A stretch of DNA of 64,000 nucleotides from Podarcis erhardii. Lineage: Eukaryota. Shown here piece by piece: positions 1 through 64,000 of the stretch. The position numbers were made by a program, and so were the translations under genes. Positions within the stretch are counted from its first letter, which is position 1, and every line of letters starts with the position of its first letter. The DNA is taken from the NCBI GenBank assembly GCA_964252035.1, contig OZ176200.1; one strand, written 5' to 3'. The notes beneath the pieces were generated by a model, which saw only the letters and a list, made by a program, of their open reading frames with translations, ran no database searches and was not told where the DNA came from.

Positions 1-62
1 GCTATTTAAGATACTAGCATTCACACATTAATGAAGTAATGCTCCCCCTCCCAAGATTTTAC

Positions 63-166
63 CAGATGTTGGATGAACCGTAAAGGCTTTGTGAGGCTGA
101 AGATAGTCTATGTGGAACTCAAAATCTATGGGACAGCTGCACTCCAGGGGAATCACATATTCTTTA
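63..166 (-). CDS. CFAP221: CFAP221 coding exon 6 (104 nt)
   Basis: (C)[34 protein letters not shown](G); ttccag| acceptor and |gtaaaa donor. Confidence 0.96.
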
Positions 167-1500
167 CTGGAAAAGGTGATACAGGACAAAAGAATCAGAA
201 ATAATTACATTGATGTTCATTAGCACATCTGCCCACTCCTGGGCAGCATGACGGATAGAAATGTACTGAGCAGGTAAGTACAAACCCCTCCTTAGCCTTG
301 GAAAGTAACCTTAATCCAACTGTTAAACGGAAAAATTTGGCTCTTTTCATGCTGGTAGCAGCTTGAGATGGCTACTGGTCAGCAATGGAAGTCTTCTATA
401 GACTTTTATGGAAGTCCAAAGAGACCTGGATCAGTAATGTTTGGGACTGATCACTGGATCCCAAACATATTCAGTTCTATGTTGTGATGCCCTATCTTTT
501 CTGAACTGGTTGCTGTTCTTTCTGCAATTATTTTTAGTCTGACTCTGCACTAAGTGATGTAGGGCCTTTATATATAACTGGATTTGATTTTGTGTAGTTA
601 CACAAGTTGTTCTTTCCTGATATATTGAAATAATAAAAATAAATGTGGGAAACGTAAGTACAAAGAGACACGAATATGAAACCCTTGTCAAATTAATGCA
701 ATATATGAACCAGAGACAGGTGACAATAAAGTAGTATTTTTATTAAAATTAGCAATTCCTGGAAGAGAAAAAACACAATAATCTGCAAAACAATCATGTA
801 TTTAATTTGCTCTGATGATGTATTTTTTTCATTACCGTATTATCTTGAATGAAAATTTATATTATTTTATGAAAATAATAAGAAAGAAAAGGCAGCTGTG
901 ATGTTTTCATGGGTAAAAAGCAGTCATCATTACAGTGTTTTTAATTTATATGAGGCTTGGGCAGAAGGTAAATCTTTGGGTAGTTTTCTCTAGATCAACA
1001 AGGATTTCTGACACCAAATTGTTTAATAACAGACGAAATGGGATAACCTGCCTAGCCCAGCAAATTCTACTGCTGAAACGACAGAAGCTTGAGATAACCA
1101 GCAGTGGGTCCTTGCATGGAAACACTGTGAGTTCCTGGACTGATAATTCTTTAGTTCCAAGCATGAGTCTTTTGCACCAGGTTTTGCTCTGTGTATCTCA
1201 GGGTTCTAGCAAAAAAACAAATGAGATCCTGCGAGCCTGGGGTCCCACTGGACTCAATGGGGCTTACTTCCGAGTAGATGTGTATAGAATTGTACTGCAC
1301 CTCCTGAATTAAAAATTGTGTGACCTTATAGATCAGGTGTTTTAGAATTTAGTTTTCAACAAACTCCTCTGACAGTCACTCAGGTTGTAGGTCAGTTTTG
1401 ACTACTACACCCCATAAAGATCCCCCACTTGCACACTGCATGTATAAATAGATCAACAGAGAGAAACTACATCCATTTTTATCTAGACTGAGCAGCACTC

Positions 1501-1582
<82 letters not shown>

Positions 1583-4500
1583 TAGTATTTCTACCCAGTC
1601 CATCTGGCTGGATTTCCCCAGCCACTCTTGGTGGCTTTCAACAGAACATTAAAAGCAGAAGAAAACTTCAAACATTAAAAACTTCCCTAAACAGGGCTGC
1701 CTTCAGAAACTTGACTTCTCCATCTGTGGTTATAAGAGGTAGCATCCAGGACGGATAACATGAAACTATTGGAACCGTTATCCAGCTCTTGCTTAGTTAC
1801 ATCTGTTGATATCAATAAGGCTTATTCACAGGTTATTGGGATTAGACTCATCTTCTCAGCCAATGATTAGACGCGTATCCTAAGCTTAAAAAGAAGCTTT
1901 GGATTCCTAGCTGGCTGACATCCGGATGCCCTGTGCATTTTCCAAAAGCCAAGCCTATCTGTAAGGATTTTTGCATGTCTGGTTTTAACTAGTCAAAACA
2001 AAATGACTTAGAAAAACACAGCATATTCTTCACTTTGTTAAAAAAAAATTATTATTATTTTTTACTCAAACTCCTCCAACATTCTATAAACTGTTGACTA
2101 AAATCCTGTCTAGCTGATTAATAAGGAATGTAGTTTATATGTAGTATTGCCTTGAAACTTTTTCTTTTTTTTTAAGTTTGGATGAAGAAGAGATTTCCTG
2201 CTTGATAGGTTTTTAACATTTCCAATTTGGGTAGCAACTGTGGCCTTCCTAAGAAGGAAGGCATGGGTGGACAGGGTGAGATGGGTGTGTGTGAAAAATG
2301 GAATTGATCATGGGACTCAGGAGAGAATTTTTTTAAGACTAAACTTACTTTCACTTAACGAACAGGATTTGTAAGAATATATATATATAGTTAAAAGCAA
2401 AATGGTTCCAATGAGGCCTGTGCGTAGATGCTACACACACACTATACCTTTAAAGCACATTCAAAGGGCCTTTCATGCATCGGGAAGTCATAGCTCAAGG
2501 GTTTAGCATCATAGAATTGCAGAGCTGCATGACCCAAGGTTCATCTAATCCATGGGTAGGCAAACTAAGGCCTGGGGGCCAGATCCGGCCCAATCGCCTT
2601 CTAAATCCGGCCCGCGGACGGTCTGGGAATCAGCATGTTTCTACATGAGTAGAATGTGTGCTTTTATTAAAATGCACCTCTGGGTTATTTGTGGGGCATA
2701 GGAATTTGTTCATTTTTTCCTTCAAAATATAGTCTTGCCCCTCACAAGTTCTGAGGGACAGTGGACCGGCCCCTTCTAAAAGTTTGCTGACCCCTGATCT
2801 AATCCAAACCCCAGCAATGTAGGAATCTCAACTAAAACATCTATGACTGATGGCCATCTTTCCTCTGCTTTAAAACCCACAATGAAGGAGAGTCCACCGC
2901 CTCCCGAGGGAGACTGTTCCAACTGTCCAACAGCTTTCACTGCCAGAAAGTTCTTCATGATGTTTAGTCGGTATCTCCTATCTTGTAACTTGAATCCATT
3001 GGTTTGAATTCTACCCTCTGGAGGAGGAGAAAACAAGCTTGCTCCACCTTCCATGTGACAGCCCTTGAGATATTTGAAGATGGCTATCTCATCTCCTCTC
3101 AGTCTCCTCTTTTCCAGGCAAAACATCCTCAACTCCCTCAACTGCTCCTCATAAGACTTGGTTTCCAGACCCTTGATCATTTTGATCGCCCTTCTCTATA
3201 CATGTTCCAGCTTGTCAATATAGAGCATCTGTTTTGCATATAGGAGGTCCTATGTTAAATCTCTGGCATCTCCACGTATGACTGGGAAAGACTCCCTTCT
3301 GGAACCCTGGAGAGTCTCTGTTAATTTATGTAAACAATACTGAAACTGGTGGGTCAATGGTCTGATTTGTTATAAGTCAGCTTCGTTTGTTTCTAGAATA
3401 CATCATCTCTGTACTATAACTCTGTAGTAAGAACACAGTGCTGATGAAAAGCATTTATACAACCAAGGCTACCGTAGTGGCAGAATACTGCTGGAATATA
3501 AACACTGTCTCTCAGAAATCTCATCAACCTTGGAGAAATACAGCATTACAGTTGCAGATAATCTTTCAGAATAATCAAATATATTTTACAATGCCTGCCC
3601 ACTGAAAGCACACTGCTATGGTAAAACCAGATGCAATTGTATTTCCTGATTGAGTTAATATCATATGAAAAGGTACTCTGTTTCGTTCGGCCCTCTCCCC
3701 AACCCATCACATTAAGCTAATTATTTTAGCAACACATGAGAAACAGTTTAATTTTTTAAAAATCATAACAGCTTACCATTGTCCTAGAGAAACATCAGAT
3801 AAATTAATGAAGGATGGAAATTCTACAGTGTTCATCACAGGATAGGCATGTAGAGGAACCAGCAACGTGTCATCTCCCTGGAGGGAAAACCAAGAAGGAA
3901 ATTACATAGACTGTTACAAGAGATAAATATTAATTGACATGCTCTGGGGTGGTTGCTAACCGGCTCCTCTTGTACTACTGAGTTACAAGAACCAAGGTTA
4001 CGTGGACTGCAGGAATTTTGTGAAAAATGACTGGCTTTCAATAGAGAATAATGGAGATGCCTCCCCTATCATTATAGGAACATACACAATGTAGGGGAAA
4101 GATCTTCAGTCTGATTTTATACATGTTTACCAAGATGCAAGACTTACTTATTATCAGAACAATTGTTTATTATTTATAAAAAGTGCCAAATATATATTAG
4201 GCACTGTGCAGCAACAGACAAGAGAGGTCTCTGACTACAGGGTCCCTTTGTGTGTGTGTGTGTGTGTGTGTGTGCGCGTGTGCGCAGGATTATGGCCTTA
4301 TTCCATTCTCAGATATGAGAACATGGAAACAGATTTAGACAGCCATATGGCCAAATCAGTATGCTTTCTGCCTAAATCAGGGATGGGAACTTTTTTTAGC
4401 CCAAAACCAGAGAAATCATCATCATCATCAAACCTTTTATTGGCATCACATACAAACATCCAAAGCAAATCAATACAGAATTACCACTTCCCCAGTGGCA

Positions 4501-7500
4501 CAAAACATTTGCTAAAAGAAAGGAGGCAGAGCAGTCTAAACCAGAGAAATTGATGTGGCTTTTAAAATTGTACAGTGGGCTACATTCCAGCCCCACATGC
4601 CAGTGGTTTTTATAAACAACCTTGCAGTTTGAAAGCATGCCAGTACAAGTAGATAAATAGATACCACTGCAACGGGAAGGTAAACGGTGTTTCCGTGTGT
4701 TCTGGCACTCGTCATGGTCCTCTAAGCACCAGTAGTTTAGTCATGCTGGCCACATGACCTGGAAAACTGTCTGTGGACAAATACCTGCTCCCTCGACCTG
4801 AAGCAAGATGAGCGCCCCACCCAAAGTCACCTTTGACTGGACTTAACCGTCCAGGGGTCCTTTACCTTTTTGCCTTATACAGAGATATATCTCTCCATCC
4901 AATGGTGATAAATGACATTTTTTTTGCCTTTAAAGGCATGTTTCTAGTCCTCTTGGGGATGAGGAAAAACTGAAAAACATAGAAGCTTTCCTGAAAATGT
5001 TCAACATTCTAAGAAGCTTCATTTTTATTTTTCTGCAGCACTGAGTTGAATTTCCCATGCAAATTTCACAAGTGTACTTCCTATAAGGAGACTGCAATCC
5101 ATTCCAACAAAAAATTGCTGCATTTGAGTGAAAAAATGACCAGTTTTGAGGATTTTAAAAAACCTGAAACCATTGTTCTTCTGAACACTTCTATTTTGTA
5201 TTTCAAACCAAACCAGACACTCCTAGTATTTCCTCATTAGGTTCACATTAGACCTCTGTTTGCTCCTCCCTCCCCCCAAATTCAGTGTGTTATCTCTTCA
5301 CTGAGGGTAGAACAAAATAACACAAAGGAAAGGAATGAATAATACAGACTGACAATACAGTGAATAAAATTGAGTATTATTAATCTGTAAGATCAATCCA
5401 TTATTTTTATATATCATGGAGTACAACAACATTTATTTCACTCATACAAAGTAAGGAGGAGGCCACATATACATTCCCCCCCCTTGTGGTGTCTTACCTG
5501 AGAATGGATTCTAAGGCAGTCATAATAGTATCGCCATTCATCAGCACAGAAATCAACCGTAATTGTGAAGGACAAGCCAGGGACAAGCCGTTGCTGTAAA
5601 ACAGAGAACGGTAATTTCCCAAGAAGTGCCCAGCTGCCATTTATATTGCAATGTGAAAATGGAAAGTGGAGAATTAAATGCAAATGATGAGAAGGTTACT
5701 ACTGACACTTACTATTTTGCTGTATTTGATCTGAAAGTACTTTGTCTCCGGTGGAATAACATGGAAATTTATAACTTCGCTTGAAATATTCAGAAGTTTC
5801 TGCAGAACAAAATAAGCAGGGTTTTTTCTGCCTTTCATTTTAAGAACAAACATCTATGTTTTAAAATCTTAAGTGACAGTCTAACTGTAATGAATTCAAA
5901 GTGCTATCTAGTGAGCTTTGGAAAATAGTTCCTTGACCGATCATTTCCTTCAGTATTGTTCTTACGGGTTTTCTCCCCCTTTGTGTTTGCAAATGAAATA
6001 GAAAAGATATTCAGAAAGTGATCAAAAGACAGTGGCCGCATTTCTATATTATGCTTACACTACGGTTTAGAGACACTTTCATGAGCAGGAAGGAGCTACA
6101 GCAAGTTTAGAGCTGGCACACCACTTGCTGCCCTGGTCCAAGGAGAAGCTCTGGCAGCATTTTCACTTCCCTTGAATCTTGTTTTGTGTCTAAGGATGGG
6201 GGAGAAATCTATTTTTAAATGGATTTAGACATAGATTTTCACGGTTCTGACCAATCGAGTTCAATTCCTAATGAATCACCTCTTGCATCAAATGCTGGCT
6301 TATGTCCCAGCCACTTTTACACTATATTACATAAAATATGCAAGAATTGTTTGAAGCTTCAGAGGAACCAGGGTGGAGAATTCACTTCCTGTCAAAATTA
6401 AGGAGCAAGACGGGAATTAGAAAAAAATAAATCTGTGTGGATAGGCTTGACATAGAGATTTTTCTCTAGCTGTGTTGTTTCCCAACCTTGGGCCTCCAGC
6501 TGTTTTTGAACTACAATTCCCATCATCCCTGATCACTGGTCTTGCTAGCTAGGGATGATGGGAGTTGTAGTCCAAAAACAGCTGGTGGCCCAAGGTTGGG
6601 AAACACTGGTCTAACCCAAGGAATTGTAGTTTACCGCCAGCTGCAACTAGTTTAAACAAGCCAGCTTAATAAACCATGATTTTGAATCTGACAGTGGCTT
6701 GCTCTAAACCATGGTCCCTTCTATGGATGGCATGACAATTCGAGATCCAGTGAAACAAAAAGCAGATGCTACCAAAGTCCTTTTCCCAACTGTACAGGAG
6801 GGGGAGCGGGGAGAATAAGAATGTCCAAGTCCAGGATGCTCTGTGGCTCCGTCCTGCTCATGCACATCTTGAGACTAAACCATAGTTTAGTGTGATGAGC
6901 ATAGGTGGCCAGTGGGCAATTCCAGGTGTAATTATTTCATTTCAGTCCGCTACCTAACAACACCATTATTACTTACCAGTACTTGCTGGTGATGTTGTTC
7001 CTTTATATACCCTCCAAAGTGCATGATGGCAGGTTTAGCCTGTATGACATCATTTCTTAGAAGCTTTCTAAATATCTCTGAAAAGAGAAGGAAAAAAGAA
7101 TGAAAGAAATCAGAAGCAATAATTGGTATACTGAGTCAGATCAGCTGGATCAGAGCTCAATTAAAATTAGCGGTGACTAATGCATTCCATTTGTTTTGAT
7201 GAGGCTTAGCTGTGATTAGCTTAGGTAGATCGGTGCCACAGTCTAATCAGTCTACCTTCTTTGTCGAAAAAGCTATCAGGGACCCGCTCCCAACCTGCTC
7301 ATTGCTATCAGCCTCACCACACTAACCCAGATGTTGTCTTTTTGTAAGTCTCCTCGCTTCCTGCCTGGGCTAAGTGGGCAAAGGATTTAGCAGCCATTCT
7401 GCCTGCATAGCAGCAGTGTATCTCTGGATTGCTTGGCCAACTAGTCAACTTCATTAGGAGCAAGACTGAAGGTCTTTCAGATTACGTATTTGTTAAGCAT

Positions 7501-7971
7501 TCAGAGAGATTAGATAACCTTGGTTTATTTAATAAGCGTTTCCTCTTATTTGTTCGCAAGGAAATGGTATTGTATCAAAGCAAGTATTACCCCCCCCTCC
7601 ACTATCCAATGTATTGCCCCATTTCTTAGCTTCTTCCAATAAGTCTAAACTTTTAGAAGATAGTTTTTTTGTGTAAGAACTCCCAATCAAATATAACAGC
7701 ACAACCTGGATTTCTTGGTAATGAACCTTGCACCCCACCGAAAACAGTTAACATTTGGAAGCACCCAAAGGCCTTCAAAAACCTATAAATCAGTAAGTCC
7801 CGCCTGCATAAGAATATACAATCACCTACTGGATTCCACAAGGCGATTGGGGACATCAGTTGGTTCCTTAGTATCATCCACCAGGCTGTCCAAAAGGAGA
7901 GACTGCAGTTTCTCAGGGGTTTCTTTGGTGTTGCTGAAGTCTTCGGAACAGGCTGATTTCACCACTTCCAT
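63..7971 (-). CDS. CFAP221: CFAP221/PCDP1 (cilia- and flagella-associated protein 221), 5' part; join(7971-7830,7077-6977,5799-5713,5593-5498,3877-3777,166-63); continues left of the window
   Basis: Six exons with GT-AG boundaries and consistent phases splice into MEVVKSA...[16 protein letters not shown]...HFGGY...QQVL-KLLNISS...[71 protein letters not shown], matching recalled human CFAP221. Synteny with SCTR agrees. Confidence 0.96.
1501..1582. repeat. (AAT)16AA directly abutting TT(ATT)10, forming a spacer-less palindrome
   Basis: Read directly from the sequence. Confidence 0.97.
1551..1712 (-). mobile_element. L2-type LINE 3' end with (TAA)n tail
   Basis: CCATCTGGCTGGATTTCCCCAGCCACTC...AACTTCCCTAAACAGGGCTGCCTTCAGA; a reverse-orientation homolog lies at about 51505-51655. 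Confidence 0.7.
2505..3221 (-). mobile_element. CR1 LINE 3' fragment (ORF2 C-terminus and 3'UTR), interrupted by a hAT MITE
   Basis: [33 protein letters not shown]...FKYLKGC is the CR1 ORF2 end; CR1 tail ATTCTATG. Confidence 0.92.
2551..2796 (+). mobile_element. hAT non-autonomous MITE (family A), 246 bp
   Basis: TIRs CATGGGTAGGCAAACT / AGTTTGCTGACCCCTG; perfect 8-bp TSD ATCTAATC (2543-2550, 2797-2804). Confidence 0.9.
3243..3392 (+). mobile_element. tRNA-derived SINE, Squam2-like, 5'-truncated and old
   Basis: Similar to the copy at 50333-50512 (CTGGCATCTCCA...CCCTGGAGAG...CAATGGTCTGA). Confidence 0.55.
3777..3877 (-). CDS. CFAP221: CFAP221 coding exon 5 (101 nt)
   Basis: [33 protein letters not shown]; ctccag| acceptor and |gtaagc donor. 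Confidence 0.97.
4618..4871 (+). mobile_element. Sauria SINE, 5'-truncated
   Basis: AGTAGATAAATAG...GGGAAGGTAAACGG...GTCATGCTGGCCACATGACC...GGGGTCCTTTACCTTT, shared with the full-length copies. Confidence 0.88.
5498..5593 (-). CDS. CFAP221: CFAP221 coding exon 4 (96 nt)
   Basis: [32 protein letters not shown]; tttacag| acceptor and |gtaaga donor. Confidence 0.97.
5713..5799 (-). CDS. CFAP221: CFAP221 coding exon 3 (87 nt)
   Basis: [29 protein letters not shown]; ctgcag| acceptor and |gtaagt donor. Confidence 0.95.
6473..6608. mobile_element. Palindromic foldback MITE
   Basis: 55-bp arms at 6476-6530 and 6551-6605 with 3 mismatches and a 20-nt loop; degraded relatives near 31065, 35890, 46480, 55535. 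Confidence 0.8.
6977..7077 (-). CDS. CFAP221: CFAP221 coding exon 2 (101 nt)
   Basis: ttttcag|AG acceptor; [33 protein letters not shown]; |gtaagt donor. Confidence 0.95.
7830..7971 (-). CDS. CFAP221: CFAP221 first coding exon (142 nt coding; exon acceptor at 8017, 46 nt of 5'UTR)
   Basis: ATG at 7971; [47 protein letters not shown]; donor A|GTAGGT. Confidence 0.9.
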
Positions 7972-8370
7972 CTTCTTGTGGTTAATACAACTTCCCAGGC
8001 ATCAAAATGATAATTCCCTGTAATCAAATGCAAAAATATAGTAGTAGTACATATGAAAATCCTACATGCACAAACACACTTGTTGCACAAATTCCTAGTC
8101 GAAAGTTCAATTCCTGCTGCCATGGATGACACTGTTACACAGCTTGCTGAGCATTTCCAAGGAATCCGCCCCCCTTAAAACCAACAAATGCTTTATAAGT
8201 AGGATATTAGATTCATTCATAATGGCCATAGCAACATGCAGATAACTCCACTAATTATACAAACCTACCTGCCCATGTATATCTATGTAATTATTTTATG
8301 GCAGGAGAAAAACCCAACAACAATTTTTAATGACACTTCCTTGTTTAGTTGCCTGAAGGTGATTCTCACT

Positions 8371-8614
8371 GAGAGCCAGTGTGGTGTAGTGGTTAAGAGC
8401 GGTAGTCTCGTAATCTGGAGAACCGGGTTCGCGTCTCCGCTCCTCCACATGCAGCTGCTGGGTGACCTTGGGCCAGTCACACTTCTCTGAAGTCTCTCAG
8501 CCCCACTCACCTCACAGAGTGTTTGTTGTGGGGGAGGAAGGGAAAGGAGAATGTTAGCCGCTTTGAGACTCCTTCGGGTAGTGATAAAGCGGGATATCAA
8601 ATCCAAACTCTTCT
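8371..8614 (+). mobile_element. Squam3-type tRNA/CORE SINE, full length
   Basis: Box A TGGTGTAGTGG, box B-like GGTTCGCGTC, CORE-like GGTGACCTTGGGCCAGTCAC, tail (CTT)n; family name is from recall. Confidence 0.75.
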
Positions 8615-8943
8615 ACATGGCATACACAACAAGCAGGGGGCTTTTTACAAATCTGTTCTATAATCCTTCCTTCCCCAAACTCACTCATCTGGGAACAGGG
8701 TAGACACTGAAGGGTATGTCTCAGTTCCCTCAGCAACAGGTTTGTAGAACAAAGTTTAGTAGGGGGCGGGGGAAGGCTTAAACCTTAATAGGAGCTGAAA
8801 TCTAGACCCTGTCAGATTATTACATCTCTGCTCAGAGATCTGCAACAGCTACTGGTTTGTTACCAGGCCAAATTCAAGGTGCTGCTATTAGTATAAAAAC
8901 CCCTTAACACCCTGCAGCCTGTTTACTTGGAGGACTGCCTCAC

Positions 8944-9089
8944 CAGTGCTATTTTTCGAAAATGAGAGAGGGCTGGTGGTGCTGGAACTCACCATGAACA
9001 CCTCCCCTATTTTCTCAGAATGGCAATGGCACCCACCTGAGAAGTGCCAGAACTGAGTTCTGGCAAGTTTCGGCTGGAAAAAAGCCCTG
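8944..9089 (-). mobile_element. hAT MITE (family B)
   Basis: Reverse homolog of 10825-10961 and 35311-35438. Confidence 0.75.
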
Positions 9090-10824
9090 GCAGTGCCGCC
9101 CCCCTCCCCGTATGTGCCTGCTCCAATCTATGGAACTGGCATTTTTACAAGTGCCATATGACATGACAATAGACACCTTTGCTGTTATTAATTCCTACTA
9201 AATACATTTCTGTTTAGGGAAGCCTACCCAGAAATGTAAACTTGATGTTTATTTAAATATGTAATTCTGGGAGGAATTCAACGTAGCACTAACCAGACTG
9301 CTGTCAACGCAAGCATTTCTGCTTGACTGATGGAACAAACGGTCCTCTCTTTCCCTGCTGTGCTGTTATTGGGGTTCTCTCCCCCCCCCGAGCCAACTTG
9401 GGGCGCACAGGGGAAGGAAAGCGTGGAAAGCCCTACTGAGTCAACAAAGTCCTTGTGCAGGCTTCTGCTAGCAGGACTTGTTAGCTGAATCCAGCCCCTT
9501 ATTTTAGAATGCATTTTTTTTTTTAAACCTGCTGATTTCTTCCTATACATACATAATACATAAAATGTTGAGCTGCCATTGTGCAGATCCCATTGGGGTA
9601 CTGGTAGCACCTTACCACAATCCTGGATTTGCATGAAGTCAAGAAAGGGGATGGGGGGGGGGGAGAGAGAGAAGGCAGTTTACCAAATTAACAGACCTAA
9701 TAAGAAGTCACTCAAAAGAAAGATTAAGGAGAGAATGGGATGTCTTTATAAATTGCATGGAAAAAGAAGGCTTCCAGAGCATCACTTGGCTTAGCGTAGA
9801 CTAAACCCTACTGGCAATCAGAATGTTTCTCCGAGACTTACCATCTAAATACAGTTATCTGTAAAAAAAAAATAAAATGATTTACTAAGTACGTTCATGG
9901 ATAGCGGGAAGTCTTGATTCGAATTAAGGAGTCAAGCCAAAGCTGTGTAAAGAAGGCTTGTACTCCCTATGTAGAAGTTAATTTGAAAATATTTGTTTTT
10001 TGAAGTTAGTTATCTATTTTTTGTTTTTATTCTTTTTCTTTTCTGTTTCTTTTCATTTTATTTATGTATAATGGCTGTATCTATGAGTATTTGCCATTTC
10101 TCAGCAAACAATCTGACACATCAGACACACAAATTAAGGCTTCATCACAGAAATCCAGACAGTAATGTTAATTATAATTGCCAAACTTCATTAACTTTAA
10201 GAACCTCATAATGGCTCAAATGCTTTAGAGTAAGTCAACAATCCATAATTCTGTCACATAAAAGGATCACAATTCAGATATACTCTTATGCTTAAGAAAC
10301 AGGTCCTGACCAAACAAATGTAATGTACAGAAAGTTTATTTCCATCCATCTCAGAATGTTCCAGGAAACGAACATGAGCTGCTCTCAAGGTCCATCTGAT
10401 TATTTTTTTAGAGTATGATAAATTAATCTCCTAGGGCAATCTTTTAAAAATATCTTAATTTTTCCAACTTCCTCTTCATTTGTTAGACATTAATATGTGG
10501 AGTTATAGTAACGGCATTTGAATTCCCTGCTTTAAATAACTTTAGAATGTGTTGTTTACTTAATGAAGACAATTACAAAAGGCAGCAGCAGCGGTTAAGA
10601 GGAACTGCAGGTCCAGTTGAAGTAAGCAGAGTTATCTAAATGTAAATAGAGCCTGGGGCTTGCCACAGAAAATTAAATAATAAACCGTCTGTTGGGTTCA
10701 CAAAACATCTGCTGGGCATCTGTCACAGCCAACCCCTTCATGACATCGCAAAACCAGGTGAAGCCTTGGAACAGAAAGGGAGAGAAAAGGAGCAAATCTT
10801 TTGGGTGGAACTACATGTTAAACT

Positions 10825-10961
10825 GAGGACATTTTTTCCAGCCGAAACTTGTCAGAACTCAGTTCCGGCACCTCTCAGGTGGGCGCCATTGCCATTATAA
10901 GAGAACAAGGGAGGCATTCATGGTGAGTTCTGGCTCCTCTTTTCCTAGAAAAATAGCACTG
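10825..10961 (+). mobile_element. hAT MITE (family B)
   Basis: Ends AAAATAGCACTG; near-perfect 8-bp TSD GTTAAACT/GTTATACT. Confidence 0.78.
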
Positions 10962-11317
10962 GTTATACTTGACATAAAGTGGACACTGAAACAGCATCCC
11001 ACTTTCAAATTGGCCCGCTCCGCCCCACAATGCTTACCCGGTATCTTGATGATACTGTCACACATTCCCGAGCCGAACTACATAAATGATGGCTGCAGCC
11101 AGAAGGGGAATGAGGCCAGCAATACTACCCAAACTGAGGGAGAGGGGAGATGAACTGCTGCTTTTGGTACCAACCCTGTGCTATGTGCTTCTCGCACAAC
11201 ACAGCTTCCTCACCTATCTATTCTAAAATAGGTTGTATGTGCCATATTGGAACATACTGTTTATGGTGGGAAATAGAGAACAATGTACCTTAAAAAATAA
11301 AGTGTGTGAGAACTTGT

Positions 11318-11420
11318 GTCTAGGACTCAGAAGACCTGGGTTCAAATTCCCAACCAGCCATGAAGGTCTCTGGATGAGTTTGGGCCACACACTCCAGCTC
11401 ATCTCAACCACCCTTTGTAT
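11318..11420 (+). mobile_element. Old Squam3/MIR-like SINE fragment
   Basis: GACCTGGGTTCAAATTCCC...CCATGAAG...GGATGAGTTTGGGCCA. Confidence 0.5.
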
Positions 11421-12359
11421 AGTAGAATCTCAAGAGAACATGGACTCTTAAAAAAATATAAGGATGGGACAAACTTCCACAGGTATTTCTAGAAGAGTGA
11501 TAGCCAATCATTTGGGCAAGGACACTATGCAGTATTACAACTCCAATCCACACTACCAGAGTGCATATAAAATTCTCCTTGTATCCAGAGGCAGGTGTAT
11601 CTTTAGCTAGTAACAGGGCAGCACTGAAGAGAAAGGAACAATAGCAGGCCATTATCTAAGGCCACAGGACCTCTTTCTCAAGCACCCTTGTTGAAGTGCA
11701 CTACCAACACCCCTGCCCCTTATGGCACCCATGCCACAGGCTGGTCACCTGTACTCGACAATCTGCTGCCTGAAGCAGTAGACATGTATGGCCCTCAAAC
11801 TAACATTTGTGCCATGTTGGCAACCCCTGGGTGTTGTCTGCAGTTGCTCATGTAGAAACTCTCTACAAGCCGAGTTAGTGGTTAAGGAGGCCGATGAGGC
11901 CTGAGCCTGCATAGAGAAGCAACCCAATTCTCCAGGAGCTAAAAAGGACCACATGCCAAATATTTAGTCTACAATGCACTGGGCAGTGGGATACCAAGGG
12001 TGGCACTAAGGGGGTGTCAGGGTGGCATAAATGACTATCAGGCTGTAGGAAACTGGCGTCATCGGTGGATCAAATCCCTCAGTTATGTTGAATTAAACTA
12101 AAAAGTTTTAATTGGATTCTGAAGAAACACGCAATTCATTGTTCCTGTTCTAAATTTTATGATGCGGCTTATGCAAACCGTTATTTTGAATAATGCCTTT
12201 TAAGAGGACACTAGGAATGAGTTTGTGGAACTAAAAGGGGTGGGAAGCAGCCTGAGAAAAGTTTGGGAACCATTGCATTGCACCCTAGAATAGACCATAC
12301 TGGGACAGATGGGGAAAGAGTTGCAATGATAACAACAACAACAACAACAAACCCACACC

Positions 12360-12960
12360 CTCGTCCGCTGCCTCACGCAGGGGAGTTTCTGCTCTGACAA
12401 TGAATCCCCGGGCAAGCAACAGCCTGCTTCGCTTGCAACCTGCTGGGCCCCCAGTGTAAACCTACCAGCCCTTCCCTGGCTCTTCTGGGCTCAAGGAGGG
12501 ACCTACCGTGCGTGCGGGTCACTCCACGCAGCCCAGGGCCAGCCGGGGGAGCCGGGTGGGCAGTGGGGGGCTGCGCGGGGAAGGGGCATGGGGAGGGCGA
12601 GGGGAGCAAAAAGAAGAAGGCGGCGGCCCCCGCCCTTCCCCTCCGCACGGAGCTTGTCCCTCCACCTCCGTTGCTAAGCCGGTCGCCAACCCGCCGTTCG
12701 GAGGCACACAGCACGCTGCGGACCGTGCCATTCTCGGACGGGGGGAGCGGGGAAGCGTGGAAGGGAAGCCCGCCAGGCAGCAGAAGGCTTTTCTATCTTC
12801 CCCACGGGTTAATGCTTCAAGCTGTAGCTTTAAGTTCCTTACAAACAAACAAAAACCTCGTGCTTGCTACCTCGGAAAGGGTTTTCAAGACAGAGGGGGC
12901 TGTACCATTAGTTGGAGCAGGTTAGTGAAGTGAGTTTGGAAGGGATGATGGGAAAGACAT
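12360..12960 (-). promoter_or_regulatory. CFAP221: CpG island, likely CFAP221 promoter and non-coding exon 1
   Basis: Abrupt GC/CpG-rich segment 4.4 kb upstream of the first coding exon. Candidate donor CACG|GTAGGT at 12507/12506. RFX-like half site GTTGCTAAG at 12670. Exon identity is inferred. Confidence 0.7.
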
Positions 12961-13199
12961 GGGTTTCTCCTCCGGCGCTTGTACTTTTGGAAGCTGCTTT
13001 TAATGAAAGGGCTGGTGTCGTGCGTTGTTTCCATTGTAATTATTGGTATGGTTTCAATAGATTAATTCTTTCCATGGCTAATTGCTTTTAATGGGTTTTT
13101 TTGGGTATGTTTTTAGCAGTACACTTACTGTTATCTATAAATTGCCTTCCAGCATGTTAGTGGCTTTATTTACCGGGCTTAATTTGAACTGACTAGCAG

Positions 13200-13318
13200 C
13201 CGCTCTCTGGGGTTTGGGGCAGAAGTCTTTTCCCTATCCGACCTGGAGGTGCTGGGGATTGAACCTGCGTCTTCCTGCGTGCAAAGCAGATGCTGTCCCA
13301 ATGAGCTGTGGCCCTTCA
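13200..13318 (-). mobile_element. Squam2-like tRNA SINE, 5' part
   Basis: Reverse complement of the head seen at 50333 (GGGATTGAACCTG...GCAAAGCAGATGCT...GAGCT). Confidence 0.6.
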
Positions 13319-13998
13319 TCCGTCAGAGGTGAAAGGCCAGGTTCATGCTCAGCCGCAGCAGTTATGTGTAATAGTAGTATTCATTCCTTATATTCCAGGG
13401 TTGCCTCTGCGATTCAAAACCAATTCCAGAATCTAACTCTTGGACAGTACAGAACTAGATAGATCAATTGTCTGACTTGGCATATGGTAGCTTTTGATGC
13501 TTCCAGGCATATCAGCTGCCAGCATCTGCACACCTAGGATTAGAAGGCAAAACAGGGGTTTCCAGGGTTGGTCAGATTATATTCCCCCCAACCCCTATTT
13601 TAGGCTTTAATTATTGCAAGTATTGTAGCTCCAGGGACCCTGGAAGCTTGTCGGAGCTTCTCTGATTATTGGTAAGAATTGTAGGGATTTTTCCATGTAA
13701 TACAGCTTGCCCATCAATCGCGATTTCCGTTTGCAACCTTTCCCTGATATATAAGAGGTTGTTCAGTTGATGAAGGGCCCAGCTGGCCCCAGAATCCTTT
13801 GCAACATGCAGCAGATCCACAGCAGACCCTCAGGGTCTGACTGATGTAAAAAGCATTCATTGAAGGCATAAGGTTTGCAAAACCACTGCACTAGAAGAAA
13901 ACAAGCACGCACCTTTAAAAGTTATGTGCAACAGTCCCCCACCTTGCTTCTACATGTAACTGTGATATAATAAGCAGTTCCTTAGCTGCATGTTATAT

Positions 13999-14308
13999 CA
14001 ATGCCAGATTTACATACTGTATAAGGTAAACAAATTATAGCATAGGGCCCCACTCTCTTGGGGGCCCTCCAAAAAAAAATTACAGGGGGGAAAAACCTGG
14101 ATGTACATTTCCAAAATTTAAGATAAAAAACAAATAGAATAAAATCTACATGCAGCAACAGTGTTTTGTGTGGTGTAGGCTCCTATGATGTAAGTAATCA
14201 ACACAAAAAAACAGTGACAATTTGTTGTTGACAAAGGACAGCTGGACATATAAAGGGCTCCATTACCTTCAGTAGCTCAGGGCCTCATCAAACCTAAATC
14301 TGGCCCTG
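13999..14308 (+). mobile_element. hAT MITE (family C), 310 bp
   Basis: End AAATCTGGCCCTG; perfect 8-bp TSD TGTTATAT (13991-13998, 14309-14316); homolog at 59910-60259. Confidence 0.85.
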
Positions 14309-15753
14309 TGTTATATGCATGACCTGGAAGTTCAAAACAAGCAAGAGGAAGGCGCCTTGCTCCCTGACGATGACCTTACAACCTGAAGGTGGAACTGCTG
14401 CCTCATATGCCACCTTATAACAGAAACACTTCTGACTATTATGATGCATCCTTGCCTTTGCCAAGGGGACATGGCTGGTGCTTAATAACCAGCCATAGCA
14501 TTCCCAAGCAAACAAAAGTCTCATTATTTTGTTAGTAGACTACCTGTCTAATTCAAAAATGAAACACAAATGAGAAAGTTAAAAAAAAGGGCAATGAAAG
14601 GTAACAGGAAAGGAACTGTGTTGCAGCAGGACATTGTAATGGTGAAGATACAAGCAGGCAAAGCAGGTTAAAATTCTGCCAATGGAGACGGAATCTGTTG
14701 TCCTGTTCCTTCTCTCAAATACCTGATCTCTGGAATTTTCCAAAGGGCTTCATGGCTTGGGGTCAGCAGGAGAGAATGGTCTTGTATTCAGGTCTGGCTT
14801 AAGTGTGCTTCCTATTTAGGCCCCTGGTTGGCCACTGTGAGAAGAGGAGGCTGGACTAGATAGGCCATTGGCCCAGTCCAGGGGGCTCTTGTTAGATTCT
14901 TTTGTTAAATGCAGGGCAAACATTGCAGAAAGGTGAAGCGTCATTGACCACATCACTAGCAGTCTCATGAACCGTTCCTCTGCACCAGATGGAAGAAAGG
15001 TACTTCGCCAACACGTATGTGAAACTTTCATGCACCAGTTGTGTTGTGCAAGGCAGAAGAATTGCCACAAACCAGGCCTTTTAAAAGTTGGGGGGGACAA
15101 CAGGGATTTTACAGGGCTAGCTCTTCCATTGGGCAGAACTGGGCAGCTGCCTCATCTGCTAAGGCATGCAGAGTGTTGTGTGAGCCAGACAGCTTGCCCT
15201 GTGCCTTTTAAGCTAGTCTGCTGCCCTGAGGTGCAGTAAAGAATGCTGTCCTGTTTAAATTAGTCCAACTGCCAGATTGGTTAGCTTTTCAATATGGAAT
15301 CGGGGTGATGGAAATCACCATCTTGTCCTTTGCGTGACACATCAAAATGTTTTGGGCTGGCCAGACAGGGAAATTGCTGGACAACAGTAGTTCTGCAGTT
15401 TACTAATGTACTGTAGTTCTGGATTCTTTAGAATATCTGAGGGAGCAAATCATCTCAGTACCTACAGATGTTGATAATATTAGCCCAAAGTATATTTAAT
15501 ATGGTCTTGTAGCATTATAAGAAAAATAATGCTTCTAATTTAATTCTACATCAGCCTTTCCTTTTTTTTTCTTTTGCATTTGTTGTATTGCTGCACAGTA
15601 ATTAACATTTTGTGGCAGATCAAATATCAGAAATGCAGGCAGGTAAAACATTCTAGAGTGCAATATCCCCTTCCTGGACATAGCTAGCCTTTTTTAAATG
15701 GGCTACTTGGACAGCAATCCTGCTTGCAATTAAAAAAAAGGATATGACATATA

Positions 15754-15994
15754 CAGTGGTATCTCGGGCTAAGTACTTAATTCGTTCCGGAGGTCTGTTC
15801 TTAACCTGAAACTGTTCTTAACCTGAAGCACCACTTTAGCTAATGGGGCCTCCTGCTGCTGCCGCGCCGCCAGAGCACGATTTCTGTTCTCATCCTGAAG
15901 CAAAGTTCTTAACCTGAGTTACTATTTCTGGGTTAGTGGAGTCTGTAACCTGAAGATATGTAACCTGAAGCATATGTAACCCGAGGTACCGCTG
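15754..15994 (-). mobile_element. Tigger/pogo-type Tc1-mariner MITE (family T1)
   Basis: TA flanks, TIR CAGTGGTA(C/T)CTCGG; homologous to 23915-24156 and 33608-33849. Confidence 0.88.
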
Positions 15995-17020
15995 TACCAA
16001 ATATAATCAGTGCAAGCCAGCAGTAAGACACGACAAGATCGGGGACTCAGATCTGTAGTCAAATTTCACACTTGATAATAAGCATGTGTGTTCAAGAGTC
16101 GGAGGCATGAAATGCATAATCTGTATATGTTTGATTTTGGTCGAGGGCTCTGAAATGTTTTTACCAGGTTATAACTCTGCCCTCCCCCCAAAAGTCAATA
16201 ATACAAGGATGCAGTTTTGTGCACCATTACTTAGATGTGTAAGTCTTGAATAAATGTGATTAGGCATGGGCTGCACCTGTGGCAGCTGTTGCCCTACTTT
16301 TTACACTAGATCAATATAGTTGTTGCCATATGTAGCTTCCAGGGAGTACTTGCATCCCTACCCACGTGTGTGTGAACAATGAATCATATTCCATATACCC
16401 ACCCACTGAAGCTTGCTCCTACTAAAGCTCCGCAGGAGTGGAGCTTTCATTTCCATTGAAGTTAGTCTCTCTCCATCAGTTTTCCTTTGTGCTCTCCGGT
16501 CATCATTCCAGGCAGACATTAGCAGAGCCGTTTTGGTCAGCTTGAATCCCATTGTGCAAAGCTCTCCCCCCACCCCATCCCACTAGAGTTTTTTTCTGTG
16601 TGCTCACCTGCTTCCTTCCAGTCTCCAGGATATTAAATTCTCTCCCCCCCCCCCTTGGCTCCTGTGACATCTGTGCCAGAACTTTTCTTGCTGCCCTTAC
16701 CGTGGGAACATAAAAGATTGACCTTTCCTTGCTCAAGTGCAGCGATAACAATGAGTAATGAAAGGGGGCACGGGTGACGAAGATATCTGGGACATGGACT
16801 GCGGAGTTGCCTGCAGTGCAAGGTGTGTGTCAAGGATCCTGCTTCAAAGAAGCACCAAGAGCCCTCCTGGGACTCAGTAACAGAAGCAACAGCAGTGGCG
16901 AAAGATGAGGCGAGCTCAGGAACCCACGGAAACAGACTGAGAGAACCTGCTGAGGATTGCCCATTGAAATGACTTCTGATCCTGCACCTGGGAGATGAAA
17001 GAGACAGACAACAGCTGAAC

Positions 17021-17065
17021 ATGTGGACCATTGTAATAATAATCCTTTCCTCTTCGACACTAACT
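17021..17065 (+). CDS. SCTR: SCTR exon 1 (signal peptide [15 protein letters not shown])
   Basis: ATG, hydrophobic stretch and a perfect |gtaagt donor in phase 0, matching the exon 2 acceptor phase. Confidence 0.82.
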
Positions 17066-20000
17066 GTAAGTAACCAAAGAGCCTTGTATTATTGTTTTGC
17101 TGCAAACGCACACAAGAGCCCATCCACTGAAAAGGGAAAGGGGGAGAAATTTGTGAGAGCCTGGTTGATGCACTAAGGCTATGATCCTATATATATACAT
17201 ACGATTCTGCGAGAGTAAGCCCTACTGAACACCAAGGCATTTTTCTTATTGAATAAACAAAGCACTGTGGGATAAAGCTGGAAAAATTCTGAGCTTCATT
17301 CCCCAAGGAGAGGACATGAAACTCCCTAAAAACTTGTATGTCTCATACAAAACATTCTGATGCATCAGCACAGCAGTGAGAGGATAGGAAAAGTGTGCTT
17401 TAGAAGAAAGATTAGAGTTTAGTTATTTTAGGGGAGCATATTCACACTGGCAGCTTCAATTTAGGAATACATGAGATTTTCCTTGGGAAAAGTTTCTTTC
17501 CCTAAAGGTGTGCTCAGTGGAAAAGTAAACTTTTCAGACCACGTAGCACAGTCTTGTCCTCAAATAGTTTCTGTGTGCTATGAGGATTAGAATGTTTAAG
17601 TGCTGTGCATATGCAGACGGTATTAGCTGAATGGATAGTCTCCCAATTTGTTCAGTCTATAAACGTAAGTTTTATGACAGCTGCTTTCTTTATCTTCATA
17701 AACCATATTGAGACAGCTGCTGGTTAAAAGCATATTTGCTTATGTTTTATATAATCGTTATTGATTGTAACTGATATACTAAATTATATGAGAAATAAAT
17801 AGCTTTGTTGACATACACCTGTTCAAAATTTTATTTCTTGCTTGTTTGTTTCCATAATGCAATGTTGTTCAGTTGGGGCTAGAGGAATAAATGTCATGTG
17901 GAGACTAGCAAAACATTTAAAAAAACCCAAAAACAAAATTTAAAATATATAGAGTTTGTAATTAAACTTTTTTTAATCAATCCATTTCAAATATTTAAAA
18001 AATGTGGTACAGTATCCAATATTATTTAAGGATCGTGTAAAATTATTGCTCAAAGTACAACAGTGTATCAGACTATTAGTTTGGAAACAAGGGTATTATT
18101 TGACCTGTATAACCAGATTTTCATATTTGCACACAAATTTCCGCCAATTAAGTTGCTTAGCTTAAAACCATAGCTAGATCTGTTGTCACAATAGGAAGGA
18201 ATGACTCCCACAGGTTGCCTTTGACTTATGTGATTATAACGTCTTACATTTGTTTTAAATATGATGTAAAAAGAAGTAGCTATTTGGCACCGATTTCCTG
18301 AGATAAAAACAACCTATGCAGAGCCTATGTTCCCCCCCCCCATCTGCAGAATTATGGGAAATTGGCACATGACTGAGCATGGATTAGCCATGCTGCTTGG
18401 GATAATAGGTGCACTGAATGAGTGATTCCACTCAAATCTCTCTTCTGGTGTGCACACACCACGGCCACATACATCCTAGAGGTCTAACAATTCAGTGTTC
18501 AAAGTGTTTCACATATATTACCTCAGCAGTTCTTACTGCTGCAGATACAGGGAGGGGGGCTGAGATTAAGGATACATTAACCCTCCCATTAGGGGACGCG
18601 GGTGGCGCTGTGGGTAAAACCTCAGCGCCTAGGACTTGCCGATCGCATGGTCGGTGGTTCGAATCCCCGCGGCAGGGTGAGCTCCCGTCGTTCGGTCCCA
18701 GCTCCTGCCCACCTAGCAGTTTGAAAGCACAATTAAGTGCAAGTAGATAAATAGGTACCGCTTTCTAGCGGGAAGGTAAACGGTGTTCCGTGTGCTGCTC
18801 TGGTGCCGGTTCGCCGGAGCAGCTTCGTCACGCTGTCCATGTGACCCGGAAGTGTCTGCGGACAGCGCTGGCTCCCGGCCTCTAGAGTGAGATGAGCGCA
18901 CAACCCTAGAGTCTGTCAAGACTGGCCCGTACGGGCAGGGGTACCTTTACCTTTTTAACCCTCCCATTTACAGTGCTCTCGCTGCATTTCCAGTGTTGGG
19001 TTTCTAATCTGTGTTCATAGAATGCTGTGCGAAATCCATATCCATCCTGTACTTTGTTACACAACTTTGATGTGCTGTTTCACATCACACAAGTAGCTGT
19101 GAACACATTTGCATGGAGTAAAGACACGAGAAAGCCCCCTGGTGTGTACACAGACAGAATCAAATCTGACACAATTGAAGCCAAGCTGCTATGCACAGCT
19201 GGGTGGTAATGTGAAAGCATCCTAAAAGACAGTGGCTTCCCTGAGGGAATTCATTGCTGAAACAAGATTTGAAACAGGACTTCTTGACATATGTCTTACA
19301 GGCTTATCCACTACAGAACATCAGCTGTGCCTCACTTACTCTCTATAACTTTAAAAAAATAAAAATATTTGTTTTAATTGAAAATACTTCAATAAAACAT
19401 AAAGTGATACAGAAAAAAGGAAAAGTGAGGGGGAGAAAAAGAACAATAAAAATATATCTAAAAGTGATAAACAAACACACAAATGGAAAAGAAGATACTC
19501 CCTTATAGTCTTATTATCCTAATACTTTTAGGTAAATGTTAATAGCCCACTGCATTCTGTATAAACTCATTCCAAATGTTATCATATTTATTGAAACAGA
19601 GTCTGCGCCTATAAGCAGTCCGTGCATAGGTTGCGAGTGATGTCACATCGCCAACCCATTGATTAAAGGGTATCATATCTTTACTTTTCCAGTTCTTCAA
19701 TATCAAGCTCTTGGCCACCATTAGGGCGTGCAGGATCCATTTTTGTTGTCCTGTTTTTAATTTCCATACAGTGGGTAAATAGTTCAATAGAATATTCGCC
19801 ACTGAAAGATTTAACTTTTTCTGCAGTCATAGCTACACAGTCCAGCACCTTCTCCCAAAACTTAATAACTATAGAACACTGTACAAACATATGTTTCACG
19901 AAAGCATTGTCCTTCTCACATTTCCAACACTGAGCTATCTTAGCTAACCCTTTTTTATACGACCATAAAGGAATCCTGGCTGCCTGCAGGAGAGCTGTGC

Positions 20001-23000
20001 CCTTACCTTTTTCAGTCATGTTGCTTGAGCTACTTTTAAAAGCACCCCCTTGTTATTTAGAATGGCAGACTCAAGCTGAATAACATCCGAACCCATTACG
20101 CTGGAATAATAGAATTGTAGAATTGGAAGGGACCATAAGGGTCATCTAGTGCAACCCCCTGCAATGCAGGAATATTTTGCCCAACATGGGGCTCAAAGCC
20201 ATGATCCTGAGATTAAGAATCTCATGCTCCACCGACTGAGCTATCCTAGCTGACCAAAATACGCATATGCTTACATTTTCTGACATGTTTATATCCAACA
20301 AGGCAAGGTAAAAATCCCCCTCTCTCATTGGAACTCATCTGGTTTGGAAACAAAACAGAGCGATCAGACTATTTTAAGTCATAGCTTGGTGTGTGTGTGT
20401 GTGTGTGTGTGTATTCTGGTTTATTTGCCATTTCAGAACTTGGACACATAGTTCTCAAAGCATGTAACAGGGCTTTCTAGCGACACACAGGTGGCTGTGA
20501 GGGAATTAACATGCTCTATCTACCCTGCTGAGGCATTTTTCCACCAAAGATGGTTCCAAGCTCTATTCTATGTCTGCAGACAGAAAGGAAGCCTTTTTTG
20601 TACTTGCTGTCTTCCAGAAAGCTCCCTCTTCTAAAATGCAAGGCTAGTTGTCAAGACAGTTGAGAATGTGGCTGTCAGTTCAGCTTTCCTAGCCAAGTGA
20701 CATGGTTCACGATGAGTAATAGTTCAAATAATTAAGGCCCAATGTCAGGGGTCAGCAACCTTTTTCAGCCATGGGCCGGTCCACCGTCCCTCAGACCATG
20801 TGATGGGCTGGACTATATTTTGGGAGAAAAAAATGAACGAATTCCTAAGCCCCACATATAACCCAGAGATGCATTAAAAGGACATATTCTACTCATGTAA
20901 AAACATGCTGATTCCTGGACCGTCCGCGGGCCGGATTGAGAAGGCGTTTGGGCCGCATCTGGCCCCCAGGCCTTAGTTTGCCTACCCCTGCCCAATGTCA
21001 TGAGCCATGGTTGTGGATGAGCAGGCCAACCATCCCCACCGTTTTGCTTCCTTTTCCTAGTGAGGGCCCAAGAGTACACCTTCCTTCTAGGTGTGATTGT
21101 GCAAAGTTTGAACCCTACCCTCCCTATCCTAGTTTTAGGCAATTGCAAATTTGTGTGTTTTTAGATTACACCCCTGCTCTTTGTCAGGCTTCTCTGGAAT
21201 GTGAAGCAAAGGGACACCTTCCCTCCTGTGTTTCCTTCGCCTTGAGTCAAGTACTGTCACAAATAAGTTAGGATAAATATTATGATTTCCATGCTGAGTG
21301 ACTGACAGATAAGAGAGGATCTCCCCTCCTCCTGTCATTGCTCAAATGACCAGCCAAAGAAAAGAAAGAAGCCCTTAAAAACGCAAGAAAATAAACCCCA
21401 GGACTATGTGTGCCACCTCTATATCCCACCCCTTCAAACTGCCCCCTGAGTGCGACAGCCTCTTTGGCACTTGCCATAGGGACCAGTCCAGGCCATCTGA
21501 ACATCTTATGGTTTAAAACTGTACAGATTACAGTCAGGCAGGTTGTAAATCTTTTTTTTTTTAAATAAATAATAAATTTAGGCTACATTCCTAACCAGGA
21601 GGTGATATGTTCAACCTATAGGCATATTTATGCAAACTTAAGAAATGAGCTGACCAAAATGCATACAAATAATCTATTTCAATGTATTTAGTCAACTTCC
21701 AGCCCTTCTTTATGGGCCAAGGCTCAAATGAAACCCCAATAAGAGCAGTAGCCTGGTTTGTAGCATTTAATCTGTTTACCTGTTGCTTTCCTGTGTCTGT
21801 CACTGCTAACTGGAGACCTTTCTAACATCGATGAAATGTATGCTGTCTGCAGTTAACACTGGCCAGTTTTGGAATGGTTGCTATAGCTGAGCAGGACTGG
21901 CTTTTGTTAAGACTGAAATGGACTTTCTCCATTTTGATTTGCTGTGTGCAGAAAAGAACAAAAGAAAAGAGCGGGGTGGGGGGTGGGGGAATGGAAATTC
22001 CACACATTTGTTATCCTGAATTTCAGCAGGGCTGTTCCTGTCTAGGTTGCCTTTTCCGCTGCCAGCTGTGAGGGATTTCCCCTCTTCTTCTCTCTCTTTT
22101 TTATGTGCATAGTTATCCCGTTCCGATATTTTTTTCCCAATTTTTTTAATTGATTTTCCATATATATATAAACTAACAAACAAACATAAATCTAAAGTAT
22201 AATAATTCCATTTTTCTTTACATTGTTGGGTGACTTCCTCGACCCCCCCAGGCTGATTTTCAATGTATATCATTGTAACAGTTTTCCAAAACTATTTTCA
22301 CATCTAATTTACTTACTCAATTAACATCTTTCTTTCTGTTCATCTTTACTTTAAACATATTATTCTATAGCATCACTTATTTAAATCCTAGGCCAATCTG
22401 GTACCTGCAAGTATTTCTATCTTAGCATATTTAGCTAAATAGTCTTTAAATTTCTTCCAATCCTCCTGGGTACTCCTCCTCCTCCTGGTCACAGACTCTT
22501 CCGGTCAGGTCGGCTAGCTCCGAAAATTCCATCATCTTCATCTGCCATTCCTCCATTGTTGGTACTTCTTGTAATTTCCAATTTTTGGCCAACAAAATTC
22601 TAGCAGCAGTTGTGGCATTCAGAAACAATCTAACATCTTTCTTGGGCATGTTCTAATATTTTTTGAATGGCAAATAGCAAGGGTTCATTCATTTGAAAGA
22701 TTATTTTTATTTTTATTTTTTTTGAAAGGCAGTCGAAGGAGCAGCAGACCAACAAATCCTGCTGACACATTTTCAAGAACTGGCTGGGTTACCTTGGTAT
22801 CGTAACCCGATGTGTTAATGCAAGTTTACAATGTACATTAGATTAAAAGCATAAGATAAATGTGCAGATGGCATGGAATTTGCTCAAAGCAGTGCAAATC
22901 AAATATGTGCTAAGGGGAAACAAGGATATCCCGCTGTTATAGGACAAAGCCCCAGTGTGCTTTCGGCTATACCTGCTGCAGATCGTGTAGAGCTAATCTG

Positions 23001-23559
23001 GGGTGGCTTTTGTATAAACTCCCTCTAATTCATGAACATATATTTTCAGTGAAAGAAGCTGACTTAAGCCCTTTGCAATCTAACCCTGATGACATAGACT
23101 TTTTTTGTCAACATGGAACTGGTGTAGTTCAGCTGCTTTCACTGAAATCAGTGGCTTGGGAGAGCCCCAAGGACCAGAGCCAGAGACCTGGAGGGGCTGC
23201 ATTTGATCCCCAGACCCGAGGTTCCCCACTCCTGCCCTAGTGAGTTCAAAATGAGCTCAGAAGGGTAGGCAAAACTTCAAAGGGCATTCTCGAATTTTAA
23301 CATGCTGCACTCTTAGGAATCCATCTATTTCTATAGCTGTAACTTGCCCATAAACCTTTATGTGGATGTTTTGTAGGATGTGTGTTTGGCTACTGACCAA
23401 TAAAAGAGCAAATGCTTTCTCAACTAGCAGGTCAGAGCCTTTATTTCATCATGTGAAATCATGAAAATTATGACAACAGAAGAACAACTCTGCAGCTTGG
23501 TCCTCTCCAAGGAAGAAGTGAATGCGACAACTGGAAATGAATCACTCCGGAGTTCAGGT

Positions 23560-23604
<45 letters not shown>

Positions 23605-26600
23605 CACGCGTAAGGAAAAATTAGGCTGATGTTGTAGCCATGGGTTCACTTGTGGGACTCATTTCCAAAACAGAGATTGCAGGCTAGGAAAGTCCCAGTC
23701 ATTAGAGATACCAGGATACGCATCAAGGATTCTGGAATTAAGAAGCAGCTGTTTCTTTTTGTCGTCATCACTTTTGATAGAAAACTAGACTAATTTCAGC
23801 CTCGTTTCGCTCACATCCTGCTTTTGTGCTTCTTGTATAATGTTTGAAAAAGGAAGCTCCAGTTTCAAAAATTTCAGTGTTGCATGGAATCAAATCTAGT
23901 GTGCTCAGAGAGTACAGTGGTACCTCAGGTTACATACGCTTCAGGTTACATACACTTCAGGTTACAGACTCTGTTAACCCAGAAATAGTGCTTCAGGTTA
24001 AGAACTTTGCTTCAGGATGAGAACAGAAATCGTGCTCTGGTGGCGCGGCGGCAGCAAGAGGCCCCATTAGCTAAAGTGTTGCTTCAGGTTAAGAACAGTT
24101 TCAGGTTAAGAACGGACCTCCAGAACGAATTAAGTGCTTAACCTGAGGTACCACTATATTGTATTTAGTAGCTAGACTAAAATATTTCCCCCTACTGTGG
24201 TGTCCACAGAGACCTGGGTGAGTGAATGTGGGTGTGCATGTTTCAGGTGGGATAGAGAATGGTTGACTTCTGGGAAAGAGATTTCAGAACAATGGCTGGT
24301 TGAAAGATAGTATTGATCTGTTTCCTCCTGGTCTTGATTAATGGCGTTTTATTAATATAGTCATTTCTTAAATAAACAACAGTGTCCTTGCCCTTCCTGT
24401 TTATCAGTGAGGTGAAGTCTGGTGATAGCCATCCAGTGGGTCTGTGGGAACCTTTGACATTAATGGCCCTGTCTGTCATCTTTCTGCCCCCCCCCCAACT
24501 ACGCTTTATCTCTATATGCCATTGGCATCACGGGGGTCCTCTGTTAGGAATGACAAATGCCTACTTCAGAAGATATGTATATGGGGCACAATAATATACA
24601 ATTGAACAAGATCACTTCTCCTCCCTTTTCCCAGCACACTCATCACAGTTTCCTTCTCAAATGCTCCTGGAACTGCCTGATTAGTGCCCACTTGGCTTAG
24701 TTAATGGATGCCTGTAGGCTGCCAATTCCCGTGGTGTCTGGGCTCTACATGAAGCAGACCCAAGTAGTCTAAAACAAAGTATGAGCATGTGAAGATGCAG
24801 AATAAATAAAAGGAGCCCTTTGTATTTTTGCCCCAGCTGGAAAACACTTGTAGTGTCGGGTGGTGGTGGTGGTGGCAGCAGAGGGAATGATACAAAGCGT
24901 TGCCATACATCAGGCATTGCTGCGTGATACATGGTAGGTTTTTCCCTTCCTTGTAGCACCTGCAGTGCCTAGATTATGCCAAGTGGGCTGCTCAGATTAG
25001 TTTGCAGTGAGTAGAGCTGCCATCTAGCCCATCCACATCATCTCAAGCACTGATGGCCAAAATTCTGGAGTTTGCTCAGAGAATTAGCCAAACTGATTTT
25101 CCAGCTAATCCATCAGAAGCAGGGAACCTCAATAGAGGAAAAGCTGCTCTGGACAGAAGTGGGGTGTGTGTGTGTGTGTGTGAAAGAGAGAAAAATGATT
25201 GCTAATGCCTGCACAAATCTGGGAGTTTTAAACTTTGAGTTTCCATCACAATTTGTGACAGCCCTAGAGAAGCCACAAGCTTTCCCAGAAGATAAGATAC
25301 TGATCATCTCCACTATAGGTGTAACAAATGGAAAATGAGGCATAGAAATGTACTTAAAGCAGGGTTGAGGAACCTCAGGCCTGGGGGTCAGAATGTGGTA
25401 ATTCCTCTTCTTCGTCTGGATGGCGTGAGGTATGTAACTTTTGTTGTTGTTCTTGACTCCTAGACAGATGCCTTGGAATGTGGGATAATATAACCTGCTG
25501 GCTGTCTTCTTCCATTGGGCAAACAGTTAGCGTTCCTTGCCCCAAAGCCTTCCAAATGGTAACTGGGAAAACAGGTAAAACTTAAAACATAACACTTCCA
25601 TAGGCACTGTCTGATGCCAGGCTTTCCTTGTACCCTGTCAAGGATTAAAGGCTGAGTCCTCTGTAACACAGGCTAGAATATGGTTTGTCATGTACTGTTT
25701 TTCTAGGGAAAGTAGAATCTTACCTAGAATCTAGGAGCTGCTTCTAGAAATGTCTGATGCTGCTATCTTAGCCTTGCACAGAGTTATTATTACTATTATT
25801 AATTAAATTTATATACCACCCTTCATCCAAGGATCACAAAGGAAAAAAAGAAAGAGGTAGAAACGTCACAGACCAAGAGCCCTTCTGGGGCTCGGCTTAA
25901 TTGATGTTGCTGGATGTCCCATAAGCTGATTGGCATCAGGAGGCAGAGCAGGTTTCTGCATTTGCTCCTTGCCTATTCCCCTGTGGGGCAATTGCTGTTC
26001 GCCCCAGGCAAGAAGGTGAACAGTAAATTCCTCTCAGGATCCCATTCGGACCAGAGTGTGAATTCTGTAAATGTTATGTTGGCCTTTTCTTTCTGTGACG
26101 TCAAGCAGAATTTGACAAGTGGCACAACCTATTTGGATTTTTTAAAATGTCATTCCTGGACGAATCCACCATCTATCATGGGCAACTGGTTGTGGTGGTT
26201 GTATACATAATCTCTGTATTGATAGGCAGTATGGCACTGAACACCAGCTGCTGGGGAGCCAGAATGGGAACAAAGGCTATTGCCTTCATCTTCTGCTTGT
26301 AGGGTTCCCAGAGGCACCTGGTTAGCCACTGTGTGCAGCAGGATGGTGATTCAGCTGGATCTGTAGCCTGAATCATCTTCTCATGTTCTTGTGCCACACA
26401 TGGAGAGAATTTGGACCAAGATCAGGGCTCAGATCCCAACAATGAAACTTTTTAGGCTTCCTATCTGCAAAATGAGAAAAATAATGGGCTGCCCGCAGAG
26501 TGCCTCTGAGGAAACTGCTTGTTCATATAGATATAGATATGGATCTATAAACACACAGATAGAAGTGGTAATTTCCCCTTCTGGTCCATGGGAATAAAAA

Positions 26601-29600
26601 CGAAGCATAATATAAACAAGGAAAGACGGCTCCTGCCTGATGTATTTGTTCTGTGGTGTTTTCATGGAGCCACAGTGAAGGGTTGCTTTGGATGGTGATT
26701 AAGATCAGTGATAAGCTAAAAACATTAAAACCCATGTAAACATTCTGCATATTTGGGTAATCTTCTCTAGGAAAAGAATGTTTTTAGCAGGCACCGAAAA
26801 GAGTACAGTCAATTGAAGGTGCCTGCCTGATGTTAATGGATGGGGAGTTCTAAATAGTGGGAGCTGCCACCCTAAAATACTGATTTGCTACAAATGGGTG
26901 TTATGTGGCACCTTTGCAGTGCCAGTTCTGCAGATTGCAGCAGTTGAGTGGACATATCTAGGGTAAGGTAAACTGTCTCTTAAGGGCTTTATATTCTAAT
27001 AGTAACACCTTGAACTTGACCCAGCAGCAAATTGGCAACCAGTGCAGATCTCTGAGCACAGGTGTTATATGCAGACAAGGATTCACTCCTGTCAGCATCA
27101 CGTTGCACCATTCTGCATTAACTGCAGCTTCTGGATCAAGCTCAAGGGAAGCCCCACATAGAGTGCATTGCAGTAGCCCAGTCTTGAAGTAACCAATGCA
27201 CGAACTACTGTGGCTACGTTTTCCTGGTGCAGGAACAGTTGTAGCAGTTGTACCAGTTGCAGCTGCAGAAAGGTGCTTCTAGTCACCAAGGTTACCTGAG
27301 CCTCCATTGACAATGCTGGATCCAGAAGACCCTTTCTGGGACTGGCAAGTGTGTATCTGGGCAGGGGGCGGGTGGAGTCTGACTCGGGAGAGGGGGGCAA
27401 ATGTTTGTGGGGACCTGTATCAGCCAGGAGGCAATAATCAGAGGCAGGTGGAGGCTGGTGGAGCACCAGATGGGTTGGAAGGAGAGGAGGAAGAGGCAGG
27501 TCAGGCAAGGGAAGGGCCCATCTGCTTCCCCACCCTCTCCTGTTTCCCAGAACCAGGAGGGAATTGAAAAGGGATGAGCAGAGGAAGATTCCATGCAAGC
27601 ACAGTCTCCAGCTGTGGGTATGCAGTCCGTCAGAGGAAGTTACATAAACTGGCAGAGGAAGAGTGGTCCTCTGTTGCTGCAGCTGCTCCCCAGAGCATGG
27701 AACTGTAGAGGTGACAGGAATCACTTAGCCACAGAACCCCTGTCTTGCCAGGATTCGAGCTCTTCTGGTTCTTCCTCGTCCACTTCACCACTGCATCTAA
27801 GGACTGCACAACCTCTCCCAATTCAGGTGTTATGATTCAGCACCTTAACAGCCTGCTTGAGAGGGTCTGGAAAAGGGACAACGGGGCAGCTTGTCGCCTG
27901 ATCGCTGGGAACACTGCAAAGCTGCTTTGGGCTACAACTCTCTCAACCCCGCTGGCTGGGGCTGAGGCGGATGGAAGTTGTTAGTTCCAGAGCAGCTGGA
28001 AGGACCAGGTCAGGGAAGACGGACAGTCTCTCCCACCAGCTGCCTGCAGATGGAAAACTCAGCCGCTAGAGGGAGCTGATAAAATTGAAACAACTCAGCT
28101 CTTGGCTGTTTTGATTTGTTATGCTTGCTCTGGGCTTTATTGCTTTAATGATGAAGGGTGATAAGAAAACCTTTAAATACATATTGATCAATCATGGCGT
28201 TGCCACAAGACATTTTGGTACCGGACGTGAACCACAAAATGACACGCCAACCTATCTGTCAGGGAAGAAGCAGGAAGAGTATGAGAAGCTGTGTATCAGA
28301 AACCAGGAAGGAATAAAAATCTATATGTGTTGTGTTCCTTGGAGGCCAGATATGCTGCCCCAGTGGATCCTGCTGCCCAAGGTGATCGACTCAACTTGGC
28401 CTTGATCAATCAGTTACATTTTAAACAACTTGAAGCCTAAGTATACGGTACTTAGAAAGGAGCCAGTCTCATTGAACATAGTGAGACTTACTTCCAGTTA
28501 ATATACTTGGGATTTAACTGCATACCATTTACCGTACTATACTATAGGTGACTGATGCTAGTGCTTTATGGTTCACAGCATGCCATAACAGCCACAGCGT
28601 AAGTGCAACCAGTTGTGTGATATATCTCCGCACTTGCAATCCTGAAATGATGTTTTCATTCTTGGGAACCATTTATTTTTATGGTGCCAACAATGAACTT
28701 TGTTCCTTGTAGAACAAAAAAGTAAAACAGAGACAGAAGCAGGAATGTCTGTGTTCAGACAGAGTCACTTAATTGCTCTTAAACATAACAGGATTAATGC
28801 ATCTCTTTGGAACATAATGAATATAGCTATTTTTGTCCATGGTTTAAGAACAGTAAACAATTTTCTGCTCTACTAATGGCTAATCTTGAAAATGCTTTGC
28901 TGAAACAAGCCAGCTTTATAAACTACAGTTTGAAATTGGCTTGTTTCAGCAAACCATAGTTAAGATGAACCACAATTTGCCCGGGTTCTGACATCACAGC
29001 AAGCTGCAGGTAATCTAAAAAGGAAGCAAAAACTTCCAGACTCCACCATGTGGTCTTGAATGTGTATATACTGTATAATAGTAGCTTTCACCAGTGCTAA
29101 TTGCAACTACTAACTGTATGACTTATTTTGTTTCTGTCTTTGCAAACCAAGGGTTTATATATCGTAACTGCACCAAGGATGGCTGGTCAGAAAAATATCC
29201 AAGACCCTATATTGCTTGTGGTTTAAATGTGGAAGAGATTAATGCTCCTATAGTTGCATGGCAGCGTAGGGTAAGTACAAATAATCAGTACAGTATCCTA
29301 TGGGCACTTTCAAACAGTTGCTGTTTGGGGGTGGAATTCAATACTGAAAATTCAGGTTGGGCAATTATAGTTGATTGGAAGGTCTTTCACAATAAACCTG
29401 CTTCCCCAAACATGACCTTTTGTGATAAGGAAAGTGAAGGAGAAATTCACTGGGCAATGTGGGATGACATTCGCCCTAAAGCAATGTCATCAAACAAACC
29501 AGGATGAATGCTCAACGGGCAGGTCATCGGGAAGCATCAGAAGTGGGGTGGAAGTGGTTTGAGCACACATTCCCTGTATTCCTGGGTATTTCTGCTTGTT

Positions 29601-32600
29601 TAGATTGACCTACTAAGCCACAGGTGGAAAACCCATTAGGATATCCTCTCACCAGACTCTTTTGAATCTGCATCATTTCCTGATAACTCTGGATGAGGTT
29701 CCTGCTGATATTCAAAAACTGGAGCCAGAGGAGAGGAGGAGAATCCAGTTCCATGGCTCTGTCTTCTGTTGTGCTTTTAAAACTGCTGCTTGTTTGATTT
29801 TAGCTGTTGTTGACTTTGCTTCATAGTTTGTTTTGTTTTTAGGCTGTACTTTTATTGTACTTGTTTTTAGATTGGCATAGAAAGGTGGGATATAGAAATA
29901 TCGTAAATACATATGTTTTCGTTCTGCAGCGGAAAAAGTGCGCTCAAGCCACCTATACCACACTTTTAGATATCTGCCTTCATCCTATGCGTTTATCTTC
30001 CGCCAGTGGCTTACTCAGGTTTGAAACACAGCACTAAAGAGCAGAGTAGGAAAAGGTGTTGCAAATAGCCCCACCTGGTGACAAAACATAGTATTATTCA
30101 GTCATAATACAAACAGAGCCTTTCTCCCTTCAAAAATTTGTTATAGGACAGCAGTCTGTTTTAAGTGACTGAAGCTCAGTTGGGACTAGTTATACACAAG
30201 CGCAGTTGACATGGAAGCAAAGCCTACTGCCAGGCCATTGATTTATGGTACACTAATACTGTACTTGTAGACAATGGTAAAACAATTTAAATATGTTGTC
30301 AACCACTTACAACCCTCTGTGGGGTTTTTGTGTCTCTAAATTTTAAATCTGGCCTAATTCTATCTGGGGCAGTGTTTTCTAATCACTCTGATTGCAGGCA
30401 AAACCAAATTAGTTCATGGTAGTGCTTTTAGAACAAATGATGGGACAGCATGTTCTGGAAAAAGACATGTTGTCACTCTTTTTGAGACAAGTGGGTTTCG
30501 TACACATTCACATCTCTGCCGGGACTGAGTGTACCTGGATGTTTCTTGACAGGTGTCTTACCTGAGGAAGTTGGAGATTGTGTACACCATCGGAACCAGC
30601 GCTTCTCTAGTGGCGCTGACAATTGCCTTGGGCATTCTGGGTTCTTTCAGGTGAAGAAGAATTATTCATTCCTTTTAAAATATTTGTTTCTACTTCCTGG
30701 TTAATCTGTGGAAAAAACCAACCCCCAAATGAATAGTGAAATAAAGTGTTATTTCAAAAGCCGTTCCATTGATCTTTCGTCAGATATTCATTCTGAAAGG
30801 GCTTCCTGTTTTGCACAGTAACAGTGGGGAAGTGTACATTCCGTTCAAACGTCAACAGGCAGAAGTGTATATTCAAGTGGGTAGAAGAAAAAACTTAAGT
30901 TTTAAAACTTAAGCTGTGGATTTGGGAAGATGATCTGTATGTTAGGTGGATATCCTGCTCATTGGATAGGTTTTTCAGGTGGATCTGACGAAGCCTGGCA
31001 AAGAAGCAGTGACTGCATCCCCCCTTTTATTAGTTATTTTGTCTTTCTATTAAAGCAGGGGTGGAACCCACAGTTGTCAAGATGCTATGGACTCCAGCTC
31101 CCATCAGCCCCAGCCAGCATGGCTAAGAGTCAGGGAGGTCTAGTCCGGAAACATCCAGAGGGTCACTAGTTCCTCAGCCTAGTGTTGTGGGAAAGATGAT
31201 CTTCAGTCCAAGAGTTCTCAGTTTTACCATCGATACGTCAGTTTTGCTTCACGATGCTATCAGATCAGGCAATGGTATTGGATGGTTGCAGAGTACTGAT
31301 GAGGTTCCTGTTGATTTGAATGACCATTGCTGAGTGGTACCACACTTTGCCCTATATTCAATCCTCAGTGACTTCAAGTGGCAAGACTGAGATCTTGGAG
31401 AAGCAGTTTCCTGTCAGAGCAGATGCATGGGCATAGCCAAGGGGGGCAAGGGGGTAGCTCCTCCCTTCTAGATCAAGTAAAACCATAGAAATACTTAACT
31501 AACTGACCAATCATGTCAGTTCTGCCTCCCTTCCCAAATCCTGACTACACCCATGAGCAGATGGGTTTGATGGATCAATATTCTGATTCTGCTTTAGATG
31601 GTGTAAGATCTGTTCATATGTCTGATAAAAAACCCAAGCAGTTCCTTGTTTAGAAACCTTCTTGATACTTTTCTCTTTGGGCCACAGACGGCTTCGCTGT
31701 ACGAGAAATTGCATCCACATGCAGCTCTTTGCATCGTTCATTTTGCGAGCTTTGGCAAACTTCATCAGAGATCCTGTCCTGTCTGAAGACACTGACGATA
31801 CCATCTACTGTGAGTTACACATGGTAAGGAAGAAGCCTATAAATATGGCCTACCATCCAGCTCATCACAGGTTGAAGAAAGGTGCCTGAGAATTAAATTC
31901 CCTTTCCATCCCTGTGAGCCATTTTGTCAGGGAAAATGGCAGACTTGAGGTGCAAGCTAATGTGAACTTCCCTGGTGCAGACCCATTGAAAACTGAGGAT
32001 TTACGTATGAGTAAAAAATGCTAAGGAGTGTGCTGTTCATCTGTTTGATTTTGTATGTATGGTCTGAACATAAATAATATATTGTTTATATATTGAGTTG
32101 TTCTTTGGTTTTATGAATACCACAACCACAAGGGGTGGATGTTCAAACTAAATGAATGAAATAATCACAAGGCCAAAGAAACCAAAGAGCAAAACGTGTT
32201 TAAACACAATTTGCATAACGTGTCGTGTGGCATCATGACACTTTACGAGGAAATTAATTGAAGTGCATTAATCAGCTCTTATAAAGATTTCACAAGGGAG
32301 TGAATGTGAACCTCTGTGATTGGCAGTAGGTTTGAAAATGGCAAAACTGTTCAGGACTTGAACAATAATAATTTGTTGCAGACTTGTTGATTTTAAAAGA
32401 TAACATTTTGAATCTTTTACAACATTTTTTTTAAAAAAAGAATACAGCATACATTTAAACATGGATGCTAGTGGTAGAAATAAAACAATCCAAACCAATA
32501 AATAAAATACATGGGTAACAGCGACTTATATCCCATGATATCATACTCAGAACAGACCCATTGATTTAAACAACTTCCATTGATTCCCTCAGGTCTATTC

Positions 32601-34802
32601 TGTGTGTGATTTAGTTGTGTATCACTCAAAATCTACAGTGAGAACGACAAAAAAGAGTGTAGTAATTGTAACAACCACAACCCGACTTTTACACAGGTGA
32701 AGCTCGGGAGCAGGACTGTGAAATGCCTAGGGAAGGGAGACAAAACACATGCTGTTTAGCTTCTGTTCCTCTTTCCTCAGGGTCGATGTAAGATTATCAT
32801 GGTCTTCATTAACTTCTGTATCATGGCTAACTACAGCTGGCTTCTTGTGGAAGGGCTTTATCTTCATACCTTGCTGGTGATGTCTTTCTTCTCCGAAAGA
32901 AAGTTCTTCTGGTGGTTTGTGGTTCTGGGATGGGGTAAGTACCAGTTGACACCAGTGGGGGAGCTGCAACAGAATGCTGCACAGTATTATCCCCCAGTGA
33001 CTCCATTTCAGTCCTTGCTCCGCTTCCCTTGCCTTCCTCACTTTTCTTTGCTTACCCTCATTTCGTGTGTCTCTCACTTCCTGTCTCACTCCATCTCTGG
33101 CACCACAACTTTAAAGCACAAGGCTTCCTGCAAAGAATCCTGGGAGCTGTAGCTACAATTCCTCTTAACAAGCTCCTGCTCCCAGAATCCTTTGGGGGAA
33201 GTCACGTCCTTTAAACGTGTGGTTGTGTACACAGCCTCTGGCTTCCTCTTCTTCATTCCCTGCTCTTGCTCCCTGCTTTATTCCTCTTTCTTTCGTCCTC
33301 TTTGCTACATTGCTTCTTTTGATGTTTCCCCTCCCTCTATTTCTCTTCTTGCCTCCCCACTCGCCGCTTTCTTTCTGTCTCTCGCTATCCTTTGCACAAC
33401 TTTGAGGTGTGTGATGGAGCAGGGTTTGCAGGGGCAGAATGTATTGCTTACACAGCTGAGGTAACAAAAACATTTCAAAGAAGCCAATAATATGCATGCA
33501 TAGTCCTCAGCAGCCAGGCTCTTTTTTGTTGTTGCTCCCTTTTGAGTTGGGGACAAATGAACTGAAACATGATGTGCTTGTGTATAGCTTCATATTCCCT
33601 GGGTATACAGTGGTACCTCGGGTTACATACGCTTCAGGTTACATACGCTTCAGGTTCCAGACTCCGCTAACCCAGAAATATTACCTCGGGTTAAGAACTT
33701 TGCTTCAGGATGAGAACAGAAATTGTGCAGTGGCAGTGCAGTGGCAGCAGGAGGCCCCATTAGCTAAAGTGGTGCTTCAGGTTAAGAACAGTTTCAGGTT
33801 AAGAACAGACCTCCAGAACGAATTAAGTTCTTAACTCAAGGTACCACTGTATCAGGGGAACTTCTCTTTGGTTTGTGGTTGTTCCCATTTTGCTTCAAAT
33901 TGATTGGCACAGATTGGCGTCAAAATATTCATTTAGCTGGTGATGGGATAGCTGCTTATTCCTGCTTTACAGGCCAGATAATCCTCAGGGTCCCTTCCAA
34001 CTCTACAGTGCTATGATTTCCTGTGCGTTGTATGATTAAGGGCTTTCCCACACTTCCGCTTAGTCTCTAGCTCTAAATTGGAACAAAGGGCAATCCGCAA
34101 AACACCTGAACTGCTATTTGCTCCAAGTGAGCTCTAAAGAGCGGTTTTTGCTGTGGGCAAAAGGAGTGGGAGAAGAGGAAGTATGGAAAAGCCTTAAGGG
34201 TTGATGGGTGGGTTCCTCTTTTTTTCTTTACTGCAGGCACTCCAACTTTCTTTGCAATTGCATGGGTCACGGCCAGACTATTACATGAAAATGTTGGGTA
34301 AGTTGTGTTTCCATTACATCTTTCCATGCTCTGTATTTATTAGTGTTGCCTCAGCTGTGTGCCCACAGAACCTTTGACAGCTGGTTTCAAATGGCTGCAA
34401 TCCTATTTTCTTGCAATATTTTGAAACACTGAGACAAGAAGAGAATAACAGTAGCAGTTCAGTTGCAATTAATACTGATCAAACCACTCCTAAAAATAGT
34501 GTGTACTGTATCCCATTATACAAGTGCCTGGCCAGTATAAAAAAATCTGCAGCTTCCTTGTGAAAACAGAATCCGTTCTTTTCTCTTTGCCATCTCCCAC
34601 TGCCCAGACATATATTGTCTCAAGCAATCCCCATCATTCTATGCTGGGGAACTCAGGCCAGTTAATCTGGTTTCAAACCATGTTTATGTCTTTTGTTCTG
34701 TTCCAAGAACCACTTGTAGCCTTCATTTGTCATCTAGAACTCATACTTTTATTATTATCAATAAAAGAAAATAGGCAGAGTTTTAATCTGAACATCACAT
34801 CA

Positions 34803-34842
<40 letters not shown>

Positions 34843-37800
34843 GCATTTATGAAAGACTCTCACTGTTAGGAGCTCTCTGTATTAAAATGGCAAGAAGGGA
34901 AGCAGCTGTATCTGCAGTTATTGTGATAATAAATTCCAGAAGGGCAGCTGTTCTTCGCCTGTTGCATCAAAAACAACACAGATTATTGTGGAACCTTAAA
35001 CACTTATTTTTTAAAAAACGTATTGTTGCATATGCGTTAATTTGATTATGATCATTTCCCATCCAGCAGGGGGAGTTGGGTTGTTTGTGAAGTGCTGTTG
35101 TTTTCTCGTTGCAAAGACCGCGCTAAACGAAAACACAATATTATCTTGAAAAACAAGGAAGTGTTTTCGGAACCTCAAGTCAAAGGATAAGAAGCTGACT
35201 CAGCTGCATTGCTGTGAGGCCTCTGGACTTTGACGTTTGACTGGGATTGGAATACGGTATCAGAAGTAAAAATCTTTCAGGCCAGCAGCCATATATACCT
35301 GTGTTATAGTCAAGGCTTTTTCCCCCAGCCAGAACTTGCCAGAACTCCATTCCAGCACCTCTCAGGCGGGCGCCATTGCCATTCTAAGGGAATAAGGGAG
35401 GTGATCACAGTCCCTCTTTTTCAAGAAAAGTAGTCCTGGTTATAGTGAGAGCCAGGTGAAGCTGTAGAGGCTGCTCTATGAGACTCTATTAACCTCAGTC
35501 TGTCCTCAGCCAGCCCTCACCTCAGCCCTGGACTTCTTACTTAGCCTGGGGCCTTCCAGAACCACAAGCCTGTTTTGGCCCAGCAGTATCCTCCTGCTGC
35601 ACATCTGATATCCTATGTGAGGTTAGCTGTGTGGCAGGTAAAGGAGCAGCTGGGCAGAAAGGCTGCCTGCAGTCACCACAGGGCTATGCAAGCCCAGACA
35701 ATCAGCTGATCCTCAGGGCTTGCATGCATAGTGTTGTGTCTTTGCCTGCACAGTTTGATTTCAAAATGCACAGGCAAAAATGGATCATCTGACACTATTG
35801 GGACTTCCCTTACCAGGTTGAGGGTGATCAAGGTCTAGATGGATCCAGCTCCTCCCCACCCCTAGACCAGGGTACACTTCCTGATCCTGGGGGGGCTTTG
35901 GACTACAACTCCCATCATGCTGTGACCATTGGCAAGGCTGGACGGGGCTGATGGGAGTGGCGAAGAAGGGCATCAAGTTGAAAAAGGATGGCGACTAGGG
36001 CATTGCCAATTTGTTGAGCTCCTCTGAATCATGACTCACAGTAAAATGCAAATGTATTATTCTGCTTTTCCTGCTTGTTTTCTGCACACTTGAGTATTCT
36101 AATAGTTTTATCCATCCGGTATAATTTGAAAGGCCAGGATGGATGCCAGCTCCTATCTGCTGGGCATGTTGCCTTGCGATATTTTGCCTTTGAAGACAAA
36201 TATTGCTAACATGATGCTCGCTGGCATTTGTTGACCTGAAAAGCATAATGAATGAATTTTGCTATCTTACAGATGCTGGGATACTCATCTTACATATGCC
36301 CGGTGGCTCATTCAAGGCCCTGTGGTAGTTTCTATTGTTGTAAGTCTGAATTACAATGCCTCTTCTATTTTTGTACCAAATGTTATTTGTCTGTGACCGT
36401 AATAAACAAATTCATGCTATTGCTATAAGTCCATTTCACAGCCGATTTCTGAGATGAAGATCGAACTGAAGAGAGCAAATTTGATGCGTGTCTTTCAAAT
36501 ATGTGAATGTCAATGCCAGCTTTTCATTCTCTTTGCAGATCAATTTCGTTTTGTTTGTTAATATTGTGAGGATTCTAATGAGCAAACTTAGATGGCCAGA
36601 TGGAAGGAACAAGGATTCCAGTCAATACAAGTAAGACAGCTTAAAACAAAAAACAAAAAACCCCTCAGCCTCACACATAAGTACAACAGCAAGAGATACC
36701 TGCGCACAGATGTTTTACCTGTTTGCCTGCAAATATATGCCAAGATATGTATCACCCAGATAAACTTGTCTGATTAGCTGCCTCAAGGACACCCACCCCA
36801 ATAAAATGCCTCCAGGTCTGCTTGTGCTTCTTTTGGAAAGATCTTATTCCCATCTATAGTAGCAGCAACAGAGCACAAATCTGGATGCAAAGCCCTGAGC
36901 GTAGTGTGATGAAAGCTGATGGAGAAAATCCCCATTCCCTCTCTTGTAATACAGTCATACCTTGGTAGTTGAATGCCTTGGTACTCGTCTGTTTTGGCTC
37001 CCGAATGCTGCAAACCCAGAAGTGAGTGTTCTAGTTTGCGGACGTTCTTTGGAAACTGAACGTGCGATGAGGCTTCTGCTGTTTCCAATTGGCTGCAGGA
37101 TCTTCCTGCAGCCAATCGGAAGCTGCACCTTGGTTTCTGAATGTTTTGGAAGTCAAACAGACTTCTGGAACAGATTCCGTTTGACTTCTGAGATACCACT
37201 GTACTTCGGTTAAGGGCCATCCCGTGAAACTGAAGAGGTAGGCGATTCAGGAGAGAGAAAATGAAGCACTTCTTCACACAGCACAGAGTTTAAACTATGG
37301 AATTCACTTCAAGAAGATGCGACGATGATAGCCACTAACTTAGGGGGCTTAGATAGATTCATGGAGGATGTCCATGGTGCCTGCTGCCAATATGTAAAAA
37401 AACAGAAGCTGCAGGAACTTCTGGGACCTAGACCCTGTGACCTGTTGTCTGGCGCTAGTGATATTGCTGATCTTTAAAGGCAGGCCTGCACTGCCCCTGA
37501 AACTTCCCATTGCATTTTCTTCTGGAGGGGATAGTTCTGCCTACAAACTGAGATCAATATGAAGTTCACCCTCTTTAGGCCGTTTCTTCATTTCTGTTTT
37601 GTTCTGTTATCTCTGTCTTTACTCCTAGGAGACTCGCTAAATCCACACTCATCCTCATCCCTCTCTTTGGAGTCCATTACATCATATTTGCTTTCTTCCC
37701 TTTTGATACCACGAACGGCACCATGGAGATTCAAGCTCTGTTTGAAAAAGCCATTGGATCTTTCCAGGTAATCTGTTCCTTGGAAGGTCTTCATCATCTT

Positions 37801-40224
37801 CAGACGAAAGAAGCCCCACCCATCTTTTGCAATCAAAACAGGCTGTGTTGGCAAACCTCCTTAATGTTTTCCAGGCCCCCGGGTGTCTAGAGCAAACAGG
37901 ATGCAAAGAGGTAACTGGAATTCTTAGGTAACTAGGACAGGGGTGCCCAGGGCTTATTGGCTAATGCTTTTTTTTTTTTTTTGGCCCAGGTGCCACATTA
38001 ACACTTGGCAAATCTTTTGTAGGTTGCATGCCAGTGGTGAATATGGTTGCACCACTCTCTCTCATGCATACTTTTACATACACAGAGAGAGCGCAAACAA
38101 ACACAAGCAGACACAGACATTGGCACACAGCCCCCTCCTCCCAGACCTGGGCAGATCAACTGAGGAGGACAGGTTATTACCTTCTTTCCACTGGTCAAGT
38201 GGTTGATTAGATGACTGGGGAGGGAACATTTCTTTATCCCTAACAGGGTGTTGGTCTATGCCCATCCCAGTACTGTCGATTCTCCCCCACCTTTCACCAA
38301 CATAATTGTTGGGTCTTGGGCACTTCATAAATTGGGAGAAGGCAGGTGAGTCTCTAACCCAAACGGGTTTAGCCATGCCTGCTTTAGGAATAAAGTCCTC
38401 CCACAAGGACAAAGGTAGTTAACAGTCTTTCTCTCTTTTTTTTAATGGCACAAGGAATGAAATACACATTCAGGTTGGGCATGATGTAGCCCTCCTCTGC
38501 ATTGGGTTTCTGATTAGACCAAAACCCCAGAGATCCAGTATTTCTCATGGCACCTTGCAGGACCCTCTTTGTAACAAGGACCTGTTCCATCTTGCCCCAT
38601 GCCTCACTTTCTTCTCAGAATGCCCTTGTTGCAAGAAAGACCTGCACGAGTTTGAAAACACTGCAACTACTAAAATATCCAGTTGGTCCAGCAAAGTATA
38701 TCATTTCTCCTAGTGTAACAATCCAATCCTAACCCATGGATCTTTGCCACTGGAGGGGCTTAACATATGGCACAGGTGACAGGGACCATCACTTCTGCTG
38801 CTACTTGCTGTGGTAGCAGAAAGCATAGCACTTGAGACGCTATGCATGGCAGCGTTCGCACAGGTGGTTAACCAGCATGGGCCCCCGAAATGGGGTGTTA
38901 TGGGGTAGGGATAGAGCAGAGCTGACCATGGATCACTGGTTCCAAAGCTGCTCCAGCTTTCTAATCCTGGAGCTCGTGGGAGTGATATGGTAGAAATCCC
39001 ACCACCACCTTCTGCCCTGTCCAGGGGCACCAGCTTCAGGGGGCCGAGCCCTCTGGGGGGGGGCTATGTGTGTGTGATTCCCCCCCTCCCCACTGCACCT
39101 CTCACCCCAGGCTAGTTTGAGGTGGCAGGACTTGTGTGCTGGTCGTGGGGGTTAAACAAGAGGCAAGGTCCAAGTCCAGTCCGTGGTCGATGAAGCAATA
39201 TGAAGGCAGTCTGTAAAAGTTGAAGCTGGGTGTAGGGCAGGGTTCAAGGCAGGAACTGACAACCACCAACATTGCTCCCGCAACTTGGGACTGGGACTGA
39301 CTGGCTTTTATCTGCCCCGAGGCATAGGGTGGCCCCGATCCTCAGGTGACTCGCTTCTCCTGGCCTGGAGGCGAGCACTCCTCCTGTGGGAACTTAGTTC
39401 CTTCCGCCTCTCTGCCCTGAGCCTCTGCAGCTCAGGAGAGGCTGGAGGGTTACTGGACCCAGAGGCAACCCCAGCTTCCTCTGACAGGGCTGAGAGTGGA
39501 GCACCTACTGGCAATGGGTCCTCCATCGCCTCAGGAGCCAGAGCAGACTCAGCTGGTGCCTGCACCTGAGGATCCAGCACAGGTGAGGACCCTTCAGGCT
39601 CATGCCACAACCCTGGCTCAGCTGGTTCTGGAGGCAGGGGATTCTGTGCAGGCTGGGATTCTTCAGGTTCAGCATCTGAATCCGAATTCCAGGCCATCAC
39701 ACCTTGGGATGCAGTAGTAGACAGACCACTCTTCTCTGGCCCTGGTTTAGATTGCTCTGTAAGTCACTCTGTCTTTTCTTCACATCTGGCAGCACACTGC
39801 GTGCCTGGAAGGTCTACATGAGCTTTTTCTTGCTTCTATATTTATTCTGGAGTGCCAACCTGCCACTTCTAGTTGTATATCTCATGACTGACACGGGCCT
39901 CTTTTGTTTTCAGGGCTTTGCTGTGGCTGTGCTTTACTGTTTTCTTAATGGAGAGGTGAGTTTCCCATAGATTGTAATGTACTAAAAATCAAAATATGTG
40001 TTCTTCTTATTTGCATGTTGACCCCATAATGTTTTGTTTAGGTCCAACAGGAGATCCACAGAAAATGGCGGCAGTGGCACTTAAGAAAACACATTCATTC
40101 ACAGAAGCATCACAGCTGCACATTTCCAAATGATGTCAGTGGATTCACCCAGGTGCTGCAGCTGATGAAGCCCAGCCCCCAGGAGGAAAGGGGACCTTCT
40201 GCCCCACATCTGAGTCAAATGTGA
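17021..40224 (+). CDS. SCTR: Secretin receptor (class B1 GPCR), complete 13-exon CDS, 457 aa; join(17021-17065,23431-23557,25464-25574,29152-29270,30553-30650,31688-31823,32781-32934,34237-34297,36273-36339,36539-36630,37629-37767,39914-39955,40042-40224)
   Basis: Total 1374 nt, open frame, all introns GT-AG. Signal peptide; 7 ECD cysteines; class B motifs [61 protein letters not shown]. Exon sizes and phases follow the SCTR/VIPR pattern, and it lies between CFAP221 and TMEM37 as in human. Confidence 0.95.
18591..18954 (+). mobile_element. Sauria SINE, full length, young
   Basis: tRNA-like head GGTGGCGCTGTGG...GGTTCGAATCC, tail CCTTTACCTTT; perfect 14-bp TSD TTAACCCTCCCATT (18577-18590, 18955-18968); many CpGs intact. 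Confidence 0.93.
19340..19990 (-). mobile_element. L1-clade LINE 3' fragment (frameshifted ORF2 C-terminus and 3'UTR)
   Basis: CWKC...HMF-C...FW zinc-knuckle-like motif, then [10 protein letters not shown]...P...W...W in a second frame. Confidence 0.8.
20105..20250 (-). mobile_element. SINE: tRNA-Lys(CTT)-derived head plus CR1 3' tail
   Basis: Head matches recalled vertebrate tRNA-Lys-CTT at 62/73 by hand count; tail ATTCCTGCATTGCAGGGGGTTG...CCCTTCCAATTCTACAATTCT. Confidence 0.82.
20746..20990 (-). mobile_element. hAT MITE (family A), 245 bp
   Basis: Reverse homolog of 2551-2796; 8-bp TSD CCCAATGT (20738-20745, 20991-20998). Confidence 0.9.
22130..22660 (-). mobile_element. L1-clade LINE 3' fragment (second family)
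   Basis: [34 protein letters not shown], followed by a 3'UTR and A-rich end. Confidence 0.8.
23431..23557 (+). CDS. SCTR: SCTR exon 2 (127 nt)
   Basis: [42 protein letters not shown]; two ECD Cys; ctagcag| acceptor and |gtaaaa donor. Confidence 0.88.
23565..23600 (+). repeat. (TG)18 beginning at +8 of SCTR intron 2
   Basis: Direct count. Confidence 0.95.
23915..24156 (+). mobile_element. Tigger-type MITE (family T1)
   Basis: TA-CAGTGGTACCTCAGG...CCTGAGGTACCACTA-TA; internal CTTCAGGTTA subrepeats. Confidence 0.88.
25464..25574 (+). CDS. SCTR: SCTR exon 3 (111 nt)
   Basis: (D)[36 protein letters not shown]; the in-frame acceptor is cctag| at 25463. Confidence 0.93.
26296..26393 (+). mobile_element. 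CR1-like 3' end fragment (GTTCTT tail type)
   Basis: GGCACCTGGTTAGCCACTGTG...CAGGATG...TCTTCTCATGTTCTT; reverse homolog at 53676-53860. Confidence 0.55.
26950..27850 (-). mobile_element. L2-clade LINE RT/C-terminal fragments, interrupted
   Basis: [20 protein letters not shown]...IQKLQLMQN and [17 protein letters not shown] resemble L2 ORF2 motifs. Confidence 0.78.
29152..29270 (+). CDS. SCTR: SCTR exon 4 (119 nt)
   Basis: (G)[39 protein letters not shown]; AGG|gtaagt donor. Confidence 0.93.
30553..30650 (+). CDS. SCTR: SCTR exon 5 (TM1, 98 nt)
   Basis: [32 protein letters not shown](R). Confidence 0.95.
31426..31555. mobile_element. hAT MITE (family D), 130 bp
   Basis: TIRs CATGGGCATAGCCA / TGACTACACCCATG; perfect 8-bp TSD AGCAGATG (31418-31425, 31556-31563). 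Confidence 0.85.
31688..31823 (+). CDS. SCTR: SCTR exon 6 (ICL1-TM2-ECL1, 136 nt)
   Basis: [45 protein letters not shown]. Confidence 0.96.
32781..32934 (+). CDS. SCTR: SCTR exon 7 (TM3-ICL2-TM4, 154 nt)
   Basis: [51 protein letters not shown](G). Confidence 0.97.
33099..33236. mobile_element. Palindromic MITE, PIF/Harbinger-like, partial
   Basis: TTTAAAGCAC...CAAAGAATCCTGGGA / CCCAGAATCCTTTGGGG...TTTAAA...GTACACAGCC. Confidence 0.6.
33608..33849 (+). mobile_element. Tigger-type MITE (family T1)
   Basis: TA-CAGTGGTACCTCGGG...AAGGTACCACTG-TA. Confidence 0.9.
34237..34297 (+). CDS. SCTR: SCTR exon 8 (61 nt)
   Basis: (G)[19 protein letters not shown](G); ctgcag| acceptor and |gtaagt donor. 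Confidence 0.94.
34806..34841 (+). repeat. (CAG)12 microsatellite in SCTR intron 8
   Basis: Direct count. Confidence 0.95.
35311..35438 (+). mobile_element. hAT MITE (family B), 128 bp
   Basis: Perfect 8-bp TSD GTTATAGT (35303-35310, 35439-35446). Confidence 0.85.
36273..36339 (+). CDS. SCTR: SCTR exon 9 (ECL2-TM5, 67 nt)
   Basis: [22 protein letters not shown]; cttacag| acceptor and |gtaagt donor. Confidence 0.94.
36539..36630 (+). CDS. SCTR: SCTR exon 10 (92 nt)
   Basis: [30 protein letters not shown](K). Confidence 0.96.
36952..37201 (+). mobile_element. Tigger-type MITE (family T2)
   Basis: TA TSD; CAGTCATACCTTGG...GATACCACTG; internal palindrome TTCCAATTGGCTGCAGGATCTTCCTGCAGCCAATCGGAA. 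Confidence 0.85.
37629..37767 (+). CDS. SCTR: SCTR exon 11 (TM6-ECL3-TM7, 139 nt)
   Basis: [46 protein letters not shown]. Confidence 0.97.
39135..39701 (-). mobile_element. Solo LTR (567 bp, probably Gypsy/ERV type) in SCTR intron 11
   Basis: TG...CA termini with 8-bp imperfect TIR TGTGATGG / CCAGCACA; 5-bp flanks ACTTG / CCTTG (one mismatch); TATA-like GATAAAAG at 39305-39312. Confidence 0.78.
39914..39955 (+). CDS. SCTR: SCTR exon 12 (42 nt)
   Basis: [14 protein letters not shown]; the canonical 42-nt class B exon. Confidence 0.97.
40042..40224 (+). CDS. SCTR: SCTR exon 13 coding part (helix 8 and C-tail, TGA at 40222-40224)
   Basis: [60 protein letters not shown]. Confidence 0.93.
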
Positions 40225-40500
40225 TGGATCTTGTTCAGGAAAGAACTAATTGCTCACTTGGAGGGAACTGGAAAGCTCAAGAATTGAGATTATGGATCTG
40301 AAAGCTAAATTTGCCCCTTAATTAGCTGTGCGCGGAGTCTGGCTTTGTCTGTGCCCAGAATCTTTATTATCCCCTGGAGGATTTTTTAATTTTTATTTTT
40401 TTTTACAAAGAAGATGTATGAAGATTTGTTTCCTGGTGGAAGATTCCCTTCTGACTACACCATTCTAAGATGCCATTTTCTAGTGGGATGTGAGTGCCAG

Positions 40501-40506
40501 ATTAAA
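40501..40506 (+). terminator. SCTR: Candidate SCTR polyadenylation signal ATTAAA
   Basis: ATTAAA about 280 nt after the stop, followed by a GT/T-rich tract; not verified. Confidence 0.35.
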
Positions 40507-40829
40507 GGGCTTTTCTGGTTTGTTTTGTACTGCTGAATATTGTGCGGCATTGAATAGTTTGGACAAGACATGACTCATGAGTTGCATTTCCCTGGGGAAA
40601 CATTGTGTTGTCTGGAGACACTTTGTAGAATACAAGCTTTAAAACACACACACACATACACACAGAGCAAAAAATTACACCCTTAACTGGCTGCAGGATT
40701 CAACGATGGATTGTGATCAGCACTGAAACTAGATCTCACAGGTTTGCGGCTTTGGACCTTGGACATTCAGCTGCCATGATGGTTGTGGGAATAATTTTTA
40801 AATTACTTTACTTTCTCAGAAGAGGATGT

Positions 40830-41010
40830 CTCTCTCAGCCCATGTATCTGTTGTTCATGCTTTTGTAATCTTGAGGCTTGACTGCTGTAACGCATTCTGT
40901 GAAGGGCTGCCTTGATGTTTCAAGAATAAGGAAGCTGGGTGCCATATCTATTCTCCATCGTCTACCTTGATTTCCTGTTGTCTTCTGGGGCTAATCCAAG
41001 ATGCCTAGAA
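40830..41010 (+). mobile_element. Degraded L2 fragment
   Basis: GCTTTTGTAATCTTGAGGCTTGACTGCTGTAACGCATTCTGTGAAGGGCTGCC resembles the AFVxxRLDxCNAxxxGLP motif. Confidence 0.55.
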
Positions 41011-42312
41011 AGCCCTAAACATCATGCGTTTTGCATATATTACAGACTACCTTTTCCTCCCATCATACAATGATCTCTTCAATAAGCTGAGAATGCCCAG
41101 CTAATGATATTGGTACCAAACCAGAAAAGACATCAAACACATGCAGAGTGTTATTTGTGGTGGCTGATGTATTACTACTGAACTCTTTCCAGGTAGACTT
41201 GCCAAAGCCAGAGCTAAGTTAGATGTGTTTGCAAGACTGTTCTTGAGCAGATGAGTGGGGTTAATGTGCATTTTTTACCTCCTTTTTACTTTCAATGTGT
41301 TGCATGTCTGTATTTTTTTATATAAACATATAGGTAGATAAACATGGCTTAGTCATAGAGTTGGAAGAGACCTCAAAGGGTCATCTAGTTTGACTGCATG
41401 CCAGTAGAGCTTGAGCCGACAGAACTTCAACTGTATCATGTCCAGCACAAGTGGAACAACGCCACTCTGCCAGGCTGACTAGTGGAGACAATCCCACCGT
41501 TAAAAACTACTTCCAAATGTCAGGCATGTGCATGGGTCGTTGCATTTGCTTTGCTTTCACGGCTGCCTGTGCAAAATGCTTTCTCTCCCCTTCCCTTGGG
41601 GAAATTTGTGCTGCTGCTCATTTGTACCATCTGGATCATGCCCCTGTGTCACATGATGCAACTGCAGGAGCCACAGCTAGCCTGATTGGGGAGGGATGAG
41701 TGTCAGGGACTCCCCCCCCCCCGTTTCTTGGGAGCAATGTGTGCGCATTGAGAAGCAGCAAATTCTTCCTCCTTGGGTGGCAATAGCTAACAAGAAGATT
41801 CCAGCACTTCTCCTTACTCATAGTCTGTGGCTGTGTATTCCTGGCCTTCTCTTCTATTGCACGGAGTTGCAGCCTTGCCCACAGAAGTGCAAGAGCCTTC
41901 AAACTGGTAGAGCGAGCGAGCAAAAAAAGAAAGAATGCATCTGAGGCCTTTTGATTTGCATGTGCAAATAAGGATGTGCACATTTGAGTTCCCCTCTTAC
42001 GGGAACCACATGCAGGTGTTGCTAACATGTGAGATTCCAACATGAACCTACCAGGTAGAAGAAATTCATTAGCAAATGTGACTGACACTGTGAAACTGGG
42101 TTTCAACAGATCCTGGGTATTCATTGCTCGCTAGAGAAAGTAATCATTCCCCGCCCCCCACATTATTGATTTCCTTATGCCTATATATCACTATTAGCTG
42201 CCAGTCACACCCATGCTAAATGGATCTTGATTGGATTCGGCATTCATGCACGTCCTGCATAGTACAGCTTGTATTGTTTGGCCTTTTGACCTCCTCCTGT
42301 AAAAATTGAATA

Positions 42313-42573
42313 CCGTATTTTTTGCTCTATAAGACTCACTTTTTCTCTCCTAAAAGGTAAGGGGGAAATGTGTGTGCGTCTTATGGAGCGAATGCAGGCT
42401 GCGCAGCTGTCCCAGAAGCCAGAACAGCAAAAGGGATTGCTGCTTTCACTGCGTAGCGATCCCTCTTGCTGTTCTGGCTTCTGAGATTCAGAATATTTTT
42501 TTTCCTTGTTTTCCTCCTCCAAAAACTAGGTGCGTCTTGTCGTCTGGTGCGTCTTATAGAGCGAAAAATACGG
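42313..42573 (+). mobile_element. Tc1-mariner (Tc2-like) MITE with internal hairpin
   Basis: TA TSD; TIR CCGTATTTTTTGCTCTATAAGAC / GTCTTATAGAGCGAAAAATACGG; internal inverted repeat CAGAAGCCAGAACAGCAA-AGGGAT. Confidence 0.88.
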
Positions 42574-44071
42574 TACTTTCCCCTCATTTATTTCTTTGCA
42601 GTCAGGGTGCATGTGTATGATCCAAGCACACTTTTTGGTGCCCACTTCATGCATCTGCCAAAGCGGGCTCTGTACTGACTGTGGCAGTTTGTATGACCAG
42701 TTGTCTGAACCAAAATCCAGAATTAAAGCAAAGGACTTATTATCTCCAAATAAGAAATATACCGGTATGTAGAAGCCTCAAACTAAGGATAAGGGGAGTT
42801 GTCACACTTTTCCAACATGCTAGGGTTAAAATAAATCCTGAAAGTAAAATGCCACAGGGGAAGTTACCAAAAAAATCTGAATTAGCATTTCTCTTAACTG
42901 AACGCCGTCATCCATCTTTTCAGAGCTACTGTTTCTTGTCTCACATGAGACCTTGAACAAATTGAAGCATAATATACGTCAGCTGGGACTAAGCCTCTAC
43001 GATGCTCTCTTTTTTATTTTTGCATTGCATTGTGTTAATGATGCATAAATATGCACTCCTTAGTTGTGGTCCAATAGCTTACAGGTCTCCCAGAAGGCTG
43101 CAGTGTGGAGCAAGTAGCCCATTCCTGCTGAAGAGATAATAACAACATCTATTCTGTGTGATAGTTTGAACCATCTAGTTTGTCTGGTGTGATCATTCTG
43201 GACTATCCCTTATTGAACAAATAGTTGTGATGAATCCAAAGCTAAATATTAGGTGAAAACAACATTATACATAGGCAGGTAGGCTTAAACTGAATTGCCC
43301 TCTTCTGCTTCCTCTGGTTGTCATCTTAGCTTCTTTCTAACTCATAATAAACCTTGTGAAATTGGCTGTTGAAGTCCTGTGTGCATTTCTGCCAGGCTGA
43401 AAGGGACTTGCTTTTCTTTTCAACATGCCTAGATCATTTTGGCATCGCACTACACATGCATATGAGTTGGGGATCTGAGAGAAAAGCAATCTGCGTTGGG
43501 TTCAGGGAAGAACCAGGTAAGCTGGATGCTATCCCTGTTTACTGGGAAATTCAGTAATTAACAAAACAAAACATCCCACCTGTACTGCCCACAACCCGTT
43601 TGTGGCATATCAATGACCCATTTACAGTAGCGCCCTTCCAAGTCTGAACTGTTGCAAGCTACTGATGCTGCCGCCTTGAGCCAAAGTACTAATTAAGAGC
43701 CTAAGAATTGCCTGTGGAGTGCCAGACTTTTCTAGTCTGTGGCAGTGGCCAACCGGATGCCCTCGTGAAGCTCCCAAGCAAAGAAAGATGAAGATAGCAA
43801 TTCCTTGCTATTATTCAGCCCTGGGTGTGAATGTGCACCCATTTCCACCATGTGACTATGCACAGTACCAGTTGCATGTGTATCTTTGATTCAAGTTGAA
43901 TATTTTCAAATATAATTTGGTCTCTTCTGCTAAGCCTTCCATGCACTGTATCACTCCGCTCTAGAGAAATGTGTGGCTGTGAGACTGTGCCATAGTCTGT
44001 GTTCCAATAGTCTTCCATTTTCATTTTTGATTTTGGAGGAAAGCTAGGAAACACTCAGTCTGATTCAGTAT

Positions 44072-44187
44072 TATTTACACTGACTGGCAGCCGTCTCCAG
44101 TGTCTCAGAGATGCATCTTTGCTAGTTCTACCTGGAGATGCTGGGGGTTGAATTCGGGTCTGTCTGTGTGCAAAGCATGTCTCTTCC
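44072..44187 (-). mobile_element. Squam2-like SINE fragment
   Basis: CTGACTGGCAGCCGTCTCCAG...CCTGGAGATGCTGGGGGTTGAA. Confidence 0.6.
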
Positions 44188-47100
44188 GCATCCGTTTCCA
44201 TGCTCTTGTTTAATGGCTACCTGCCCCCAAATTGCGACAGAGGACTAGAACTAGCAATTCACAAAGTAGTTTATTGAACATTTGACATTCAGATCTGAGA
44301 TTTCTTCCTATATTCTCTTACCATTTTTTTTTAAGAAAACAGTTTAGAAAAGCTGCAGGTTTCATAATAAAAAACAACAACACTTATTTGAGACAAAGAC
44401 CACATACAAACACGTCCCTTTGCTATCACTCTCCAGTCTTTACTGACAAAATGGCCTTTAATAGGAATGGAATCATACCCCATAAGACGAACCAGCTATA
44501 GAATGGTGCGGTGGGCTCCTTCAGATTGTCAGCTCAAAATGGGTCTCTAAAGCGTTTTAACCTCCATGGGATAGTCTTGAAAGCTTCAGTTCAGTGGAAA
44601 TGGTGCGATACCCAGGCCCGCCTAATGCATGTGGGATGCCTTATCATAGTGTGTCAATTTTAGCAAAGTCTGAATGATGTGTACTTCAGGGAGTGTTGGA
44701 GTGTTGAGCTTTTTTAAAAAATGGAGCTGAAACTCTTAAGAAGCAGCCAGTGATAGGGGGAGGGAATGCAAAAGTCCCCCAAGCATGTGTACTTATTTAA
44801 GGGAAGCTATCACTTCTGTGGCTCTTACACAGCAGATTAGTCACAATTGCACAGTTGTTGTGCTGCAAGATGATTATCTGGGGAGGCCCATGGGGAACAA
44901 AGCCTTGCCACAATTCCTTCATTCACTAGACTGTTCTTCCAAAAAGACAGCATGTTTCCTAAACAAACGTTTGGGATTGCCCTTGAATGAAATCCATGGC
45001 ACAATAGTGCCTCTTTCCAGTTGCCAGATGTCCATTATTTTAAAAGGACTGTGCTTAAATGGAGAACAGCACAGTCTCTCTGAGGGCCTGTCCCATGTTT
45101 CTGATAAGGGTTTGCGTTCATCAGCCCTTTCTACCATTTGACAACTCACCTAGAATGTCTGAACCATTTGTGGGCAATTGGTCAACACTTCTGCAACATA
45201 ATCATGAACAAATGTGTGCCAACCGCTCACCATTTTGACAACTATTTGGGGGTCGGGTGTGTTGAACAGCTTCACATAAAAGCCACCTTGACCAACCCCT
45301 TTTAAGCCATCGTGGATCGTGAGGATACTTCTCTCTCCACTAGTCACGAAATGGTTGCACTGGGTAAATGGTGGTTCTTTAGGGTATTACGGCTGTTGTT
45401 TCACCAAGAAACAATTGTCAATCCATACAGAACTACATAGGTAGTTACGTGTGTCCCTGGATGTATTTTCAAAACAACCCTGCCAGCAGATATACACTAG
45501 ATCACTCCTGAAACCCAAACAAAAAAATTTCCAAGCATTTTTATCAAAGCATAATTTTTTTAAAAAACAAGAAGAGAATTTGAACAACACTCCCAGCTTG
45601 GATGACTGCCTTCAGAGAAAGAGAGAGCAGGAACTTTGCTTCCTGTGATTTTGAGAAGGGGGAAGTGAAATTGGCAATGCTAGCACAGCATTCCCTGATC
45701 TACCATCCTGTTCTCTGAGGACTGCATAGAGTGATGGCGTTTTGAAAGATCATCTCTAGCCCATAGGGAAGAGTTTGCCTTGTTTTTCCTCATTAACTCT
45801 GAGTAGCAAAGACCTCTTTAACAATATACTGGGCAGATAGCTCTGCCTCTCTGCAGCAAAGTGCCTTTGTTGCTGCTAAGCTGCCCAATTCACCTCTTCG
45901 GCTCCAACACAATGAGGGCTGTGGATCTTCTATAATTGAAATCATTCTAACCCATCTGGACACGTAATGAGATTGTGGAATCATGTGAAGAAAAAGGGAG
46001 AGGGAGAATAATACTTATTCGTAAAGATGCTTACTCTAAGATAGAAATGACTGGGGTCCATGCTTGCTATTCATGAATGAAAGAAATAACAATCAGACAT
46101 AATATTAAATTATATAGCATAAATTCCAGCCATGTAAGAGATGACTGCAACCCATATATTAAGCATTTTGATTCTCTGTGTTGCTCTCCAGCAACAGGGG
46201 TGCCTGAATGTTACAAAATTAAAGGTGGACATCTTAAGGAAGTTTCTTTTAAAATCACTTATACTGAACCAAATGAATACTGCAGGTGTTATTTTATCAT
46301 TTGGCCGGTGTTGTTAAGAGTATACCTACTGTCATTAGGCTCCTTGTTGTGGTTCAAATCAGGCAAGCAGCTTTGTCATGATGACCAAAGTCTGGTTGTC
46401 TGTGTCCGTCTCCATCAATGCGCCTTCCTGTGGTTCCCCTTCAAACCATCCTGCTTCCAGGTAGGAGATGCGGCTGGGCAGTGCTTGGAACCTGTGGCCC
46501 TCCATGTATTGTTGGACTACAACTCCCATCATTCCTGACCACAAGCCATGCTGGCAGCAGCAGCTGATGGGAACTGGAGTCCAACCACATCTGGAAAGCC
46601 ATTGAAATCCATTCCAGGGCAGCCCAGCCACCTCTTGCACTCTGGCCTGAGATCTCTTCCTTTTCCACTTGGAAAATGGTTAAGAGAGACACCAGAATGT
46701 GGTGAGATGTAAGACAAGCCCTGTATCTCGTGAAACCAAATTGTCACCATAAAAAGCTTCATGGGAGGTACAGTTCAGATGAGAGCAATAATCTCCACAG
46801 TGCACGGCTGGTTTGTTGAAATGTTGGCATTGTATATAAATCAGATATACTCTCATGGCAGAAACAACAAGGACCAAAGCCCATATAATGTTTTTTGAAT
46901 AGGTTATGGTAAAATGCAAATTATTTGAATTTGGAAGTGAGACCCTAGTTAGCATTCTCAACATTTTGCATAGTACAAATGATCCTAATATTGATCCCAG
47001 CTGATGTGCAAAAATGAAACCATGAAGTTTTCTGAAAAGGACAAAGCACATTTATAATCTTCTCACTTCGATACTGAGTATGACCTCCAGTGAGATTTCT

Positions 47101-47525
47101 TAGTCCTGACAATCTGACCTACTGGTTTTAATGAGATTAAGTCACAATTTACTGTGACCTGATTGGGGCTTTTGATTAATAAATCTAAGAACTCCAGATA
47201 GATTACAGTAAGGATGCACCTTAAATAGCATTAAAACCAGCAAACCAAGTTTGTTTTGCTTTTACTGGGCCACCTTTAAATGAATGAGCTTTAAACAAAG
47301 GAAACCAGTCTTTTGCACTTCCATTTCTGTGGAGAGTTACATCATTCAAAATCTAAGCAGGTCATAATAGCCAACTTCCAGTATCCAGCATCCATTATCA
47401 AGTGATCTTGGAGACATCCATATCATATGTTTTCTCTTAATGTAAACTAAGAAAACTTGGTCTCCTTTTGAAAGGCCTCAGTTTACTTTTCTGTGTATCT
47501 GGTGAAGCTAATATCCACCATTCTT

Positions 47526-48098
47526 TTAATTTTTCCTCATTCTATTCCACGGAAATGTGATGTTGTTAAGATGAAGTCCACTGATTCCATTCAGGAAGAA
47601 AAGGAAGGCAGAAATGAATTCACACCAATAGGTTAGTGTGAAACCCGTGAGAGTGATGTGGTCCCTCAGAAGGAATAAGAAGCTCAAAACTCCAGTGAAT
47701 GAGAGCAGGAACGAGAGAAGAACGAGGATCGATCCCATCGACCACTTCTTCCTGGAGTTGACGTCTTCACAGACTTGGGAGACCATGAGAAGTTCCAGGC
47801 CAAAGATTGCGACGACAACAGCAAAAGACACCAGACTTCTTGCAAAAGTCATTCCCGCGTTGATCCCTCGAATGTTGGCCAACGTGAGATCAGTGGCACA
47901 TTTCAGGGCACTATTGTTCCCGACTGTGCAGAAGTGCCACAGTCCAAAGAGCTTTCCCTTGGCAAAAAGCCAGTGCCCATCGCACACAGCAATGGAGGAC
48001 AGGACAATGGCTATCGCAACGCAGAGGATAATCAGGCTCCTGATGAACATCTCAAAAAACGATCTTGTCCGTCTTCTACGAGTGAGTAACCACTGGGC
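47526..48098 (-). CDS. TMEM37: TMEM37 exon 2 coding part
   Basis: Four hydrophobic segments, GLWHFC motif; 573 nt open frame. Confidence 0.97.
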   Translation of the reverse strand, partial: AQWLLTRRRRTRSFFEMFIRSLIILCVAIAIVLSSIAVCDGHWLFAKGKLFGLWHFCTVGNNSALKCATDLTLANIRGINAGMTFARSLVSFAVVVAIFGLELLMVSQVCEDVNSRKKWSMGSILVLLSFLLSFTGVLSFLFLLRDHITLTGFTLTYWCEFISAFLFFLNGISGLHLNNITFPWNRMRKN

Positions 48099-48547
48099 CT
48101 TAAAGAGAAGGTCCAGAAAGAAAGAAGTTAAATACCCCTCCTATTAAAGCAACACAGATTGCTTTTAAATCGCAGCCAGCAATTATATTGCTATTGATGT
48201 TGTGACCAGTTAGAAAGAATGCTCAATAACAGCGAGAGTCGTTGAAGTCGGTTAAATACACCGGGCAGATAAGCTTGGTTGGGTACACACTATACATTTA
48301 AAGCACACTGCTACCCTCAAAGAATCTTGGGAATTGTAGTTTGTTAATGGTGCAGGGAACTTTAGATCTGCGAGGGGTTCCCAGGATTCTTTGGGGGAAG
48401 CAATGTGCCTTACATCTATGGTGTGTACGCAGCCTTAATATACAAATGATTTGAGAGTGCTGTGAGAAAGTGAAGACAGTGATAAAACATTTAAAATGCC
48501 ACAGAAGCAGTGGAAGTCTTACCAAACCAATCTTTTGAATATAACAT

Positions 48548-48615
<68 letters not shown>

Positions 48616-51321
48616 AGGGAGAGAGAGAGAGATGCTACATTTATGCTGTTAAGAGTCTGGAAAGAAAGTAAATTATCTGCCATATTTCATTCATAAGAAA
48701 AAGAAAAGTGAAGCAGGCTACACTTAGTCACATCTTTCTTTGGTCTTGTAGGCAATGCCCTGGCTGACTACTATTCAGAGAAGCAACAAGGCACCATATA
48801 CTAGCAAACAGAGTTTTTATTTCCCACTAGCTGGACCATAAAGAAGGCTGATTGCTGAATAATTGATGCTTTTGAATTATGGTGCTGGAGGAGACTCTTG
48901 AGAGTCCCATGGACTGCAAGAAGATCAAACGCATCCATTCTTAAGGAAATCAGCCCTGAGTGCTCACTGGAAGGACAGATCATGAAGCTGAGACTCCAAT
49001 ACTTTGGCCATCTCATGAGAAGAGAAGACTCCCTGGAAAAGACCCTGATGTTGGGAAAGATGGAGGGCACAAGGAGAAGGGGACAACAGAGGACGAGATG
49101 GTTGGGCCGTGTTCTCGAAGCTACAAACATGAGTCTGACCAAACTGCGGGAGGCAGTGGAAGACAGGAGTGCCTGGCGTGCTCTGGTCCATGGGGTCACA
49201 AAGAGTCGGACACGACTAAATGACTACACAACAACAACAAAGCAGCACAGACCTGTTCTTGGCTGAAGCAGGAAATCCTCCCACAATCGGAGCATTTTTT
49301 TAAAATTGTGTGTGTAGGAACAAGTCTATTGCGCATGTGGCTTGCCCCACTTTACGAACTTGCCTCCCTCGCTGCCACTGCAAGCTTGCCTGCCCAGGCC
49401 GCCCGCCCAAGGCTGCATTGAAACTTCCCCAGCTTAACATTTCGATCTGTCTTGCCATGGCTTGTTCTGTGCAGAAGTGTTGGCTGTCATTGACGCCGCC
49501 TCCAGAGTTTTAAAAGTGAGAGATTAAAATGTTCTACTTCTCCCTATACACACTTTTCTAGTAATGAATATTGCAGATCATCGAGTTCTGATTTCCTGTG
49601 TGTTGGAGGAAAGGACCCTGACTATTTTGATGTCTCCATCAAGATAACCTTTATTGCCTGAGGAGCTGTCTCATGGGTTTTCCAGGGCCATCATTTTATA
49701 ATGTTGTGAAATGATTTCACAGAATTGTAGAGTTGGAAGGACCCTGAGGATCATCTATTCCAACCCCCTGCAATGCAGGAATATACAGCTGTCCCATACA
49801 GAGATTGAACCTGCAACCTTGGCATAAACAGCACCATGCTCTAACCAACTGAGCTATCCAGGCTGCTTTGGATATGGGCACAACATAAGGAGCAAAGGAG
49901 TATCATTGCATTGTACAGCTGGAAGGAACCTCAAGGGTAATCTAGTCCAACCTCCTGCAATGCAGGAATCTTTTGCCTAATGTGGGTGCTCGAACCCACA
50001 ACCCTGCGATTTAGGGTCTCATACTCTACCGAGTGAGCTATTGAGCTATCCCAGGCAGAGAGGTATCAAAGAGAAAACCAGGACTTCTTCTCTGATCAGC
50101 ACAATGAATGTTTTCAACTTGGGGGGAAAGATGGGAAATTCAGTCAAGCAGAGCTTGCGTTGATGATGAGACATCCAGCAGAGGAATAATAAATGCTGGA
50201 TAGGAGTTGCTTAAAGGTTAAGTGTTTTTAAATGCTTGATTTTATTATTTAATAATTTTAAGGGTGTGTGTGTGTACACATGCATAGATTTATATGATTT
50301 TGCTGGAAACTGCTGAAATGGGAATTTGAAGAAAAGGCTGTAGCTCAGTGGTTGGAGCATCCACTCTCCATACAGAAGGTGATGGGTTCTAATCCCAGCA
50401 TCTCCAGGGCAAGGAGAAACCTCTGTCTGAAATCCTGGAGAGCAGCTGCCAATGCAGAGAGGATTCAGTTAGAAGGACCAATGGTCAGACTCAGTATAAA
50501 GCAACTCTCTATGATGCCATCCTGCTCCAATTTCTCAGGAGCTTAGTTCACAAGCTAAAAACATTCGCTGTGAGCATATCTTCCTTGTAACATCCTATAT
50601 CTCTTCTTTTCTTAATTGCAGCCCCTGTGGTTCATTATATATCTATCTATCTCTATATATTAAAATATGGCTCTTGCACAAAATATCCTCACAAGATCCA
50701 CTGAGCGAGAGTCAGTTTTGCTGAAACATCAGTAATAATGTCCGGGGAGGAACAGAGCCACTGATCTTTGTAAACAACTCATTGCATTCCAGGAGAGAAG
50801 GGAGGAAATGGAGCAAGTTCAGAATGTTATTTGAGTCCTTAAGTTGACAAAAGCTTACACAGTGAAACCCCAACGGACCATAGCTCTGCCTCTGGAGCAG
50901 AATCGTTTTGTACACATGATGTTAAAAGGGGTTTCATGGCGGAAGAAAGGCAGGGCAGAAATGTCAGAAAGCAAACAAGTTTTTAAAAAGTCCCCACCCC
51001 TGAAGTATGCAGCTAGAAAGCACAGACTTTGCATATTCAACGGGACAACAACCCTGTGAGGTAGGTTTGGCTGTGAGGCAGCGACTGGCCCAAGGACACC
51101 CAGTGAGCTTTATGTCGAGCGGGGAGGATTCAAACCCTAACCCCCACGCTCTAACTACTGTGTCTCATCAGATTTCCCTCATTGGATGGTGAATGTAAAT
51201 CTAGAAAAGCAGTCCAGACATTCAAAGTCAGATGTAAATGCCAGACCCTCCAAGTGTCTCTATTTTCCAGAGACAGCCCCAGATTTTCGTTGTCCCCGAG
51301 AGGGGGCAATGACAATAAAGA

Positions 51322-51374
<53 letters not shown>

Positions 51375-52198
51375 GATTTACAAAAACTGTCCTGGTTTCT
51401 GATTTGATCCTGGAATGTCCCTGGAATGTTTTCATGGGAGAAATGTTGGAGGGTATGGAGTTATGTGATCCCTTCCCAGCCAAGGAGATAAGGTACCATT
51501 TTTAGATGTTTGAAGGCTGCCCTGTATAGGGAAGTTTTTTTAAAAAAAGTTTAGTGTTGTATGTATGAATGTATGTATGTATGAAATCTCCCAGAGTGGC
51601 TGGGGCAAACCAGTCAGATGGACGGTGTATAAATAGTGAAATTATTATTATGATGGAATAGGGTGTCCCTGTTTTCATCGGAGAAATGTTGGAGGATCTG
51701 AAACACACACACACACACCTACAGGAAGAGGGAGCGATGGAGAGAGAGATTTTGAGATTGCAGGAGGACAGAAGATCTTCTATCCGGGAAGCACTCCTAA
51801 ATGAAACGACAGGGAGAGACAGAGAGTTGGCCACAGCCAAGGGGGATCGACACAATAGCACATAAGAGAACTTTTTCCGCCTTGCTTCAAGACAAAGCGA
51901 TGATAATAAGCGGGGAATTTGCTTCGAGCAACAGGTGGCAAAAGAAAGTCGGCTAGTTTGAAGCGCGGGCTGCGATGAGCGGCTCTGCCTGTAGGGCGAG
52001 GGGGAAACGCGGGCAGAGGCGCTGCAACGCCAGAACAAAGGGCGGCGGCGGCGGCGGCGGCGGCACACAGCGATGCCAACAAAACACGCAGCTCCAGCCC
52101 AAACAAAAAGATACATATATATATTTGTCCCACCCGCCAGAGAGGAAGAATGGCTCCTCCTGAGCTCCCGATTTTACCTGCACTGCGATGGCTGTCAT
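47526..52198 (-). CDS. TMEM37: TMEM37 (voltage-dependent calcium channel gamma-like, claudin/PMP22 superfamily), 197 aa; join(52198-52178,48098-47526)
   Basis: Exon 1 is MTAIAVQ|gtaaaa (human MTAVGVQ). Exon 2 is tttaag|AQWLLTRRRRTRSFFEMFIRSLIILC...CDGHWL...LFGLWHFC...FWCEF-like YWCEF...ISGLHLNNITFPW..., stop TAA at 47526-47528. Confidence 0.97.
48277..48434. mobile_element. Palindromic MITE, PIF/Harbinger-like
   Basis: GGTTGGGTACACAC...GTGTGTACGCAGCC terminal inverted arms; same family as 33099-33236. Confidence 0.65.
48549..48630 (+). repeat. Compound (GT)n(GA)n microsatellite
   Basis: Read directly. Confidence 0.95.
48829..49240 (+). mobile_element. BovB (RTE clade) LINE 3' fragment
   Basis: SWTIKKAD-*-IDAFELWCWRRLLRVPWTARRSNASILKEISPECSLEGQIMKLRLQYFGHLMRR...GVTKSRTRL; (CAA)n tail; one CpG-type in-frame stop. 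Confidence 0.93.
49719..49863 (-). mobile_element. SINE: tRNA-Ile(AAT)-derived head plus CR1 3' tail
   Basis: Head matches recalled tRNA-Ile-AAT at 59/74, mostly CpG transitions; same tail as the Lys-type copies. Confidence 0.8.
49905..50056 (-). mobile_element. SINE: tRNA-Lys-derived head plus CR1 tail
   Basis: TAGCTCA...GGTAGAGTATGAGACCCTAAATC...GGTTCGAG; shared tail; short GAGCTAT duplication. Confidence 0.78.
50333..50512 (+). mobile_element. Squam2-like tRNA SINE, near full length
   Basis: GGCTGTAGCTCAGTGG box A, GGTTCTAATCC box B, 3' GACCAATGGTCAGACTCAGTATAAAGCAACT; family name is from recall. Confidence 0.7.
51045..51150 (-). mobile_element. Squam3/MIR-like SINE fragment
   Basis: CAACCCTGTGAGGTAGG...GACTGGCCCAAGGACACCCAGTGAGCTT...GGATTCAAACC. 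Confidence 0.6.
51242..51695 (+). mobile_element. Composite element: MITE (TIR CA-ACCCTCCAA / TTGGAGGGTATG), L2 3' end and duplicated MITE end, with a nested LINE-tail insertion
   Basis: 26-nt terminal motif repeated at 51427-51452 and 51670-51695 (one mismatch); insertion 51287-51373 flanked by AGATTT. Confidence 0.7.
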
Positions 52199-52790
52199 GC
52201 TGCCTTGCGCCCCTTCCCGCGGAGCGAGGCGGCGAAGTCCGGGCAGCAACTTCGAGGTCGGCGGCTGCGCGGCGGAGGAGAGCGCGAGAAATGTCTCCCG
52301 GGCGCCCGCTTCACGCGCCCGCTCCCGGCCAGGGGCCCATGGCGGCGGAGTGGGGCGCGTCCAAGGCCGCTCTGCCCGCGCGTCCTGCCGAGAGCGGCGG
52401 GAGGCAGGCAAGCAGGCGAACTGCCCTTTGAGTTTTCCCGGTGGCTGAGTCAGCAGCCGAGCCGAGGAGGAAAGGAGGAGGAGGAGGCGGAGGAGGAGGC
52501 CGCCGAAAGCGGCTGGAGCCGGCGAGCGGCTGGAGGAGGAGCAGGGGGAGGAGGGCCGAGAGAGGCGGAGGGCGCTCCGGGCAAGCCCGGCGCCAGGGAA
52601 GGGCCGCCGGGGGCACAACCGCCGCCCTCGCCTGGGCCGCGGCAGAAGTGCAGGGTCCCCTCCTGGGTCGCCGGGGGTGGCAGGGATCCACGCAGATCTC
52701 CACGGATCGCCTTTTCCGGGGGGATCCGCTGTTTTCTGCGCGCTTACATGCGCAGGTGACCTGGAGTGCTCCAAGCCGCCTCTTTAAGGG
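51940..52790 (-). promoter_or_regulatory. TMEM37: CpG island, TMEM37 promoter and 5'UTR
   Basis: Very GC/CpG-rich segment covering exon 1; contains (GGC)8 at 52041-52064 and GGA-rich tracts. Confidence 0.85.
52178..52198 (-). CDS. TMEM37: TMEM37 exon 1 coding part (MTAIAVQ)
   Basis: 21 nt, phase 0 donor CAG|gtaaaa, inside a CpG island. Confidence 0.92.
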
Positions 52791-52899
52791 CCACCTAAGT
52801 TGTGCTTCCTTCCTCTGTGAAATAGGCATTTTATTGGTTTTTTCCACAGCAGGGCAATAACCGCAAACAAAACAAGACTTGGAGTACAGTTTGTCAATT

Positions 52900-53330
52900 T
52901 GTCAGTAACAACAACTTATTTGTACCCCATCTTTGCCCCTGACGGGATTCAAGGTAGCTTACAAAGGGGGGGGGGGTCACTAAAAACGTAGAAAAAACAA
53001 TAAAAAAACAAGCGTTTTTGTAACACGTGTTTTACAAATACCAACAATTGTGATAAAAAGCAGCAGGGCACCAGCCCTTTCATTAAAAGCAGTCACTTGG
53101 CAAAAGTCTGTTGGAACAAGGTCTTCACCTGCCAATGGAAGGACAACAAAGAGAGCCAGGCTAGCTTCCTCAGGGAGGGAGTTCTGGAGTTGCTACCACC
53201 AAGATGGCCCTTTCCCACATTCTCTCAGGTGGAGATTGGGAGAAGGGCCTCCCCCAACGGTCTCAAAACCCAAGCAGGTTTGTATGAGGGAATGTGGTCT
53301 TTCAGATAGCTTGGACTGCCTCTAGGCACT
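52900..53330 (-). mobile_element. Degraded L2-like 3' fragment
   Basis: TTATTTGTACCCC...CAAGGTAGCTTACAA tail-type motif and CCTCAGGGAGGGAGTTC internal motif. Confidence 0.5.
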
Positions 53331-53675
53331 GTGATCAAGTTGTGACCAGAGGAGGAATGACCACGGGGAGAAGCGCAGAGAAAAGAAGCACCATGGTGCA
53401 TCTGCAGAAGCAAAACCAGACACCTTCATCTGCCTCAGCTGCAACAAAACATGTCTCTTCCATACAAGTATTAGTCTCTACAGCCTGCACTGCAACCTTG
53501 CAACAGTTTGACTTCACCCCCAAAGGCGTGCTTCTCCACTGTCTCCTGAGACAGAGAGAGGCCGACAACAGCAACAGGTTGAATTTTTGCATTTCATTAT
53601 CATCTAAGGTCACCCTTTGAAAGTCCACCAGTCAACTGGGGATAACGTGTCACAAAAAAGCTTCTGAAATAATCC

Positions 53676-53860
53676 TAAGGACATAAGAAGAGCCCTGATG
53701 GATCAGGCCAGAGGCCCATCTAGTCCAGCATCCTGTTCTCACAGTGGTTAACCAGATGCCCATGGGAAGCCTGCAAGTAGGACATGAGCCCAATAACATT
53801 CCCTTGTCCTGTGGTTTCCAGCAACTGGTTTTCAGAAGTGTTCTTGCCACTGAGAGAAGC
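53676..53860 (-). mobile_element. CR1-like 3' end (CTTATGTCCTTA tail)
   Basis: ACATAAGAAGAGCCCTGATGGATCAGGCCAGAGGCCCATCTAGTCCAGCATCCTG. Confidence 0.7.
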
Positions 53861-55613
53861 ATATCGCCTCCATTTTGTTTGTTTTAGAGGTGTCACTAGA
53901 CACTCCCCCCCAACAGATGAACACAGCACGCACACTCTCTCTCTCTCTCTCTCTCTGGGAGTTCTTACTCACAGTAGGGATCTCCCAGCAATGATTGCAC
54001 AACATTTAACATAAGAAAAACACAAGAAGATAAATGCCAGTTGGGCAGCTCTGAGCAGCCTGTGAAAACTGGCTTCTTGCCTGGGGTAGACTGCACATGC
54101 TTGCAGTTAAACTGGCATTGGCATGCTAGGATGATTGAAGGCTGATGCTCTAACATATTTGTACCCTCAAGTCCTTCTTATGTTCACCGCCTGCAGCTAT
54201 CAAGGCATTGCTGAGCAAAATAAGGGAGGCAGGCTGGACAGAGGATCCTTCTTACTCTCTTGCTGCTCACCCTTGCAGTGAATTGAGCAGGGTGGTGGGC
54301 TTATTGATTTGTCTGTGCTGTCATTTCCATGTACTGTAAAGTGTATATCCTCAGTTTCTTTCTTGTTCTGAAATCTATAGCTCTTAACATTTAAAAAGCT
54401 ATCTTCTTGTGTTTGATAATTGCCCACGCAGTATTTGCACCAGCACTGTGAAATGTTATTTCTTGCAAGCTGTCATCCACATGCTTTCCCTGATCATTCC
54501 ATATTTCTGCATTCGAAGGCCAATATTGTTTCGTACTTGGTAACTGTTTCATTGACTAAATCAGGTTATGTGGAAGAAAAAACAAAATGGAAAGAAATCT
54601 ACTTTATTGGGATTTCATGTACTTCTAGTGCTGGTCAGCTATTTTCTTGTTTCATGCTCCCTTTGGACTATGTCACAAATTAGGAGTCAAGTCTCTTTTC
54701 TGAGAGCAGCAGCTAGTTTTCAGGATCAACTGAAACAGCAGTTAGTAGAGTGAAATACAGCAGATATAGTCCTCTGCAGCACACCTTAGGGGATACAGCC
54801 TTGTATAAAGTCAGGGAATGGGCTAAAGGTCTCCAATTTTACATGCCTGAGATCTGATAGTGTTATAGTTACTCCACATAAAAGTAAGGAAGCTCCTAGC
54901 CAGAATAATAAAACAGCGAACTTTTGCACTCTCTCATTATATTTGATAAAGTTGTTACTGCTTTGAAAAGATTGCAGCATGTGAATCACAAGGAAAAACA
55001 TCCAACTTTATCAGAGTCTGCTGTCAAAGTCCAAGCTTTGTCTTGAAAACATAGCAATCTAGCGTTTTAAGAGTGTGATTAGGGCAGTTCGCAACCCCAC
55101 CAAGGAAATACTCCAAACCAAGTGGAAGGCTCACAGTTCAGGGTGAGACCATGTTTCAATCTTTGGCATCTCTAGTTAAAAGGATCTCAGGTAGGTGTAC
55201 TGGGAAAGGCTTTGTGGAGAGGCAATGTGCGCCCAAGTAGAAAATACAAGCCTAGATAGTCCAGTGGTCTGACTCTGCATAATGAGAGATGTAAGACAAC
55301 ACTTTAAAACAGCTGCCTCATCTTGATTAAGCATACCTTAGCACATTCAAAGTGTTCAGCATGATTTATGGTCACCTCATTCATTTTTACGACAGTCTTG
55401 TAAGGTAGGCCCGTATTATAAAGTTCTATTTTAATGCTGGGGCAGAGAGAAAAGAAAGTGGTGCTTGAAAAGAGTGCCACCAAAATACATTTGGGGCTGA
55501 GATGACATTTGCAGTCTTAGGTGGGAGATACGGGACCAGATGATGTTGGACTACAACTCCCATAATCCCAAATCATTGTTCCCCGTCCTTTCCTTCAGAT
55601 GCTTTAGAAAATA

Positions 55614-55873
55614 CAGTGATACCTCAGTTGTCAAACGTAATCCATTCTGGAAGACCCTTTCACTTCCCAATCGTTCGAAAACTGAAGCTCAAAGGGCGGC
55701 CTGCAAATTCAATAGAGGAAATTGAAAAGAAAGGGGGAAAAAAAAAAAAACCCAGAGGAAGCTGTTCGACTTCCAAGGTGCGTTTGAAAATGGAAGCATT
55801 TACTTCCAGGTTTTCGGCGTTCGAAAACCAAAATGTTTGAATTCCAAGACGTTCGAAAACTGAGGTACCACTG
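55614..55873 (+). mobile_element. Tigger-type MITE (family T3)
   Basis: TA-CAGTGATACCTCAGTT...AACTGAGGTACCACTG-TA. Confidence 0.83.
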
Positions 55874-56664
55874 TACAAATATTTGAATGTGCCCTTTCAT
55901 AGCACACACAAATGAGATAAATATAAGGTTATGGGCTCATGCTATATCAGTGGTATATCAGTGTAGAATAGAGGCATGATAGAAAAACTTGCTCAACTAC
56001 AAGGACTGGGACTGAAAGGAGGGCTCATCATGTTGACTCATTTCAACACTGCAAGACAGTTTGGCCTTTTTTGATGCAGAGCCTGTAATGAAAAACAGGA
56101 TGTCCAGTGGAAGGGGTTCTGTGCAAAACAAAGCTAGTCAGCCAATGTATTGCGAAACGATATGATAATCTGAAGCTCAAAAGATACAGGGTGTTGAAGG
56201 GGAAAGAGAAGAGAGATTTGGAGTGTTTAGCAGTTTTAGCTACATTCCAGGGCAAATTTGCTTTAAAGGCATCAGTACAGCTGTGAGCGAGCTCTAGAAT
56301 TGTGTGCTCTCAACTCTTATAGAGAACTCTTGCAATGTGCAGCTCTGAAAGTCATTCATTGCACAGCAGTCAATTTTTCCCCAACAGTGGAGACACTTGC
56401 AGATACAAGGTGTACAGGTGAACCCATGCGTATCTCTCCGCACTTTTGAAGACGTTTGGGACCTTTGGGTGGAGTTCGTATGTTTCCGTTTATGAATATG
56501 TGCTTCTCCCTTTAACCTTACACCCAATAATGAAGTTCACAAAACAGAGGAATAAAGATTGGTTTCTTACATGAAATAAAATGGAGAGAGCATATGGATG
56601 CTGCTTAAGGCAGCCTGTTTACATACAGAAATTAAATAAATAAATAAATAAATAAATAATCAAT

Positions 56665-56800
56665 CAGTGATTTTTTCCTAAAAAAATGTTTAGGGGTACT
56701 CTCATTTTCCTACTCATATTGAAATACCGCCCCTCAGTGAGACCAAACTTAGATTCACAAAATGTTTAGGGATATGCGTCCCCCCAGTAAAAAGCACTAA
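56665..56800. mobile_element. hAT-like MITE (family E) inside an AT-rich microsatellite
   Basis: CAGTGATTTTTT...AAAAAGCACTA termini; flanks TAATCAAT / TAATAAAT; (TAAA)n to the left and (AAT)n to the right. Confidence 0.65.
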
Positions 56801-56806
56801 TAATAA

Positions 56807-56850
<44 letters not shown>

Positions 56851-58215
56851 GGCAGCAAATCATGTAGTACCTACCTTGATCATAAAGGTGAAATGATCCC
56901 CCAGGATCCTTATCTATCTAAAAGCCTAGAGTGGATATGATTTGCTGTAGTATCCACTCGGGAAAAAAAAGGGGGGGGGGACACATGTATTTGTCTTGAA
57001 GCAATCAGAACCAAAGATCTGTGCCTTGTGTGCCAAGCTCCCTCTGTTAATATTCTATAGCAGCACAGCTACAGTGTCTCTCACCTGTTTCTTGATCTGT
57101 GGTCCAACAAAGCTGCAGAGTTTATCGTTGAGATTGTGGTGTGAAAAGTAGGTCCCTAATGTTGTAAACTTCCCAGAATCCCAACCAACTTAAATATGGG
57201 GTTTAAGTATAATTTTGGACCAACATAACTCTCTGGAGAGAGGCAGGATCTTCCTGACTTTCCTGACTGTTATACCTCATTTATTCATTGTACTATTGTT
57301 TATTCCTGCAAGTTACTGTCTGTTTACCAAGTTTGAAGTTGGAAGGACATGACCCTAGTGAGACATGACTGTTGATTGTATGTTTCCTGAATCATTACTT
57401 TACCTTTGGAGAAAGATGGCACTGCCTATGCTGAACCCAATTATTTCTTACAGGAAATGGCAATTAACGTTTTCTGGTAACACAGGATTGTGTGTGCTGA
57501 CCATTACCATTAAGTATTAGGTCAGGATATTTACTTACATTTTCTAGGTCACATTTAAGTTAAGAAATAGTAATAGGGTCAGAATGGGGGCCTCTTTTCA
57601 TATGAAGTTATGCCAACTGCAGTGATACTGTGATCAACAGAAATAAACCGTAGAAAAAGTTCAGATTGGCATCCTTTGTTACAATGCATCCATAAAAACA
57701 AGAGTCTGCCCAGTTATCAGATTTTCTTCTAGGCTGAGCAGGCAAAGTGGCAGCTTAATCAACCTCCAAGAGTTGTAGCAGGAGCTCTTCAAATCCACAA
57801 ATAAGGCCATTTTCAAAACATATCTAGCAATGGTCTAAATAGTGCAAGGGTTTGTTTTTGAATGTCTGGCAAGAGGCTGCTGTTGTGTCATGGTATAGAC
57901 CCCTACACACACTCAAGAGATAAGTTTTTATCTGTTTAGGAACAAATCCTTGAGCACATCTAACTAGTGACTCCCCTCTCAAGGCAACACTCAGCCTCAG
58001 AAAAGTAGGTGATAAGGAAAAGATACTCTCCCCTTTCCTCCTAGCAGTCTTATTTTGCTGAAAAAAGCCCACCTACCCACAACTACTATTTTCCATCTCA
58101 TCTCCCAAAGGAAAAAGATATGGGCACTATATATTTTCTTCCATAGGAGAAATCTTAAACACCTGAGATGGAGAACAGCATTTTTTAGGAAGGAAAAAAA
58201 GACCCAACCCCTGTA

Positions 58216-58468
58216 CAGTCGTACCTTGGTTCTTGAACGCCTCATGACTCGAATGTTTTGGCTCCTGAACGCCGCAAACCCAGAAGTGAGTGAAGTTTTG
58301 TGAACTTGTTTTGGAAGTCTAATGTCCGACGCGGCTTCTGCGGCTTCCAATTGAGTGCAGGAAGCTCCTGCAGCCAATTGGAAGCCCGCGCCTTGGTTTT
58401 CGAACGTTTTCAGAAGTCGAACAGACTTCTGGAAGCATTCCGTTTGAGAACCAAGGTATGACTGACTG
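58216..58468 (+). mobile_element. Tigger-type MITE (family T2)
   Basis: Homolog of 36952-37201; TA flanks; terminal ACTG duplicated. Confidence 0.85.
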
Positions 58469-58626
58469 TACTTGTCTTCTGAAGCACATAACACACACAT
58501 GCATGAGGAAAACAACACATAGCCAAACATCATTTGTGTATGTAGCTTAGCCTTCTCACAGGATATATTTTTTATATCTTTTAACTGGAAAGGCTTGGTC
58601 CAAGTGGCACACTTCTGCTCATTTTA

Positions 58627-58886
58627 CCATATTTTTCACTCTATAAGGCGCACCAGACCACAAGACGCACCTAGTTTTTGGAGGAGGAAAACAAGAAAAA
58701 AAAATATTCTGAATCTCAGAAGCCAGAACAACAAGAGGGATCGCTGCGCAGTGAAAGCAGCAATCCCTCTTGCTGTTCTGGCTTCTGGGATAGCTGCACA
58801 GCCTGCATTCGCTTCATAAGACGCACACACATTTCCCCTTACTTTTTAGGAGGGAAAAAGTGAGTCTTATAGAACAAAAAATATGG
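58627..58886 (-). mobile_element. Second copy of the same Tc2-like MITE
   Basis: Reverse homolog of 42313-42573; TA flanks. Confidence 0.88.
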
Positions 58887-59374
58887 TACCTGTGGAGCTC
58901 TCAGGCCCTGGGAACTTCTTTTGGTCCCAGCAACTACTCAAGGAGAGTCAGCATTCAGTGTTAACAGGCATCATGGAATTCCAAGTCTACTCTGATATGA
59001 TCCAGCTTAGGCTTTCTTACCTGCTCCTGTACGAAGCCTGCCAGACTTAATTCTTTCCTCTTGATTCCACTAAGCTTCAGGTTCTTTTGGCTACCTCCAA
59101 ACAGATAAAACAAATCTGAGCTGAACTAGCAAGGTTTTTGAGCAGCACACACTAGCTTTAGGAGTGAAAAGATTCTACTTAATCCTTCCAATTGAATATT
59201 GTAACAGATACTGCTTGAATAACCTTTACAAAACAGTATTTGCAGTTAAGAACTTTAGTTGCCAAGAGTAGGCAAGTGCATTTGAATCGCCTACATTAAG
59301 AGGTATTTGGCTCCATCTGGTGACCAGGATAGGCTTTACATCTCATCTTTGAGTTATGTCCCAATTTGCTTCTA

Positions 59375-59817
59375 CAGTGGTACCTTGGTTCTCAAAATGA
59401 ATCCGTTCTGGAAGTCCGTTCCAAACCTAAGCATTCCAAAACCAAGGTGCGCTTTCCCATGGATAGTAATGCAAAATGGATTAATCCACTCCAGCCTTTT
59501 AAAAACAACCCCTAAAACAGCAATTTAACATGAATTTTACTATCTAATGAGACCACTGATCTATAAAATGAAAGCAATAAACAATGTACTGTAGCTGAAT
59601 TGGGTTCCACACAGTCACAGAAACAAAACAAAAAGAGCCACAAAAATGCAAAATAAATAGCAAAAACAGACAAGACCTCAGTGTAACACACAAAACGGAA
59701 GTGTGGCACTCAAAACAGAGCATGTTCGTCTTCCGAAAAAAGTTCACAAACCGGAACACTTAGTTCCGGATTTGCAGTGTTTGGGTTCCAAGTTCCTTGA
59801 GAACCAAGGTGCCACTG
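59375..59817 (+). mobile_element. Tigger-type MITE (family T4), 443 bp
   Basis: TA-CAGTGGTACCTTGGTTCTCAA...TTGAGAACCAAGGTGCCACTG-TA. Confidence 0.85.
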
Positions 59818-59909
59818 TATAGGTATTTGCAGTGGGGAACACGTCATCGTCCTAGACTAGAACCATCACCTAGACTGTTGCCCACAGTAGGATTTCGGAA
59901 TCTTCCCAA

Positions 59910-60259
59910 TTGTGCCGGATTTACGTATAAGCTAAAGAAGCTATAGCTTAGGGCCCCACTCTCTTGGGGGCCCCTATAAAATTTAAAGGAAAAGAACGCT
60001 GGATGTACATTTCCAAAATATAAGATAAAAAACAAATAAAATAAAACCTACATACAGCAACCGTGTTTTGTGTTGTGTAGGCTCCTATTTGTTATTTGCA
60101 AATGGCTTTAGATACCTATTGGGTCCATAAATTACCATATAGCATATATTCAACACAAAAAACAGTGACAATTTGTTGTTGACAAAGGGCAGCTGGACAT
60201 ATAAAGGGCCCCATTACCTTCGGTAGCTTAGGGCCTCATCAAACCTAAATCCGGCCCTG
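59910..60259 (+). mobile_element. hAT MITE (family C), longer variant
   Basis: Colinear with 13999-14308 plus an extra internal segment; ends AAATCCGGCCCTG. Confidence 0.82.
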
Positions 60260-60791
60260 TCCAATACAATACAGGCTGCCATGTCTCAGGGCCATGGCTC
60301 TGCTCTGTCAAAAAACACATTTACACCATTTCACTGCTTGTCCTGGGGTCCCTTGTGCTGGTACTTCGTTTGAATGAAACCTGCAGAAGATACTAAGCTT
60401 TTAAGGTGACACACAGTCCAAGACCGCCTGTGAATAGGCAGTTTTCGAAGGCTATGCCTGCATCCAAGGGATTAAGCTGGCTTCCCCCATCCTGTACTGA
60501 AGGGTCATCTTTGCTATTTGAAGCTAGATCATAGGGCAACATCCAATGTCAAGTGCTGCTCAGAGCAGACTCCCTGAAGCCAATGCAATCTAACAACATC
60601 AGCCCATTTATTTCAGTGGGTCTAACTCCAGGTATGAAGCAGCTTGATATCACTCCTATTATTTTCCAAACAACTTGAGGGGAATATGCCTAATGCATTT
60701 CATAATCAGAAGCACTGCACAAGGGCTCTCACAATATGGGTTTTCCTGATGCTCCTCTTGAAACCAGCTATGGGGGGCTTGGAGAGAGTAT

Positions 60792-60921
60792 AGGTATAGC
60801 CCAGCTAGTTAGAGAGAGGTGCTAACAACATCACAGTTGCAGGTTTGACAGCTTCATATTTCTGCATTGCAGGGAATTGGACTACATGGTCATCAGTGTC
60901 CCTTACAATTCCGTGATTCTA
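60792..60921 (+). mobile_element. Degraded tRNA-Ile-type CR1-tailed SINE
   Basis: TAGCCCAGCTAGTTAGAG...GGTGCTAACAAC...TTCTGCATTGCAGGG...GTCCCTTACAATTC. Confidence 0.6.
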
Positions 60922-61026
60922 CAAAACTGAAATGCTCGTGCAGGTGACACGTTTCAAATCATGCGTTGTTGAATTCCCCTCCAGTGCTTTACACAACATT
61001 ATTTGTACAGCTGCTATTGAAGGTGT

Positions 61027-61408
61027 AGGGATGTGTGTGGCGCTGTGGTCTAAACCACTGAGCCTCTTGGGCTTGCTGATCAGAAGGCTGGCGGTTCGAA
61101 TCCCTGGGACGGGGTGAGCTACTGTTGCTCGGTCCCAGCTCCTGCCAACCTAGCAGTTCGAAAGCATGCCAAAAAGTCAAGTAGATAAATAAGTACTGCT
61201 CCGGCGGGAAGGTAAATGGAGTTTCCATGCGCTGCTCTGGTTTCGGGTGTTCCGCTGCGCCAGAAGCAGCTTAGTCATGCTGGCCACATGACCCGGAAAA
61301 GCTGTCTGCGGACAAATGTCAGCTCCCTCAGCTTGTAAAGGGAGATGAGAGCTGCAACCCGAGAGTCGTCTGCGACTAGACTTAACTGTCAGGGGTCCTT
61401 TACCTTTT
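61027..61408 (+). mobile_element. Sauria SINE, full length
   Basis: Perfect 12-bp TSD TATTGAAGGTGT (61015-61026, 61409-61420). Confidence 0.93.
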
Positions 61409-61921
61409 TATTGAAGGTGTGCCCCACACTGGCTGCATTGTTCAACTACAGTAAGTGCGGCATCATTCTGCTTGGCACCTACAAGTTTTATAAGCTGCAT
61501 ACAGACAATATTTGCAATGCACTTCCAATCTTACATCAAGAACAAGGCTCCTTAGCCTTTGTGGTTTGAACTTGCCACTTTTCTGACCAGTGGAGTGTCC
61601 CACTGTTTGTTCACGCATGAGATGGGCAAGAGACTTGGAATTGTGAAGCAATGTCTGCCCCAACACTGGAAGCACTTGAGCAGCTCTTAATGACTGGCCA
61701 AGGGACAAAGAGAGGAAGTACCATGGGACTCCAGCTAAAAGCAGTCTGTGGCTGGCTTCAGATATTTCAACGGTATCCTACCATCCTTGCTGGAGAGCCA
61801 GACAGAGGCCAGCCTCTATACTAGTGGTCTTCTATGTAACTTGAGCAGGTACCATGCACAGTAATGGACTCCTCCTGATACACGAGATCCATGAGACTAC
61901 CAACAAGTGACTTTGATAGTG

Positions 61922-61927
61922 TTTATT
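61922..61927 (-). terminator. DBI: DBI polyadenylation signal AATAAA
   Basis: tttatt on the + strand, about 140 nt downstream of the stop. Confidence 0.65.
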
Positions 61928-62067
61928 ATACAAACCATTAGAAGTAAATTTACACAGCTATTAATTATAGAAAGTGGCATCAAGTCTTGGCACTGCCATA
62001 CTGTGTAACACAGTTTAAGTTAGTAGAGTAAGGCATGATTCCATTTTAAGGCATGCAGGAAAGGGGT

Positions 62068-62144
62068 TTATTGCATTCCATATTTTTCCTTCAGCTCTTC
62101 CACTTTTTTAATATATGCTTTCATTGCATCTTCTTTGGACATTC
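62068..62144 (-). CDS. DBI: DBI last exon coding part
   Basis: tttcag|GA ATG TCC AAA GAA GAT GCA ... ATG CAA TAA. Confidence 0.97.
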
Positions 62145-62892
62145 CTGAAAGAAAAAGCAGAGGTAAAACATGAAGTAGTGTTCAATCCATGCTAGATCTA
62201 TGGTAATCAGCCTCCCTCCCTCACCCATGCCACCTAAGAATGGACTCCTCTGTGCCCATTTGTTATGTAACCGTATGGTAGGTTAACCTTTACTTCAGCG
62301 GCCTGTGAACACGAACAGTCAATTCAGTCTAAAAGATGGCCCATCTGTATGTTGTAACTGGATTAAGTGGTAGAGATCATGATCCCTTAAAATGGACAAG
62401 ATGGGGAAAGGAAAGCAACAAACAACCTGGACTCCCATGTACATCTTACAAGTTATGCATTTTGGCCGAAGGAATCTCCTAGCTTCTCAGGTGCAGAGCT
62501 GCGAATCTATGAATGAAGACTCTTGGCAATTCTGAAGGTGCTAGAACAGCCTGCTAGGAGGAGTTTCAACACAGATTCACCCCCACCTCCCTCACTGCAT
62601 CCATTGACACCAGCACATCTGTGCACATGTGGAAACATGAAACGGCTGCAGTATAGCCAGCTTTTGCGACACTGAAACTAAGGGCTTAAAGGAAGGCCAT
62701 AAAGCTGAAGGAATGAACTGCTAGAGTTAAGGCAAGTAATGTTGATCTATGGGTGAGATTAAGTTCAGTCAGCCATCCCAATGATTTGATAGCAATTGAG
62801 TTGTATTTGCTGTTACACTTAAGGCTTACCTTTCAAGGAATTCCAGGCGTCCCACTTGGCCTTCCCTTTGAAATCAAGCATCCCAGGACGGT
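62068..62892 (-). CDS. DBI: DBI / acyl-CoA-binding protein, last two coding exons; join(62892-62830,62144-62068); 5' exons lie beyond the window
   Basis: (D)[20 protein letters not shown]-(G)[24 protein letters not shown]; ACBP signature KAKWDAW; GT-AG boundaries. Confidence 0.97.
62830..62892 (-). CDS. DBI: DBI penultimate exon (63 nt)
   Basis: tttcag|AC CGT CCT GGG ATG ... AAA G|gtaagc. Confidence 0.97.
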
Positions 62893-64000
62893 CTGAAACA
62901 GTGACATTTTAACATAGTAATGAAACAGCCTTGCTTTTCCCCCACAGTACAAGAGATCACTTTGGGTATACAAACAAAGTCAAACTGCATGAACTTGCAG
63001 GTGCAACTTCTTAAAAATAAAGATGATCACGATCCTGACCAGTCAGTGTCTTATTTATCTTAAGCTTCCCATTTAGATTTAAGAGGCAACAGCATGGTTG
63101 GGGTATAGATTTTGGCATCCCTTTGTTACTTATTATTTTTGTTTGTTTTTTGCAGCCTAGAAACAGAAGTTTAGTCCTGCTTGTTAAAAAGCTTTAAGCC
63201 TGCCAAATATTTACTTCCTGCATATTTTTGTCCATTGTATAGTAAGTTGTTTGTTAACTCTGAGTTTCCATTAGGATAGATCACATTTTGCTGTGTGCTG
63301 ATTCTAGCTGTTTTTCTAAAGTTGATATCCAATCTAGAGGTACTCCCTTGAAGAGTTGCTAATGATAGCAAAGTTGCCGCCTCTCAACTTTTGAAGGACA
63401 GCTTTAATCCAAGGACTATTCAGTCAACATGGCATGTTTGTTCCTGGATGAAGGGTATTTACTAATCATTGTTCAAAATGATTTCGCATACATGGTTTAA
63501 TGTGCAACCTAAAAGCCAACCCATATTCTCGGATCCAGGATAACCAAGTGCTGGAGAGACGGCAAAATAAGCACCGTATTGCCTACAATGGAGCCCCCTG
63601 AACCAAGATGAGCAAGTTTCCTTTGAATCATCTAACTCAACTCACTAACACATCAACAGAAGTGCCTGCATATTTGTTCTTCCATAAGGCAGGAAGCCTG
63701 TGTTGCCAGGTTAGGCAGCCTAGATGTTAAGATAAATATGCCCATACTGGCTGCACCTATCAGAAACTGACTCATCAATTCACAACTAATTTTAATGGTA
63801 GACAACTTGCTCAATCTCATGCAGGGTGCAATGCCCTGTGGTTTGACATTAGGGAATCACCCTACATTTTCATGCAAACTGCATGCCATATGTGTTGCAA
63901 TATTCCATTTGGAAATGAAAAAGATCCGAAAAGATAGATTTCTCTCTCTCTCTATATATATATATCCAAGGACACTTAAGACAACCATTCACTGGGACAG

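Follow-up and report, generated by a model that had tools for sequence, protein, structure and literature searches.

The window, a 64-kb stretch of DNA from Podarcis erhardii, harbors a complete secretin receptor gene (SCTR), which occupies positions 17021-40224 of the plus strand and comprises 13 exons (Table 1), all bounded by GT donors and AG acceptors and free of internal stop codons. The product measures 458 aa, or 457 aa depending on which site of a tandem acceptor is used, and the annotated Podarcis isoforms have exactly these two lengths. The layout of 13 exons is identical in the genomic loci of Zootoca, Crotalus, Anolis and Elgaria; exon 1 (45 nt) has the same length in Zootoca and Crotalus, and exon 2 (130 nt) in loci L001-L004. 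An initial annotation of this DNA had reported an intact spliced reading frame of 457 aa, which we confirmed as the product of the second tandem site; the interval it discussed (30553-37767) corresponds to exons 5-11, i.e. TM1 to TM7. Besides, the reading frame is intact in 25 further species.

Table 1. Coordinates of SCTR exons, of codons for altered pocket residues (Wootten numbers in brackets) and of the adjoining gene in the window.
Feature	Position	Strand	Content and basis
SCTR exon 1	17021-17065	+	Start codon and signal peptide; sole upstream MW...hydrophobic match, followed by GT
Tandem acceptor	23425-23430		CTAG/CAG/G; second site gives the 457-aa form
SCTR exon 2	23428-23557	+	N-terminal helix of extracellular domain; tandem TAG/CAG acceptor
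SCTR exon 3	25464-25574	+	Hormone-receptor domain; Pfam HRM on near-identical Podarcis protein
SCTR exon 4	29152-29270	+	End of extracellular domain and stalk; alignment
SCTR exon 5	30553-30650	+	TM1; E1.40, T1.47
Codon E143 (1.40)	30574-76
Codon T150 (1.47)	30595-97
SCTR exon 6	31688-31823	+	TM2 and ECL1; H2.50, R2.60 and acidic ECL1 cluster kept; Q2.52, R2.67, P2.69 derived
Codon R195 (2.67)	31767-69
Codon P197 (2.69)	31773-75
SCTR exon 7	32781-32934	+	TM3 and ICL2; I3.36, N3.37, F3.38 derived; N3.43, Y3.44, E3.50, W4.50 kept; Pfam 7tm_2
Codons I223/N224 (3.36/3.37)	32808-13
SCTR exon 8	34237-34297	+	TM4
SCTR exon 9	36273-36339	+	ECL2 and top of TM5; 1-aa deletion, R5.36, Q5.40
Codon R295 (5.36)	36301-03
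Codon Q299 (5.40)	36313-15
SCTR exon 10	36539-36630	+	TM5 (N5.50) and ICL3
SCTR exon 11	37629-37767	+	TM6, ECL3, TM7; T6.42, PLFG, E7.42 kept; FPFD, A7.39, L7.40, K7.43 derived; Pfam 7tm_2
Codon A374 (7.39)	37735-37
Codon K378 (7.43)	37747-49
SCTR exon 12	39914-39955	+	End of TM7 (G7.50, Y7.57) and start of helix 8
SCTR exon 13	40042-40224	+	Helix 8 (VQQE...), C-terminal tail, stop codon
TMEM37	47529-48050	-	Adjoins SCTR; Pfam PF15108, E = 1.9e-82

The Pfam 7tm_2 domain (PF00002) was detected on window exons (E = 6e-18 and 2.5e-7) and on the SCTR of Podarcis raffonei (E = 5.9e-82), identical to the window product except at 6 of 458 residues, while the HRM domain was recovered from the near-identical Podarcis protein (E = 1.3e-20). 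Cysteines 24, 37, 61, 70, 84, 102 and 118 of the extracellular domain align with the cysteine columns of orthologs, and with its activation and coupling motifs the window product has the full set of features of a class B1 receptor. An unconstrained maximum-likelihood tree that included paralog representatives recovered tetrapod SCTRs as a clade (98-100% support), and within it squamates and non-gekkotan squamates (100% each); the window receptor grouped with Zootoca, and the paralogs fell outside. It is very improbable that the gene is a mis-named paralog whose pocket was always different: in the PDB, its heavily altered ECL2/TM5 exon does bring up VPAC1 and SCTR with equally low similarity (best matches of only E ~0.5-0.7), but the exons for TM1, TM3 and TM6-7 all have human SCTR as their top PDB entry, squamates branch within the sauropsid SCTRs, geckos forming an intermediate sister lineage, and the neighboring gene is TMEM37, which adjoins SCTR in human as well. 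The window gene is an intact SCTR ortholog of the lacertid Podarcis.

Class B1 receptors, which are major drug targets, are a textbook example of a conserved orthosteric pocket that reads a conserved peptide N-terminus. The window receptor shares its HRM plus 7tm_2 architecture and its activation motifs with human SCTR (PDB 6WZG/6WI9, 7D3S), yet differs from it by K1.40E, Y1.47T, H2.52Q, A2.69P, F3.36I, Q3.37N and Y3.38F, by an ECL2 change from IN to TH with a deletion of one residue, and by W5.36R, R5.40Q, a change of E to F in ECL3, L7.39A and L7.43K; in addition, its stalk is longer by five residues and its ECL3 by four, the longer ECL3 being common to non-mammals and the stalk extension (exon 4) distinguishing squamates from other vertebrates in our alignment. 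Comparing window exons with human SCTR chains from the PDB, namely SYLLKLKVMYTVGYSSS for TM1 and the corresponding chains for TM3 and TM6-7, we found every substitution listed by the initial annotation, as well as each of the signaling motifs it had described as retained (H2.50, R2.60, N3.43, E3.50, W4.50, N5.50, T6.42, P6.47, G6.50, Q7.49, G7.50, Y7.57 and NGEVQ). In our first species set, these activation motifs were invariant or nearly so across squamates and 21 outgroups, with at most 1 of 11 sequences departing, at 5.50. As to the secretin contacts defined in a cryo-EM and molecular-dynamics study of the human receptor (PMC7435274), K1.40, Q3.37, I288 and N289 of ECL2, R5.40, E363 and L7.43 are replaced in the window receptor, which hence lacks the full human contact set, whereas Y1.43, R2.60, D2.68, L2.71, Y3.44, the ECL2 Asp (D287), E7.42 and the acidic ECL1 cluster are kept.

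The altered pocket had been noted in a single lizard species. While the changes are real, they are not specific to it: all 25 non-gekkotan squamates compared, from a cordylid (the one member of Scincoidea in a sample without skinks and Dibamidae) to snakes, carry E1.40, T/S1.47, P2.69, I/V3.36, N3.37, a rebuilt ECL2, R/L5.36, Q5.40, A7.39 and K/R7.43, and these new pocket residues are nearly invariant among them. K2.67R, which is lacertid-specific, is the sole such case among the changes listed. Most of these orthologs are annotation-pipeline predictions, with confirmation at the DNA level in five species. Tuatara, turtles, gharial, birds, mammals, amphibians, coelacanth and sturgeon kept the ancestral pocket, and SCTRs of chicken and other archosaurs or turtles have the ancestral residue at every listed position; the derived states are therefore not ordinary sauropsid residues, and the derived set was absent from five geckos and all other vertebrates sampled. 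The SCTRs of these geckos (Eublepharis, Gekko, Paroedura, Heteronotia, Euleptes), the sister lineage within squamates, share with other squamates the deletion in ECL2, the extended stalk and ECL1, Y3.38F, S2.63A, F2.72S and the change of CWPSS to CWLSS, but retain Y1.47, A2.69, F3.36, W5.36, R5.40 and L7.43 and have states of their own at 1.40 (N) and 3.37 (H). Judged by these residues, geckos are a natural living intermediate between the ancestral and the derived pocket. Departures at shared positions also exist in SCTR-like receptors of fish (H3.37 and S5.40 in bowfin, H1.47 and Q5.40 in skate), yet they differ by lineage, and none has the combination of T1.47, N3.37, R5.36, Q5.40 and K7.43. 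The literature searched held no published description of a remodeled squamate SCTR pocket.

The initial annotation had read the locus as encoding a functional receptor with change concentrated on the extracellular pocket, and our counts support this. Among sites conserved in 22 non-squamate SCTRs, non-gekkotan squamates had shifted at 13 of 62 extracellular and 2 of 82 intracellular positions (Fisher p = 5e-4), the two halves being our own split by Wootten numbers; in the first species set, the counts were 14 of 65 and 2 of 83 (p = 2.5e-4). Control clades were unbiased (extracellular to intracellular shifts of 2:3 in mammals, 2:1 in birds, 1:2 in turtles and 3:1 in amphibians), and the extracellular bias in squamates exceeds chance. 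Neutral divergence, the onset of pseudogenisation, or an oddity or misassembly confined to one genome could in principle be suspected, as squamate SCTR has evolved about four times faster overall than other sauropsid SCTRs: the path from the sauropsid ancestor is 0.60 to the window receptor versus ~0.15 to tuatara, turtle or gharial, with stem branches of 0.279 for squamates and 0.131 for non-gekkotan squamates. However, dN/dS among non-gekkotan squamates was 0.16-0.24 and not about 1, the same codon-level states recur in five independent genome assemblies, and the reading frame is intact throughout. With the shifts biased so strongly toward the pocket and the ancestral pocket present in birds, turtles, crocodilian and tuatara, such explanations have next to no probability left; we consider them refuted by dN/dS, clade distribution, half-wise constraint and shift bias, in line with the earlier view that the gene is not undergoing pseudogenisation. 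By half, dN/dS was 0.11-0.15 (extracellular) and 0.09-0.24 (intracellular), and by these ratios constraint in living squamates is no weaker on the extracellular half than on the intracellular one.

From the distribution of states, the pocket was rebuilt in two bursts. An early one on the squamate stem, thus shared with geckos, comprised the deletion in ECL2, extension of the stalk and of ECL1, Y3.38F and F2.72S, with positions 1.40 and 3.37 starting to change. A later one, on the non-gekkotan squamate stem, brought Y1.47T, F3.36I/V, W5.36R, R5.40Q, L7.39A and L7.43K, and also the paired A2.69P and H2.52Q, which we place here because geckos keep the ancestral residue (in 5 of 5 at 2.69 and 4 of 5 at 2.52). 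Purifying selection has maintained the new states ever since, throughout the lizard and snake radiation. An interval of relaxed constraint on the stem followed by renewed constraint is possible.

SCTR has kept its kit for folding, activation and G-protein coupling: the cysteines of the extracellular domain, the disulfide between TM3 and ECL2, the central polar network, the PxxG hinge and the motifs of TM7 and helix 8. What has been exchanged is about a dozen residues lining the binding site of the hormone's N-terminal half; they belong to TM1, TM3, TM7, ECL2 and ECL3 and to the tops of TM2 and TM5. Mechanistically, we propose that canonical signaling would be retained, and that the agonist would have N-terminal residues unlike those of canonical secretin. 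In the new pocket, 7.43 and 5.36 would carry the basic charge formerly at 5.40 and 1.40, whereas E7.42, R2.60 and D2.68 with the acidic ECL1 cluster, the predicted partners of the peptide's amino terminus, its Asp3 and its basic mid-helix, respectively, are kept. It is likely, in our view, that an ancient and clade-wide change of agonist recognition took place in an intact SCTR, most plausibly paired with a diverged peptide from the secretin gene. Since the pocket was rebuilt in the ancestor of non-gekkotan squamates and then kept, most squamates probably recognize a hormone N-terminus unlike that of ordinary secretin.

As to the identity of this agonist, a peptide of the squamate secretin gene (SCT) that diverged along with the receptor is the most likely candidate, at a roughly even chance, and a different or unknown peptide is a less probable one. 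The reported strong divergence of fish secretins, whose secretin region is described as poorly conserved (PMC12714231), together with the variation of bowfin and skate receptors at 3.37 and 5.40, provides a precedent for ligand and receptor drifting together. Besides, chicken SCTR is reported to be activated by both secretin and SCT-LP, two peptides of a single SCT gene (Wang et al. 2012, as cited in PMC12714231), and sctr is transcribed in the Anolis hypothalamus (bioRxiv 10.1101/2021.01.15.426859); no pharmacology of any squamate SCTR was found in the literature searched. A more radical version, in which non-gekkotan squamates would have left canonical secretin at SCTR altogether and re-paired ~180-200 million years ago with a peptide breaking the His-Ser-Asp...Phe6 rule, be it a new hormone or one that the secretin gene encodes in radically altered form, is conceivable, though we hold it tentatively and below even chance. 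A switch to canonical VIP, PACAP or GHRH is disfavored because the VIPR1, PAC1 and GHRHR-type paralogs, which belong to the same subfamily and have the same fold and activation motifs, retain K1.40, Y1.47, F3.36, Q/H3.37, W5.36, K/R5.40 and L7.43, so that the squamate pocket copies none of them.

Alternatively, early squamates might have lost or silenced SCT, with their receptor re-tuned to another endogenous peptide, non-canonical or unknown. A survey of the 2010 Anolis draft genome did not detect SCT (PMC2880984), the changed residues are those that read N-termini of the His1/Asp3/Phe6 type, the derived pocket is unlike that of any paralog, and the two-step pattern would fit relaxation followed by recapture. 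However, the missing SCT fits gene loss and poor assembly alike and is weak evidence of loss, because the same survey also missed SCT in the Xenopus draft, where the gene was later cloned. The retention of E7.42, R2.60, Y1.43, D2.68 and the acidic ECL1 cluster, which bind the N-terminus and basic helix of secretin, instead favors a secretin-like peptide, and we regard a switch after gene loss as rather unlikely.

Less probable still is a ligand-independent, constitutive or heterodimer-partner receptor whose pocket binds no agonist and in which only the TM core and intracellular face matter. It would account for the loss of several canonical peptide contacts and for the fully kept intracellular motifs, but not for the near-invariance of the new pocket residues over 25 species, nor for an extracellular domain that keeps its cysteines and HRM fold at an omega of 0.2-0.3. 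Positions 2.50 and 6.42, at which activating mutations are known in PTH1R, are moreover wild type in the window receptor. Of the three roles envisaged by the initial annotation, co-divergence with secretin thus appears the most likely and a different ligand second, whereas the ligand-independent or heterodimer role has the weakest support, given that constraint on the extracellular half (omega 0.11-0.15) is as strong as on the intracellular one.

In summary, around a dozen pocket residues of SCTR were replaced together with the signaling core kept, an outcome held across the lizard and snake radiation. The series from turtle and tuatara over gecko and cordylid to lacertid and snake offers a phylogenetically ordered set for asking how the specificity of a peptide GPCR changes without loss of function. 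From the remodeled pocket, squamates are predicted to have an unusual hormone of the secretin-like type, and mammalian or chicken secretin should not be presumed active in lizard or snake physiology, e.g. in studies of python digestion. As non-gekkotan squamates, the clade concerned comprises most living lizards and all snakes.

Three-frame reading and splice-site inspection placed the secretin receptor gene (SCTR) in 13 exons on the + strand of the window, with GT-AG introns throughout, no internal stop and a product of 458 aa. The acceptor of exon 2 is a tandem NAGNAG (CTAG/CAG/G), whose second site yields the 457 aa reported in the initial annotation. The 458- and 457-aa isoforms paired in the Podarcis annotation match this tandem acceptor, which accounts for both; a single Gln following the signal peptide distinguishes them. 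The span originally described, 30553-37767, covers TM1 to TM7, encoded by exons 5-11. Exons 2-13 are identical in length in Zootoca, Crotalus, Anolis sagrei and Elgaria, where the genomic loci could be mapped exactly, and exon 1 measures 45 nt in the window, Zootoca and Crotalus, 54 nt in Anolis and 66 nt in Elgaria. At the protein level, the window differs from Podarcis raffonei SCTR at 6 of 458 residues and from P. muralis SCTR at 8, which identifies its source as a lacertid closely allied to Podarcis.

Human secretin receptor chains were the top PDB match for the TM1, TM3 and TM6-7 exons, and Pfam identified 7tm_2 in the window exons and both HRM and 7tm_2 in a near-identical Podarcis protein. 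In an unconstrained ML tree of 27 named SCTRs and paralog representatives (VIPR1, PAC1, GHRHR-type and others), squamates nest within the tetrapod SCTR clade, with 100% support each for the monophyly of squamates and of non-gekkotan squamates. Besides, the downstream gene is TMEM37 (Pfam PF15108, E = 1.9e-82), which is also the neighbour of SCTR in human. Taken together, PDB matches, Pfam domains, tree position and TMEM37 adjacency exclude a mis-named paralog.

The remaining features of the window are collected in the table. The CpG-island-like segment probably represents the promoter and first exon of TMEM37, or else the promoter of another gene. The three copies of the interspersed repeat share ~90% identity and look SINE-like, and two ORFs resembling C-terminal parts of LINE-type reverse-transcriptase proteins (with the motifs ...FKYLKGCH... 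and ...LQYFGHLMRR...) are probably retrotransposon fragments.

Features located in the window
Feature	Coordinates	Strand	Remark
LINE-type ORF	2776-3180	-	
Weaker GC-rich patch	12300-13000		GC 0.60, CpG observed/expected 0.61; ~4 kb upstream of SCTR exon 1
~248-bp interspersed repeat, copy 3	15751-15997	-	Upstream of SCTR exon 1
SCTR, ATG to stop	ATG at 17021, stop at 40224	+	Exons 1-13: 45, 130, 111, 119, 98, 136, 154, 61, 67, 92, 139, 42, 183 nt
SCTR exon 2 tandem acceptor	23425-23430	+	
~248-bp interspersed repeat, copy 1	23912-24159	+	SCTR intron 2
~248-bp interspersed repeat, copy 2	33606-33852	+	SCTR intron 7
(CAG)n microsatellite	34803-34841		SCTR intron 8; reads as polyglutamine within a 173-aa chance ORF
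130-aa ORF	39308-39700	-	SCTR intron 11, stretch 39135-39701
TMEM37	47529-48050	-	Single 174-aa open exon, nearly the whole protein; first exon expected toward higher coordinates
LINE-type ORF	48898-49266	+	
CpG-island-like segment	51800-53000		GC 0.62, CpG observed/expected 0.88; long GC-rich ORFs on both strands

All pocket substitutions named in the initial annotation are present in the window, with codon coordinates established (Wootten class-B numbering; human SCTR sequences taken from PDB alignments): K1.40E, Y1.47T, K2.67R, A2.69P, F3.36I, Q3.37N, CWDIN to CWDTH with a one-residue deletion, W5.36R, R5.40Q, L7.39A and L7.43K. To these we add H2.52Q, S2.63A, F2.72S, Y3.38F, an ECL3 E to F exchange and F7.40L. 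Every motif listed as retained was likewise found.

Pocket positions were then tabulated for named SCTRs across jawed vertebrates and for members of squamate clusters. The derived pocket, i.e. the set of replaced peptide-pocket residues, is carried by 25/25 non-gekkotan squamates with isolated departures: five lacertids (plus the window), the amphisbaenian Rhineura, the teiid Salvator, the cordylid Hemicordylus, two Anolis, Pogona, Elgaria, Varanus and twelve snakes from boas and pythons to colubroids. Its states are E1.40, T1.47 (S in snakes), Q2.52 and P2.69 in TM1-TM2; I/V/L3.36 and N3.37 in TM3; CWD(T/M)HL-TY, R5.36 (L in snakes and Rhineura) and Q5.40 in ECL2-TM5; and FPFD in ECL3, A7.39 and K7.43 (R in Hemicordylus). 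Departures occur in Hemicordylus (N2.52, ECL2 CWDIQR-THI, V7.39), Varanus (S3.37), Rhineura (T3.36) and Salvator (F3.36). Geckos (5 species from 4 families), in contrast, keep the ancestral Y1.47, A2.69, F3.36, W5.36, R5.40 and L7.43, while having the ECL2 deletion, a 5-residue longer stalk, Y3.38F, S2.63A and F2.72S in common with the other squamates and showing N1.40 and H3.37 as states of their own. The ancestral pocket was found in tuatara, 4 turtles, gharial, 4 birds, 6 mammals, 4 amphibians, coelacanth and sturgeon; the replaced residues are hence not ordinary in every sauropsid, since tuatara, turtles, gharial and birds are all ancestral. The change is confirmed in this lizard, yet it is a feature of a clade comprising thousands of species rather than of this lizard, and a change private to the species is ruled out by its occurrence in all 25 non-gekkotan squamates. 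Only K2.67R, among the substitutions originally listed, is lacertid-specific. An assembly artefact was rejected on the evidence.

The shifts are concentrated on the extracellular side. Among sites conserved in 22 non-squamates (one exception allowed), and counted as shifted when the ancestral residue persists in at most one non-gekkotan squamate, 13 of 62 in the extracellular half (plus loops) but 2 of 82 in the intracellular half had shifted (odds ratio 10.6, p = 5e-4); a first species set gave 14/65 versus 2/83 (p = 2.5e-4). The corresponding extracellular and intracellular counts were 9 and 3 in geckos, 2 and 3 in mammals, 2 and 1 in birds, 1 and 2 in turtles, and 3 and 1 in amphibians; at seven sites the shift is common to every squamate. 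Mammals lack an extracellular bias even though their stem branch is long (0.24). Branch lengths on the species topology are 0.279 substitutions per site for the squamate stem and 0.131 for the non-gekkotan squamate stem; measured from the sauropsid ancestor, the distance along the tree is 0.60 to the window versus ~0.15 to tuatara, turtle or gharial. These stems lasted roughly 50 My (squamate) and 10-20 My (non-gekkotan), and the crown ~180-190 My. Given these divergence dates, SCTR evolved several-fold faster on both stems than in the crown. The two-step timing rests on site-by-site comparison of living sequences.

Within the crown group, pairwise Nei-Gojobori dN/dS (synonymous sites being saturated at stem depth) ranged from 0.16 to 0.24 among the window, Zootoca, Elgaria, Anolis and Crotalus, with 0.17 for the window versus Zootoca (16 non-synonymous and 26 synonymous differences). 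By region, omega was 0.11-0.15 for the extracellular half, 0.09-0.24 for the intracellular half and 0.19-0.30 for the extracellular domain. Constraint on the remodelled pocket thus equals that on the G-protein side, which speaks against decay as well as against a role in which the pocket has become dispensable; a reduced or ligand-independent role of squamate SCTR appears quite improbable to us. Transcripts of sctr have been reported in the Anolis ventromedial hypothalamus (bioRxiv 10.1101/2021.01.15.426859).

What might the altered pocket recognize? In human SCTR, cryo-EM and molecular dynamics place E7.42 in contact with His1 and Ser2 of secretin, R2.60, R5.40 and Y1.43 with Asp3, and Q3.37, Y3.44 and R5.40 with His1; the Phe6/Leu10/Leu13 face meets L7.43, K1.40, L1.39, L1.36 and H1.33, Arg14/Arg18/Arg21 meet D2.68 and three ECL1 aspartates, and further loop contacts are D287, I288 and N289 of ECL2 and E363 and M366 of ECL3 (PMC7435274). 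Compared with human SCTR, the lizard receptor keeps E7.42, R2.60, Y1.43, Y3.44, D287, D2.68, L2.71 and the acidic ECL1, whereas K1.40, Q3.37, I288, N289, R5.40, E363 and L7.43 are replaced. Basic R5.40 and K1.40 were lost and K7.43 and R5.36 gained, and acidic E1.40 was gained and the ECL3 Glu lost, which looks like a coordinated relocation of charge rather than erosion. The anchors for the peptide amino-terminus and the basic amphipathic helix are kept and the readers of positions 1-3 and 6-13 changed. In our reading, this points to an agonist that resembles secretin but has a non-canonical N-terminal half. VIPR1, PAC1 and GHRHR-type paralogs carry canonical residues at the positions replaced in squamate SCTR. 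The idea that the pocket converged on that of a VIP or PACAP receptor is rejected on these grounds, nor does the squamate pocket point to canonical VIP, PACAP or GHRH as its agonist. A new ligand is, in our estimate, a less likely but serious possibility.

As for secretin itself, the sole statement on squamates found in the literature is that its gene, SCT, was not detected in the 2010 Anolis draft; the Xenopus draft had likewise failed to reveal SCT (PMC2880984), which was later cloned from Xenopus. A published python enteroendocrine marker list lacks SCT, which we did not count as evidence. Chicken SCT encodes two peptides, both of which activate chicken SCTR (Wang et al. 2012, as cited in PMC12714231), and the secretin region of fish secretins is reported to be poorly conserved (PMC12714231). 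Bowfin (Amia) SCTR departs from the tetrapod pocket at R1.40, Q2.52, H3.37 and S5.40, as does a skate (Leucoraja) SCTR-like protein at H1.47, Y5.36 and Q5.40, suggesting that the SCTR pocket may have been remodelled more than once in vertebrates. Variation at 3.37 and 5.40 in these fishes, together with the diverged fish secretins, provides a parallel for a joint drift of receptor and ligand, and we consider co-evolution of squamate SCTR with its ligand to have an even chance of being correct.

The literature searched contained no publication describing a remodelled SCTR pocket in squamates. Our results support the interpretation first placed on the pocket. As judged from the sequences compared, we regard the change as ancient and shared by the whole clade: the orthosteric pocket of a functional SCTR was remodelled in two steps, and geckos represent a living intermediate.
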